DNA of 63,937 nucleotides, the filler included, from Dugesia japonica (Eukaryota): the NCBI GenBank assembly GCA_001938525.1. It is 6 parts of 6 records of this genome, joined end to end, with 100 filler letters (N's around TTAATTAATTAA, not from the genome) between each part and the next. Parts side by side here need not be neighbours in the genome. Positions count along the whole stretch, not along the records: positions 54,169 to 63,937 come from MQRL01631570.1; 5 more parts are not named here. The stretch is one strand, 5' to 3'. Shown here piece by piece: positions 1 to 63,937 of the stretch. The translations under genes were made by a program, and so were the position numbers. The notes below the pieces were generated by a model. The model was not told the DNA's origin, searched no databases, and worked only from the letters and a program-made list of their open reading frames with translations. Within the stretch, counting starts at the first letter, position 1. Each line of letters starts with the position of its first letter.

Positions 1-61
<61 letters not shown>

Positions 62-88
62 TATAATAATAATTATAATAATAATAAT
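1..88. repeat. (AAT)n microsatellite
   Basis: Near-perfect AAT array read directly. Confidence 0.98.
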
Positions 89-347
89 TCGCATCATATT
101 CTTAGTTTTCTAAAAAAACGATTTTATTTCCACAAACTCTTAGAAATATTGTTTTAAATAAATCAATTCCAATGATGATATCTTTCTTACTAATATATAT
201 GAAAAAATCAAAAATAATGTTTATTTTAGAAAATGAATGAAATTTGTGGAATAAATAAATATTTAGAAAATCTAGATCTTATGCCACCAAGAAGAAAGAA
301 GAAGATATGATCTGATCACAACTCATAGTAAGGTTAATGCTATATGG

Positions 348-631
348 TAAAGTTTCTCAAACTATTTTGGTTCGCAGCGCTCTTAGTATATAAAACTTTT
401 TTCTACGGTGCCCCAAATCAAAATATTGGTTTATTATTATGGATTAAATATATCTTTCTCAGTTATTTATTCGTATAATTTGTAGTTTGGTGTGTCACAA
501 CAGATTAGTATCATAAGTCAGTAATTTTTTATTCGTTCTTTGAATTTATTTTTATTATAAAAGATGTCTAAAATTAGACCTTTTCGTGGCGCCCCTATCA
601 CACAGCTGAAGCACACAGTTTGAGAACCCCC
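348..631. mobile_element. hAT (Charlie-like) MITE
   Basis: Inverted ends GTTTCTCAAACT / AGTTTGAGAAC; perfect 8-bp TSD CTATATGG at 340-347 and 632-639. Confidence 0.8.
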
Positions 632-899
632 CTATATGGAATTGTTTACTAAATCTATTTGAAAAAAATTCTGAAAAACTAGATAAAAAGAAAACAAGAA
701 ATTTCCCAAGATAGGAATTTATCAATTCCATATGTCAGAATATGATGTAAGTCATAAACTCTTAAATTATGAAATACAATTGTTACTTCATGTTACTCGC
801 TTGATTTTCAAATCATACTGGATTCCTATTACTTACATTCCTAGTCTTTACTATTTTATCTAGTTTTAATATGAATTAATTATAGATTTTTCTAGTTTG

Positions 900-2062
900 G
901 GGTTAAATGAATTTTCATAAAACAAAGAAAAAGAAACTTTAACAGCAAAAGTTATATTTAAATTCCAACTTTACTTGTGGTAAATTAATTTAACAATCAA
1001 TAGAACTAACGTGGTCTGAATCCCGATCCGGACAAGCACAATGTCGTGATATTTATTTCTTTCATGGTTAATAGTGTTAATAATATTGGGTTTAAGCCGG
1101 AAACTGTTGTACGACCAAATTAAATAAAACAATTACCGTTGATGAATTTGTTCTAAGGATTTTTGTTGGAGGTTTGGTTTGAATATGAATTTTCACTTCA
1201 GAATTTTTTTAAGAGTTAATTTTTGTCTGAAATTGAAACGGTATTTATACTGTTTTTCTTTAAACCCTCGTTCTTTTATTGGTTACTTAACATCATACGA
1301 TTTTTCTATATGTTTCTATTGGCTTGATGGTCACATGATGTCTTTTTATTGGTGCTTATTTTGGGATTGCAAAATTATTGGTCAACCTTTGTATCTTCTT
1401 TCCTAGTCTTGCTATACTTTTTTAACTTAGATTTACGAAATCTCCGATTTTTTTTTATCAGAATTTTCTTAATTGCTAGATTTTCCACCCTGGAAAGTTG
1501 TCGTTTTTGCCATATTTCACTAAATATTTAATTTTCTTTTAAAAATAAATTATTTTAATTTGTTCGATTTATTTTATTTAAATAAATAAATTATTTATTT
1601 TATTTTCTTCTTAATTAATAATTTGATGTTAATTTTTTTGTTTCCTGCTCTGGAATTAATTTAAGTTCGTCGTTTTATCTTTCATTAATTAATTTAATTA
1701 ATTCCTTTAATTTATTTTCTCTTTCTCCAATTATTAGTTCAAAATGATTTTCTTAGAATTTTGCCCAATGAACTAATTGTTATTCATTATTTCTTTATCT
1801 GGCTGATAGCTTCTATTACTTCTTTTCTTCTTTTTGGTTTTCTTATTTTTGAGTTGTTTCTTGCTGTAACTTTAGATTTTCCTGGTTATTACGTTGGTTT
1901 TAACTACCAATCTTGGTTTTTCTTTTAATTATTTCTTTCTTTCAATGAACTGTGACTTTTCTTTGTTTGGATACTTTGTTTCCTCATTTGGTGACTACCT
2001 TTTCACTTTCGTCTTTAACTGCCACCATTTTTATTCTTCGTACTAGATGTTTCACCCCAACA
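900..2062 (-). mobile_element. Long-LTR family fragment (5' end, U3-like promoter region)
   Basis: Minus strand begins TGTTGGGGTGAAACA at 2062, the same terminus as copies at 25472, 40143, 44993 and 63879. Similar to 16900-17650 and 18490-18750. Left boundary approximate. Confidence 0.75.
1242..1381 (-). promoter_or_regulatory. Four-CCAAT plus TATA promoter module in long LTR
   Basis: ATTGG on plus at 1278, 1318, 1348 and 1377, with TATAAATA (minus) at 1242-1249. Same layout at 17309, 17348, 17378 and 17406 with TATAAATA near 17272. Confidence 0.55.
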
Positions 2063-3229
2063 CTTTACTTGATTTTTTATTATTTTCTATGGTTTATATG
2101 ACTCTTTAAATGTCGAATAATAATAATTATTATAATAATATTATAACTTACATAGGTAAAAATAATAATTATATTAGTAATATTGAGGATATTGATTAGT
2201 ATAATTGAATCAATCAAATTAATTAATTAAAAACACGTGTATATTGATAACTTAAGGTATAAACAAATTACGTTGTGTTCATTTTTCAAATTTTTTAAAA
2301 TTTCCTTTTGAATATGAATCCAGTGAAGAGAAAAAACTATATAGTATTTTTGATTTTTAATTAATTTAATTTGAATATTTTTAGAACAATGAAAACGTTA
2401 AGAACAGCAATAATTTTATACATAATGAAATGTAGATGAATCAGAAATTGAATCGGAATTTTATGATAAACCAAGAAATCATTGCTGATATTATGAACCA
2501 TGACAATTTTATACAAAATGGTAAAGTAATGAATTTAAAAGCAGTTTAGTTATTTTAAATTTTTAAATGAAATCATTTTGAAAAAATAATTAATTTTAAC
2601 TTTATTAATTATTTTTTTAATTTAATTTGATAATTAAACGTATTAATTTTCATNATACTTTAAATTTTTAAAATAGAAGTTGAATTTATTAACTAATTTC
2701 ATTTTATAATTCATTTCATAATTGAAGTTTTGATTTAATTGTTATGATCATTTTTTAATTTGTAAATTTAAATTTAATTTATATTAATAAGTTTTATGTT
2801 AAATAAGTAATGATTTAATAATTTATTTAAATAGGTTTTAGATTTAACTTATTTATTAAGACTTGTTAATGTTAATATTTATTTATAAACTATTTTATAT
2901 ACCTATAAACATTATATAATTAACAAGTTACTTTTATAGAAATTTGCACCATGTATGCACATTATTGCGTTAATCAAAGACATAATGAAGATTGTTACGA
3001 TAAAATGGAGAAATGTTATGCTATTTTTCATTACGGAAAGAAATGCTACATGTGAAACATTGAGTTTAAGCCCATACAATGCATTTTATAAGGCTCATAC
3101 ATACCATTTATCGCAATTTAATAAATATAATAAGAAAGAATTATTACTTAAAATTCTTAATAATGATGAAATAGGTGCTCTATCCTGTAAAAAAAATTTA
3201 ACTTGAGGTTAAACATACAAGCGTTAATG

Positions 3230-4520
3230 AAGATGAAAATTTTGTTGCTCCATTTGTTGATCTGACTGTTGATACAGTTAATTATCCAACTGTTGATCTA
3301 GTTGGTTGCTTTATGGATTTTGTTGAGAAAATAGGTCATGAAGTGATGATTTCTGAAGATGAGGAAATAACTGGAGATAACCTGTATAATATTCAAGTAG
3401 GTGGTTCCGTTGATGAAACTGTAATTGAAACCAACTTGTATCGCTGGCATCAAATATTGAAGCTGGAGGTTTCAAGATTCAATTTGACTGAGATAATTCT
3501 ACCTTTTAATTTGATCCAGAGCTTTTTTAAGATAATTGATGAAATTAAGCTTGCTAAGATCCAGTTTGGAACTCGTATGGAATTTGATATGGATTATGAG
3601 GTTAAGACCTGTAGATTATCGAATAGTGCTGTTCTTTTGTCTGAAAACTTTTCAAAGAAGGTATCAAACGATTAAATGAGAAGATTATAGAAAGGTTAAA
3701 GTATGAAGTAGTTGGATTCTTAGTAAAATATTAGACATAAACTTTACTATAACTACAGTCAGTGACATAAGTAGGCTGACGCAAAATAGTTCAATCTCAA
3801 CGCTTGAAAACCTTATAAAAAAACTCCTATTCTTAATATTAAAAACAAAGACAATATTTGCTTCATTTATAGTATTATTGCTAAACTTAAAAAATATGAA
3901 GTTGGAAGAAATAATAAAATAGAGCTTCAAAATTTATATGTTTAGAACACAAGATTCTTTCATAAATGTTTTTCTATTAAAATTCCAAATAATAATTACA
4001 AAAATGATAATATTTAAACAAAGTTTATATCGATTTATAACTGATATATAACTACTCTGTCTTCTAATATGAGTTTCAATCTTCTTCAGCCATTCCAATC
4101 TACTGGGTTTGAGTTTTTCTGCAAAGTCTATAAGGACCTGGTATGGGCTTTCAAACTTAATTATTTTAAATGGACCTTCATATCTTAAACTGTCTTTCTT
4201 CAGCTTGTGTGGATCCACCCTTACCAATACTTTCTCGGCTTCATTAACTTGTCTATATGTTCATCTGTCAAATTTATATTTGCTTAACTTTTTATGAAAA
4301 TAAATTCTTTATTGCTTCAAGATAGAGAAAAATATCATTACACTGCAGTAATGAATTTAAAAACGATTTTTTGAATTGGTTTAAGAATAATATTGCTTAT
4401 GAGAAGCATGAACCACTTTGTAATAGAATTCAAACTGGTAATACGTTGTATACAATGCCTTCTGAGAAAGAAGTATTATTTGGGAATTACTCTAAAACTG
4501 TGACTCTTTCATTCGTAATT
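3230..4520 (+). pseudogene. N-terminal part of a Polinton/Maverick-type protein-primed DNA polymerase B (decayed, interrupted)
   Basis: Motifs across frames: SSWILSKILDINFTI, ILNIKNKDNICFIYSIIA, LLLQDREKYHY, FKNNIAYEKHEPLC and LFGNYSKTVTLSFVI. These match the GSGW / INIxNxDNxCF / HY / FxN...PFVI(YADFE) pattern that precedes the pPolB exonuclease. Truncated just before ExoI. Confidence 0.6.
3934..4290 (-). mobile_element. Ty3/Gypsy integrase C-terminal fragment
   Basis: VRVDPHKLKKDSLRYEGPFKIIK contains the GPF/GPY motif; it interrupts the pPolB remnant. Confidence 0.7.
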
Positions 4521-5391
4521 TTATTTTTATTTAATTTTATTTTTATGTTAGAGTTTCCCTATTACGATTGGGACCTATTTATTCCCGATAGGCTTGCCGT
4601 TCCATGGCGTCTCAATGTCTCTCGTCGGCCGCATCCTTAGAAGATAAATTTGATTTGTCAGCTAATATGCCAGCTAATTTATTATACGGGTTTGTATAAA
4701 GTTTAAATATCATCCGGTTGGTCTGCTTATCCAACACTAACTTTTATTTATAGTCAACCCCTAAATAAGATTTTAACTTGAACAATTTAAAAGAAATTGA
4801 ATGATTAAAAACATGTATTCGAGCAAACAGAACATCAATTAAAACTAAAAACTTCAATTAATAGCAACACTAGATAAAGAAAATGTTAATTAAGTCTCCT
4901 CATCTAAATCCACAGTGGACGACAATGATAATGGGTAAAATTCCTCAAAACAAATTAAATATGTTTTGCCGGGAGAGAGTATCAGGTCCAGGGCCAAAAA
5001 GTGGCCGATCAGCTGTCTACAGCGTGTTCTTTTTCTCTCCTGCGGGATGTATCGTAGTACATTGATCAAGATACTTGACATTATACTGTATTAAACTGAA
5101 TTAACTATGGAATCCGATAAGTTAAGATAAGCCCAGGAATTAATTAATATTGTAAAACTGAAAGCATTTATTCAGGGAAGTATACGCACCACAATTTTCG
5201 GGGTTAATTAAAAGTAATAATCATTTAAGGCATTAATACTATTATATCTAGTTTATCTGCAACGGGAAATACGATAATAGATTTTCAATTTTTCTTTTGT
5301 CCACTAAAATCTAATAAATACACCTTGTGTAACGGGAATTGTTACAAACTCCTGGTATCAAAATTAACCTTTTGTATAATAACTTTATAAG
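4520..5391 (-). mobile_element. Long-LTR family fragment carrying ORF-A and a remnant of ORF-B
   Basis: ORF 4890-5081 is homologous to ORF-A copies at 39 kb, 43 kb and 61 kb. MERQAYRE*IGPNR near 4570-4615 resembles ORF-B RERQRYQTWTGPDR. Probably continues at 12028-12752. Confidence 0.65.
4890..5081 (-). CDS. Long-LTR orphan ORF-A (63 aa, intact)
   Basis: MSSILINVLRYIPQERKRTRCRQLIGHFL...; acceptor cag|tataATG directly upstream; homologs at 38932-39136, 43062-43247 and 61164. Confidence 0.6.
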   Translation of the reverse strand: MSSILINVLRYIPQERKRTRCRQLIGHFLALDLILSPGKTYLICFEEFYPLSLSSTVDLDEET

Positions 5392-5579
5392 TATGAGGAA
5401 ATAATGATTAATTAATAATTTAATCGAATAGAAATTGTGTTAAATAAATATTAATATTGAAATGCTTGTATGTCAATATTATTTATATTATGAAACATGT
5501 GTTGTAGTAAAATATATGAGGTCTCAAAATATTAGTAGTGGTTTGCAAAATGAATTACTAATTGAAGAGTTACCTAACA
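5392..5579 (+). repeat. 5' LTR
   Basis: Matches 11858-12027; ends in CA immediately before the PBS. Confidence 0.9.
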
Positions 5580-5592
5580 TGGTGGCAGCGGT
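5580..5592 (+). promoter_or_regulatory. Primer-binding site (tRNA-Leu type)
   Basis: TGGTGGCAGCGGT is complementary to the 3' end of eukaryotic tRNA-Leu (...ACCGCTGCCA-CCA). Confidence 0.75.
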
Positions 5593-5620
5593 AAATACCG
5601 ATTATATTACAGAGAAGTGA

Positions 5621-6520
5621 TTGTCTAATGTGTTCTGTATAGGAGATGATATTGAAAAATTCATCAAGCGGAGTGATTTGTATTTTGAAGCTAAAAGCAT
5701 CACTCATGGGAAACAACAGGAGAGATTAGTTTCGTGTTTGTTAGATAAATATTTGTTAGAAGAATATGCAAAGACGTTGAAAAAAGTTGAAGGTTTTCAG
5801 GCTTGTTTACGTATGGCATTTGAGAAAAAGAAAGATGTTATCAAAGATTTTCAAAATTTGAATAACTACAGCCGTGGAAATGAAGACATTCAAGTTTCTT
5901 TTAAAAATTTAAAGGATTTAGTAAAAGGATTATTTACAAATAAAGATTTTACTGAAGAAACAATGGTAGCAAATATGCTAGTATATTGTTCAGATAACAA
6001 AAAAGTTGAAGAAAAAGTGACTTTGCGGAAACGAGAGAATATAGAAGAAATTGAAGCAATGACGTTAGTAGATCGAGTAGAGAAAAACAGAGATCAAGTT
6101 GATGCTGTTAGAAGTTACGCGAGAATTACAAATCGAAATTATCAGCAACGGATAAATCGTACAGTAAATAGACATGTGGAACAAAGAAAGGAAAAACAAA
6201 ATATCGAATGTTGGTCATGTCATAAGATCAGTCAGACTAAAGCAAATTATCCAACAAAAAAAGTGGTAGAGGGCTGAAGTTGTCATAAAATAGGACATAT
6301 AAGTCGAGATTGTCTAACTAAAAAACTAACAAAATGTTTTGGTTGTGGAAAGGTTGATCATATTAGAAAGTTATGTCAATAAGTGAGGTGTAAACGATGT
6401 GGTAATGGCGAACATAGAGCAGAAGAGTGCTACACAAATTTGAAAACAAAAAGAACAAGTGAGAAATTTATGACTACAGAAAGATCAAGAAACCAATATA
6501 ATCAAGTACATGCGATTTAA
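5621..6520 (+). pseudogene. gag: Gag with tandem CCHC zinc knuckles
   Basis: ORF 5621-6277 continues through stops; knuckles CWSCHKISQ, SCHKIGHISRDC, CFGCGKVDHIRKLC and CKRCGNGEHRAEEC. Confidence 0.88.
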
Positions 6521-6585
6521 GATGAGGATATCAGTACAAACGATGGATATGAGGAAGTATATGAAAGCGTTTTTGAAAGGCAGTA

Positions 6586-6628
6586 CCCAAAAGGCAGGGC
6601 TCCACCAGTAGAGGAGTTGGTTGGAGCC
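6586..6628 (+). promoter_or_regulatory. Putative -1 ribosomal frameshift signal at gag/pol junction
   Basis: CCCAAAA heptamer, 5-nt spacer, then stem GGCTCCA...TGGAGCC; conserved at 26595-26637. Confidence 0.55.
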
Positions 6629-8497
6629 ATTCATTGTTAAATAAAGTTAGTAATTATCCTCAAGGGTTCGAAAAGTGGGATGATATAGGAAAGATTACAA
6701 AATAAGTATACAGGTGCTTAAAGAGGGAAAATCTTTCGGATGAGAGGAATGAAAAATGGCTTGGAATAGTTAAAGCGGAAAAGGAAAACAAATATTTCGT
6801 ACCATAAATTGCAAGGAAGACCAAATGTTATGGTATCAATTCAAGGAATTAACGTGATGAGTTTGAGTTGTTTTAATAAATTACGAGAAGTAAATTTAGA
6901 AATGAGTGATGAAAGANNNNNNNNNNNNNNNNNNNNNNNNNNNNNNNNNNNNNNNNNNNNNNNNNNNNNNNNNNTTGATGAAGTTTGCAAAGAGATTACT
7001 TTCTTAGTTGCTGAAAGAGTAACACCAGATCTGATAGGGGGAATAGATTTGAAGAAGATTTTTGGATACCAGCTTATGCGAAAGGTCGATAGCAAAACGG
7101 ATAAAAAATTGAAAATTTCACTTGCAATATTAAAGCGAAATTTGGAAGACAAATTAAAAAAGGAGTCCGATTTACAAGAGCCTTAAATATTTTGAAGATT
7201 AAAGCGGATCAACAGTTTTTGAAAATAATTTAAAGAAAAGAAGATGCGCTTATGGCAGATAAATAGAATGTAGGACGCACACATCTGATAAGACAGAAAA
7301 TAATCACAAGTGGTGAACCAATCAATGTAACACCGTATAGACAACCAATGAACTTAGAATCTAAAATTGAAGACGCTATCCAAAACCTTTTTGAGAATAA
7401 TATTATCCGGAAATGCAACTCTCCATAGAATACCACACTGGTATGTGTTTGGAAAAAGGAAAAGAAGGACATAAGAATATGCTTGGACTTTAGACAATTG
7501 AATGCAGTAACGAAAANACAAGCCTTTCCTATGCTTAATGTCGATGAAATGCTGGACAAGTTAGATGGAGCTAAATATTTCAGTTCAATAGATTTAGGAA
7601 ACACATACTATCAGATACAGCTCGAAGAAGAATCTCAAGAACAATACGGCGTTTTCAACGAAGCACGGGCAATATTGTTTTAATAGAATGCCATTTAGAA
7701 TCGCAGTGGCACCAGGGGCATTTCAAGAGATGACAGCAAAAGTGGTAGGCAGAATCAATGGAGCTATGGTTTGTTTTGATGACAATAAAGATCAACACTT
7801 TGAAGTAATTGACAGAATATTGACGGAAATAATGAAGACTGGTCAAAGAATTAATCCAGAGAAGTGTGAGTTTCTTCAAAACTAAATCAGGTTTCATGGA
7901 CACATAATTAGCAGGTATAGTGTTAGAACTGATACGTCTGAAATAAAAGCAATAAGAACATTTAGTAAACCTAACTGTGTGAAGAAGTTACGAATTTTCT
8001 TGGGAATTTGTAATTATTACAGGAAGTTTATAGCAAATGACGCAAGAAAATCAAAGATATTAGAGCAGTTGTGTAGCAAACCCAGCAACAAGAAATTAGA
8101 ATAAACAGATGAAATAAACGATACTTTAGAGGGTCTTCAAAAATCTCTAATGACTGCATCAATATTGTGTTTTCTGGACATAAACAAAGAATTTAGATTA
8201 GATACGGATGCCAGTTTTGATACGATTGGAGAAGTATTGCCACAGAGCGATAAAGAAGGAAGAGAAAGAATTGTTGCATATGGATAATACTCAATGACAA
8301 GTCATGAAAATGGATATTGCATTACACGAAAAGAGTTATTGGCTGTTTATTATGTTTGTATACATTTCAAACATTACTTGTACGGTAGAAGATTTACTCT
8401 TAGAACAGATCACAAAGCTCTAACCTTCATAATGACGACGAAGAAACCAATTACGTCACAATTTCAGACATGGATTAATTATCTGAGCAGTTTAGAT

Positions 8498-10698
8498 TAG
8501 AGACTTGCAAATCCAAAGATTTGATTCGGATTCGATTCGAAAATATTTTGGATTCGTTTCGAATCCAAATCCAAAATATGCCCCTTTTCATTGAAAAGTT
8601 AATAATAAAATTGAATTCATATTTTAATTTTATCGTCTTTTATTGTTTGCAAATATTTTTTTGAATACAAANTAATGTCCAAATTATTATTTATGCATGA
8701 TAATAAAGCATATTTGTTTGTATTTATACTAAATTTAAATTTATTGATACTCCCGGCATTTTGATCTTTACCAACTTTTTTGATCTCTAAGGAATGTTTT
8801 ATGATGTCACACTTCACTAAATCAAAAGATGAGAAATATTAACAATTTAAAAAGTGTGACAAAAAGTATGTAGTCAATGATGGTGGAACTATTTCTCATC
8901 TATAAAAGCACATCCGTGATTTTCACGCTGAAATTTACACCACTCTTCAAGTAGAAAAGCAGACCACTATTAAGAATGATTCAGTCGAAACAAGTCAATC
9001 TAGCTTGGTCAATTTTTTTAAAAATCCTTTATCAAATAAATTCAAACATAAATTTGATGAAGCTATTTTAGATTTCATAGTTATGGATGGTCGACCATTT
9101 GAAACAGTTGCTGAAATTGGATATCAGAATATTATACACTACCACACCCAATTACATTATCCAGAAGATTATCTTTGTCTATTGTAAATAAGAAATTATT
9201 ATTTACTAAGGAAATCAAATCTCAACTTGAATCTACAAAGTATCATGTAACTTTTGACTATTGGTGTGCATCTAATTATTCTAATTTTCTTGTTATCACA
9301 ATTCAGTTTATTAGTAAGGAATGGAATTTTATTAAAAGATGAATATCAGTTATTAATTTGGAAGATTTAGATGCCAATCATACCGCTGCATCTACCGCTG
9401 GTATAGTCATAAAAAGAATTGGAAGCATTTGGATTGAGAATTGAGAAATGTTTTTTTGCTACAACTGAAACTACGAATACGATGTCATGTACTGCTGAAT
9501 TAATGGGGATTCAATGGCATGGATGTTGCGCGCACAAATTGCAACTCTGTATCAAAGCCTCGTTTGATGATGAAATAGCCATCAAAGATTTAACTAAAGT
9601 GGTTCGACGAATTTGTGGAATTAGTCATTCATCCACTGTTGCCAAAGATTTCTTGCACGGTAATCAGTTGAGGAAAAATATGCAAATATCTATGCCTTCT
9701 ATTGATGTTCGTACTAGATTTAATAGTACGTACCTATTAATGGATTGGCTTAATTTGATTATTGTTGCCGTTACAACATGTATAATGGAAGTTGTAGCCA
9801 GCAAAAGAGTTTCACTCAATATTCCAGCCTTGCCTATCAATATGCAAGAAACAATATTGAGCGAATAATTTGATTTTTTAACTGGTTTTAATGAATGTAC
9901 AAATAATTTTAGTTCCGATAAAAGTATTACCATTTCACAAATTATTCCATGCATATCATCTTTATTAGTTAAGGTGGAAAATTTATTTGTGGTAGCTTCA
10001 AAATGATTCAAAGGAAATTTGATTTCAGATATTCATCATAATTTTAATTTAAATTCTGATTATTTAATAACGGCTTCATTTCTCGATCCACGTATTAAAT
10101 GCTCTTATTCTTCAGAAAACGACACAGATAGAATTAAGAAATATATTAAAAACAATATTTTAGATTCACTTGAAATCACTGCATCAAATATCATTCATCC
10201 TGCACAAAATAGTATAATATCCAATTACTATCCTAGTTGACGATACCAATGCTTCGTCTATTTTTGATATTATTAACAAAAAAAATTAAATTGTCAAGCA
10301 ATTTCAGTAAAATTCAAAAACAGCAAATGTCAGAAGTTGATTTATTTAATAACAAATTTGATATTTATGTGAAGACTTCTTTCATCCTAATGAATTGCCC
10401 GCCATTAACATTTTGAAAAGATAATGAAAAGAATTTCCCGAGACTCTCATCGGCTGCAAAACAAATATTATAAATCCAGGCAACCAATTGTTTATCAGAA
10501 CGAGTCAAATCAATTGGAGCCCAAATTTTTTATGATAAATGAAAGCAACTTTCAAATTACAATGCTGCTGCTTTTATCTGGGGGAAAATAAATTCAAAGT
10601 TTAATACTGAATAAAAAATTAATTTTTTTCTGGTTTATTTTTTAAAGATTAGATTAAAATTCGATACGATTTAAAAATAGATGATTCGCAGGGCCCTA
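8498..10698 (+). mobile_element. hAT DNA transposon (autonomous-type, decayed)
   Basis: Perfect 8-bp TSD GTTTAGAT (8490-8497 and 10699-10706); imperfect TIRs TAGAGACTTGCAAATC / GATTCGCAGGGCCCTA; GATTCG subterminal repeats; RNase H reads through as WINYLSSLD|VVFEYRK when the element is removed. Confidence 0.95.
8800..10610 (+). pseudogene. hAT transposase
   Basis: BED-finger remnant (KCDKKY...SHL*KH...H), DGRPFETV, TFDYW, CCAHKLQL, DVRTRFNSTYLL, ASFLDPRIK and C-terminal dimerisation remnant (FPRLS...QATNCLSERV). Multiple frameshifts. Confidence 0.9.
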
Positions 10699-11857
10699 GT
10701 TTAGATGTGGTTTTCGAATATAGAAAAGTAATTCAAAATGTTAATGTAGATATGTTATATATACCAAGATGTGAAGTATTTGTACAATGTCAAATGTCAC
10801 ATTAAGATGCCAAGAAAGGGAAGATTAAAACTAGAATACTGAACATATTTGAAAAGGAAAAAGAAGATCAGTTAAACATTTCTGTGGAAACATTTTTGAT
10901 CAAGAAAATGAAAATTCCGGATGACAAACTACATGAAACAATAAAAGAAATACATAAATTATTATATCATGCAGGAGTTGAAAAGGTATATGAATATATG
11001 AGAAACAAATATATTGCAAAGTATTTGTAGAGCCAAATACAGAAGATAGTTCGTAGTTGTGAAATTTGGCAGAAGACCAAAGTAGTGACAGCAGCAACTA
11101 AAGAGAAGGCAAAGAATTAGGAATCTACCAAGTTATTTGAAGTGATTTTCACAGATATATGTAAGCCAATGCGGAAAACAAGGGAATAAATAAAATACAT
11201 TCTTGGACCAGTACAGTAAATATCTGTTTCTTATACCATTGCCTAGACAAGACGAGGAAACAATACAAAAAGCTATTTTTAAAGAGTGGATATTGAGATT
11301 TGGATGTCCAAGAGAGATAAAATTAGATTGTGGAAAATCTTTTGAATTCAGAGTTATGAGAGAGTTTGCACTGAAACTAGATATTAAACTTTGCTTTTCG
11401 AGTCCCTATCATCATAATGCCAAAGGACAAATTGAGAGACAGTTCAGGACAATTCGAGATTTAATTAATGCAATACTTCAGGATGGAAAGACAGCAGATT
11501 GTGCAGATCTTTTACCGGAAATAAAATTTACAATGAAGGCAACAAAACTGAAGACAACTGGAAAGAGTCCGGATGAAATTGTTTTTGGAAAGAAAATTAG
11601 CAGAGAAAAATGGTGAGAGTCAGACGTTTTAGATGGAACTAAAAAAAACATTTCAGAGGTGATTACTGAAAGAGAATTCAAGGTGAACAACTTAGTACTC
11701 ATCAAAGTAGAAACTAGAAATAAAAGTCAAAACACATTTAAAGGACATTGTCGAATATTTGAGAAAATTTATGAAAGGCGGTATGCGATACAAAAAGAAA
11801 ATGTACAGCGATTAGAAATAAATGTGGAAAAACTCAGAAGCTTCTTAAGAAGGGGGA

Positions 11858-12027
11858 TATGAGGAAATAATTATTAATTTCACCCAATAGAAATTGAGTT
11901 ATATAAATATTAATATTGAAATACTTGTATTTCAATATTATTTATATTATGAAACATGTGTTGTAGTAGTAAAATAAATATTGTCTGAAAATATTAGCAG
12001 TGATTTGTTAAAATCACTCGCCTAACA
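11858..12027 (+). repeat. 3' LTR
   Basis: Follows the PPT; matches the 5' LTR. Confidence 0.9.
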
Positions 12028-12752
12028 TGATAATTAGGTTGTGAAAAATGACCAATTTTTTGACTAAAATTCGGGGGTTTATATACTTCTTTGCTTAGCA
12101 CTACTGCTAAAATATGACTAACTTCAAATTTTAAATCTGGTTTCCTTTGTTCGTATTTGTCTATGATATGGTTTTCAGATTTTTTATGTAAATTTTGTTT
12201 ATTCTATTGTTGCCTATTTTTGGGACACCTTGTGATTCTTGCTTTTTTGTTTTTACGTATTTTTAGGCTGTCATTGGCCCAACCTTTACAGCCTTTTTTC
12301 TGACTCTTTCGAAGGTGTCATTATTTTCTTAGTAACATCATTCAATTACTTTGATTAAGAGCTTCTACGTTTTTTACAGCTCAATGATTTTTGATGTTCC
12401 AAACAAAGGTTATTCTTTTTTTCCGATTTCTGATGCAACTAAGTCTCTTTTTCTGCAATAACTAATTAATTTTCTTTCGCTATTTCTAATTATATTTTTA
12501 ATAATATTTCAATTAATTTTGATTAAAAATTATGACTTTCTTAATTGTGGTTGATTATTATTATTAACTTTTATTATTTTTTATCGCTTCTTTAATCTTC
12601 TGATCTACTTTTGATTCGTTATTTACGATTAATTATCAAAATGAGAATTATTATTAATTAGCTCTTCTACTTCATTTTATTTTTTCTTAATTGACCAAAG
12701 TTTAGACCCTTTAGTTTTAATTTCTTCTCTAATCATGTGTATTACCCTAACA
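12028..12752 (-). mobile_element. Long-LTR family 5' part (variant terminus)
   Basis: Minus strand begins TGTTAGGGTAATACAC at 12752, related to TGTTGGGGTGAAACAC; internal similarity to 1700-1850. Confidence 0.55.
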
Positions 12753-12811
12753 ATATCACTAAAGCTTGCAAAAAGGAAAAAGTGCAAAAATTTAAACCGT
12801 AAAAATATTAA

Positions 12812-13366
12812 CCCGTAACTGCTACTAGCCGCTCAATTTGGACTTTTNTTTTTTTGAATTTTGCTTTAATTTTTAGTTGCGCTATCATCTTTCGCTGTAT
12901 TTTCGCTTAACATAAATGTCAATTAATTAGTAATCACGCAATAGTATAAACGTGAATGTTATTAAGGTATTATAATTTTTCGTTTTATCCCGGTCAATTT
13001 TACTGTAAGTAGTAAGTACGTTAAAATTTATTGAGTATAGAAAAGCATTACATTGTTACATATTTTGCCATAACCCTGTTTGTTTACAATGTTCAAGAAA
13101 TATTTGCAAGGTATGTATTTGAATTTAAGCTTTCCAAATTTTGTATCTGATATGTTTATGTAGATTTGACAGACTTATTATTTTTTATTTAATTTTAATT
13201 ATTTTAAGAGTTCAGTTTTCTGTTGTAAACCATAAATGTCTTAAGAAAACGTTTTAGGTATATTTAATAATTACTTATAAAATCGTAGGAAATGAATTAT
13301 TTTTGTAGCCGTTCAATTTGACTTGATTTTAGTGAAAACTTATATCTTTATTGTAGCAGTTAAAGG
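12812..13366. mobile_element. piggyBac-like non-autonomous element
   Basis: TTAA|CCCGTAACTGCTAC on the left, GTAGCAGTTAAAGG on the right (flank CCAA rather than TTAA); internal repeat TAGCCG(C/T)TCAATTTG. Confidence 0.45.
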
Positions 13367-13920
13367 CCAAAACTTCAAAATCCAAGAAAAATAACAATAA
13401 TCGTTCATAATACAGTATTATAATATTCTTAATTCCAAAATACATCAGAAACATTTCGGCGATTTAGTATATACTTATATTACTTCTTTTAATCTTTTTC
13501 AATCCAATAATGTTTACTATTTATAACACGGATTTATATTTATTGCTTGTAACTAATTTAAAACTTAAACGGTTTTTATCATTGAACACACAAACATTAG
13601 ATAAAGAATATCCCATTTTCATATAAACAGTTTGACAATTATTGCTATAATAATTGTTTAATTAAATCATTTATTAAATTTTATTTTTCAATTAACATAA
13701 AAGTTAAGACAGAATAGATTTCTTTAGTTAGCTATCCGAATTTTCGACAGTTCTCCTGAACTTATTAAATAACGAATTTGACAATAACCGGAATCAGTAC
13801 TTCCAACTTTTTTATTTAAGGCAAAATAGTTAAAAAAAATTTTAAAAACTTATTTCGTACCCAAATTATTGTTATTGAAAAATTAAAAAACCAGACACTT
13901 TTGATTAACGTTTTTGACTT

Positions 13921-14020
13921 NNNNNNNNNNNNNNNNNNNNNNNNNNNNNNNNNNNNNNNNNNNNTTAATTAATTAANNNNNNNNNNNNNNNNNNNNNNNN
14001 NNNNNNNNNNNNNNNNNNNN
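13921..14020. other. Artificial contig-join spacer
   Basis: N44-TTAATTAATTAA-N44; stops in all six frames. Confidence 0.97.
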
Positions 14021-15052
14021 GACATCTGAATATCTTTGTTAAGAAGCATTTTTTTTCCAAGACGATATTTTTAATTAATCCAGTTACTTTTTTTCTTTTT
14101 CCTCTTGAGTTAAATAATATGAAATTCGAGTCGATAGCTGTTATCTGCGCACAGAGGTCTGAGCATTAAACTCTGAATTTTGAGATTTTTTTCCACCCCA
14201 AAACCTTATTTATATCATCGGGGGTTAAATTTGACGAATTTAAGTGAACCAACATTGCCTGAACTGAGTAATNNNNNNNNNNNNNNNNNNNNNNNNNNNN
14301 NNNNNNNNNNNNNNNNGAGGAAATTATTACCACAAATCATGGGAAATTGACCTTGTGAGTAAATAATTAATCAAGATTACAGTAATGTGGTCATTTCTTA
14401 CCAAATCATTCAGAAAATTTAAAAATTTGAAAGCAAATCCCCTTCATGTTCTTTCGATTGCTCTTTGATTGCTTCTTTTACTCTTTTTCCAATCCAATAA
14501 TTTTTACCATTAATTACAACAGATTTACATTTATTACTATTTATTAAATCTACCAAGCCTTTTAGCAGTCATTTATATAATAAATCTTTTTAAATTTGAA
14601 GTGAGCTTCTATTTTATATAATAAATATTTTTAAATTACAAAATATAGAATTTCATTATGGTTGACTCAATAAATGTACCATTACTAATTATTGATCAAG
14701 ATCATTATGAATCAATTTTAGATCATTACTTAATGATATTACCAGAATTGATAGATGAATATTCAAGATATGCTTTTGATTATATAATGAAGATTTAACT
14801 TTTGAAGAATTTGTTTTCCATTATGATGAAGATGATGTCTCAATGTTAGAACGTGTTAGAAATAAGATTCTTCAATGTTATAATCATTATTTAAAAGAAA
14901 AGTATGAAAATTCAAAATATGAAATACACTTTTGGGTTAAACATTAAAATGGAGATTTGGAAATTATACCAAAGGATAGAGCAATAGAATATGAAGAAAT
15001 CAAAAAACTTGAAGATCGAATGAAGTTGAGAAAATCAAAACGTTTAAATAAA

Positions 15053-15896
15053 CTAAAATAAATTATCCATCAATAATTCTTTTTCTNNNNNNNNNNNNNN
15101 NNNNNNNNNNNNNNNNNNCCAATGGTAATTTGTTTCAAAATCATATTCATCTTTGGAATGGAATATATTTGAAAATAAATCATGATAATCATTATATTTA
15201 TCTCTTTTACCCAACTTGAAGAATATAAAACAGTTGGAATTATTTCTTTTTGAATTTTTATCCAAATTATAATTTGTTTGAGCAATATATATTATATTAC
15301 AGTTATTATGTCTTCCTCTTGTAAAATAATATTTTTGAATCTGTTGATTTTTTTTCATTTACTACATCATCAAAGATTATTAAATTCTTCAAGTCTTTTG
15401 GTAATTTATCACATGGTAATATATTACTTGGTTTATTACTAATTGTTATTCGAATTCTATCTGGATAATATATTATCGGTTCAACATACTTTTTATTTAT
15501 AAACCATGAAATAATCTCGTGTGATAATTTGAAATCTAGAGGCACTAAATGTTGCTTTTCGAATATTTTTAATACATCTTGTTTTGATAATTCAGCTTCA
15601 AATCCATGTTTAATTAATTGAATTTCAAACTGATTAATAGTTGTACTAAATATTATTAGACTGTTGTAATCTATGAACTCTGGTGCCGCTTCCACTCCAC
15701 AAGTCACACTGCAAGAATCCTAAAGCATTCTCATTAATAAAACATTTTTACTACAACCCGATGATTTGATGATTAATAATCTAAATTGTGATGGAAATAT
15801 CTTTTGTTTAAATTTATTTGTTTATTTTTTCTATAAAAGTAGTTCCATGCTTGATACCACCTTTAACCCTATGTTTGATGCCATGTTTGACGCCAT
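15053..15896 (-). pseudogene. Polinton/Maverick genome-packaging ATPase (A32/FtsK-HerA family)
   Basis: Degenerate Walker A (LLIIKSSGCSKN), Walker B LIIFDD, FTRGRH arginine motif, IYIAQ...RNNSN; frameshifts and stops. Confidence 0.85.
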
Positions 15897-16452
15897 TTTA
15901 TAATAAAGTCTTTTGTAATTCATTATGATAAAATCTAGCAAGGATACTTTCTCCAGTTAAATCACTAATTCTATAAGTAAAAGGTTTTGTTTAATAGATT
16001 TTTATTATTACAAATATTTCAGCTGTCTATTTAGCTTAAATATTTTTTAAGAAAATATTTAAAAATGTATAATATTCAATACAATAAGAAAAATAGAACA
16101 ATACATCAAAATAGAAGTGTTGATGGAACATTTACATCTTTGATTAAACGATTTGAAGATCCTATTGAAAATCCTATTGAAGATCCTATTGAAGCTAATT
16201 TACAAATTCAAGTTAACACTTAATACTGAAATTAAAAAGCATAAACATAAACTTATTATAGATTATATGAGAATGCCTAATATAGAGTTTTGTAAACTAG
16301 TAGAAAAAGATATTCGTAATACTAAATAATCAATAAACAAACAACCATGAAATGAAGATCTTTAAATTTTTATCAACCATTTGTAAACAACCATGTTAGA
16401 CTAAAGTTTATACACTAAAGAATTTTATAAACAGATTATTGATTATATCTAG

Positions 16453-16794
16453 AGTAGTAGTGTAAGTACGAGTTTTCCTTCCCCTATTTTCATACCCCCC
16501 TGGCTACACATGACAATCTATAATTTATCCTCCACCAATCATCATCCACTAACCATCAACCACTAATCATCACATTTAGATTATCTACATTTAGAATATT
16601 AAATTTAGATTATCTACCGATATCCATCAACCATTGGCCAACAGATCATCGATTGGCGGTCACTAATTGAGATTAGTAGATTCAGATTATCTACTAATAC
16701 CCATCATTCATCATCCATCGGCTAATCTTTCGTCGAATGTCAGCCAGGGGGTTATGGGGGTGGGGGTGGGTAAACTCGTACTTACACTACTACT
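16453..16794. repeat. Inverted repeat with Polinton-like AGTAGT termini (342 bp span)
   Basis: AGTAGTAGTGTAAGTACGAGTTT at 16453-16475 and its exact reverse complement at 16772-16794; further pairing CCCCCTGGCT / AGCCAGGGGG; no TSD. Confidence 0.7.
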
Positions 16795-16899
16795 GAGGAT
16801 CATAATATGTTAGGTAGTTGTTCTTAGTATGAACGTTTTTAATTTATCATTTTACTTATTACTTAGTTCCTAAAAAGGCGCGTTCATTTTATTTCTAAT

Positions 16900-17650
16900 C
16901 CCTGGTGTCAGTTTAACAAAAGAATTTAAATGAAATAAAATCACATAAAATAAAAGAATTTCGGTTATGGAAAGTTATATTATTGTTAATTCCATCCACT
17001 AACACATTAAATTAAAATTACATCAATAAAACTAAAAACTAACATGGACTGCATCTCAATCTGGAGCAAGCAAATAGGGATCATCTCATTAGTTACTCCT
17101 TCAACCTGAGTCGGCAACCTTTGTAGAAATCAGGTAACGAGAGATTACCTTTAAGTAAAATTTTCCTAGTTGAATTTGCTTCACGTTTGGTTTCCAAATT
17201 TTTTGATTGACTTTTAGATAAGTTTTCGCTTCGGAATTTTTAAAAGTGTGTTTTGTCTGAAATTTAAACGGTATTTATATTGTTTCTCTTTACACCCTTG
17301 TTCCTTTTATTGGTTTTTTAACATCGTATGATTTTTCTAATGTTTATATTGGCTTGATCATCACAAGAGTTCTTTTTATTGGTGGTTATTTTAGGATTTC
17401 AAATTATTGGTCAATCTTCAAACCCTTGTACCTTTTTTCTGAGTCTTATTACGATTTTTTAACTTGGATTGTCGAAATCTCCGATTTTCTTTTGACCATA
17501 TTCTTCTTAATTGCTAATTTGTTTCCCTTGGGAAGTCGTTGTTTTTGCCATATTTCACAAAATATTTAATTTCCTTTTAAAAATAAATCATTTACATTTA
17601 TTCGATTTATTTTATTTAAATAAATAAATTATTTATTTTATTTTCTTCTT
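16900..17650 (-). mobile_element. Long-LTR family fragment
   Basis: Colinear similarity with 950-1610, including the CCAAT array. A further piece at 18490-18750 matches 1620-1890. Confidence 0.7.
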
Positions 17651-18769
17651 AATAAATATGTTGAGTTTACATAATACAAACAAATAAAAAACATAAACAT
17701 AACATGCAAAGCATACACATCAACAAAGCCCAAAGCTAACNNNNNNNNNNNNNNNNNNNNNNNNNNNNNNNNNNNNNAAATCAATCTGGAAAATCCCAAG
17801 CGGAACCAATCAATTTGAGTTATTCTGACATTGATTATTTAACTTATCAATCTTAGTTGTTTATCTGAACTACTAATTCAACAGTGTGGTTTTTAAGAGT
17901 GTACATTTTTAGTGGTTTTATTCTGAATTTATTTTATTTTATTTTATTTTATTTTATTTGGAAAAAACAATTATTATTTTTATTTTTATTTTGGAAAAAA
18001 CAATTTAATTTTTGTAAAGTTATTTTAAAAAAATAATTAAATTTTTGTAAAAAATATTTGAGAAATAAATTTTTATTGTAAATGTAGAATTATTTTCTGA
18101 GAATTTTATTGTAGGTGNNNNNNNNNNNNNNNNNNNNNNNNNNNNNNNNNNNNNNNNNNNNNNNNNNNNNNNNNNNNNNNNNNNNNNNNNNNNNNNNNNN
18201 NNNNNNNNNNNNNNNNNNNNNNNNNNNNNNNNNNNNNNNNNNNNNNNNNNNNNNNNNNNNNNNNNNNNNNNNNNNNNNNNNNNNNNNNNNNNNNNNNNNN
18301 NNAAAGGTTATTCTTATTTATTTATATAGGAATACACTATATTAGTTTATTTATATCATCACATATTGAATATATAATATTGTATAAACACACGATTGAC
18401 GAAAAAGAATTTAACACCCGTAAAATCATAATTATATATCTTTTTTCGAACCATAAAATCTTTTGTTGAGTTGTAATACCCAACAAATAATTTGATGTTC
18501 ATTTTTTCGTTTTCTGATCTGAAATTAATTTAAGTTTGTCGTTTTTTTTTAATTAATTAATTTAATTAATTCCTTTAATTTATTTTCTCTTTCTTCAATT
18601 ATTAGTTTAATATTATTTTCTTAGCTTTGCCTAATGAACTAATTGTTATTCATTATTTACTTTATCTGACTGATAGCTTCTACCACTACTTTCCTTCTTT
18701 TTGGCTTTCTTATTTCTGAGTTGTTTCTTGCTGTAACTTTAGATTTTCTAATCATTATTAATTCTTTAT

Positions 18770-19320
18770 TAAGCTTTACCTGATAGTACGCATTTCCCAA
18801 ATCTATTGAACTTAAATATTTGGCTTCATCTAATTTGTCCAGCATTTCATCGACATTAAGCATTGGAAAGGCTTGTCTTTTCGTTACTGCATTCAATTGT
18901 CTGAAATCCAAGCATATTCTTATGTCCTTCTTTCCCCTTTTCCAAACACAGATCAGTGAGGTTGCATTTCCGAATAATATTATTCTCGAAAAGGTTTTGG
19001 ATAGCTTCTTCAATTTTAGATTCTAAATTCATTGGTTATCTGTACGGTTTCACATGGATTGGTTCACCACTTGTGATTATTTTATGTCTTGTCAGATGTG
19101 TACTTCCTAAATCTCATTTATCTGCCATAAAAGCATCTTCTTTACTTTCAATTATTTTTAATAACCGTTGATTGTCTTCAATCTTTAAAGTATTTAAGGC
19201 TCTTGTCAATCGCTCTCCTTTTTTACTTTGTCTCCCAAATTTCGCTTCAATATTGCAAAAGCAATTTTCAACTTTTTCGTCAGTTTTGCTATTGATTTTC
19301 TGTATAAGCTGGTCGAGAAT
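18770..19320 (-). pseudogene. Gypsy RT fragment, same family as 5392-12027
   Basis: KKDIRICLDFRQLNAVTKRQAFPMLNVDEMLDKLDEAKYLSSIDLGNAYYQV, nearly identical to 7460-7620. Confidence 0.9.
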
Positions 19321-20380
19321 TTGTATTTCTGTCAAAATACATTTTTTTGATCGAATATTTTTTTTATTTTAATTAAAATGAGTATAAAAATTACATTGAA
19401 TTGCAAAATAAAATGAAATATAAATAAAAATATTTTAAGATTTAAAACGATTCAATAATTATATTTAGTAACATTTAAAAAATGTGTAAATACCAATAAA
19501 ATTTAAACTAATATAAATTAATTTTATTAACTGAATCTGGCTGATAAAGAAATTAAATATTTTTTTAAATGAGCTTGAACCTTAATAAATGTACTGAATA
19601 TTCATTAATCAGGTTTTCTGTGACCTTGCTATGTTTTACTAATTCATTTAATACAACTTTATTCACGGTAGTGCTAGATATTTGTAGTGTTCTATAATAT
19701 TTTTCACAAATCAATATCAACATAGTTTAAGATGCTTAAAATTTTTATTAGAAAATTTCAAGTAAAATTTTTTTTAAATTAATGAATTGCAAGCTATTTA
19801 ACAATAGAATCAGTGTAAATTTTACTTTCATAATTACAAATTGGCAATAGCTGAATCCAATAGAAATGAGGTTTTCATTCACAGTGATTCAATCAATAAA
19901 AAAGTAAATTGTTGATAATTTTATATATTAATGATTTCCAGAAGCTTGAATCATTCAAGAAAATTTGTTTTCAGTTGAAAATTTTCTTTAAAAGAACAAA
20001 GCGCGCTGAACCTGAATCAAATGCTGCAGATAATTCAAATATCATTTTAATCAATACTCGTAGACAAATAATTAATACAGAAATCTGATTCAATTGATTT
20101 GTAATTTCTATTTCATATCGGCACAACAGAGAGAATAATTTATCGATTGAAGAAATATTTCCAGCTTCATAAATTGGCAATAGTCGAATCGAATTATTCT
20201 GAATCATTTTGATAACTTTCAATGGTTTTTTGTCTTCAATTATTTTATTTGATATTATTGATAACAATGTTTATTTATTGATGGAAACTATTCAAATATG
20301 TTTATAACAAAATATTTTTTGTAATTTTACATGTATCAATTTTCCAGTTATTTCATTCAAGTAAAAGATTATATCAAAAT

Positions 20381-20613
20381 CAGTGGCGTAGTGAGTATAA
20401 CTGGTACCCCGAACCTCGCACCCCCTAAAACACGGTAACATAATATATAACAGTAATTCCCACACTTTGTCGGTTTTCAGAAACAATGCCAAAAATACTA
20501 TTAAATTTTTATTTGGATGCAGAAAATCTTCATTGTCTTGGGAACCATTTTGAGCCGCTCTGAAAGTAGCACCAGGGAAACGATAGACTACCTTTTCTCC
20601 CGCTACGCCACTG
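20381..20613. mobile_element. hAT-type MITE
   Basis: TIRs CAGTGGCGTAG / CTACGCCACTG; perfect 8-bp TSD ATCAAAAT at 20373-20380 and 20614-20621. Confidence 0.9.
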
Positions 20614-20879
20614 ATCAAAATGTTGATTTTTTTAATATTTTTTCTAAATTTTGTTAGTAGTTTACTTTTGTCTTCATCAATTATTAACTTTTTCATTTAT
20701 TATAATATTAGAAAACACTAGAAACAGGCTACGTTTCCACACTTCACAAGAAGAAACATGAAGAATTACTAATTAAACAAGATAAACGTAAAATTAATGC
20801 AATTTATCGTAATTAAATAAATTAACCAATGAAAATTCAATAAAGTCGATATGTTTATTAAAACAATCATAAAACCAAT

Positions 20880-22880
20880 GTTTTTAGGTAGTTTAATGTT
20901 ACCATATCAACAAACTCAGTAAGTTTCTTTATAGCAATTCTTAATGCTTCTTCATGAATCAGTAACAAATTATTTACTCGGTTTTCACTTGAGCCTGTGA
21001 TGATATCATGTACTGATAACATTGTTCCTTATTAGTTTGGAATCATTTTTTGATAAAAGTTCATTGTTCCAATAAATCTTCTTAACGTTTTGAATGTTCT
21101 TGGAACAAGCTTATTGCTGATTGCTTCAATCTTGGACTGTATTGACTTTATAGTTTTGGAAGAGATTTTAAAACCAAGAAATTCTACCTTGGACTTGTTG
21201 AACTGACATTTTTACGTGTTAATCTGAAGCTTGTTCCTACGTAAAACGTTCTTTATTAACTATAAGTGATTTTTATGTTTACTTGGACTCTTTGAATGAA
21301 TAAAAATGTCATCAATATATACCAAAGTAAATGTGCGACAGTCTTACAAACAATTGTTCATGTGTCGTTGGAATTTTTGTGAACCATTTTTCGGTCCAAA
21401 TGGCATACCTTTGTATTCAAATAATCTAAATGGAGTTATAATAGCCGTTTTATTAAGGTCTCTTTATTCATTGGGATTTGATGATACGCCTTTTTAAGAT
21501 CTGAAGTAGAAAAATAATGAACAACTTGTAACTCTGTCAAAATTGTCGCTTATTCTGGGCAATGGGTATTGGTTTGATTCTTGATTGCATAAAGCATTGA
21601 TAGTCTCTGAATGGTCGAACAGTTCCATCTTTCTTTTTGACAATTACAAGTAATTAAGCTCATTTGCTGTTAATGGGTTTAATAATATTATGACTATGCA
21701 TGTCATCAAACTATTTTTTTCACTTGACTGAGAACGATTCCTCCTAATCTGCAAACTCTTTGTTTTAAAGGTGCTCCAAACGTTTTGATTCTTAGGCAAG
21801 TTTGATTTTCTGTGCTTATAATATTGTTTTGTGTCCTTAGAATCCAATCGTTGTGACAGTCTACCAATATTCTGAAATTTGACAGGAAATCGGATTCTAA
21901 GATTAGTCAGCATACGTTAGTAACACTGAATAGCCACCTAAATAATGTTAATTTTATATAGATTCCAATGACTTTGTTTTAATTTGGATCTCAGCTGTTA
22001 GTTCTAGCGAGATCCGTTGGCTTTTCCTGAGCAATATTTGGTGAATTAAGAGCATGGTTGTTAGTATTTAACCACATATTTCCCAAATTTTTGATGATAA
22101 AAACAAATTGTTGGACGTAACCATTGATCGTATTTCAAAATTTATTAAAATAAAAGCTTCAATCAAAAAGGTTTTTTTTAATAATAATTCTAATCTTTGA
22201 CTTTGTCTTCGTCAGGAATTGACTTTTTCCATTGTTGACGAAGATAAAGTGGAAAATTATAATCAAAAAGAAATTTGAAGCTTTTATTTTAATGAATGAT
22301 AATAACCAAGTACTCTTAAATATATATAATTATTCAAATTTCTTGCTTTAATAGAATTGAAATCTTCTTGACTAATTGCTTGTGAGTAATTGAATTCTCT
22401 TAGTCATGATTTTTGATAATAGAGTTGAAAGAATGAGACTCTATTGCTAGCTCATTCAGAGTTTTAGTTTGGTATTGTAACAAATGATGATGAATATTGA
22501 TTTATACTGACTGCATAAATCTGTTTATGAGAAGATCTGACGTTTCTGGAATGTGTAAGCTCCTATAAAGTTTGAGATGGACGCTTATAAGATTCCATTT
22601 TTGAACTTGTAAGACGATCGGTAACCTATGTCATTAATATTGACGTTTTAATTAATATGGCTTGCTTTAAAGTTTCGTAAGGTTTATTAGCATGTGAATA
22701 TTTACCGTAGGAAACCATTTCTAGAATATCTGGAAGCAAGCTAATGAGAAGATGAAAATAATTTGTCCTTGAATTACGAATGTTGGAAAGCTCGAAAGCT
22801 GTATCTACTTGTGTGAACTAATTGAGTGGATTTAGAAAAAAATTAGTATTTTGCTCTAGGCGTGATTTTCTTCTTTGCTT
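20880..22880 (-). pseudogene. Decayed Gypsy gag-pol of a second lineage (CsRn1-like)
   Basis: Gag-like FTQVDTAF...KPYETLKQAIL...RPSQ; FRWLFSV; RT GLFEYKGMPFG, VYIDDIFIHS, KCQFNKSKVEFLG, LRRFIGTMNFY. Clade assignment is by motif recall only. Confidence 0.8.
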
Positions 22881-22939
22881 CTGACACAAAATAGTTTTAA
22901 TAGAACTTTAATTTGAAATAATAACCAATTTTCATATTC

Positions 22940-22950
22940 ATTATAATAAT

Positions 22951-23013
<63 letters not shown>

Positions 23014-23063
23014 NNNNNNNNNNNNNNNNNNNNNNNNNNNNNNNNNNNNNNNNNNNNNNNNNN

Positions 23064-23113
<50 letters not shown>
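22940..23113. repeat. (AAT)n microsatellite (with gap)
   Basis: Read directly. Confidence 0.97.
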
Positions 23114-23114
<1 letters not shown>

Positions 23115-23540
23115 CAAAGAAAAATGGCAATTTTTTATGAAAACTCTGAAACGCCATTTACATATATATTTTCGTATTTCATGTTTCAACAGAATATCTA
23201 TTATCTTCGGATACAATAATTTAAGTCTTCTTTTAAAATTCTTTACTAAAAAATATTTATTCTTTTTATAATTTTTTTAAAAAATGATTAAATATTAAAA
23301 GTACTGATTATGTAAACAATTATGCAATCTCTGTAATAAATCAAATTAATTAAAATTATTCAATAAAGATTGGAAAAGATCAGTTTGAACATTAATTTTT
23401 TGAATCAATTGATCAAATCATCAATGCTTCACACATAACTCTCTCCCAATAATTTTTAAAGTTTTGACACAAAATTCTAAAATTATTTATACTAACAACT
23501 GATAATCGGTCTGAGTATAATTTGTTAAGTGTGATTGCCA
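23114..23540 (-). mobile_element. Penelope-like element 3' end (GIY-YIG C-terminus and pLTR)
   Basis: NFRILCQNFKNYWERVMCEALMI...KINVQ, homologous to 33360-33510; abuts (AAT)n. Confidence 0.65.
23174..23214 (-). ncRNA. Degenerate minimal type I hammerhead ribozyme (Penelope pLTR)
   Basis: GTAT-CCGAAGA-T-AATAGA tat TCTGTT-GAAA-CATG-AA-ATAC: stems I and II pair; two core mismatches. Lies just 3' of a GIY-YIG tail. Confidence 0.45.
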
Positions 23541-23569
23541 ATAGGGAACGTTGGGCTTTGCTACGTCTA

Positions 23570-23690
23570 GTATACATTTTTTGTTTAATAATGAATGGTA
23601 CAAAAAGGTCGATGAAGCTGCTATGGGTTCACTTCTTGCTCCTACTTTAGCTTCTTTGTTTTTGTCAAATATTGAAATTGAAAATAATTA
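23570..23690 (+). pseudogene. Penelope-like RT fragment
   Basis: FLFNNEWYKKVDEAAMGSLLAPTLASLFLSNIE matches the PLE motif YxQxDGxAMGSPLxPxLA. Confidence 0.75.
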
Positions 23691-24287
23691 ATTGCCTTCT
23701 GTGTTCCTTCTTTTATTTAAATACCAAATAATCAGTTTGATTGTTAATAAAATCAATATATAGTTGTATGACTATAACTTGTACATTAATATATGGTTAT
23801 AATAGTATTCTATAGCTTTTTCGATGCTCAAAAATTTTAGGATAATCAATGGTTTTCTTAGTATTCTATAGTTTTGGATACTCTATGGTTTTCTAAGTAT
23901 TTTATAGCCTTTTAGAGTTTTTTATGGTTTCATGAATTTTATAGAATTTTAGTTGATACATTGTTTTCATGAAATATGATAGGTTTAACTGATTTATTAA
24001 GAGTTTCATAAAAACAAATGACAAAAGATTACAAACTGGATTAACTCATACAACAATTCCATCACTTATTAACCTAATATACACATTCTTCATACAGAAA
24101 ATTGTCATAATTAAACAATATTTTCTTCAAATTATAATCAAATTACAAATAAATAGACTGATTTTCATTAAAACATACTGGTTTTCATTAATTCCTAACA
24201 AATCACTTAAGTCAAGCAGTAATACACTAGATTCAATAGACTAATGACTTATACCAATAAAATATGCGTTAAGTATAATAAATCATA

Positions 24288-24387
24288 NNNNNNNNNNNNN
24301 NNNNNNNNNNNNNNNNNNNNNNNNNNNNNNNTTAATTAATTAANNNNNNNNNNNNNNNNNNNNNNNNNNNNNNNNNNNNNNNNNNNN
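24288..24387. other. Artificial contig-join spacer
   Basis: N44-TTAATTAATTAA-N44. Confidence 0.97.
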
Positions 24388-24465
24388 TCTTTATCAAATA
24401 CTCCAGTATTGGCATTCCCAAACAAATATGATCATTTTATTTTAGACACAGATGCATGTTTTAGC
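24388..24465 (+). pseudogene. Gypsy RT-connection/RNase H fragment
   Basis: TPVLAFPNKYDHFILDTDAC. Confidence 0.75.
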
Positions 24466-24469
24466 GGTA

Positions 24470-26000
24470 TTTTTAAAGGTCTCATAATTAAACTGTCTAT
24501 GATGTGTAAATGTTCCATTAATATGGTCAGAAAATGTGCCAAAGATGACTTATATGTGTTAAATAATATAAAATATGACATGTATTGCATAAGTAACAGT
24601 TGCGTTTGAATTCCTGACCATTTTGCGGATCTGAGTCAAGTCAATTATTGACGATGATGACTGATTGTTTTTAAACAATTGTAGTGGTGTTCAATGTCCG
24701 GATGTGAACGGACGGAAACACTGTTATCAGAGATGCACTTACTGTAAATCGAGCTTTAACTAGATAAAACTACACAAGCTGGTCGATAAGTTCAATTATG
24801 AGTGGACTCAAACGCGTGCTATGTGACCTTAATGAATTCGTTTTGTTGGAATTTAGTATTGCGGAGGAGGCAATGTAATGGTTTGGAAGAAAAACAAAAC
24901 CGTTACTGAATCAATATATGAAAATAATTAATAATTTATTGATTTAAACTATTTACTTATAAAAAAATTTAAAAAATGATTTAGTTCATATTTAAAAGCT
25001 CATAAAACCTTAAAGATATATACTTGAAACTCATTTTTGCAACGCAATAGCTGCATTTATGCAACGCACAAACATTTTAGGTCATAGTTACCTTTTGATA
25101 AAAAACTCAAATATACCGTTGAAACCAGAAAATTATCATCCGTCACCCATTCTGTCGCGATTTTCTTTTTAAAAAAATTAATTTTTGCACACACACACAC
25201 AAGTCCCGTCACATAGGAATTACTAAACCTTTTCACCATCATTTGTCCCCAGTGTTCCTCTTTAAATCAAAGCAACAATTATCAAATACAACAAACAATC
25301 GCCACACTGGAATCTACTAACTGAAATCCAAAAACACGTCACTGTAACCAACAAGAAACATTTGTAAAAAGTTATCAATATCATTAGATACAGACTTAAA
25401 AACTCTATTCAAATACAACATCGAAACCCAATAAAAATAAAAAAAAAGATAAAAAAGATTAAAAAAAAAAGTGTTCGGGTGAAACACTGGGTACGGAAAA
25501 TAAAAATGGCAGTAGAAAAAAATCGGAGATTTCGGAAATGAAAGTTAAAAAGTAGTAGCAAGACTGGGAAAGAAGATAGAAGGGTTTGAAGATTGACCAA
25601 TAATTTTGGAATCCGAAAATAACCAACAATAAAATGAACTCATGTGACGTTTAAGCCAAAGGAAAAGTTAGAAAAGTCGTACGATGTCAAGTAACCAATT
25701 AGAGGAACGAGGGTGTAAAGTAAAATAGTATCAATTTCAAACAGAGCTCACTCATAAATATTTCCGAAGCGAAAATTGATTCCAAAGTCAATCAAAAAAT
25801 TTTTGGAAACCAGACGTGAAGCAACTTCAACTACAATTATCCTTAAAGGTGAATGGGTGAAAACAAAAATTTGAAATTCCATCAATTAGACTTAATTAAA
25901 ACAAATCCATGGTGGATTGGTCAGCATGACCTCATTATTTTGAGTGGTCAATTCCACACACACTTACCTCGCACTCCCTGACCTCCCATAACCTCCTTCC
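24470..26000 (+). repeat. Unclassified dispersed repeat X (interrupted by a long-LTR piece at 25472-25850)
   Basis: Colinear reverse-complement similarity to 55800-56950, for example GGTGGATTGGTCAGCATGACCTCATTATTTTGA and CCATTTTGCGGATCTGAGTC. Confidence 0.8.
25472..25850 (+). mobile_element. Internally deleted long-LTR fragment
   Basis: Starts TGTTCGGGTGAAACAC; body matches the reverse complement of 1150-1460 and 17150-17500. Confidence 0.7.
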
Positions 26001-26009
26001 CTAATTTTT

Positions 26010-29000
26010 GCAGATAGTAAAAAAGCAGAAGAAGAGAAAATTTGAGAAAGTTGAAGATTTAAAAGAAACGCTATCATTAGTTGAAAAAAATAGAATGAAG
26101 AAAACCTATTAACGTAGTAAATAGCTACGCGGGTGTAATACGTGAAAAACGTACTAAGGAGAGGAGAAATAATATTGACAGAGATGCGAAAAGAACAATC
26201 ACAGTCTTGGACATTCCAAAGTTATGGGCACACAAAAGAAAAGTGTCCAAATAATTCTCATGTAGAATGTTGAACTTGTTACAAGAACGAACATTTAAGT
26301 TGAAATTGTCCAGACACGAAGCCACCAAAATGTTTTGGGTGTGATAAAATCGGTCACATCAGAAGGATGTGCACAGAAATTATATGCGGTAGATGTAAAA
26401 GACCAGATCACAGACGAAAAATTGTTATTCGAACATTGACAAACTAAGACTAGAAGAAGGAAGATAATATTTTAAAAGCGGACAACAAACAAAAGATTGG
26501 AGTTAAACCAAACAAATCCATGCAATTCAAGAAGAGGGCGATGATGAAAATGAAGAGATATTTTCTTGAAAAATGAAAGTCCGATAAGAAAATACCTAAA
26601 AGGTAGGGCTCCATCAGTAAAGGAGTTGGTCGGAGCCATTCATTAAACAAGATACTGTTTGATAATCCTCAGGAGACTGAAAAATGGAATGAGACGAGTA
26701 AAGTGAGAGAAAAGATGTAGATTTCTAAAAAGAGAAATTTACAATGATGCAAAAGTTAACAAAGCATAAGTGATATTAACAATTGAAGAGAAACATAACA
26801 TAAAAATAACGTATGATAAGATTCAAGGAGGAACTAGCATTTCAGTGATGATCAAAGGTGAACAGTTTGATTGTTTTTTTAGATACAGGAGCACGAATAA
26901 ATGTAATGAGCATAAATTGATTTAGTTTACTCGATGAAACAATGTTAGAAAAAAGCAAGGAACGTTTGCATTGCACGAATAACAGTTCATTGAAGATAAT
27001 TGTAAACATACGTGTGGAAGTTGTAGTTTCAGAGCTGTGCAAGGAAGTAACATTTATAATAGTACAAAAATTAATACCAAATCTAATTGATGGAGTGGAA
27101 TTTCACAATTCTTTTGGGTATCATCTTTAAAGAAAGTGTAGGGTAGACATCAATAATCAACAAGACAAATTTGTTTGCAACATCAAGGCAAAAGTTGGAA
27201 GGCAGATACAGACAGACAAATGATTGAGACATGCAATGGAGATTCTAGAAATTAACAAAGATTATAGATTGACTGCAATTATTCAGAATAATGAGGATGC
27301 AATTATGGTGGACAAATGGGACATTTGATGCACAAAGTTAACGAAACATTGAATAATCACTAAAGGAGGTCCAATAAAAATCAAACCGTGTAATCAACCA
27401 ATGAATTTAGAAAAAAAGATTGAAGAGGCCATCAAGAATCTGTATGATAACGATATCATCCAGAAGTGTAATTCTTAATGGAATACATGGTTAATTTGCG
27501 TTTGGAAAAAGGCAAAAAAGGATATACGATTATGCTTAGATTTTACGCAGCTCAATTCAATAACAGAAAAACAAGCTTTTCATATACCAAATTTGGACAA
27601 AATGCAGGATGCTTTGGAAGGTACGCAGTATTTTAGCTTAATAAACTTGGGAAATGCATACTATCAAGTGAAACTCAGTGAAGATTCTCAAGAGAAGACG
27701 GTATTCTTGACCAAACCAGGTCAATTTAGATTTAATAGAATGCCTTTCGGAATTACGACAGCACGAGGTACGTTCCAGGAAATGATGAATAAAGTAATCG
27801 AGAAAATAAAAGGAGCCATGGTTTATCTAGATAATATTCTCATATTTATTGAAAAAAAGGAGCAACACTATCAAATAGTCAATAACATATTGACAGAAAT
27901 TAAGAATGCTGGTCTAAGATTTAGTCCGGAGAAATGTCAATTCATGCAAAAAGAGATCAAATATTTCGGACACGTTATCAGTAAAGAAGGTGTCAAAGCA
28001 GATCCAACTAAAATAGAAGCAATTAAAAACTTTGGTAAGCCTCAAATGTGTAAAGAAGATTAAAAGCGTTTTGGGAATTTGCAATTACAATCGCAAGTTT
28101 ATTAAAGATTATTCGAAAAAAAGCTAGATTTCTTTAAAAACTGTATAGTGGACCGAGTAACCAAAGGATTGAATAAACGAACGAATCAGAAAACGTTTTT
28201 ATAGAATGAAAGAAGAACTAATGATGTCTTCAATATAATATTGATTTATTTTGGACAGGGAAGCGAGTTTCAACACGGTTGGTAAAGTACTATCTCAAAG
28301 GGACAACAATTGAATATGGGTCAACGCAATGACGAGTCATGAGAAAGGATGTTGTACAACGCAGAAAGAATTACACTCAATTCACTGCTTTTGTATTCAT
28401 TTCAAACACTACTTATATGGAAAGTGATTTATCCTTAGAACAGACCATAAAGCTATCACTTTTATGCTTAATACCAAGGAACCGATCACATCACAGTTTC
28501 AAACTTGAATTAATTATTTCAGCTATTTAGATATAAAATTGGGATATAGAAAGGGTCACTTCATAAAAATACAGATATGTTGTCAAGGAGTAAATGCGAT
28601 ACATGTGAAAAATGTCTAATTTCACATGTAAATCCCAATAGTGGAAATCTTTAGAGAAAATGATGATAAAACGTAGATATCTGATGATAAAATAGAGGAG
28701 GTTATACTGAGGATACACCATCTATTATGTCATACCGAAGCAGAAAAATTAGCAACGTATATGAAACATAAATATAACGCAAAACAGTCGTGGAGCAAAG
28801 TACAAGAAGTTGTCCAAAGCTGTATAACATGTCAGAAAGCTAGTGTTGATAACAAAACCGAAGGAAAAAACAAAAATAACACTGCTAGCCAACATTTTTG
28901 AGTTGTTGGCATAAATTTGTGTGGACCATTGCAGGAGATAAGAAATCGAAAAATATATGTTCTCGGTATAATAGATCAATGCAGTAAGGATGTAGCTTTG

Positions 29001-29700
29001 ATGGAAATTACAAAACAAGATGGAGATACCATACAGAAAGCAATAATTGAGAAGTGAATAATAAATTTTTCGGTGTCAAAGAAAAATTACAGTTGATTGT
29101 GAAAGAGCATTTAAATCTAAACCAATTGAAGAATTTGCAACTAAATATGGAATTAACCTCAAGGTTTTGAGTCCATATCATCATAACATAAATGCGCAAA
29201 TTGAGAGGCAGTTTAGAACTACGCGAAATATGATGAATGCAACACTTAAAGTAAGGAAAACCTCAAATTGGAAGATGTACTGTCGGAGATAGAATTTGCT
29301 TGGAGTACTACAAAACAGAAGACCACCTGCTGAAATCATATCTGTGAAGAAAATAAACATAGAAAAATGGTACGAAACCGATACTTTAAGAGTGCACAAA
29401 GTACAAGATAAGATATATTTACCAAAAGATGATTCAAAGTTGGTGATAAGGTCCTAATGAAAGTTGAAACAAGAACCAAGAACGATATTAAGGACTCTAT
29501 AAGATCAAGAGAAAGGTTAACGTCAGACGTTACACCCTGGAAGATACAAACAGAAAATGTCTTGAAAGAAACGTAGAAAAGATCAAATAAATTCTTAAAA
29601 AAGGGTATGTAAGATAGTTTTAAAAAGCAGATTTAAATTTTTTGTATTTTGAAACAGAATTTATTAAAATCGGATTTGTTAAATATTTAAATTCAATCAT
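26010..29700 (+). mobile_element. Decayed Ty3/Gypsy element (related to 5392-12027): gag 3' half, pol, PPT and start of 3' LTR
   Basis: Zinc knuckles, LDTGA protease, RT (MPFG, VYLDNIL), RNase H (FKHYLYG), integrase (SPYHH...IERQFRT), AAAAAGGG then TGTAAG at about 29608. Confidence 0.9.
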
Positions 29701-29719
29701 TTAAATAATTTGTGAAACA

Positions 29720-30110
29720 AGAAGATTCAATGGCCAAACGAACTAGAAGAAGTTTTTAATGAAATGAAAGAAGCACTAATGATGTCTGCAATGTTATGTT
29801 TTTTAAATACAATTAGAAAATTTATTTCGGATACGAATGCGAGTTTCGACACGATTGATGTAGTACTATCTCAAAAAGACAACAATGGACTGAAAGAGTA
29901 ATTGCATATGGGTCACACGCAATAACGAGTAATGAGAAAAGATATTGTACTACGCTGAAAGAATTACTCGCAATTTACTACTTTTGTATTCATTTCAAAC
30001 AACACTTATATGGGAAGAGATTTTTTATTTATACGCTAAATACCAAGAACCCAATCACATCACAGTTTCAAACTTGGCTTAATTATTTGAGCAGTTTTGA
30101 TATAAAATTT
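29720..30110 (+). pseudogene. Extra Gypsy RNase H fragment
   Basis: Paralogous to 28150-28540 (DTNASFDTI...VIAYGS...KELLAIY). Confidence 0.8.
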
Positions 30111-31488
30111 AAATCTGCTCCCAGCTCAGGTAAAGGTCCGTCTGAGGTTTTAATCTTATCTAAACTCTCAAAAATTATAACTCAAATCAAACAAAATTGA
30201 TTAATATAATAACTTTATTTCTCTACTACAGGGTTAATCATGTTATAGCACTTTATAATCCGATTTAAGTTTCTTTAAAATTTTGACATCTTTATTAAAC
30301 TTTGACCCTAGTTTGTGTTTATTCGTAACTTTATTATTCCATTCACGTTTAGTGATTCGTTTTTATAAAAATTATATTAATATGACTGCACTTTTTTAAC
30401 TAGCTATTTATATTAGTGTGTACATCATAATAGTATAAAAATCTAGTTTGATATGTTTAATAATCATTTTGAGCATAACTAACTTTTAATAATAATAATA
30501 AAAATACGTTAAAATTTTATGATTTTTTAGGAAGTTATCATTTTATTTACATTTTCATTGCTTAACTCTTATCAATAGTACAATCTGATATTATACCACT
30601 TTAATTGATCTATGAATATCTTTATATTACATGATATTTTATATATAATTAATTTTGTTACTAAATTAATTCTTTGCTATAATATAAAATATTTAATTTT
30701 ATTTTCCAATGATTTTCTTAACATTTACTTCATGTAAACTAGAAGAAGACCTTTTGTTTATCATGCCAAATGGAAATTAATTGATTGTTCTAATTTCTTC
30801 ATGCACGTTAAATAGTGAGCAGACTCTTGAGTTTACTCATGTTAACCTGATTAATGATCAATTGATTTCAGAATGGTTTAAATAGATGTACATTTTCATT
30901 GTAGCGGGAGCCACGCTCGTCGATTTTTCAGGTATTATTTTGGTTTTATTTTTTTTTTATCTTTATTTTATCTTTTTGTTATTATTGTTAATTGGTTTTA
31001 ATTAATATTATAAATATTTTCCTTAAAATTCTACTTCAATGTTTCCTACTATTAGTACTTTAATAATCATTAGATAATAATCATCATAATAATCATGCAT
31101 CATTGCAATTTCATCGTTAGTACATTCATATTTCTATTATTTTTCATTCATCAAACTAAAAACAACTTAAAAACTAATTAGATAATTGCATTATTCTTTA
31201 CAAGAATTATTATTTTCCCTATTTTATTATTCTTTCATTTAAAATTCATTTACAAATTGCAGTTATTCTTCTCATGATTCTTAATTATTATTTCACATTT
31301 TAGTCTAGTTTCACTCATTATTATTAATAAATTTTTATTTAGAGTTTTATTTTACTTGTTATTACAATAGATATTCTTCTGAAAAACAACTAGTAAAGAA
31401 ATCATCATGTTTTTTTAGATAGATTATAAGATTTTGAGTAAACATTTATATCCTGTTTCTAACTACCACTGAGTATATAAATAAGAAT

Positions 31489-31860
31489 TTGAAACTGGAT
31501 ATTAGTGATTTTAAAGTGTTGAAGAGTATTTTAAATAAAGGAGTTAATATTTGTAAATTTGAAAAAGTTATTGGCTTAGTGGTTTTTAATGATTTTGATT
31601 ATTTCGCCAAGATGGAAGCAGTTTTAAATGGTCTACAGTTTTTAAAGATCGACAAAATGCGGAAAAATGGAAAATTATCACCAATGAAAGATGAGAAATA
31701 TTTAAATAAATTGATTAATAATCTAATCTCAAGTGAACATATATCTAAAGAACTGGCTAAAAGTCTACATTCTAAAGGATCTCAACCAGCAAAACTATAT
31801 GGTTTACCTAAAGTTCACAAAAATGGAGTTCCTGTGTGACCGGTTTTATCTATGGTTTGT
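31489..31860 (+). pseudogene. Penelope-like RT N-terminal fragment
   Basis: DYFAKMEAVLN...PAKLYGLPKVHKNGVPV*PVLS matches the PLE signature LYGLPKxHK..PxRPIxS. Confidence 0.85.
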
Positions 31861-31989
31861 ACAACAACACGAATGCAGGTTAAACAAAGACATTGCAACA
31901 TGAATGCAACTATAACAAAGAACATAAATCATACTTGTGTAAGTTCTGCAAAGAAAATACAACAAGCTCAAGTACGACTAAGCAAAATA

Positions 31990-32925
31990 AGAGTTTATAT
32001 GGGTTTTTTAAATACAAATTTGAAGAGTTAATAGGGTTTTGTATGGGTTTATAGAGTTAATTTAGGGTCTTATAGGGCAAATATAGGGATTTTATATGGT
32101 CTTATGGTGTATCTATAAGGCTTGTATAGGGGTTATAATGTTTCTTTAAAGGTTTTATAATATAACTTTATGGTTTATATGGTTGTTATCGGGGTTTACA
32201 TAGTCATTATATGATTTTAGTAGAGTTTTATATGGTTGATGGAGTTTATATAGTGTTTATATAATTTTAATTATATGATTTTACATGCCTTCTATATGGA
32301 TTTATATGATCATATTGATCAAATGTTACAAAATTTGACATATGTCAATGTTATATTTCCAAACATAGACTATATTTCAATGTAATTTTTCGATACCTTC
32401 AATGATGTCTATGTAATTCTACAAACATGGCATATATGTCTATAAAATCTCTTCGAAACTTACATAGATGTTAATAGAGTCTAATAAAAACAAATCCGAT
32501 AGAGTCGTATGCACAAAAAACCAATGGGTCTTATAAACACAAAACCAATGGATCTTAAACATAAAAAACCAATGAGTTTTATACACAAAATAAACCAAAT
32601 AGAGTAATATAATACACACGATTAACAATATAGAGCCATATAATACAGACAATACATCATAAAGACTTTATATTATACAGCAATATAATATATACAATAA
32701 ACCTTATAAAGTTACTTGAATACATATAATAAACCAAATAAAGTCATATACTACACACGATAAATCCAATATGGTCTTATAATACACACAAAGCTCTCAA
32801 TAGGGTCACAAAATACACACAATAAACCCTACAGAGTAATATAATACATACAATTAATAATATAAGGTCATATAATAAAAACAATACACACATTATATAG
32901 TAATATAATAATATAATAGTAATAT
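31990..32925. repeat. Degenerate foldback-like low-complexity repeat
   Basis: G/T-rich (TATAGGG/GGTTTT) arm at 31990-32310 and complementary C/A-rich arm at 32500-32900; similar layout at 23770-24287. Confidence 0.45.
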
Positions 32926-33025
32926 NNNNNNNNNNNNNNNNNNNNNNNNNNNNNNNNNNNNNNNNNNNNTTAATTAATTAANNNNNNNNNNNNNNNNNNN
33001 NNNNNNNNNNNNNNNNNNNNNNNNN
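32926..33025. other. Artificial contig-join spacer
   Basis: N44-TTAATTAATTAA-N44. Confidence 0.97.
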
Positions 33026-33700
33026 ATTGCAGAAATCGGTAATAGTACTGAATTTCAAAATAAAATTCAAGATGAATATAATAAAATTCAACAACTATCA
33101 GTAGTTAGTAAATCTGTTTTAACGCCTGAATTTAGTATTTAATTCTTCATAAAACGTTTTATACATATGCAACTTTGATTATTCTAATATAACAAAAACC
33201 AATGTAAATTGGTTTATTCATTTGTATTTGTTTCTTAACAAAATGACAAGCAAAGAGATTTTCATCAAATTGTTTTAAACTTTTAAATGTTGGTTTAGAA
33301 GTTTTTTTTATAAATTGCTTTTCAGTATTAATTAATTCGATATTTTATAATAGTAATATTGTTGAGCATCGGAGAAAATGTAGAAAATCAATAGGGTGTT
33401 CTGATTTTAAAATTCTGAGAAGTGGATTTAATAATTATCGGGAGAGAGTGATGTGTGAAGCTTTGCTGATAATGGCATTTAATCCTAAAATTAATGTTCA
33501 GTTGACGGATTCAACATCGCTCTTAAAATTATTTTATTGAAATTTTTATTGAGATTGCCCAATTGAAATTATATAATCATTTAAACTTTGTAAAAAGTTT
33601 GTTTTTATATTCTTTAATTGCCTGACGATGACAGTTATTCCGTCAAAATTGATCGCAAATAAAAAATGGTTGTCAATTATATATATATAGTTTTTATATA
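33026..33700 (+). mobile_element. Penelope-like element 3' end (GIY-YIG C-terminus and pLTR)
   Basis: VEHRRKCRKSIGCSDFKILRSGFNNYRERVMCEALLIMAFNPKINVQ, followed by a hammerhead and AATAAA. Confidence 0.7.
33618..33658 (+). ncRNA. Minimal type I hammerhead ribozyme (one core mutation)
   Basis: TTGC-CTGACGA-T-GAC agttattcc GTC-AAAA-TTG-ATC-GCAA: CUGANGA core, stems I and II, NUH=AUC; GAAA reads AAAA (CpG-type decay). Confidence 0.65.
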
Positions 33701-35389
33701 TAGTTTATAAATTTTAATAATTATTTCACGTTAGCAATGAAAGGATAATTTAATAAAACTACTTTTTTGCACACTAAATTTAAATAGATTAATTAATTAA
33801 TCGAGATCAAGCGTATTTGAAAATGGATTATTAAAATGAAATATTTTCAATAATCTATTAATCTAAATTTAAGATTTTATAAAATAAAATCAATAATAAT
33901 CAATAAAGACAAATCTAAATCATAAAAACCCAAACAAACCAGATTTTATTTATTATTTGATGATGAAGTACTGCAATTATCGATAGCAACGCACGTTGGT
34001 AAAAAAAATAAAGAAAATAAAGAAAAGTATTTTATTGAATAAAGCAGTCTTTGTGAAAATGATAAATAAAAACTGACACACTTGTTTAATTTTATGTTTG
34101 TTTGAGATAAAGAAAACTCATTAAATTGAAATTATTCTCATTGCTTTATTTAACATTTGTAGTGATAACAAATATCTATAAATATCAATTATTTTACATA
34201 TTGAATAGTCCACAAGTATTATACAATCAATTGTGACTTAATATATNNNNNNNNNNNNNNNNNNNNNNNNNNNNNNNNNNNNNNNNNNNNNNNNNNNNNN
34301 NNNNNNNTTTATCGATGGAATTATAAAAAATTATTGGAAATCAGTAAAATGCATGATTTTGGTATAAATAGAGTGATTTCTCAGTCAGATCACCCTGTTT
34401 TTATTGAAATCTCGAGTGAAGTCAAATTTTACACGAACTGACACTTCCGAGATAAAAATCATAACGTTGAATAAGCTGTAATAATTTTAATTGTTAATAA
34501 AAGTTTCTTTTAAGTAATTAGTTTATATTTTGCTAAATAGTTGACTATAGTATTCTATATAAATATAATTTATATATATTAACGATATTAAGGTTACATA
34601 AGGAATTTATATCAGTTTATTATACTTATTTTAGATTATCTTAAAATCTTAACAAAACTAATAAACTCGCGCAATTTTTTACTTGAGTTCATAATAATCC
34701 CGAATTCATCTCAAAATTTAAATACCTAATTATCAGTGAATAAAATTAATCATTTGACTTTAACTTATACATTGTTATATGGTTTCGTTATGGAAAATGT
34801 GAAAATAATGGTTCATAGTTGAAAGTACTAGCTTCCTCATAAAAAAGTTATCGACTTATTGATAAGAAAAGTTTAAAATAGAAAATACTGGTTTGGTCAT
34901 ATAAAAATATTTGATAGATTAAATATACTCACTAATTATATTACATTTATTTTATACATACAGTCATTTAATATGTTTAATTAGTCTACTTTAGTCACCT
35001 TTTGTAATTTTCATCTATTTTATATCACTTTGCCATATTTTTAGCAATTTTTCAACATTTATCCCTATTTAACGTATTTGCCCAATTCCCCCATATTTTC
35101 CAATATTTATCTTTATTTAGTCATATTTTTAGTCATTTTCCAAATAATCATCAACTTGTAATATAAAAGTTTAATAAATTATTATAATTATAATAATTTT
35201 ATCCATAAAGCTTTTCTTAGCCTTTCAAATTAATTAAATAATTAAATCCTCAAATAGAAATTTTATTCAATCAAAGTAAAATAATTAAAGAAAAATTGAT
35301 TAAGTTTCAAAATTAATCAAACAGTACAATTACTACCAATGAAAAGCAAGACTAGCAAAAGAGGGATAAAAATAGTAAAGAGTGAAGAT

Positions 35390-35560
35390 CTGCGAAGAGC
35401 GAGAAGACCAATGATGGCTGATGACTAGTCAGCAGAGTATTGATGACTGAAGACTAGTGCAAAATATTGATAACTGAGAACCAGTGAGCAGTGCACAGAG
35501 TTTTGATGACTGAGGACCAGCGGAAAGTGAGAAAACCAGTGTGAGAAAATACCAATGAAG
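35390..35560. repeat. Degenerate minisatellite (about 26-33 bp unit)
   Basis: Recurrent (A/T)TTGAT(G/A)ACTGA(A/G)(G/A)AC(T/C)AG. Confidence 0.6.
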
Positions 35561-37406
35561 AGTAAATTATCACCTAAAAGATTCAAAGAGCATATCTAAT
35601 TCGATAAAAACTTTGACATATAAACATTAATACTGTTCTCAACCATCTATTATTCAATATTAATAGAAAACAACCCTAAAGGAAGAACTTGCTTTTTGAT
35701 TTATTTCATTAAGGATAACGNTTGACGATTATTATACTAACATTAATGAATTTTATGTTTGTATAATCGCATCAAATCAATTGAAAAACATCTGTAATCA
35801 TTTTATATGACATGATTTATTTTGTCATAATCTTAAAATTTAGATAAACAATAAGTGACTTTTTTAATTTTTAAATAGATTTTAATTTAAATATTTAGAA
35901 AAATGAAATATTCAACTAAATGTTATGAAAAAAATGGAAATTAATTGAATAATGAAAATTTAATCCGGTTATTTTTATTTAATTTAAAATATTAATTGAT
36001 TTGTGTAGTGTTACTTATGATTTTAATTTGGATTTAGAGTAAAATAATATGAATGATGCATGTATTTTAGTTAAANNNNNNNNNNNNNNNTTAATTATAT
36101 TAATATTTTAAAAAATCTTGTTTAAATTCATTGTTTGAATTAAATGTAAACGTTGAAATTTCAAAATTGATTTTGATTTGTTTTAGAAATTACACATACA
36201 AAATATAGTTTTATATAGTTTTAAAATATGTGTAGATTTTCTTTAAGTTTCTTAGAATTTTAATAAATTTATATAAAAGTTTAATAAATATACTAAGTTC
36301 CATAACCTTTCTTGGATTTCATTAGATTTTCACCAACCATCCAACTAAACCATTAAATAACATGAATTATGCTCTATATTTTAAGAATTATATGAAAAAT
36401 ATAATGAAATCTAATAGGATTTGATTTCATTAAATTTTCACATTTTATTTTAATTATTATTAACAATGTATACTTTTCACATAATTTCACTTGTGAAATT
36501 TGAATTTATATGAATTTGATTATGATTTTATTGCTTCACTTACGATGAATTTGTCGAATTTTACTTAATGATGAATTAAATTTTGATAATTAGTTTAATA
36601 AATACAATTAACTTATTACAAATTTAATGTTAAAATTTTAAAACGTTGACTTTGAATTTTAATGTTCTCATGGACCAACTAATATTAAGAACTTGCTTTT
36701 TGATTTATTTCACTAGGAATAGAGATTATCGATTTTTATTACTCAGCATAAAATCCTCTATCGAAATTATATGGTTTCCTCATTAGAGATTACAATTATC
36801 CCTGATATCAACCAATAATAATAACTTGTTTTTAATTTTATTTCATCAATAATAAAGTTTGACGACTTTTAACCGTATTAATAATGATATTTTAAAATCT
36901 TTTATCGACTTTATGGTATATTGGTAATATGATCAGATGAAACCTCTACTATTTATGATTACTCAGATAAGATTAAATCAGAGCAATTCTTGCAACAACT
37001 CAATTGATTCAAATGATTGACGGTTAGGTCCCCAATTGCCCGGCAACTGTGGTGAACCATACACTCGATAAACTTTGGTTCAGTGACGAACAAATTAATA
37101 ATTTTATGGACACTTACTTGAATGAATATAGCTTTGTTCGTATTGANNNNNNNNNNNNNNNNNNNNNNNNNNNNNNNNNNNNNNNNNNNNNNNNNNNNNN
37201 NNNNNNNNNNNNNNNGGGATCCCTTGAAGAATTTTCCTAATGTCCCTGATTAAGTTATCGGTATAGAGTGGTTGACTTCCAACGCTTACTTGAAGTACAC
37301 ACTCGTACACCTCTATTTTTGGGTTCAATATTTCCCCATTATTTTAATTCAGTGAATATAAACAAATTCTAACAAAAAAATTTAAAAGAAGTTTATTTTT
37401 GTCAAT

Positions 37407-37766
37407 CTACATATAATTTAGCGCCTCAAGGTCCAACCACTGAGTGGGCTCGCCATTCATAAAATCGAAGGCGGCCTCATCGTCGTCACTGTTCCACCTT
37501 GTCCAAGCGCGCAGTTCTAATTGCGTGGACAAATCGGCGATGTAACCGTTTAGGAAATTAATTTTATTCTCCAAAATCTTCTTGGTCCGCTCGGCCAACT
37601 ACCCTTGTTTTTTGATTATGATGTCTAGCTTTTTAATTAATCTATTTTGTTGGGTGAGATGTCGTAGTAAAGCGAGCTCATTTTGCCTCTTAATGTCTGT
37701 CCAGAAGGAGCTTTTGGATAAGGCGATGACACCGGCGGAGACTAGTTGGTAGTCGTATTCGTGGCA
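37407..37766 (-). pseudogene. Long-LTR ORF-D exon
   Basis: ttag|TG CCA CGA: PRIRLPTSLRRCHRLIQ...DDDEAAFDFMNGEPTQWLD, homologous to 59638-60020; one stop and a frameshift; AATAAA follows. Confidence 0.7.
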
Positions 37767-37860
37767 CTAAGAATAAAGAGATGATGAGTCAACATAACGA
37801 GACAATCAAGATATCGAAGTAGTTCTAGTAAGATTTATTCAATGCAAAACATTTAAATAT

Positions 37861-38215
37861 TTAATTTCGAGATTGGGTGACTTTGTCCATCATTAATGGC
37901 TCCAGGAGAATACTTTTTCTTAACTCAAGAACCTCGGTGACCAGCTTATTTTTACGGTCATGGAGGAACTCAATAATATCTGCAAAAGATTCTACCAGGT
38001 GTTTCCAAGCACGCTCCTGAGCATGGTAGACCTCTGCTTCTACTCAGTAACTACGGCATTTATTCTGATACCTCTTTACTTTGGCGTTTGCCGTGGCTAT
38101 TTCGGCCTGCTATTTTCGTTTTGCTAATTTTTAAAGATCCCAGGAAATATCTATGCCCTTGCTATCTTCTCGGACCTTTTTTGTGGGAAAACGGATTGAT
38201 TCAGCGATGAATGCA
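37861..38215 (-). pseudogene. Long-LTR ORF-C exon (coiled-coil, ends DKVTQSRN)
   Basis: ttag|TG CAT TCA; homologous to 60133-60491; stops and a frameshift; AATAAA follows. Confidence 0.7.
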
Positions 38216-38426
38216 CTAAATAAGATACTTGTGTAATTAAATTAGGGATTAAGATGATAGAGTAAACAAGGAAAAACTTATCTTATTTCGTAATTCCAGA
38301 TTTATAAGTTAAATGACACAAAATAATTTTCATAAATATTCACCTATGACCAAAATTACGAAATTGGACAAAATATTTAAGACAGATAAAACCGATCATT
38401 TAATCGATGACACGGAAAAACATTTA

Positions 38427-38821
38427 TTAAAAATAACAAAAAAATGTTATGTTAAAAAATGTTTTTAAAAAAAAGATAAATTCAGTTCTCTGCATTTTCG
38501 ACGTTCTCCATATTCTCTGTTTTTTGCTGGAAGCCGGTTCCCTAATGCCCCAAAGTAAGTTGGTGATAAACGCACTTACAGTATGGGGTGGGCCGGAAGC
38601 TCTATATGCGAACTGGGTTACCAATTGCTGTATGGGACCACTCCAATTTTAATAATTCTGGCGTTCACCGAAATCGTGAATACGCCCAACTAAGGCCTTT
38701 ACAAGTGGCAAATTTGTGCGGTCTGCCAATACGCCAGCGTCTCTGTTATAGGGGTTGACGTGTCGCCGAAATATCATTCTTCGAGTCCGCCTATCCCATA
38801 ATCTTTCCAAGATAATGTTCA
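38427..38821 (-). pseudogene. Long-LTR ORF-B exon
   Basis: ttag|TG AAC ATT: NIILERLWDRR...NLPLVKALVGRIHDFGERQNY*NWSGP...SAFITNLLWGIREP; homologous to 60755-61039 and 43365-43756. Confidence 0.7.
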
Positions 38822-38931
38822 CTAAAAATTTGANTATAGAATTAAAGTAAATAACAGATTAATCGTATAAATCAAGAAAAAACATTCAGATTATAAAGGG
38901 TTTTATTTTCACGATTAAATGAAGATTGGGA

Positions 38932-39136
38932 TTAAGTGTCATAGTCCACGTCCACCTTGGTCACAAAGCGGAACATTTCGCCGAGGCGTGATAAATATGT
39001 CTCGTCTGGGTGTTCTACTATTTGGGGAAACAGTAGATGTCCAATTAGTTGCTTTCTGCGCGCACAATGCCTTTCTTGACGGATGACATTCAAAGCTTCG
39101 CTTAATATATCGGACTTAGCCGTGGGTGTTTCAGAT
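38932..39136 (-). pseudogene. Long-LTR ORF-A exon
   Basis: SDILSEALNVIRQERHCARRKQLIGHLLFPQIVEHPDETYLSRLGEMF...; start codon appears mutated to AAG; AATAAA follows. Confidence 0.65.
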
Positions 39137-39274
39137 CTGAATAATATTATAGTATTATAATATCATAGTATTGATCACCGAAGGTGATAGCTAATGCAGG
39201 CAAACTTTATCTATAATAAAGCGAAACATTTATGACTACCGGAGTCGCTATTGGTATTAGGGGTAATAGCTTTA

Positions 39275-39490
39275 CTAATTCAGTATTAACAATATTACGA
39301 CGATAATAACCATAACGTTAGTAGCAATTATAATATCGATAATTATAGTGATAATAAAGTAATTACTACAAAAATTAATGATGATAATAATGACGATAGT
39401 AATAATAATAATGATAATAACGATTATAGTAATAATGATAGTAACTACATAAATAATAATGGGAATCATAATAAAAATCATGATAACTAC

Positions 39491-39556
<66 letters not shown>

Positions 39557-39606
39557 NNNNNNNNNNNNNNNNNNNNNNNNNNNNNNNNNNNNNNNNNNNN
39601 NNNNNN

Positions 39607-39674
<68 letters not shown>

Positions 39675-39700
39675 TGTTAATAATGTTGATAATAATAAAA
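39275..39700. repeat. Degenerate and perfect (AAT)n tract inside long LTR
   Basis: Same relative position as 61320-61830 and 42000-42930 in other copies. Confidence 0.85.
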
Positions 39701-42700
39701 ATTCAAATTCTACAATATTTGCATTGTTAGGGAAAATAGGTGAATTGTGACACCAATGATGACAAAGATATAGTAAAGATATTCTCGATGGTGTAAATAT
39801 TAACAAATTAGTTATGATCATATAATAAAAAAAAAATTTTTGGACACTATGTTATTGAAAATGTTAATGATAACATACATAATTGAACAGTGATAACTTT
39901 TAACATTACGCTGAAACTCAGCACGACTTTAAAGCTAACGAACAAGGTATCAGGCATGATATAACCACCCACAAAAAGGACTTCTCACAATAACAATTCC
40001 NNTCTTAGTGACAATCACAAGCGCCAGCATGGAAAAGGATCATTCTTCACTCTTATAGGAAAATCAATAAACTGCATCTAACTGAGAATTAATGTAATAA
40101 ATGAGAAGCGAAGTAGTGATGGTGTGTAACCTTTTACACACTTGTTGGGGTGAAACACCTGGTTTTAGAAAAAAGAAAACAGGGCTAGGGGCTCAAATTA
40201 TAGAAATAATGAAGAAATGGGGTTGAAAAGAAAATTAATTAGGAATACGTATCAACTGCTAACATAATAATAAATATTCTAATAAAAAGAATAAAAAGAA
40301 TCGGAAGAAAGGTAAACTACAGAAAGAAGTCATCAGATGAATACACTCAACCTCGATCAACTTCAATAATTAAAAAAATTTTAAGTTATTAAGACAAAAC
40401 AAGAAAAATATTATTGGAAAAATAATTAATTAGCAGAAAAATATTAATTAATTTTAGACAAAAAAGAGTTAAAATTAGGAAAAAATCAGTTTTGGTCGAT
40501 TTTCTCAGCCCAGGAAAATCACAGAGACTTGTAATAAGAAAACTGGAAGGGGAAGGTAACTGGGCAATAAAAAAGTCCAATAAGATTATCGTGACATCAA
40601 CAGAAGGCTTGAGAAAAGGTCCTGAAGTTTAAGCCAATTATATTCCAGAAAAGAAAAATAAAACAAAGACAGTACAATCACAAGGTGCTCCAAAAATAGG
40701 CATCAATGATAGAAGAATGAAGAATTTAAAGAAAAAATCTGAAGATTGGCACCAAGACCAATAAAAACAAGAAACTCAAAAAAAAAATATAAGCCCAATA
40801 GCGATTGTGCCGGGTTGTATTTTAAACCACCCCCCCCCAAAATTTAGAAGAAAAACACACTTTTTTATATTCATTTATCAATTGGGTTATTATATCAAAC
40901 TGTTATTACGACAATCTACTTCCAGACGATTCATAAGGAAAGCATATTATCAATGTACCATTTGTAAGATCAGCATTTCTGATAAATTAATTTATCTGTG
41001 TCTATCCCAAATTTGTAGCAACAGAAATTCTAACAAATAAAGGAGGAGACGGAACAATAAAATCTATCAAAATAAATTTAACCGAGATTGAGATACATTC
41101 TTTTGACGATTAAAACCATTGAAGAAATCTTTATTTAAGCAGTAAGTGTCTTTGTTATATTATGTTATTCTATTATGATTTAATGCCATTATTAATAAAC
41201 TTGTTTTTAATCTGATTTAGGTGTTATTTTATTAATAATTCTTTTAATTTACAGATAATAAAAGCAACTCGTAATACATTAATGAAAATTAATTTTTGAA
41301 CTTCATTAAATTGACCTGAAATGACAAACTCAGTTCACTACAAAGTCGATAATATTGAATAATCTGAAATACTCTCAACTCTTTGTAAAATTTTGGACAA
41401 AATCGTCATCATAGGATTAGGCAATCACATAACCCATGGCACATGTATGTCTTTTCTATTGTGTGTGTATCTAATTGGCAGCACCGATTACTGTATATTG
41501 GTAAGCATGCTATGAGAAAATATTGTTAAACATCAGTATGAATCATTTCCATTTTATTTAATGAACGCTGCCAATGGCTAAGTTAATTCGAGCTATGTTA
41601 AGACAATGGAATCTATCAAATCTAGGTTACATTCATTTCATTACCTTTACGAGATCATCAACGTCGTAAGTTGGAATTTTTTCACAGTGGATCTTCTATT
41701 TACTCAGACATTATATCCAGATGAAGTATCCGGACAAACATTCTAGTTAATTATGAAAATGACTTATATGAGATTTATCTTTGGCTTTCGGTAAAATTAA
41801 TATTAACTATTCTCTCGTTTAGTTACAAATATATAATCATCAAGTAGAGTCAGGCTCTTCATTATCTACCCTGCTCCGAATGAATTTCTTGACTTACATT
41901 TATTTTTCAACATCATGATGACAGCTGGAAATAATAATAGAACAGAATTATTTGACGTTGTAGATGCAATTTTTGGTCACAACGATATTCGGTTGACATC
42001 ACTGTTATGATCATCAGTACCTATTAACACTATTCTATTCATCATTATTATAATTAAAAGATTTAATATGGTTAATGATTTAATTTATACGTCGGTTATT
42101 GATTCTAAATTATTGTTCTAATTTTTACGAGTATCAGCAGCGGGATTTTGTCACTATTACCAATATTACAATTATTAACGATCTTAGCATTTGTCTTTAT
42201 TAATTTAATGTCATTTCGTCGTTAGAAATGTGATTGTTAACAATTTCTCCCTTCAATTACTAATTTTCCAGTTTTGAGCACTAGGTTAGAAACCCGGCAT
42301 CGGTGATTCCAATCGAACCATTATTATGATATTATTCAACGATATTGTTAGTGCGCTCAGGATCTATTATTATGACTATNNNNNNNNNNNNNNNNNNNNN
42401 NNNNNNNNNNNNNNNNNNNNNNNNNNNNNNNNNNNNNNNNNNNNNNNNNNNNNNNNNNNNNNNNNNNNNNNNNNNNGGTGTCACTAACCGTATTAGTAGT
42501 TCCTATCATGATGATTTTCAGGGAAAGAGATTTATGATACATTTAACTGGTTGATTTTATAGTACGCACTAGTCATATGATCATTATTATTTCTTGATGG
42601 CAAATGGCAATGATAAAATAATTACTGTAGTATAATTCTTAATAAATTTAGAATCATTCGAACCCTGTTTAATTAAATCACTAATATTATCGTATTATAT

Positions 42701-43061
42701 CATTGATAAGATTACTATGACTTTTAACTGCTAAATGATGCTAAATGTTGCTGGTTATTATTATCGTTTCCTTATTATTGTGATTAATAGCAATATCGGC
42801 TGTTTGGCCAACAATATTACAAGTAGCACTATTATTATTAAACACAATCACCAAANNNNNNNNNNNNNNNNNNNNNNNNNNNNNNNNNNNNNNNNNNNNN
42901 NNNNNTATATTACCTCTTTTATATTGATATTATAAATATTACCAAAAATCATTTTAGCTAAATCAAAATAAGAGTCTAGTCCTCAGTGCGCCTCACCCTT
43001 AATAGAATACTTTGTAGAATCTATTGTTCGATCCATCACATCCAATTTTGTCTACTAACCC

Positions 43062-43247
43062 ATGACCAGAATTTTGATAGATACATTACGGTGGATCCGT
43101 CATAAAAGACAACGAGGAAGGCGTAAGCAATTACTGGCCCACATTCTTTCTTTAGGACGGATTGAACCTCCTGACAAAACTGACCTAAGGTGTTTCGTCG
43201 AGATGTTCCCGTTAGAGCATCAACTGGATATTGACGCAGATTCTTGA
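43062..43247 (+). CDS. Long-LTR orphan ORF-A (61 aa, intact)
   Basis: MTRILIDTLRWIRHKRQRGRRKQLLAHILSLGRIEPPDKTDLRCFVEMFP...; AATAAA about 35 nt after the stop. Confidence 0.6.
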   Translation: MTRILIDTLRWIRHKRQRGRRKQLLAHILSLGRIEPPDKTDLRCFVEMFPLEHQLDIDADS

Positions 43248-43364
43248 TGGTAGTATCGTTAATATAGTGANGTTGCAATTAATAAATTTTTCATGTTTAA
43301 TTTCGTTCGCAGTTAATTGCTTAATATTCAATCCTGGTGTTAATTATGATTAATTTTAGCTATA

Positions 43365-43756
43365 ATGGAATACAAATGGAGGTTGTACTCGATCGAAGAA
43401 CCGGCCGCACAATATTCAAACGCTATAAGAACGCATACAATAGAGATGCGGGTGTTTTCGCAAAGCGTTCTAACTTACAGGCTGAAGAAGCGCCACGCCT
43501 TCTATGACTGGAAGCGGCCTGATAGGGCACGAGCTGTTTATCATGCGGTTACCTCCACCCACCTAGATGCCAATTGTGAACAAGAAACCACCCGGACATG
43601 GCAAGAAGGCCTATCCGTCGTATGTCATCACTAATCAACTACCATCTTTTCCTAATCTAAGTGCTTTCGTTCAAGATCATTTGTGGAGTGTCCGAAACAC
43701 CGAAAGTGGCGGTAGCTCGGAGAACGCTACCGTCAATATTAGTAGTTGTCTAATGG
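43365..43756 (+). pseudogene. Long-LTR ORF-B (divergent, frameshifted)
   Basis: ttttag|ctataATG; KKRHAFYDWKRPDR and LSAFVQDHLWSVRN align to ORF-B of other copies. Confidence 0.55.
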
Positions 43757-43856
43757 NNNNNNNNNNNNNNNNNNNNNNNNNNNNNNNNNNNNNNNNNNNN
43801 TTAATTAATTAANNNNNNNNNNNNNNNNNNNNNNNNNNNNNNNNNNNNNNNNNNNN
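43757..43856. other. Artificial contig-join spacer
   Basis: N44-TTAATTAATTAA-N44. Confidence 0.97.
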
Positions 43857-43858
43857 AT

Positions 43859-44092
43859 ATTCGTTTGCAATCATTAACAGTTGTAATCAATTTGGGACAA
43901 GTTATCAATTTGTATAAATTAGCAAAAATAACAAAATGCTGGTATGAACCAGAATTGTTTCCTTCATTACGACTGACAAAGTATGATCCTGTATGTGTAA
44001 ACGTATTTTCATGAGGAAAAATTGTAATACTTGGTATAAAGAATTTACACTATCAAGGATATGTAGATAATATAATTTCCTATTTTTTATAA
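43859..44092 (+). pseudogene. Divergent TATA-binding-protein-like C-terminal repeat (5' truncated by contig edge)
   Basis: IRLQSLTVVINLGQVINLYKLAKITKCWYEPELFPSLRLTKYDPVCVNVFS*GKIVILG versus TBP YEPELFPGLIYRM...LLIFVSGKVVLTG; one internal stop; no intron in this stretch. Confidence 0.75.
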
Positions 44093-44839
44093 TTTAATTT
44101 TTTAATTTCACAACATGAATNNNNNNNNNNNNNNNNNNNNNNNNNNNNNNNNNNNNNNNNNNNNNNNNNNNNNNNNNNNNNNNNNNNNNNNNNNNNNNNN
44201 NNNNNNNNNNNNNNNNNNNNNNNNNNNNNNNNNNNNNNNNNNNNNNNNNNNNNNNNNNNNNNNNNNNNNNNNNNNNNNNNNNNNNNNNNNNNNNNNNNNN
44301 NNNNNNNNNNNNNNNNNATGTAAATAATCAGCGAAATCAGATGGCCAGGAGGATCTGATTAACAAAAAGAGTAATATTTAATTTTTTATTTATTCATAAT
44401 TATAATTTCTATTTCTAGATATTATCGCGATAATTCTATTGCGAAAGAAAATGGTCCTGAAAAAAGAAGACTTTCAAAATGTATTAGAAGATTATTATAA
44501 GGAGCTATATATACGCTTCCATTGTTTATTTTTGTTTCTTGTATATTATGTATAGTTGGATTTTATATAGTTGATTTGTTAGTTATTTATAAAAAGGTTT
44601 TTATTTTATTTGGAAACTATTATTAGTTAACAGAGTTTTTAAAGTTATTTATTATTTGAAAAAGAGATTTTATTATTTTGATAGTCATTATTTAGAGAAA
44701 AGGTTTTTATTTAGTTTATTTGATAGATAAATATTACAATTTAAATAAAGTTAATCAAAAGACAAATAAATAAATAGCATTTACTATTGTGAGTAGTTTA
44801 AAAGCGAGTTAAATGTTTTTGTGCTCTGGTTAAAGATTA

Positions 44840-47450
44840 TGTTTCGCAATCACAGAAAGATTCTTGCCAAAAATATTTTGCAAAATAATTTTTTCAAAAC
44901 GTCGATCTAGAAAAGTTTATTAAACGGTGTGAAATATACTTTGAGGCAAAGAACATCGCTGTTAAGAAAGATCAGAAACATTGGGTAACATGTGTTGGGA
45001 TGAAACACCCAGCGTGAGAAGAAAATCAAGGCCGGGGGCCCTAGTCATAAAATAATAAAAAAAGAAGTTATAAAAAAATCGATTAAGAATAACTAACAAT
45101 AGTGGAAAAATGACAATGATTACATTAATACAAAAACGAAGGAAAAAATAAAATACTAAATGGAAGCATCAGATAGATAAAGTATTGATCAAAATTAAGC
45201 GATTAATTAAAGAAAATTACAAATATAAATAGACGAATACGAAAATGATCAGAAACATAATAATTAATTAATAAAGAAAAATTAATTAATTTTAACGAGA
45301 AAAGAAAATAAATTAAGCGAAAATTAGTTTTTCGAAAATATTTCCGCTCAAGAAAGTCACAGAAACATGTAAAGAAAATTGGAAAGGGGTGATATCGGGT
45401 CAATAAGATTTCGTAACCAGAAAATTTTATTACCAATAAGACGGTTCTTACAAGGGTTAGAATAATAAGCCAATAAGAAACCAGAAAAAAAATAAAACAA
45501 AGNAGAGAAGATCACATGGTAACTTAAAAATATCCACCAATGGAAACTCAAAAAATCTACAAAGAAATCTGAAAATTGGCACCATCGCCAATCAGAAGCA
45601 AGAAATTCGAATTAAAAATAGTAATCCAATAAGAAAAATATTACCAATTTTTTAAAATTAGTAAAAAAGTAATTTGAAAAATTATTTTATTGATTACTTT
45701 CGAAAGGAGAATCTTTACTATTTCGTTATTATTATAACTTCAATCAAAGGGAAAACCATAAATCATTACTTAGGAAAATTTTATTAGAATGTATTAATAC
45801 GAGCTTTAGAGTTTATACTACAATATAGGTTAAAAATTACTGACGTGAGCAGTGATAACCTTCGCGAGTAAGAAGCATAGTAGCATTTTTTCCCTAAATA
45901 TATCATAATAATAATCCATACTTTATCCATTTAAATTTATCAACAGAAACCGTTGCAGAACTTTTGATACAAAGAACAGAAGATCACATGGTAACTTAAA
46001 AATATCCACCAATGGAAACTCAAAAAATCTACGAAAAAATCTGAAAATTGGTATCATCGCCAATCAGAAGAAAGAAATTCGAATTAAAAATAGTAATCCA
46101 ATATCGATGATGCAGAGTTGCATGGAAAAATGGTATTTAAACTCCACAAATTTTAGATGAAAAAACTAACATTTGTGAAATTTATTAGTCATTACAGCAC
46201 TGTAGCCTAATTTTGCTTTGAAGAAAATAGTTTACGAGAAAATTCGTGGAAAATTACCAATATATTACAAATCGTAAGACAGCAATTTCCAAAAGTNGGA
46301 TTAACTGTAATTATCATCAAATTATAGCAGAAGACTAGTCGATCTGAACAAAAAGGTAGCAACTAAATTAGAAGGCAAAAAATCTCAATCAAAATTTAGT
46401 TAAGAATCATCCCTCAGTTCATTCACAGCCCGTTGCAGAATCGAGTTAAAGATAACAGTAAGCAAAAGTTTTATGTTTATTAATTTTGTAATGAAATTGT
46501 GTCATATCTAATATAATATTTAATCAACATTGTTCATCTCTAGTAAATACTGCCTAAAACCAGTTTAATATTTTTATTGGAAGAGGAAATTTATTGCCAA
46601 CTGGTAAAATCGCTTCTGTTAAATTTTAACTGACATAATTTTTCCTCAATTTTTACTAACTCCTAACCAAAATAATTGCAGTTATCGACCTGGATAACCC
46701 ATGATTTTCATTTCTCGTAAAACCGAGGCTTGTACTATGTATAATAGGTACAAACTAATCTTGTCTGAGTAACATGAATCAAGAGTCATTAAAACTCCCT
46801 TGCAAGTGTGCAGCCGGCATGTAAATTTGACGATAGAACTGCAGTGAATGTGTGTGTTAGAAAACTCTAGTTGGATATCAGCGTAATTATCTGTTGGTGA
46901 TTATTTACAATTCTCGGCTATCCTGCCTCACATGTGCAAAACCTTCTGATCTCAATCACTTTTCGGAAATTAACTATCATGAGAGTTCAGGGATTTATTA
47001 GGGCATATCTATTAATATGCTTCGTGACACCTACTAGTGCAATAGATTTTTCAGGCTAATATTGATACTGTCGCCAGTAATTGCCAACTGATTGAATGAC
47101 TATTGTTTCTGCAACTATCATCAATAATTCCGATAAACACCATTAATTCTGTAAGAACTGTAGTGTAGAATAAAATACATATTACTAATAACGTTTTGTT
47201 TGTTCATTCAATAATCAGATAAATAAGGGAAAACTAATGAACCCAAATATAAAGGTATGCGAGTGTAAACCTCAAATATAGGTTGGATGTCAATCACTCT
47301 ATACCGAAAACCTAATAAGGGGCATTAGTTAAATTCTTGAAAAGGTCCTCTGAGAGCTGTTTTTCCCCATCCGTGTTTTTTCTATCACAAACTCAGGTGG
47401 GACCCCAACACATGTATGCTTCATGAAGATTTAATTGAAGCATATAGTTG
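44840..47450 (+). pseudogene. gag: Gypsy gag N-terminus split by solo LTR
   Basis: DLEKFIKRCEIYFEAKNIAVKKDQKHWVT|CMLHEDLIEAY reads through when 44993-47414 is removed; homologous to gag at 5621. Confidence 0.8.
44993..47410 (+). mobile_element. Solo long LTR (2418 bp, internally deleted)
   Basis: TGTTGGGATGAAACAC...GGGACCCCAACA with 4-bp TSD CATG (44989-44992 and 47411-47414); lacks ORFs A-D; donor A|GTAAGC at 46457/46458. Confidence 0.9.
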
Positions 47451-48586
47451 GGAGATACTAGCGCACTGGATCAGTTACGTAATCATCTAAACTATACTGT
47501 GCTGAAAATTTTAGCATTTTGATTGGTCGATAAAAATACATGAAAAAATTTTCGATTTCGATTTTGGTTTGCAGAATATTTGGTCAGGAAGTTCGAAAAT
47601 TTGAATTTTCGAAATTAAATTTTTCAGCGAATTTTTATCGTACGATTTCAAATTTAGTATGCTTTAATTTAGAATTAAATTCTGTATACGAATAATTTTT
47701 TTTTACTTCTTTCAAAACATATTTGGTTCTTACTAGAAGGGTAGTGGGGCACTGGAACACTTTGACTTGTTTTATAGAATTCTCGATCAATACTTAATAT
47801 ATAGCTCTGAAAATGATAGCATTTGATTAAGAATAAAATTCTAAACATGTTTTATATAGTCTCACACGGGCACAATTTTCTAAATCACCTAAAGGGGAAG
47901 GAGGCTCAGAAACACATTACGCTTGAGCTGCGTATTTTTAGACATGATTTTTGTGCTCGTTTTTTTCTAACATTTTTGGGATCAAAAAACTTTTGATCGG
48001 ATCAGTTTTTTTATCCTTAAAGTGTGTGTGTGTGTGTGTTAAAAATTTAAATTTGTGCGTTTGGGTTGCTAAGGTGTTTTTTAAAAAGTAGGTCAAGTTG
48101 AGTTTGTGTGTGTAGTTGTGTGTGTGTAAGATTGGTAAAAACGAGGAGGAAAAGCTGGAGATCTTGGAGATAATTTTTTTGTGGTTGTGAAGATTTGTTT
48201 GTTGTTGGACAAAAATTTGGTCTATATATTGTTTAAAGGACTTATGAGTTTGGATGGATGGTTTTTGCTACCAGGGTAGTGGCACACGGGCACAGTCGTA
48301 TGAGTTATCGTGGGTAGTTTTTGTGGGGGTTGTAGGCTTGTATGTGGAATTTGTTGGAGAGGTAATGTGATGGGGAAGAAGTTGGTTGTCGAATGTGCTT
48401 TGATTTTTTATTTTAAGGGCCACTATTTGATTGGTTTATTTTGTAAGTAGTATAAAAGTGTTAAAAAAATAAACAATTNNNNNNNNNNNNNNNNNNNNNN
48501 NNNNNNNNNNNNNNNNNNNNNNNNNNNNNNNGGCGGATTGCAATCATTATCTAATTTTGACTTAAAATTTGCATCGAATTGTTGTA

Positions 48587-49620
48587 ATGGGGAAACTAAA
48601 GACAATATGGATGGATCCAAAAAACCCAGCAGGTTTTCGAGGCGTAGACAAGTTGATGAAAACATCTCAAAACACGTAAAGAAAAACAAAAAAGTGGTTA
48701 TCGGGACCGCTAGCGTACAGCCCGAACAAGCCGATGTTGAAAAGATTTCCAACAAGAGCATATACAACATATGTTATTGATGATTTATGGCAAATGGATC
48801 TAATGGAGATGATTCCATATTCAAAAATTAATAAAGGGTACAAGTATATTTTGACATACATTGATGTATTCAGTAGATTTGCAAGAGCTGTTCCTGTTAA
48901 ATCAAAATCTGCTAATGATATGAAACTAGCAATCAAGTCAATGTTTAAAAATGGACATCCAAATAATTTACAAAAAGACTTGGGTAACGAACTTTACAAT
49001 TCCAAGGTGAAATAACTTATAAATCATCTATCTACAAACCATTATAGTGTATTCTCTCAGTATAAAGCTGCACATGTTGAGAGATTTAATCGTACATTGA
49101 GAGATGCATTAAAAAGTACTTTGTACATGTTAGTAATAAGACTTGGATAAATGTTTTACCGAAACTTATTCATAGTTATAATCATTCTGGTCATAAGGGA
49201 TTAAATGGAGCAAGACTGGTTGATGTAAGTACAAACAATCAATTAAAGTTATGGTTATCACGTAAACATAAAAGCAAATAAAAACCAAAGGATAAAGTTG
49301 GCGATCATGTGAGAATCTCAAAGATATTAGCTTCACCATTTATCAAGAATTTCAATAGTAATTAAAGTGATGAAGTGTTTCAAATAACAAAAATCATCAT
49401 GAAACAAAATCCGGTCATGCATGTTATTAAAGATTATGAAGATAATATTGTTCAATGAAAATTCTTTGAACAAGAATTTCAAGTCATTCCATCACCAGAG
49501 ATATATAGAATAGAAACAATAATCAAATCAAAAGGAACTGGAAAGAATAAACAATACTATGTAAAGTGGCATGGATACGAAAAACCAAGTTGGATATAGT
49601 CAATCAGGAAGAAAATTTAG
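48587..49620 (+). pseudogene. Polinton retroviral-like integrase with C-terminal chromodomain
   Basis: DPKNPAGF...KKWLS; WQMDLMEM, YILTYIDVFSRFA, LQKDLGNE, VERFNRTL, KVGDHVRIS, YRIETIIK...YYVKWHGY; several stops. Confidence 0.92.
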
Positions 49621-50640
49621 ATGAAATCAAGTCATTTCTATACGCTTTTACTTAGTAATAGCTGTCCACTTATTCATCCTGAGAATAATGCTAGTAAATT
49701 CATTGTCNAGCTACAAAATCCAATTTATATGGATTATAGTTTGGAAGTTNCAATGATGGACTTCACCTTTATATATTCACCATTTCCGGTATATAGCAAG
49801 TCGAAAATTGAATATATTACTGCAAAAAATATATTGAATGAAATAACTGTAACAATAAATAACAAGGAAAAAACACAAAACAAAAACTTTGAAATATTTG
49901 AAAATAATCTCATAAGATTTTATTGTGAATTTCCATATGTTGTCATATTTGAAGATGGACATATCGCACATTCATTTGGATTAGGATTTAAATCTAANAA
50001 ATTATCAAAGAAATTTGGTCATATCTATACAAACTTTACAAACGATGACACAGTAAAAAACGTAAAAATTAAAGTAGCTTATACAATGGTGAATTATCAT
50101 ACTTTTCAGTTTAAAGATGATATATACATATCAGAATTGGAACAATTACGTAAATATTTGACCGAAAATTGTACTCAAATATTTAAGAAATGTCTTATAA
50201 ATGCGGATAAATATGTTGAATTTGAGCTACAAGATGACGTCAAACAAGTTGTATTTGATAATGTCTTGACAAAAACATTGGGATTAGAGAAACAACATTA
50301 TTCTCCTGAAGATATGAAGGGAGGTCAGTTCAAAGCTATTACCAATTCGAAAATAATGAAATTACATCAGCAAATGTTCATCTATAGTAGTCTTGTTAAA
50401 TCTATAATTGTAGGAGATGTTAGTGTACCTTTATTGAAAGTAATATGGATAGAAAAGTATGATACTGATGAAGTAGTGCAAATAATAGTCGAGAATCCAA
50501 TGTATTTACCCATTGCAACACCATGTATAAACAATATAGAAATTAATATACGCGATGATAAAGGAAAATTACTCAAGTTTCCAAAACATTCAAAAATCCA
50601 TTTAACTTTACATTTTGGAAAACTAAATAATGAATCCTGA
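49621..50640 (+). CDS. Polinton minor capsid (penton) protein
   Basis: FYTLLLSNS...HPENNASKF at the N-terminus; MFIYSSLV...VGDVSVPLL...PMYLP...IEINIRDDKG...LTLHF at the C-terminus; 339 aa open. Confidence 0.85.
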   Translation: MKSSHFYTLLLSNSCPLIHPENNASKFIVXLQNPIYMDYSLEVXMMDFTFIYSPFPVYSKSKIEYITAKNILNEITVTINNKEKTQNKNFEIFENNLIRFYCEFPYVVIFEDGHIAHSFGLGFKSXKLSKKFGHIYTNFTNDDTVKNVKIKVAYTMVNYHTFQFKDDIYISELEQLRKYLTENCTQIFKKCLINADKYVEFELQDDVKQVVFDNVLTKTLGLEKQHYSPEDMKGGQFKAITNSKIMKLHQQMFIYSSLVKSIIVGDVSVPLLKVIWIEKYDTDEVVQIIVENPMYLPIATPCINNIEINIRDDKGKLLKFPKHSKIHLTLHFGKLNNES

Positions 50641-51073
50641 TATTTTTTCAATGTACAGTACTAGTCAAGCAGGTGGAGAATTACCTTACTTTCTTGAAAA
50701 ACAGTATGGATCTGGTTGGTTGAGAACAATAGGTAGATTTGCTTTACCGATTCTTAAACGTATTGATTCTTTTAGTATGAAAACAGCTCAGGATGTACTA
50801 GCTAATGACGGAAANATACTACCAACATTGAAATCAAATGCATTAGCTGAACTAGGAAATGTTATGTCATCATTACCTAGCGGAGTAACCAATATGATTC
50901 CAAAAGTAGCAAACATATTACCGCAAAGTATAACTAATAAAATACCATCAGAAATAACTAATATACTATCAAATCAAGTTCAAACACCACAAAATAGTAG
51001 AAAATGTACGAAATCTCATGGATCACGTATAAACAAACGAATGAGAGGTCATGGAACAATGTTTGAAGAATGA
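50630..51073 (+). CDS. Polinton core / membrane-lytic-like protein
   Basis: QAGG and QYGSG adenain-type cleavage sites, amphipathic GWLRTIGRFALPILKRI, basic tail; position between the capsid genes. Confidence 0.7.
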   Translation: MNPDIFSMYSTSQAGGELPYFLEKQYGSGWLRTIGRFALPILKRIDSFSMKTAQDVLANDGXILPTLKSNALAELGNVMSSLPSGVTNMIPKVANILPQSITNKIPSEITNILSNQVQTPQNSRKCTKSHGSRINKRMRGHGTMFEE

Positions 51074-52242
51074 TTTGCGGTAAAACTGAATTATGTATTT
51101 TTGATGAAAAAAAAAGGATTTAAATGAAAATGGTACTTTCGAAGATGTCTTTCCTATGAATTCAATTTCTGAATCACGAAGTGACGTAGAGTTTTTTATA
51201 AATGGATCTCAAACAGAATGTTTGGATTTGAATGATACTTTATTGTATATTAACTTGACGGTAGTTGATAAGGCTGGTAAAAATTTGACTGACACTCATG
51301 ATGCAGTTCATAGTAATTATATGTTGCATACGCTTTTTAAGAATGTAATTCTTTCCTTTAATAATTTCAAAATTGAAGGTGGAAATGGATCTTATCTTCA
51401 CAAAGCAATAATTNAAACTATAATAAATTATAATGGTGATAGTAAAAATATCTGTCTTGCAGCAATGGAATATGGATCAGAAGCAAATAGAAAGAAGTCT
51501 ATTAAAATATCAAAACAATTGGCTCTATGCGATTCATTACAACTCAATTTCATGGATCAACCGAAATACCTTATTCCTGGTGTCAATGTTCATATTAAGT
51601 TGAAACGATCAGAAGCTGATATTTGTTTGGAATCTGCAGCCAATACATCTAAATATGTATTTCTAGATGCAAAATTAATGGATAGACGTGTACTTGTTGA
51701 ACCTTCAGTTCTAATTGCTTATTAAATGGGACTAAAAAAACAAAAAGCTGTTTATCCGATAAGAACCAAGGATGTCGTTGCATTTGCAATTAGTAAAGAT
51801 AGTTCATCGTTTTATAAGGAACAAATCTTTGGTGATCGAATATAATGGTAGCTATAAAAGCTCGAGTTCAACATTTCAAAATCTAGATGCTGTTTCTGTT
51901 TCCTTGTCNNNNNNNNNNNNNNNNNNNNNNNNNNNNNNNNNNNNNNNNNNNNNNNNNNNNNNNNNNNNNNNNNNNNNNNNNNNNNNNNNNNNNNNNNNNN
52001 NNNNNNNNNNNAAGAATATGAATTGTGGAATAACACTTCAAGATTTTAAGGATAATTATCCTTTCTTTACATTTGTTCGTGCTCCAGATTTTGATATAAA
52101 TCATAGTCAATTACCTCAACAAGAAAATTTAAGATTATAAATCAAGTTTGCCAATGCTTTAACAACATTGGCATATGTTATAATTTATGGAGTATTTGAC
52201 AAAGAAATTCAGATGAAAGAAAACGGAACAGTATTAGTGTAA
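51070..52242 (+). pseudogene. Polinton major capsid protein (double jelly-roll)
   Basis: KTELCIFD start (KSELDLF type), VEFFING...LDLNDT, HTLFKNV, QPKYLIPGVNVHIKLKR, AVYPIR, GITLQDF...FTFVRAPD, NLRL*IKFA; frameshifts. Confidence 0.8.
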
Positions 52243-52270
52243 ACAATATTTTGTGTAATTGGTACATGTT

Positions 52271-52686
52271 ATGAAGTAAGTGTTTTGTTTATATTAATGA
52301 TTTTTATTTTAATAGTACTATTCAGATTGATCAGATTGCAAAAAGTGGCTTGGATCAGCTTCTTTATGTGTTTATGCGTTAGATAAACTTCCAAAATATA
52401 TTCCAGTAAACAATGCTTTAATTATCAATACTCATACATCAAATCTAGGTGGAGAACATTGGATAGCTGTTTACAATAAACCTGCTCAAATACTAGTATT
52501 CGATCCATTAGCATTTTATCATCCATCAATATTGGTATCTCACTTATCGAAAATACCAAAACCAATAGTCTACAATAAAATCCGATATCAAGATCCATTT
52601 AAAACTACATGTGGTCAACACTATTTATTATAGTTGGAAAAAACAACATTATACTTGACAATATTTATTTTTTCTTGTAAAAAATA
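52271..52686 (+). pseudogene. Polinton adenain-like cysteine protease (with putative 40-nt intron at 52276-52315)
   Basis: ATGAA|gtaagt...aatag|TACT gives MNTIQIDQI; then VYALDKLP, IINT...GEHWIAV (His), FDP (Asp) and QD...TCGQH (Gln/Cys). Confidence 0.85.
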
Positions 52687-53327
52687 AATGTTCTTTATTG
52701 AAATGAAATCTTTGTTATTTATTAANTATTTGTAAGTAATATGCTAATAATACATGTTTTTTTATTATTTTGACACGTATTATCAAAAAAAATTAGTTTA
52801 AAATACTGCAACGTAATATGTCTGCAATATTTTAAATAAATTTGACATTTTAAAATACACACATACTCTAATTTGATTGGTTNNNNNNNNNNNNNNNNNN
52901 NNNNNNNNNNNNNNNNNNNNNNNNNNNNNNNNNNNNNNNNNNNNNNNNNNNNNNNNNNNNNNNNNNNNNNNNNNNNNNNNNNNNNNNNNNNNNNNNNNNN
53001 NNNNNNNNNNNNNNNNNNNNNNNNNNNNNNNNNNNNNNNNNNNNNNNNNNNNNNNNNNNNNNNNNNNNNNNNNNNNNNNNNNNNNNNNNNNNNNNNNNNN
53101 NNNNNNNNNNNNNNNNNNNNNNNNNNNNNNNNNNNNNNNNNNNNNNNNNNNNNNNNNNNNNNNNNNNNNNNNNNNNNNNNNNNNNNNNNNNNNNNNNNNN
53201 NNNNNNNNNNNNTATTATGAAGAACAAATATGTCATGCTATGTTATGAAGAAGAAATGCTCTATATTATCAAGAAATGTTCTATGTTATGAAGAAGAAAT
53301 GCTCTATGCTTTTTTCATTTTTCTGAG

Positions 53328-53520
53328 AAAATTGCATCACCAATAAGATTTATTTTGGAAAATTGCAACGTTAATGAGATTTTTTAATAAATATTGCATC
53401 GTCAATGAGATTTTATATTTAAAATTGCAACACTAATGGAACTTTTATTAAAACTTACATCGGTAATGAGATTATTTTTATAAAATTGCATCACTAACAT
53501 GATTGTTAATTAAAGATTAC
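53328..53520. repeat. 31-bp minisatellite, about 6 copies
   Basis: Unit AAAATTGCA(T/A)C..(C/T)AATGAGATTT... Confidence 0.75.
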
Positions 53521-53642
53521 CGCTTTTAAAATGAAAAATAACATAGCTAATAAATTTTTTTAAGAAGAAAAATGTTAAAATCATTATATTATTAATATTA
53601 AATTATTTCAGAACATTGCAAATTATACAATCATAGCGTAAT

Positions 53643-54068
53643 GTGAGTCATATTGGTGACTGTCATAGTATCATGGAAGGATACTATGGTCAACGGTTTT
53701 ATGGAAAAAATTATTTTGTGTGTCTTAATTGTAAAGTATTAGGCTTAGGTGACTACTCAAGTTTTTATCTGACACATAAGAAACACTTGTCTTGTTTTAG
53801 TAAAAGTAAAAAGAATATATTGAAATCATTATTAGATAGGCAGATGGATAGTGTGTTTTATGAAGCACCAGTAAATAAGAGAATTAAGATGGATGAAATA
53901 ACATTTAAGGATGAACCGGTTGAAATAATTGTTATTGAAGATGATGTTGAAGAAATAATAATCAAGGATGAACCAGTTGAAGTAATTGTTATTAAAGATG
54001 ATGTTGAAGAAATAATAATCAAGGATAAACCAGTTGAAATAATTGTTATTGAAGATGATGTTGAAGAA
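53643..54068 (+). CDS. Unknown Cys/His-containing protein with NLS and 19-aa acidic tandem repeats (truncated at contig end)
   Basis: VCLNC...HKKH..C, PVNKRIK, three 57-bp repeats KDEPVEIIVIEDDVEEIII; acceptor-like tttcag at about 53611. Confidence 0.55.
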
Positions 54069-54168
54069 NNNNNNNNNNNNNNNNNNNNNNNNNNNNNNNN
54101 NNNNNNNNNNNNTTAATTAATTAANNNNNNNNNNNNNNNNNNNNNNNNNNNNNNNNNNNNNNNNNNNN
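54069..54168. other. Artificial contig-join spacer
   Basis: N44-TTAATTAATTAA-N44. Confidence 0.97.
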
Positions 54169-55544
54169 ATATTTTCGTTTCTTCTAATTTTGTTTCTTTT
54201 TATTAACATATACTAAAATATCATATTTATATAAGTTATATCGTTTTGATTTATCATTATTTTAAAAAGAATTCCACAGATTTCTAGTCTGTTAAAAATT
54301 CACTTAGAATATATAAACTACTGTATTGCAACAGTGGAATGCCATGGGTTTTCGGCTGCAGATTTTCTATGATTTTTGGTAAATTCATAGAGATACAACG
54401 ATATGAGTAAAAAATATTGAAACAGATTACTAAACAGTTCAGAGGTGGTAGAACACATTTTAACAGGATTCCAATCTCTGGAAGACCATCGTTGTTGCCA
54501 TCTATGAGAACATTGCATTGGTGAAAGAAATTGTTGAATAATACACAGTTGAAGAATATGCGATGTTATCGAGTGTTATTGAAACTATACTTGATATCAG
54601 TGAATTCATTTTTTTATTTCGTGTAAACACTGTTAATAATACCGTTGATATAATACACCCTATATGAAATTAAATATAATTGACCTTTTGAATCTGGTAT
54701 TACAGATTTACAAATTATATAAATTAATAAAACTGAAATTATACTTGTAAATAGTTGTTGGAAGAATATCTAATAAAATTGTTAGCAGATTTGATATAAG
54801 ATGAAATTTTAAGGTGGGGTTCTAATAAAGAAAATCAATAAAGAATCTCAGAAAATATCTAAGTTCGATTTCTAATATTAAACCGATTTACTAATAGAAA
54901 TGTTAAAAGCAATACATATGACAATCATATTTTTACAAGTTAGCGATTTAGAACTTCTGAATAATCACAAAACTGCATAATTGATCCTTATCAACCACAA
55001 CAAATATCATGTCTGCAAGATTTAATAAACAGAAAATATTAATTTTTAACAATTTCTAAATATATAATAAACAATTTTAAAAAATAGTGTGCACGAAAAC
55101 AATTCCACAAGCAGTATGTATTACGGATAAAATTCAATTGACCTAGAGACAAAAGTACTATTAAAATTAAGTAAGTTTCACAATCAACGATTTTTTAATC
55201 CATCGAAATTCTTTAATAGATATGATGTAATTTATGTGTCCAAAACTCTTTCTCTGGGTGATTTAACGATTTGAGCAATAATAAATTAAATTATATTTAT
55301 CGAAGTCATTTAAAAAAACTCATAAATAATTCAAAATAAATCAAATTTTGATCTGGTTGAGTATTTAATTTTTCTAACTAATTGAAATTAATGATAAATT
55401 GCTCATTTAAATTCAATCCGAATCTATCCATTTACCAATATTATGATAAAATTGATTAAAAAACATTTATCAATATTATAACTTTATAATATTATTTCTA
55501 AAATATAAATGATTTGCCATAGCAGTTTAAAAATTAAAGTGAGT

Positions 55545-57170
55545 AGGTAGATTGGTCAGCATGACCCCATCATTTTGATTGATCAATTCTGCTCCACCCA
55601 CCCTCCTCCCCCCAGATCGATAATTATTGATTTTGGTCTGATTTTTGATCTGATTGATTATTGATTATCGATTTTGAAGTGATTATTTATTTTAAAAGTG
55701 ATTATTGATTTTAAGGTGAATTTTGATTTTTAAAGTGGTTTTTGATGTGCAAGTTCATTTTAGAGTGCTCGGAGGAGGGGGGGAAGATCGGGGAGGGTTG
55801 GGCTATTAGGTGTTGGAATTGACCAATCAAAATAATGAGGTCATGCTGACCAATCCACCACGGATTTGTTTTAATTAAGTCTAATTGTAGGAATTTCAAA
55901 TTTTTTGTTTTAATTAACAAATAAATTAAGTGGGAAAATTATTTTTTCAAATTTCTTTTTTTTAAAAAATTTTTCTTTTCTTTTTGTGTCCTCTATCTTT
56001 TTAAATGTTTTTTTATTTTTTTATGGTTTCGATGATGTATTTCAATAGAGATTTTAAGTCTGTATCTAATGAAATAGATAAATTTTAACAAAAATGTTTT
56101 TGTTGGTTACAGTGACGCGTTTTCAGATTTCAGTTAATAGGTCCCAGTGTTGCGTTTTTTGTTGGATTTGGATGATTTTTGCTTTGATTGAAAGAGGAAC
56201 ATGGGGGGACAAGTGATGGTGAAAAGGTTTAGTAATTCATATGTGATGGTGCTTGTGTGTGTGTGTGTGTGTAAAAATGTGTTTTTTTAGCGACAGAATG
56301 GGTGATGGATAATAGTTTTTGTGTTTCGAAGGTATATTTGAGTTTGCTATCAAAATCGGTCTATAGGTTTTCAAAGGTAACTAATAGCATAAATTTTTAT
56401 GTGTTGCAAACATGACTTTCAAGTATATTTAATGGTTTTATTAGATTAAAAATATGAAATCAATCATTTATTAAATTATTTTATAAGTTAATAGTTTAAA
56501 TCAATAAATTATTAATTATTTTCATGCATTCCTTCAGTAGCAGTCTTGTTTTTCTTCCATACCAATACATTACCTCCTCCGCCATACAACAGCCCAACAG
56601 AACGAATCCATTAAGGTCAGATAGCACACGATCAAGTCCGTTCATAATTGAACTTATCGATCAGCTTGCGTAGTTTTAACTAGACACAGCTCGATTTACA
56701 GTATGTGCATCACCAGTAGCAGTGTTTCCATCTGATCACATCCGGACATGAGTTAAACACTACTACAAAATTTTAAAAAAATAACAATCAGTCATCATCG
56801 TCAATAATTGACTAGACTCAGATCCGCAAAATGGTAAGAAATTCTAACNNNNNNNNNNNNNNNNNNNNNNNNNNNNNNNNNNNNNNNNNNNNNNNNNTAT
56901 TAGTCATTTTTGGCACCTTTTCTGACCATATTAATGGAACCTTTAAATATCATCGACCATATAATTATGGAACCTTTACACATCAAAGACCATTTAATAA
57001 TGGAACCTTTAAAAATTATAGACCATTTAATAATGAGACAATATAAAAATGGAACATTTAAATATCATAGACCATAGACCATATAATAATAGAACCTTTA
57101 AATATCATTGACCATATAATTATGTAACCTTTAAATATCATAGACCATATAAAAAATGGAACCTTTGACC
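55545..57170 (-). repeat. Unclassified dispersed repeat X with terminal inverted repeat and 30-bp tandem array
   Basis: Homologous to 24470-26000; inverted arms at 55547-55590 and 55816-55860; ATGGAACCTTTAAATATCATAGACCATATA-type units at 56920-57170. Confidence 0.8.
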
Positions 57171-57589
57171 TAATTAAATTAAATTAATATTAAATTAACT
57201 TTTAAAAAAAATTCATTGAAAATTTAACATATAAAGAAAATAATAAACTCACCATTTTTATTTTCATAATAAACTCGTTATAATTAAAATTATGGTAATT
57301 TGAATTAAACATTCAATAAATATATTGATTCTTTAATTTCATTAACCATAATTGTATTTAAAAATTTTAATTTAATATCATAATTTTTAATATTATATAC
57401 AATTATGCTAACATGAAATTTATATAATATTAATTTAAAATTTTCATATTTTTCAGCTGCTGCAAGTATGGAATCCTTTAGAATCTCATCAAATTAACTA
57501 TTAAAAATAACCAACGATAAAATATATCTATCAAAAAACTTCAAANNNNNNNNNNNNNNNNNNNNNNNNNNNNNNNNNNNNNNNNNNNN

Positions 57590-58700
57590 NNNNNNAAAAT
57601 ACAACTATTAAAATATAACCAAAGAAGGGAGTCTGTGATATTTACATGATAAAATATAACTATCAAATAGCCTAATAGAGGGAAGTCTTTGTGATATTTA
57701 CGTGATAAAATTTATCTATCAAAAAATAACCAGAGTACAGTCTTTGTGATATTTATATGATAAAATATTCAAATTAAAACTTTTCTTTTCAAGATGATAA
57801 AAACATAAAACTATTTTCATAAAAAACATATGATCTAGGTAATTTTCTATAAAAAACATATTATTAGTGACAATTTTCTCTAAAAAACATNNNNNNNNNN
57901 NNNNNNNNNNNNNNNNNNNNNNNNNNNNNNNNNNNNNNNNNNNNNNNNNNNNNNNNNNNNNNNNNNNNNNNNNNNNNNNNNCATTAGCTGAGAACATTTC
58001 TGAGAACAATATGATAAAAACATAGAACTTCTTTTCATAAAAATCATAAATTCATGGAACCTTTCCATATATAACTAATAAGTCTATAAAAAAATTATAA
58101 GAAAATATTTTTATGACTGTATAGGATTAATGAGTATAGGGTTTTGAATATATTATTTACATAGCAACCATGTATTATTTACATAGTAACCCTGTATTAT
58201 AGGGTTTATGAGTATATTATTTGCATAGATACCTTGTATTATTTACATAACAACTGTGTAATATAATGCTTATGAGGGTAAGGTTTACATAGTTACCCTA
58301 TATTTCGGGGTTTATGAGTATATTATTTGCATAATTACCTTCTATTATTTACATAGCAACACTGCATTATAGGTTTTATGAGTATATTATTTACATATTA
58401 ACCGCGTAATATGAGGTCACCATGTAAAATGCATGCTCGCATCATGCACAATGCATGAAATATATATTCAAAATAACCAAAGAGGGGAGTCCATAAATAT
58501 TTACATGTTTTATTATAGAATATAATTAAAATTAACCAAAGAGCGGAGTTCATGGGTATTTACATGATAAAATAAATGAAATAAATATTCAAAATAACCA
58601 AAAAGGGGAGTCCATAGATTATATAGAATATATATTTAAAAATCATAAAAACATGGAACGTTTCTTTAATAAATGAAAAAAGTGTGGAACCTGTTTTATT
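57590..58700. repeat. Complex tandem/sub-repeat region
   Basis: Recurrent AAATAACCAAAGAGGGGAGTC and TATTATTTACATAGCAACC units. Confidence 0.65.
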
Positions 58701-59327
58701 AACAAGTTAATTTTAAGTAATTCTAAGGAATGTTTATAAAAACCTATAAGTAAATATTTTTTATCAAGTATATTTTAAGTATTTTCTTATTAAAAAGTAA
58801 CAAGTTTCATTAATAAAAAGCGACGACTATCATTTAAATTTATTAAATTTCTATAAGTATATGAATAATAAAATATAATATATTTAATTACTCGAACATT
58901 ATATATTAAGGCAAATTGATATTATATTTCAGATGTACTTGTATTGCATTTGTGTTGCAAATTTTTAAACAAGTTGAATAAATCTGAAGTAATGTTATCT
59001 ATATATCCTTACAATTTCAAATTTATTTAAGTACAAGTATATTAATATTACTTGTTTATTAATTACGATATATGGAAAGTTTATGGAAATATTATCAGTG
59101 AAGTAATAATTTTGATAATTAGTAATATTATTATTATTAAGAAAATAAAATATGATTTAGTAAAGACGAAGTATAATTATATTATAGTTACAAGAATAAA
59201 TTATATTATAGAAAAATGAAATAAAAGTGCATTTATAAGTGTATTTTAAAGTATTGTGATGTTAAAACAAAGAAATAATTGCAATTATTAATAATGGGAC
59301 CATCAGTATTATTATAAAGACGATCAA

Positions 59328-59398
59328 ATTATTATTATTATTATTATTATTANTATTATTATTATTATTAATATTATTATTATTATTAATATTATTAT
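59328..59398. repeat. (TTA)n microsatellite, left flank of solo LTR
   Basis: Read directly. Confidence 0.95.
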
Positions 59399-59637
59399 TG
59401 TTGGGGTCCCACCTGAGTTGAGTGAAAAAGAACGTGGCTGGGGAAAAACAGCCCTCATGGGACCCGTCCAAGAATTTACCCTGACGCCCCTAGGTCAGGT
59501 TTTCAGCATATGGTGGTTGACCTCTCTCTTAATGGGAGGTGCACGCCCACAAGCCTTTTATTCGGGTTCACTGTTTTCCCTTAACATACGCAAAAAATTC
59601 AAGTCAAAGATATTTAAAACGTTTATTAACATGATAT

Positions 59638-60020
59638 TCATAATTCCTCCAACACACCAGGGTCTAACCACTGGTCTGGATCGGTGGTCAAGAAGTTGAA
59701 CGCCACCATATCATCGTCGTCGTCCCACTGAATCCCAGCTGGATTACCAATCTGACGAAATAGGTCAGCGATATATTGTTTTAAAAAATCTATCTTTCTC
59801 AGCAATGATTGCTTGTTTTCTATTTCCAGGGCCTTGATTTGGGCCGCCAAATCGTTTTGTTTTCGAACTATGAAATCCAACTTTTTTATACGTTTGTCTC
59901 GCTGGGTAAGATGTCGAAGAAGGGCTCGGTCTGTTTTACGCTTTAAGTGGCGTTCTAGCAACAGCCAGCGCATGATACGATGACATCTTCGCAAACTAGT
60001 AGGAAACACGATACGAGGCA
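59638..60020 (-). CDS. Long-LTR ORF-D exon (127 aa with spliced AUG, intact)
   Basis: TACTAAC branch-like motif, ctttctttag|TG CCT CGT; basic N-terminus, coiled coil, WDDDDD...FNF...QWLD tail; AATAAA 10 nt after the stop. Confidence 0.7.
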
Positions 60021-60132
60021 CTAAAGAAAGTTATAATTAAGTTAGTAAATTCAAAGTTTAAAAACGGAGACAACAAAAATTTATAAATGAAGAACATTTA
60101 TTAAAGTTAATCAAATTATAAACAGAGATGAT

Positions 60133-60491
60133 TCAGGAGCGGTTAGTCTGCGTGCCTTTGTCGATAAAGAGAGGAGTCAAAGGAGTAGCGGCCCTTAGCT
60201 TCAAGATATTTTCCAATAGCTGGTTCTCACGTTCCTGATAAGATATGATGATTTCCGTAAGAGTTTAAACCTGTGTTTTCCACACCCTCTCCTGATTCTG
60301 GGTAGCTTCTACTTCAGATTTATAAGCTAGACACCTCCGCTTATATCGTTTAACATTAGCTTCTGCTGCTGCAGACTCGGCTTCCCACCGTCTTTTGGCG
60401 AGTCGATACAGATCTTACGTGAGTTCTATATCCTCACTGGTTTCCCGTAGCTTTTTATTCGGGGCCTGAGATCTATTCAATGATGAATACA
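60133..60491 (-). pseudogene. Long-LTR ORF-C exon (coiled coil, ends DKGTQTNRS)
   Basis: tattttcag|TG TAT TCA; YSSLNRSQAPNKKLRETSEDIELT*DLYRLAKRRWEAE...PLFIDKGTQTNRS; two internal stops, frame kept; AATAAA downstream. Confidence 0.7.
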
Positions 60492-60754
60492 CTGAAAATA
60501 CAAACGTAATAAAGAATGACAGAAACTTAGCAGAATTATAATTTTATTCAATGGGGACAGACTGGTGTACTAAGGACAAAACCAACACTGAGGGGTATGT
60601 CCTATTTATTCTACGTAACAACCTTACGTTGGAATATTATCGTTTTCTAAACATGAAGACTGTGAAATCCGACCCATCTTGTTATTAAAATAGAAATTTA
60701 TTCGACTTAACATACAAAGTTATATCATAATTCAACAGTAAGTAAGAGAACTAT

Positions 60755-61167
60755 TTATTCAATTTCTACATGGGAACAAGGTTTATTAGTTTTCATTATT
60801 AGTGTTGACACTGGGTCCGTGTTTTCAACATAAGTTACTCCAGTTGGCTCCCTAACCCCCCAGAGGAGATTAGATATAAAAGCCTGCACAGCAGGAGCTG
60901 GGGCGGGAGGGGGAGTCTGATATTGGAAAGAGGTTGCCAACGTTCGATCAGGACCTGTCCACGTTTGATAACGTTGACGCTCTCTAAAGTCCCAGATGCG
61001 AGCCACAATTGATTCTACTGGAGGCAAATTTGACAGCAAAGATCTGTCACATCCGGGTGTTCAATTCTCCCTTTGGTCAAGAGGTGTGCGATCAATTGTT
61101 TTAATCGAGCAGTTTGTCGTTGTCGCCTTATTCATCGAAGGGTACGACTCAACTCGGCTGGCATGAA
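60755..61167 (-). pseudogene. ORF-A/ORF-B deletion fusion
   Basis: MPAELSRTLR*IRRQRQTARLKQLIAHLLTKGRIEHPDVTDL (A) joined out of frame to NLPPVESIVARIWDFRERQRY...AFISNLLWGVREP (B). Confidence 0.65.
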
Positions 61168-62886
61168 CTAAATAAAAGAAACTAATTTTAAATCATCCCT
61201 TGATTTAGTCCTTTAAAAAAGAGCGGAACCATTATTACAGCCGGATAGCATTACTAAAGGACCCCGACGTCAGTCCTCTGAATGGGTTCAATTTAAACTC
61301 ATCAGTCATTGTTAGGAAACTTAACCCTGTTCGTAAACCTCGTAATAAAGATTGTAGTGATAAACATGATAACTTTTGATCCTACGAATGATGACATGTT
61401 CTGTGGTGATGATAATAATAACCATAACAGTACGGTGAACCATAATAGTAAAGAGGGTATCACTCATAAGGTGAATAATAGCGGGAATAGTGTTAAACAT
61501 AACAGTCACTTTAGTTATCAGGTTGCTGATAATCGAGGTAGCAACAATACTATTATCCCTGACATCCATGGTAGTATCACTAATATTAACAACACTAGTA
61601 CGGATCACAAGAATAATAATAATGATAATAATCCTAATAATGGTGATAATAATAATGACAAGGAAGATACCAATAACCCTAGCCATAATGATAACCATAG
61701 TATGAATAATACTGGTACGATTAACAGTAATAATGATAATGATAACAATGATATTAATACTAATCATAATAATAATAGTAATGATAATAATAATAATAGT
61801 AGGAATAAAGTTAATCCTAAAAATCATAAAATTTGTATTTAAAGTTCCGCGTGTTGTGGTTGCCTAGTGATTTTTTCTTCGTTAAGTGTCACTATCTCGA
61901 TCCTCTCGATGATAGTGTGTCAGACTCTTAGTATAAGCTCAGTGCATGCGTGTATACATGGAACCCAGAGTTGAGTGGCAGATGTTATATTCATGTATAT
62001 TTAGTTAACTCTTATACACACATACTATCCTACGGGAATTGCAAATATCGATCTGACACTCTTATGGATTCTAGTGGAATTAGTGACACTTAAAATGGTT
62101 TGTAAAGTACACACAACCTGGTAGTCATTTCTGTCTATCCATGTATTTCGGCATGGTGTTTATGCAATTTTTTTGGATTAAAAGATACGAATTTGGGAAT
62201 AAAAAATAAAACAATACCTTTTATTTGTCATCGTCATGGATTATCTACAACCTATTTCACCAGGTAAAATTTTGGTTCTATCGTCTATAATTTACCAATC
62301 TTTTTTTACTCAAGAATTTAATCAATTCTCGGCTTCAACAACTTTTCCATGTTTCAGCTATTCATCATCAAATCGCTGTTACACGTGGAATTCTAACTGA
62401 TCGGCGATTATTGTAGGTAGTCTAATAATAACTTAATATTGAAACATTTAGAATTATATGCATTTGTAACTAATTGAGGTGAGTCGTAATTTGGGATTTT
62501 CCTTTTTTTGTAAATAAAAAGTTTGAATTTTATTGCTGGTTTAATTTGAATATTGTTAATACGAATTTTGCGTGTCAAATATAACGGAATTTAAGTTTAT
62601 GATTTTTTATACGTTAATCTTATTTATTATGACGAGTGGTAAAACCAATTTACTTTCCAGTTTTTTCTTCTAAGGTTATCAACAGAGAACTAGTTTAAAT
62701 ATATATTTTTTTGTCAATATAATCGCAAGGTATCGGCAACATATCTGTCGTGGTCATTATATTTATCCGAAACGAATAATAACATAAGGTTTTTTTATAT
62801 AGCTTAATGTATTATGATAAATAACATTCAACAATTCTTTTATAACACAACTTTAGCAAAATCAAAATTAATATTTTACTTTTTAA

Positions 62887-62893
62887 TATTACT
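62887..62893 (-). promoter_or_regulatory. Putative leader-exon splice donor A|GTAATA
   Basis: Follows CGTTGCAGAAT as in the 46 kb copy (A|GTAAGC); 41 kb copy has A|GTAAGT. Confidence 0.5.
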
Positions 62894-63877
62894 GTGGAAT
62901 TCTGCAACGAGTTATTTTCTGACACGGGAGTAGACTTCAGGAAAACTGGCTAATGACTTCTGTTGAAAATCCTTCTTCTAGAGTAGTTGAACTAATTTCT
63001 TCTTTAATTCTAACAAAGATTCCGATTAATTAACTTAGCAGTTATCTCGATCTTACCACTTTAAATTTTAAAATTTGAATATCCGATCCTGCTTGGAAAG
63101 TTTCTAATGCGATTTCCTTTTTTCCGTTACCAAGTTATTACACGAAAATCAGTCAGTCACAGTGTTGTATAAAGAAAATTTATTTTTTAAGAAGTTATTT
63201 CACCAAAGTTTGTTGCTGCTTATATATGTCTTTAGTTGCATCCCGACCGTATTCCTGTTGGTTGGTTATTTTTAATTTGAATTATTTGAATTTTATCGGA
63301 TCTGGTGCCAATCTTCTGAGAATTCGGGAGTTCTGATCGGTGGATATTTTTAGACTGGCACCTGATAGTTGTGACTTTGTTTTATTTTATTTTTTAGATT
63401 TCTTATTGGTCCGATCTTGAAGACCCTGCAGCAACCTTCTGGATGGTGGAAAGGTTTTCTTCCTAATAAATCCTAATGCTTCTTGTTACTTTCTTTCCGG
63501 ATTTTCTTACCCGGATCCTTTCTGACTTTCCTGGCCGGAGTTATTCATATAAAATAGATTTCCCACTAATTTTACTTCTTTTTTTTTAAAATTAATTAAT
63601 ATTTTTCTGTTAATTAGGCATTTTTTCGTACTGGTCTTCTTGAGTTTTTATTATGGGTTTCTCAATTCTTTTATTTTCCGATGCTCCCGTAAGTTGTCTT
63701 TATGTCCACCGGTTCGTTGTATCCAGCTTTGATTGTGTTTTATAACTCTTTAAGGATTATTTTCGTTATAACCTTCCTAAATTAGACTTGCTTTCTTCTT
63801 TGAATTCCATTACGAGTAAATTTGCTGGTTCTAGGTTCTGAGTCTTATTTTCTTTCCTTACGTGTGTTTCACCCCAA

Positions 63878-63879
<2 letters not shown>

Positions 63880-63926
<47 letters not shown>

Positions 63927-63937
63927 GTTATTATTAT
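63880..63937. repeat. (TTA)n microsatellite, right flank of solo LTR
   Basis: Read directly. Confidence 0.97.

Follow-up and report, generated by a model that had tools for sequence, protein, structure and literature searches.

We identified, at 59399-63879 on the minus strand of a 64-kb window (the whole stretch of DNA analysed), an LTR-like unit of 4.5 kb that holds four conserved small ORFs, named A to D. With a confidence a little better than even, we take it to be a solo LTR that derives from a giant Gypsy-type retroelement and from which each ORF would be expressed in an mRNA of its own, by splicing of a shared non-coding leader to alternative last exons. The architecture of the cassette, predicted splicing included, is likely a new variant of the Gypsy-type LTR. 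The usual view is that LTRs are non-coding control regions and that solo LTRs are dead ends. If our reading is true, an LTR can express several genes in a manner no less elaborate than the accessory region of a complex virus, and solo-LTR recombination would spread protein genes instead of removing them.

The four ORFs and their copies

We compared eight copies or fragments of the unit within the window. In the unit described above (copy 1), all four ORFs are on the minus strand. ORF A (61041-61169) has an acceptor AG at 61168-61169, its own ATG at 61164 and an in-frame stop at 61134, and its 3' end is deleted; in sister copies it encodes about 61-64 aa, with a basic helix and an acidic tail. 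ORF B is represented by its core and tail (60755-61033, AATAAA at 60697-60702), the acceptor and about 35 N-terminal codons being missing. A deletion of ~270 bp, which fuses A to B, took the end, stop and AATAAA of A and the acceptor and N-terminus of B, and other genomic (DNA) contigs part from copy 1 past 61030-61034, at the edge of ORF B. ORF C (60133-60493) follows an AG|TG acceptor (AG at 60492-60493), has stops at 60417 and 60267 and an AATAAA at 60097-60102, and encodes a basic KKLR/KKVR motif, a long helical part and a C-terminal KGTQT (KVTQS in copy 2). In copy 1 the frame lacks a Met altogether; in copy 2 it contains just two, close to its end. ORF D (59638-60022) is an intact frame behind an AG|TG acceptor (AG at 60021-60022), with an AATAAA at 59622-59627; 15 conserved codons precede its first Met, and a basic region, a heptad-rich middle and an acidic-aromatic tail follow one another. 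With one in-frame stop in A and two in C, copy 1 is a decayed relic that could produce at most ORF D intact.

Copy 2 (37216-40142, minus strand) carries A, B, C and D, each with acceptor, stop and AATAAA, as well as stops and frameshifts; its 5' part is cut by copy 3 and its final ~60 bp fall in a run of N. Copy 3 (40143-43756, plus strand) has the 5' end, the promoter, both donors discussed below, an intact A (43062-43247) and a truncated B with its own ATG. Copy 4 (44989-47414, plus strand, including a CATG duplication; unit 44993-47410) has a partly duplicated promoter, both donors and the terminal domain. Copy 5 (4520-12752, minus strand) consists of a 5' part (12008-12752) and then A (4890-5081) and a remnant of B, and is broken by a short-LTR Gypsy element at 5392-12007. 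Copy 6 (1100-2062, minus strand) retains the 5' end with four CCAAT boxes and a TATA, and the fragments at ~16950-18760 (minus strand) and 25472-25850 (plus strand) are akin to it.

The initial annotation had described four unrelated ORFs in a fixed order. The order does recur, as A-B-C-D at 37216-40142 (minus strand), A-B at 43062-43756 (plus strand) and A with the B remnant at 4520-5391 (minus strand), and the two pairs compared (A with D, A with B) have no profile similarity. The further claim that every ORF has a pyrimidine-rich AG acceptor, a stop and an AATAAA of its own holds in full for copy 2, whereas in copy 1 the deletion at the A/B boundary leaves the set incomplete, and the acceptors are just modestly pyrimidine-rich (fraction 0.50-0.75 versus a mean of 0.47).

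ORFs A-D are under purifying selection. Their amino-acid identity between copies is 0.39-0.55 (7 pairings), whereas the B-C and C-D spacers have an identity of 0.59-0.60, the level of shuffled sequence; the proteins are thus alignable and the intervening DNA diverged, as first noted. Between copies 1 and 2, identity at codon positions 1, 2 and 3 is 0.61, 0.72 and 0.37. Silent sites between ORF copies are saturated. The proposed dN/dS check gave a pN/pS of 0.38 over 326 codons (bootstrap 0.33-0.45), not near 1, versus 1.0-1.6 in shifted frames and 0.51 in the exact antisense frame.

Searches for relatives of these proteins gave little. Nothing reached the cut-off in Pfam for 6 proteins and 4 copies of A, the best E among PDB sequences was 0.035-2.1, and Rfam gave no match. 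An alignment search found no homologue of B, sequence searches and a protein atlas found none of D, and the best atlas match of A (0.88) is bacterial and weak; fused forms would escape those searches that were limited by length. The protein library seems to be without the proteins of this organism, its best match to a reverse transcriptase of the window being only 80%. AlphaFold2 with 4-row alignments gave no confident fold, with one long helix for A (pLDDT 61) and a pLDDT of 41 for B. Sequence patterns suggest that C forms a coiled coil and has a basic motif of the import type and a candidate LC8 anchor of the TQT type; many TQT peptides fail to bind LC8 (PMC6607443). D may work like a bZIP-type transactivator (basic, coiled-coil, acidic) while not being filed as one: the Pfam scan gave no bZIP family, and D has just a basic stretch and partial heptads. 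The products of A-D probably act in the nucleus and regulate either the element or host cells. Nothing recognisably related to them turned up in the searched libraries, and selection has nevertheless maintained them across subfamilies saturated at silent sites, which makes them candidates for new regulators of transposition or of stem-cell and silencing pathways in the host.

Predicted promoter, leader and last exons

Features that go beyond the initial annotation include a CCAAT/TATA promoter within the unit, two conserved donors, and a leader that would supply the A of the start codon. The promoter-like block of copy 1 (63219-63600, minus strand, as are all features of this paragraph) contains a CCAAT at 63405-63409, an ATTGG at 63308-63312 and the TATA element TATATAAG at 63219-63226. 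CCAAT is clustered in sister copies, with 22 occurrences in 4322 bases (7 copies) versus 7.1 expected. The predicted leader exon 1 (63057-63200), whose start is placed from the TATA box, has no ATG in copies 1 and 4 and one in copy 3. It would be followed by an intron of 47 nt (63010-63056, GTAAGA...TAG), the donor hexamer of which is common to copies 1, 3 and 4, and by a predicted exon 2 (62893-63009) that is ATG-free in all three copies, so that 5 of the 6 predicted leader exons lack an ATG. Exon 2 ends in CA before the second donor, CA|GTAA (62887-62892), which is weak in copy 1 (GTAATA) and reads GTAAGT at 41142 in copy 3 and GTAAGC at 46458 in copy 4. Below the TATA, these three copies share collinearly only 4 different hexamers, of which 2 resemble donors (P 0.001-0.013); identity across this region is 0.59-0.64, versus 0.57-0.58 for shuffled sequence. 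The stretch from the second donor to A contains further donor-like sites.

The acceptors of C and D are AG|TG in both copies that have them, TG following AG with a background frequency of 0.067, and the longer form TTAG/TCAG|TG is kept at both ORFs in both copies. As the exon of the second donor ends in A, splicing to these acceptors would build an ATG. Because A starts at an ATG of its own, a split start is not required of every ORF; the start of B varies between copies (TG exon start in copy 2, own ATG in copy 3). Of the 9 ORF ends that could be scored, 8 have an AATAAA within 60 nt of the stop, versus a background of 0.16-0.22 per 60 nt; the count leaves out A of copy 1, whose end is deleted, and the truncated B of copies 3 and 5. 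The motif is also found elsewhere in copy 1, with 16 occurrences on the sense strand, one of them within C. The signature of alternative last exons, i.e. an upstream donor with acceptor, stop and poly(A) signal for each ORF, is present; it is complete in copy 2 and lacks the A/B boundary in copy 1.

In the model that we favour, transcription would start about 30 nt downstream of the TATA (63219-63226). A leader intron of 47-55 nt would be spliced out, and the second donor, with its exon ending in A, would be joined to the acceptor of A, B, C or D. For C, D and the B of copy 2, the exon would start with TG and the junction would create the ATG; for A and the B of copy 3, the ATG just within the exon would be used. 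Every last exon would have a poly(A) signal to end at. The genomic RNA would arise by unspliced read-through as far as the terminal signal near 59560, so that the R region would be very long and would include A-D. Retaining introns and four poly(A) signals within R would demand an unspliced genomic RNA and suppressed 5' polyadenylation, which counts against the model. The exact coordinates of donors, acceptors and poly(A) signals make the splicing model testable. More tentatively, and with somewhat less than even confidence, the LTR may be an alternatively spliced operon-like unit, with a leader-supplied start A, four unrelated last exons in an R of ~3.6 kb and an antisense fifth gene. Each of the solo LTRs, which probably number hundreds to thousands per genome, would then remain a source of novel nuclear regulators, with splice choice as a translation switch.

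Depth in the DNA run peaks at A, B, C, D, the promoter (63299-63600) and the 3' end, and is low (55-236) across 61199-63148. Conservation of C in genomic contigs ends at 60495-60497, immediately above the AG (20 contigs). The deepest bin by far is the terminal domain (59399-59590, minus strand), which is 75% identical to copy 4 and contains, besides a terminal stem, an AATAAA/TATA-like element at 59557-59562; the summed depth is 33,417 in the last 150 bp versus 381 at the opposite end. If the genomic promoter were instead the TATA-like site of the final 190 bp, followed by a short R-U5, the cassette would lie in a 4.3-kb U3, much as the retroviral nef, sag and bel genes overlap U3, and A-D would be a passenger unit with its own promoter or with a donor in the internal region. 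We consider this layout rather unlikely. It would account for the wide sharing of the last 150 bp and for the conserved TATAAA/AATAAA/AATAGA-like element and stem near the end, and its strong-stop of ~135 nt would have an ordinary size. However, the sole CCAAT-rich TATA promoter sits at a distance of 650-810 bp from the 5' end, and GT-rich sequence comes after the terminal element, as expected of a poly(A) signal. The genomic RNA would also have to cross four poly(A) signals just ahead of R, and the donors within the unit suffice to explain the starts. The terminal fold was rejected as significant (z -0.5 and -2.1).

Ends, insertion sites and sequencing reads

The TG...CA unit of the initial annotation is real. 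Copy 1 lies in a (TAA)n tract and reads, on the minus strand, TGTTGGGG...CCCCAACA, with a terminal inverted repeat that is perfect over 9 bp (7 bp in copy 4). Its termini fit the Gypsy TGTNR pattern (TGTTG), and motifs of a Pol II promoter and of poly(A) signals (CCAAT cluster, TATA, AATAAA) lie inside it. The flanks, ATAA/ATAA, are compatible with a 4-bp target-site duplication and are weakly informative because they lie in the TAA tract. Copy 4 is bracketed by CATG/CATG, a 4-bp duplication within the 4-6 bp of Ty3/Gypsy LTR retrotransposons, and splits a gag-like frame that resumes on the other side, as a duplication of 4 bp requires. This duplication had been taken as proof of an LTR-type insertion; it is real, but 4 bp alone are insufficient for LTR status. 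Likewise, copy 4 is a sister in its promoter/leader and last ~190 bp, but it is 2.4 kb long, has only these parts in common with copy 1 and lacks A-D. The Gypsy gag-pol pieces of the window carry their own ~155-bp LTRs, one of these elements being nested in copy 5, and we rejected the unit as their LTR.

No gag-pol, PBS or PPT adjoins any of the 8 copies or fragments in the window. This would suit an element that is no LTR, i.e. a self-contained non-autonomous element (a Ginger-like or undescribed DNA transposon, or a small element retro-mobilised in trans) with a spliced cassette, as would introns retained over subfamilies diverged to silent-site saturation. According to the accessible part of their description, Ginger1 and Ginger2 DNA transposons likewise have TGTNR termini, a 4-bp duplication and introns, along with terminal inverted repeats of 40-270 bp and an integrase-like transposase, and target CCGG/CCGT (Ginger1) or RTATAY (Ginger2) (PMC2836005). 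In contrast, the inverted repeat of our unit is 7-9 bp, with no longer inverted match in the 300 bp of subterminal sequence compared, its target at the one informative site is CATG, and no copy in the window has a transposase remnant. An exact skip of the predicted intron in a DNA contig (see below) also suggests an RNA stage, and we deem this reading quite improbable. Scans of sequence collections for the terminal motif gave 4 metagenome, 0 viral and 1 genome match, which share the motif alone and have a GC content of 51-57%; we judged them to be chance matches. The genome is AT-rich; AT-richness and repeat content are the features that fit a dugesiid planarian host like that of the Burro/GYPSM1 elements discussed below.

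The data examined comprised 2 of 7 raw RNA runs (X11 and X14), a presumed-RNA set (X8) and a set of DNA contigs (X1). About a quarter of each oligo-dT run was examined, and 23 of 13.6 million records in X11 and 13 of 11.6 million in X14 match the unit, all partially; none of these partial records gives a joint, a start or an end site. The single listed X8 contig that reaches the acceptor of D is unspliced there. The family is likely silenced in the sampled tissues. One X1 contig omits the predicted intron at 63010-63056 exactly (63009 to 63057, CT..AC), which suggests reverse transcription, and thus an RNA stage. It is one contig among 15 listed joints, flagged 'between: not known', and the match was not blind, the joint table having been known before the alignment. 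Another listed joint, inside D, has GT..AG ends on the opposite strand, which indicates that canonical ends may arise by chance; the joints 60303-61085 and 61181-61272 were rejected as splices for their non-canonical ends.

The proposal that one LTR promoter drives alternative 3' exons, a capacity kept in solo units, gains from the CCAAT/TATA block, the two conserved donors, the phase-1 AG|TG acceptor at C and D, which calls for an A upstream, and the intron-skipping contig, but the two RNA runs gave neither junction nor poly(A) reads, and no copy in the window lies beside gag-pol. We give very little credit to A-D as tandem monocistronic genes, each with a small promoter and start of its own and with AG|TG and donors as chance or decayed ATGs: the ATG of A, the AATAAA at each ORF, the differing starts of B and the lack of junction reads (23 + 13 partial records) agree with it, but TTAG/TCAG|TG is the same at C and D in both copies despite saturated silent sites, the C frame of copy 1 lacks a Met, and spacers of 90-260 bp, diverged to background level, leave little room for promoters.

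Comparison with known elements and the antisense frame

Complex retroviruses and the adenovirus major late unit combine one promoter and a shared leader with alternative acceptors and poly(A) sites, and accessory ORFs such as nef and sag overlap U3. To our knowledge, no more than one or two ORFs overlap the LTR in retroviruses, whose transcripts have a single poly(A) site in common, and adenovirus is a DNA virus. The literature search found no description of an architecture like that of the unit; the Grohme 2018 supplements and Repbase entries, outside this search, may describe the ORFs.

The giant Gypsy elements Burro/GYPSM1 of planarians encode a giant gag-(accessory domains)-env-pol polyprotein in an internal region of up to 25 kb and total >30 kb, which implies multi-kb LTRs. 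They resemble our family, compared by description only, in the AT-rich genome, an abundant Gypsy-type repeat, multi-kb LTRs and accessory ORFs, and differ in that their extra domains belong to the polyprotein or to an accessory ORF upstream, the available excerpts mentioning no genes in the LTR (PMC6431247, PMC8532177, PMC11410931). As in Burro/GYPSM1, piRNA silencing could account for the few RNA reads. In the Drosophila MDG1 group (412, mdg1), the small conserved sORF1 and sORF2 have a low dN/dS and lie near the 5' end, and an alternative poly(A) site gives a short accessory transcript. As far as the excerpt goes, these are two unspliced ORFs between LTR and gag, whereas our unit has four or five, each behind an acceptor and inside the LTR-like unit (10.1101/2025.03.14.642691). 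The env of errantiviruses of the springer subclade builds its start codon across a splice junction, and is thus a precedent for the split start of the model; there, in the part of the report at hand, AU is joined to G for a single ORF, the env of the internal region, whereas here A would be joined to UG in two or three alternative exons from one leader (10.1101/2023.08.03.551782).

The plant LTR retrotransposons Grande, Retand, RIRE2 and Ogre (the LTRs of Ogre reaching 6.5 kb) carry additional ORFs that are conserved, family-less and in some cases antisense, like those of our unit, one of which is a candidate antisense gene. In the accessible text, the plant ORFs lie within the internal region, chiefly in the interval from pol to the 3' LTR, with no array of alternative last exons described, whereas ours are inside the unit (PMC7264820, PMC6431247). 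HTLV expresses an antisense gene from its LTR, according to the same partly available source (PMC7264820). In copy 1, the candidate is ORF E (61366-61842, plus strand, antisense to A-D), which encodes 158 aa rich in Asn, Asp, Ser, His and Thr. It has a coding-like codon bias and looks coding, which we regard as uncertain. An Ile-rich frame of 180 codons at 61321-61863 was rejected as a gene, being the mirror of the antisense Asn frame. A hydrophobic stretch lies in frame with ORF E, past one stop.

Ends and copies of the unit

With a GC content of 0.20-0.37 in 2-kb steps, the window is rich in AT, and it consists of decayed mobile elements. It holds eight copies or fragments of the unit, of which copy 1 (59399-63879, minus strand) starts with TGTTGGGGTGAAACAC and ends with GGGACCCCAACA. 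The perfect terminal inverted repeat is 9 bp in this copy and 7 bp in copy 4 (44993-47410), with no longer inverted match within 300 bp. Copy 4 carries CATG at both flanks and splits a gag-like frame, as expected of a 4-bp duplication. The TG...CA ends and this duplication agree with the LTR-type insertion proposed in the initial annotation, but none of the eight copies or fragments adjoins an internal region, PBS or PPT. Nor does any of them flank gag-pol in the window, the nearby Gypsy gag-pol pieces having their own LTRs of ~155 bp. The case for an LTR thus rests on the termini, the target site duplication, a promoter inside the unit and a single sign of passage through RNA.

Copy 4 consists of promoter, leader and terminal domain, and lacks the four small ORFs, A-D. 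At 46680-47100 (plus strand), the place of A-D and the antisense frame E in other copies, it carries an acceptor-like site along with decayed frames that contain Cys, possibly another cassette type. Its CCAAT-rich promoter block is duplicated (45497-45631 and 45969-46103, 95% identical), as is common in LTR enhancers. Copy 3 (40143-43756) is inserted head-to-head into copy 2 (37216-40142) at 40143, and family members nest in one another. Copy 5 (4520-12752) contains a short-LTR Gypsy element (5392-12007, LTRs ~155 bp, 84% identical), itself enclosing what we take to be hAT-like transposase fragments (8906-9868). In both copy 1 and copy 4, the last 60 bases of the unit (59404-59465) can form a stem, its letters differing between the two; the fold of the whole terminal domain is not significant.

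Conservation and damage of the reading frames

The ORFs A-D are real. Their order is kept in copies 1 and 2, and A-B in copies 3 and 5, as the initial annotation had it. Between copies 1 and 2, 326 codons give pS 0.82, pN 0.32 and pN/pS 0.38 (bootstrap 0.33-0.45), with identities of 0.61/0.72/0.37 at the three codon positions; shifted frames give 1.0-1.6 and the exact antisense 0.51. Three other pairings of ORF A give 0.43-0.52. With silent sites saturated and decay after insertion included in the count, the true dN/dS is lower than 0.38, and aligning the blocks as protein adds a slight bias in the same direction. In the spacers between B and C and between C and D, identity is at the level of shuffles; the claim of conserved proteins amid diverged DNA holds. 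As to the claim of mutually unrelated ORFs, hhalign shows A to be unrelated to D and to B.

Contigs of the DNA run X1, mapped at 80% likeness, have summed depths (not copy numbers) of 3448-3992 on D, 1435-1596 on C, 752-1322 on B and 2026 on A; they reach 5214 over 63299-63448 and 33,417 on the 3' end of the unit. In 150-bp steps over 61199-63148, depth is 55-236 in 11 of 13 bins, 0 in one skipped as repeat, and within 55-236 in all others. Many family members therefore keep A-D, 63299-63448 and the 3' end. At 60178-60205 in ORF C, six of the seven differences listed fall at third codon positions (among 40 of 1134 rows).

Copy 1 is more damaged than initially described: ORF A has one stop and is joined through a ~270-bp deletion to B, which lacks its acceptor and N-terminus; C has two stops, and only D is open. 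Other genomic contigs diverge from copy 1 beyond 61030-61034. Of the nine ORF ends that can be scored (not A in copy 1, nor B in copies 3 and 5), eight have AATAAA no more than 60 nt from the stop, the exception being A of copy 5; the background is 0.16-0.22 (binomial 4e-5, the ends being not fully independent). The acceptors, described as pyrimidine-rich, are only modestly so (T 0.50-0.75 vs 0.47). Conservation of C ends at 60497 in 20 DNA contigs, a few bases above the AG.

The ORF proteins have no relatives in any library searched, and their structure models are of poor quality. By pattern, A has a basic helix and acidic tail; C has basic KKLR/KKVR, a long helix and a terminal KGTQT/KVTQS resembling an LC8 anchor; D has a basic part, partial heptads and an acidic-aromatic tail. 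The available part of PMC6607443 describes TQT-type anchors as predictive, not sufficient, for LC8 binding. With low confidence, these proteins may be nuclear accessory regulators.

Frame E (61366-61842), antisense to A-D, encodes 158 Asn-rich residues. In E the codons GAT/CAT/AGT/ACT and TAT/ATT/AAA/AAG stand at 41 to 15; AAT tracts of the background, a comparison not strictly like for like, have 10 to 53 (Fisher 3e-10), and the copy 2 counterpart has 19 to 9 (4e-6). Beyond a stop, the frame continues into a hydrophobic stretch with weak stop depletion (6 against 11.9, P 0.04), 6 being also the count in another frame. Between copies, tblastx gave low-complexity matches only. The starts of A and E diverge from one another, with a CRE/ATF-like TGACGTC between them at 61266-61272; a branch-point-like motif and a phase-1 AG/TG (slash, predicted exon boundary) lie just ahead of E's ATG (61357).

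Predicted promoter and leader, and RNA data

Within the unit, 650-810 bp from its 5' end, lies a CCAAT-rich block (22 CCAAT in 4322 bases of seven copies, against an expected 7.1). Four of the seven have a TATA box at this position. Below this block, copies 1, 3 and 4 barely exceed shuffle identity and have four collinear hexamers in common: two are low-complexity and two donor-like, GTAAGA at 63056 and CAGTAA at 62894 (both minus strand; P 0.001-0.013). The former opens a predicted GT..AG intron of 47-55 nt; the exon preceding the latter is ATG-free and ends in CA in all three copies. ORF C of copy 1 has no Met, and 15 conserved codons precede the first Met of D. Both begin AG/TG in copies 1 and 2, as does B of copy 2 (background 0.067), and thus need one upstream base, which the leader exon's terminal A would supply, splicing to TG to form ATG. 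For A, and likewise for B in copy 3, the exon itself provides an ATG close to its start.

One X1 DNA contig joins 63009 to 63057, skipping 47 nt with CT..AC ends, exactly the predicted leader intron, as would result if spliced RNA had been reverse-transcribed. This is a single contig, marked 'between: not known', among 15 listed joints (3 not shown), and the leader alignment was made after the joint table was seen, so that the match is not blind. Another listed joint, inside D (59673-59739), leaves out 65 nt in one DNA contig; its ends are GT..AG on the opposite, plus strand, which may reflect chance or antisense splicing.

In the oligo-dT RNA runs, 23 of 13,591,480 records (X11) and 13 of 11,583,297 (X14) matched the unit, all partially, and among them were no joints, no start sites and no end sites. 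The family is close to silent in these runs. Repression by piRNA, described for planarian LTR elements in the available part of PMC8532177, would fit. The guessed-RNA contigs of X8 had no leader junction, and the one listed piece that reaches the D acceptor is unspliced there. Splicing and polyadenylation of A-D hence remain inferred: the initial proposal of one promoter with alternative 3' processing is partly supported and sharpened by the in-unit promoter, donors and AG/TG starts, but gained no joints from RNA.

Alternative readings and known systems

On balance we favour an LTR with the cassette in a long R, a shared leader and a split start codon. An LTR with the cassette in U3 is a less probable placement. 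It is improbable that the unit is not an LTR: Ginger transposons also have TGTNR ends and 4-bp TSDs, but their TIRs are 40-270 bp, against 7-9 bp here, and their targets differ (available part of PMC2836005). That A-D are separate genes is the least probable reading.

The favoured LTR cassette can be compared with U3 genes of retroviruses and the late unit of adenovirus, and the available portions of several sources offer partial parallels. The springer-subclade env builds its start codon across a junction as AU+G (10.1101/2023.08.03.551782), where we predict A+TG. MDG1 sORF1/2 use an alternative poly(A) site, as predicted here, but are unspliced and outside the LTR (10.1101/2025.03.14.642691). 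Plant extra ORFs, unlike A-D, lie in the internal region (PMC7264820). In Burro, accessory domains belong to the polyprotein or to an ORF upstream, with LTR genes unmentioned (PMC6431247), and LTR-borne genes do not appear in the portions available of PMC11410931, PMC13238120, PMC13524379 and 10.64898/2025.12.11.693146. Search listings and abstract openings gave no description of such an architecture; the family may be described in Repbase or in Grohme 2018 and its supplements.

Elsewhere in the window, a run of decayed frames, judged by eye, spans 48680-52633 (plus strand) and is presumably Polinton/Maverick-like, with integrase-like, penton-like, capsid-like and adenain-like protease frames. 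A reverse transcriptase filed under a bacterial MAG (P0001) is 80% identical to a Gypsy RT of the window, and is likely host DNA within that assembly.

Follow-up and report, generated by a model that had tools for sequence, protein, structure and literature searches.

An LTR-like element of the planarian Dugesia japonica with candidate short alternative exons and a predicted splice-assembled start codon

The window, by which we mean the whole stretch of Dugesia japonica DNA that was analyzed (63,937 nt), is AT-rich and crowded with the remains of mobile elements. Within it lie six diverged copies or fragments of an LTR-like element, all of them decayed, and conservation is judged here from these six. 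Other elements are present as broken gypsy-type gag, RT, RNase H and integrase sequences at 5621-11616, 18657-19022 and 27479-30200 (Pfam matches at 11194, 27479 and 29859), and as a decayed Polinton/Maverick-like gene row at 48600-52700 (+), with an integrase (rve, E 9e-8), an adenain-like protease (Peptidase_C5, E 0.0017, under the cut-off) and ORFs that we take to resemble capsid genes. ORF fragments at 8900-10030 (+) presumably resemble a hAT-type transposase; a Pfam search of 9413-9865 gave no match. Features of the LTR-like copies are as follows, with positions counted along the window.

59399..63879 (-): copy 1, LTR-like element of 4481 bp, with TG..CA ends, 9-bp inverted ends and a 4-bp duplication
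63219..63409 (-): promoter-like region (putative function), with CCAAT boxes at 63409 and 63312 and a TATA-like box at 63226
63051..63057 (-): competing donor-like site, GTAAGA, kept in 3/4 copies at 164-184 nt upstream of the A-preceded donor
62893..63190 (-): putative non-coding leader exon ending in A at 62893, with its 5′ end guessed from the TATA-like box
61321..61827 (-): low-complexity frame rich in Ile, Val and Thr, with its own ATG; likely the ORF-A of the initial annotation
61015..61167 (-): 5′ part of ORF E, with an acceptor-like site at 61167, its own ATG at 61164 and one in-frame stop
60755..61033 (-): 3′ remnant of ORF B, its acceptor missing in this copy
60133..60491 (-): ORF C, with AG|TG at 60491, 118 codons after TG, two in-frame stops and AATAAA at 60102
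59638..60020 (-): ORF D, with AG|TG at 60020, 126 open codons after TG and AATAAA at 59627
59399..59412 (-): last 14 nt of copy 1, preceded by a pyrimidine tract and CAG; acceptor-like
37215..39900 (-): copy 2, with E at 39135-38932 and AG|TG of B at 38821, of C at 38215 and of D at 37766
40143..43757 (+): copy 3, with the LTR start at 40143, a donor at 41141, the E ATG at 43062, the B acceptor at 43360 and the B ATG at 43365
44993..47410 (+): copy 4, complete element of 2418 bp, with TG..CA ends, 7-bp inverted ends and a donor at 46457
47397 (+): terminal acceptor-like site of copy 4, the same tract and CAG 14 nt before the end
640..2062 (-): copy 5, 5′ part of the element, with the element start at 2062 and a donor-like site at 975 (A at -1)
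4500..5300 (-): fragment 6, with a weak donor-like site at 5240 (A at -1), the E ATG at 5081 and the B acceptor AG|GG at 4760

Both ends of copies 1 and 4 fit the TGTNR pattern that is given for gypsy LTRs in the excerpted text of PMC2836005, with TG..CA termini and short inverted ends (7-9 bp). A Ginger DNA transposon was considered and rejected on the length of these inverted ends, which in Ginger are put at ~40-270 bp (same excerpt). Copy 4 interrupts a gag-like frame and is bounded on both sides by a clean CATG target duplication; it is without E, B, C and D ORFs. The 4-bp target match of copy 1 sits within an (ATT)n microsatellite tract and is therefore ambiguous. Copy 2 carries stops and frameshifts, copy 3 terminates at a gap, and B of fragment 6 has an early stop. 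No internal gag-pol region, primer-binding site or polypurine tract adjoins any copy in the window, and no full parent element is present within it. We infer that the copies are solo or truncated LTRs of such a parent, copy 1 being apparently a solo LTR with no internal region flanking it, and that the element descends from an autonomous gypsy element. The LTR-like nature of the unit was not recognized in the initial annotation, nor was the gypsy env precedent taken up below.

ORFs in the element follow the order E-B-C-D. ORF E occurs in four copies (61164, 39135, 43062 and 5081), is 39-55% identical to the 43-kb copy and 60-67 aa long where complete, and has its own ATG in three of the four; the proteins are basic and share a conserved core, KQL..H.L. 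A deletion in copy 1 has joined the 5′ part of E to the 3′ part of B, and the B acceptor was lost with the start of B. Site 61167 belongs to E and not to B, and the B copy at 4760, where GG follows the acceptor, had gone unnoticed. Between copies 1 and 2, C is 44% and D 49-71% identical. No homology was found between C and D, and C, D and E are not detectable paralogs. Seven of 9 ORFs have AATAAA 9-52 nt past the stop, against a background of 0.158 (p ~7e-5), and one of the other two has the signal overlapping its stop codon. As read from the sequence, the arrangement of E, B, C and D is the layout of alternative last exons.

Neither B, C, D and E nor the Ile-rich frame matched a Pfam or PHROG family at cut-off, and a search for protein relatives with D, C and the B alignment as queries found none. 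The Atlas search of D gave no usable match, and the Atlas matches of E were rejected as bacterial only and under 0.9. No loci matching these ORFs were found in viral and metagenome contigs, and Rfam returned 0 matches. The AlphaFold model of B had a mean pLDDT of 43.8 and was not used for a fold search. Our guess is that E, B, C and D are small orphan proteins that regulate the host cell or the element. Around the Ile-rich frame, at 61297-61863, both strands are open for ~180 codons over a degenerate ATT-type repeat, one Ile/Val/Thr-rich and the other Asn-rich; copy 2 is similar.

The initial annotation had proposed that a non-coding leader ending in A is joined to exons beginning in TG, creating the AUG of ORFs B-D by splicing. 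All eight motifs behind this proposal are in place, with AG|TG at five of five acceptors and A at -1 in three of three donors. The five acceptors should be counted as three exon types (C twice, D twice and B once), and not as five independent events. C and D are each known from copies 1 and 2 only, and both copies of each have AG|TG (60491 and 38215 for C, 60020 and 37766 for D). Outside the elements TG follows 6 of 108 acceptor-like sites, a background from which the chance of finding it at C and D together is ~0.003. The frame that follows TG is, as proposed, the conserved one, with homology beginning at the next codon; the other two frames close within 0-55 codons. Over D codons 1-24 after TG, 16 of 24 residues are identical between copies 1 and 2, with 8, 3 and 19 mismatches at the first, second and third codon positions; in the first three codons every change is synonymous. 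At identical residues with redundant codons, third bases differ in 11 of 13 cases for D and 17 of 23 for C, and are thus saturated. The G of NTG is nonetheless kept in both copies of C and both of D, which is expected if the codon encodes Met. Copy 1 C contains no Met at all and copy 2 C only two, at its end; in D, copy 2 has Met only near its end, and Met16 of copy 1 is absent from copy 2. We consider the acceptor evidence for C and D good.

For B the pattern varies. Of the three copies that keep the B acceptor, TG follows in one (38821), CT in another (43360) and GG in the third (4760); in copy 3, B has its own ATG (43365) just past the acceptor. The A+TG start thus fits the sequence of C and D, and does not extend to B as a whole. 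The exceptions named from the outset were an own ATG in ORF-A, likely the Ile-rich frame, and in the 43-kb copy of B; an own ATG stands in both. Note that copy 1 alone has a donor and TG acceptors in cis: 37766, 38215 and 38821 are on the minus strand and donors 41141 and 46457 on the plus strand, and a leader donor sought in copy 2 (37215..39900) was not found.

CCAAT, TATA-like and AATAAA motifs all occur inside the repeat. The TATA-like box of copy 1 (63226) is 334 nt upstream of the donor, and in 3/4 copies such a box lies 275-334 nt upstream. In copy 1 the leader is ATG-free for 349 nt, has a stop 7 codons upstream of the donor, and ends where GC falls from 0.40 to 0.16 across 62893; a GC drop falls at the A donor in 4/5 copies. 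ATG-free runs upstream of the donor measure 189-349 nt in 4/5 copies (P 0.009-0.05 each) and 91 nt in the fifth. Stops lie 4-20 codons upstream of the donor in 5/5 copies; the distance of 7 codons reported earlier applies at 62893 and 41141, and at 46457 it is 20. Copies 1 and 3 place the donor ~990 nt from the LTR start, as does copy 4 after discounting an internal duplication. The latter is a tandem duplication of ~470 nt within the promoter-like region of copy 4, 45480-46110 (+), spotted by eye.

All five candidate donors (62893, 41141, 46457, 975 and 5240) have A at -1, two of them (975 in copy 5 and 5240 in fragment 6) having been chosen by position. A precedes 233 of 620 GTAA sites (38%), so that the chance of A in three of three donors is ~0.05. 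By a rough splice matrix, donors 41141 (copy 3, tied) and 46457 (copy 4) rank top among 72 and 78 GT sites, site 975 ranks 8 of 55, and the copy 1 donor, 62893, is weak and falls outside the top 10 of 85. An A at -3 of the would-be AUG (4/5 donors) was discounted as too weak a sign in an AT-rich genome. The donor-side evidence for an A-ending leader is, on these figures, weaker than the acceptor-side evidence. Across the six window copies, then, the supposed conservation of -1 A and +TG is seen as TG kept at C and D, with B varying and the donor A set against a background of 38%.

From these features we consider it probable that the LTR-like unit is a self-contained transcription unit. Transcription would begin in the CCAAT/TATA-like region inside the unit, and a non-coding leader would be spliced via its A-ending donor to one of several alternative last exons. 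C and D, and in one lineage B, would then take their AUG from the final A of the leader and the TG of the exon. An own ATG just after the acceptor would serve as the start of E and of the copy 3 B, the split codon being one of two start modes. For C and D, A+TG = AUG is the most economical reading, and it is strengthened by the saturated third positions, the ATG-poor leaders and the poly(A) signals.

It had also been suggested that the split codon keeps the ORFs silent in unspliced RNA. This is true but redundant: on unspliced RNA a scanning ribosome would meet 45 ATGs between the copy 1 donor and the C acceptor, and 47 before the D acceptor, and would not get as far as C or D in any case. We regard the split start codon as probably a by-product of the exon layout that has persisted, and not as a lock that acts on unspliced RNA.

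For RNA runs X5 and X8, about a quarter of each run was covered. Records on the element numbered 23 of 13.6 million and 13 of 11.6 million, a depth too low to reveal splicing, and the absence of a junction among these 23 and 13 reads should be read as too few reads to show one. Contig records on copy 1 number 5464 (run X3) and 831 (run X1), mostly less than 95% alike, and mark the element family as large; these contigs span the spacers too and look like DNA. Of 20 contig joints 15 were listed, and none of these connects 62893 with an acceptor. Among the 40 of ~1240 positions with other letters that were listed, none falls on the junction bases, which carries no information on whether TG or A is conserved. 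At the C acceptor, the alignments of 25 X3 records break off 6 nt into the intron side.

Several other explanations of the TG acceptors were weighed. The phase-1 splice partner of C and D might be a coding exon located elsewhere, such as one in the internal region of the full element, in which case the NTG codon would be internal and the leader donor would not be the partner. That the five B-D junctions, together with B at 43360 and 4760, keep one phase while +1/+2 of B vary is consistent with such an exon, as is the position of the full element outside the window. We think this unlikely: an internal codon has no reason to hold TG, above all a third-position G, in two unrelated saturated exons, no conserved upstream ATG exon is found in the window, and, read in phase 1, the sequence before either donor candidate is closed or without a usable ATG.

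An equally unlikely explanation is a near-cognate start (GUG, UUG or CUG), supplied by the upstream GTAAGA donor or by a trans-spliced leader ending in G. It would likewise require TG to be retained, and GTAAGA is a better intronic match than the copy 1 A donor, with G at -1 in copy 1 and T or C in copies 3 and 4. Three different codons would be needed in three families, however, and near-cognate initiation is weak in animals. The GC drop, moreover, falls at the A donor, and GTAAGA could equally be an intron within the leader or a promoter element.

More doubtful still is that the acceptors are real and TG and A coincidental, drawn from few copies. Only three exon types are involved, B is inconsistent, the donor A has its high background and the pattern was noticed post hoc. 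Set against this are the value of ~0.003 obtained for C and D alone, before retention across saturated copies is counted, and the fact that the ORFs still need a start, which C is without. Trans-splicing of a complete AUG to these acceptors is highly improbable, for although flatworm spliced leaders end in an ATG able to start translation (in the portion of PMC12582326 consulted), the full-AUG frame closes after 0, 4, 4, 21 and 55 codons at the five acceptors and is not the conserved frame, as had been pointed out before.

Beyond the A+TG start itself, the sites at the very end of copies 1 and 4, conserved in two copies, suggest that a terminal acceptor could let the same donor skip the cassette to reach internal genes. 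A wider reading, which we hold only tentatively, is that the LTR may be a multi-gene splicing cassette: the leader would lend its A to several orphan exons, each with its own poly(A) site, and the terminal acceptor would let the donor skip the 3.5-kb cassette for a gag-pol message. If so, solo LTRs would spread genome-wide as self-contained accessory-gene units.

Other observations concern the same end. The terminal 150 nt of copy 1 have by far the highest summed contig depth. AATAAA at 59562 (-) in copy 1 aligns with a TATA-like AATATAAA at ~47246 (+) in copy 4, ~165 nt before the end, and this site may mark an additional poly(A) signal or an additional promoter. Folding of the 3′ 200 nt was no better than that of shuffled sequences (z 0.31 and -1.21), which leaves a structured packaging signal unsupported.

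Splicing is already known to build start codons in Ty3/gypsy-type elements. In Drosophila gypsy, according to the excerpted text of PMC2585583, the env start codon is spliced from a donor-side AT and the G of env, and the part of bioRxiv 2023.08.03.551782 that was available describes env of the springer subclade of insect endogenous retroviruses as spliced to an AU dinucleotide. The division is AT|G there and A|TG in the D. japonica element, where donor and acceptors lie inside one LTR-like unit, the splicing is predicted, and a single donor would be shared by several short alternative exons that carry poly(A) signals of their own. The gypsy product, moreover, is an envelope glycoprotein, whereas the ORFs here are orphans of 60-130 aa with no family match above cut-off. 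The A|TG form with several exons is therefore likely a variant of a known mechanism, the splice-built start codon being already known from fly gypsy env.

A protein-coding gene within an LTR is likewise known from MMTV, whose sag gene encodes an accessory protein (PMC11998498, in extract). That is one retroviral gene, in contrast to four unrelated ORFs behind a shared leader, and the likeness is one of layout, with none expected in sequence. Gypsy elements with long LTRs occur in planarians and plants (PMC6431247 and PMC11410931, both in extract). Burro/GYPSM1 of planarians and Ogre of plants, compared by description only, share multi-kilobase LTRs and accessory ORFs with the present element; Ogre LTRs measure 1.9-6.5 kb, and the Burro internal region reaches up to 25 kb and the total >30 kb. 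In both, accessory ORFs are placed in the internal region, and none is mentioned in the LTR in those passages of PMC6431247. For the terminal acceptor-like site, an analogy is offered by BARE1, in which spliced RNA is translated while another RNA pool is packaged (PMC3735527, in extract); BARE1 is a plant element of another family, and its splicing, as described in that extract, favors Gag and selects no LTR-internal ORFs. A literature search, with subscription journals and Repbase outside its scope, found no LTR-internal multi-exon cassette described. The predicted LTR gene cassette is a more unusual part of the element than its predicted splice-built start.

LTRs are treated as regulatory DNA, and solo LTRs are normally dead ends. 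If the LTRs of this family carry four conserved coding exons, solo LTRs can still express element proteins. ORF finders miss genes without a genomic ATG, which may explain the absent relatives in protein searches. The exact junction coordinates are available for testing with existing RNA data, and the arrangement would carry splice-built starts beyond the one env gene known in fly gypsy elements, to a design of one donor and many exons.
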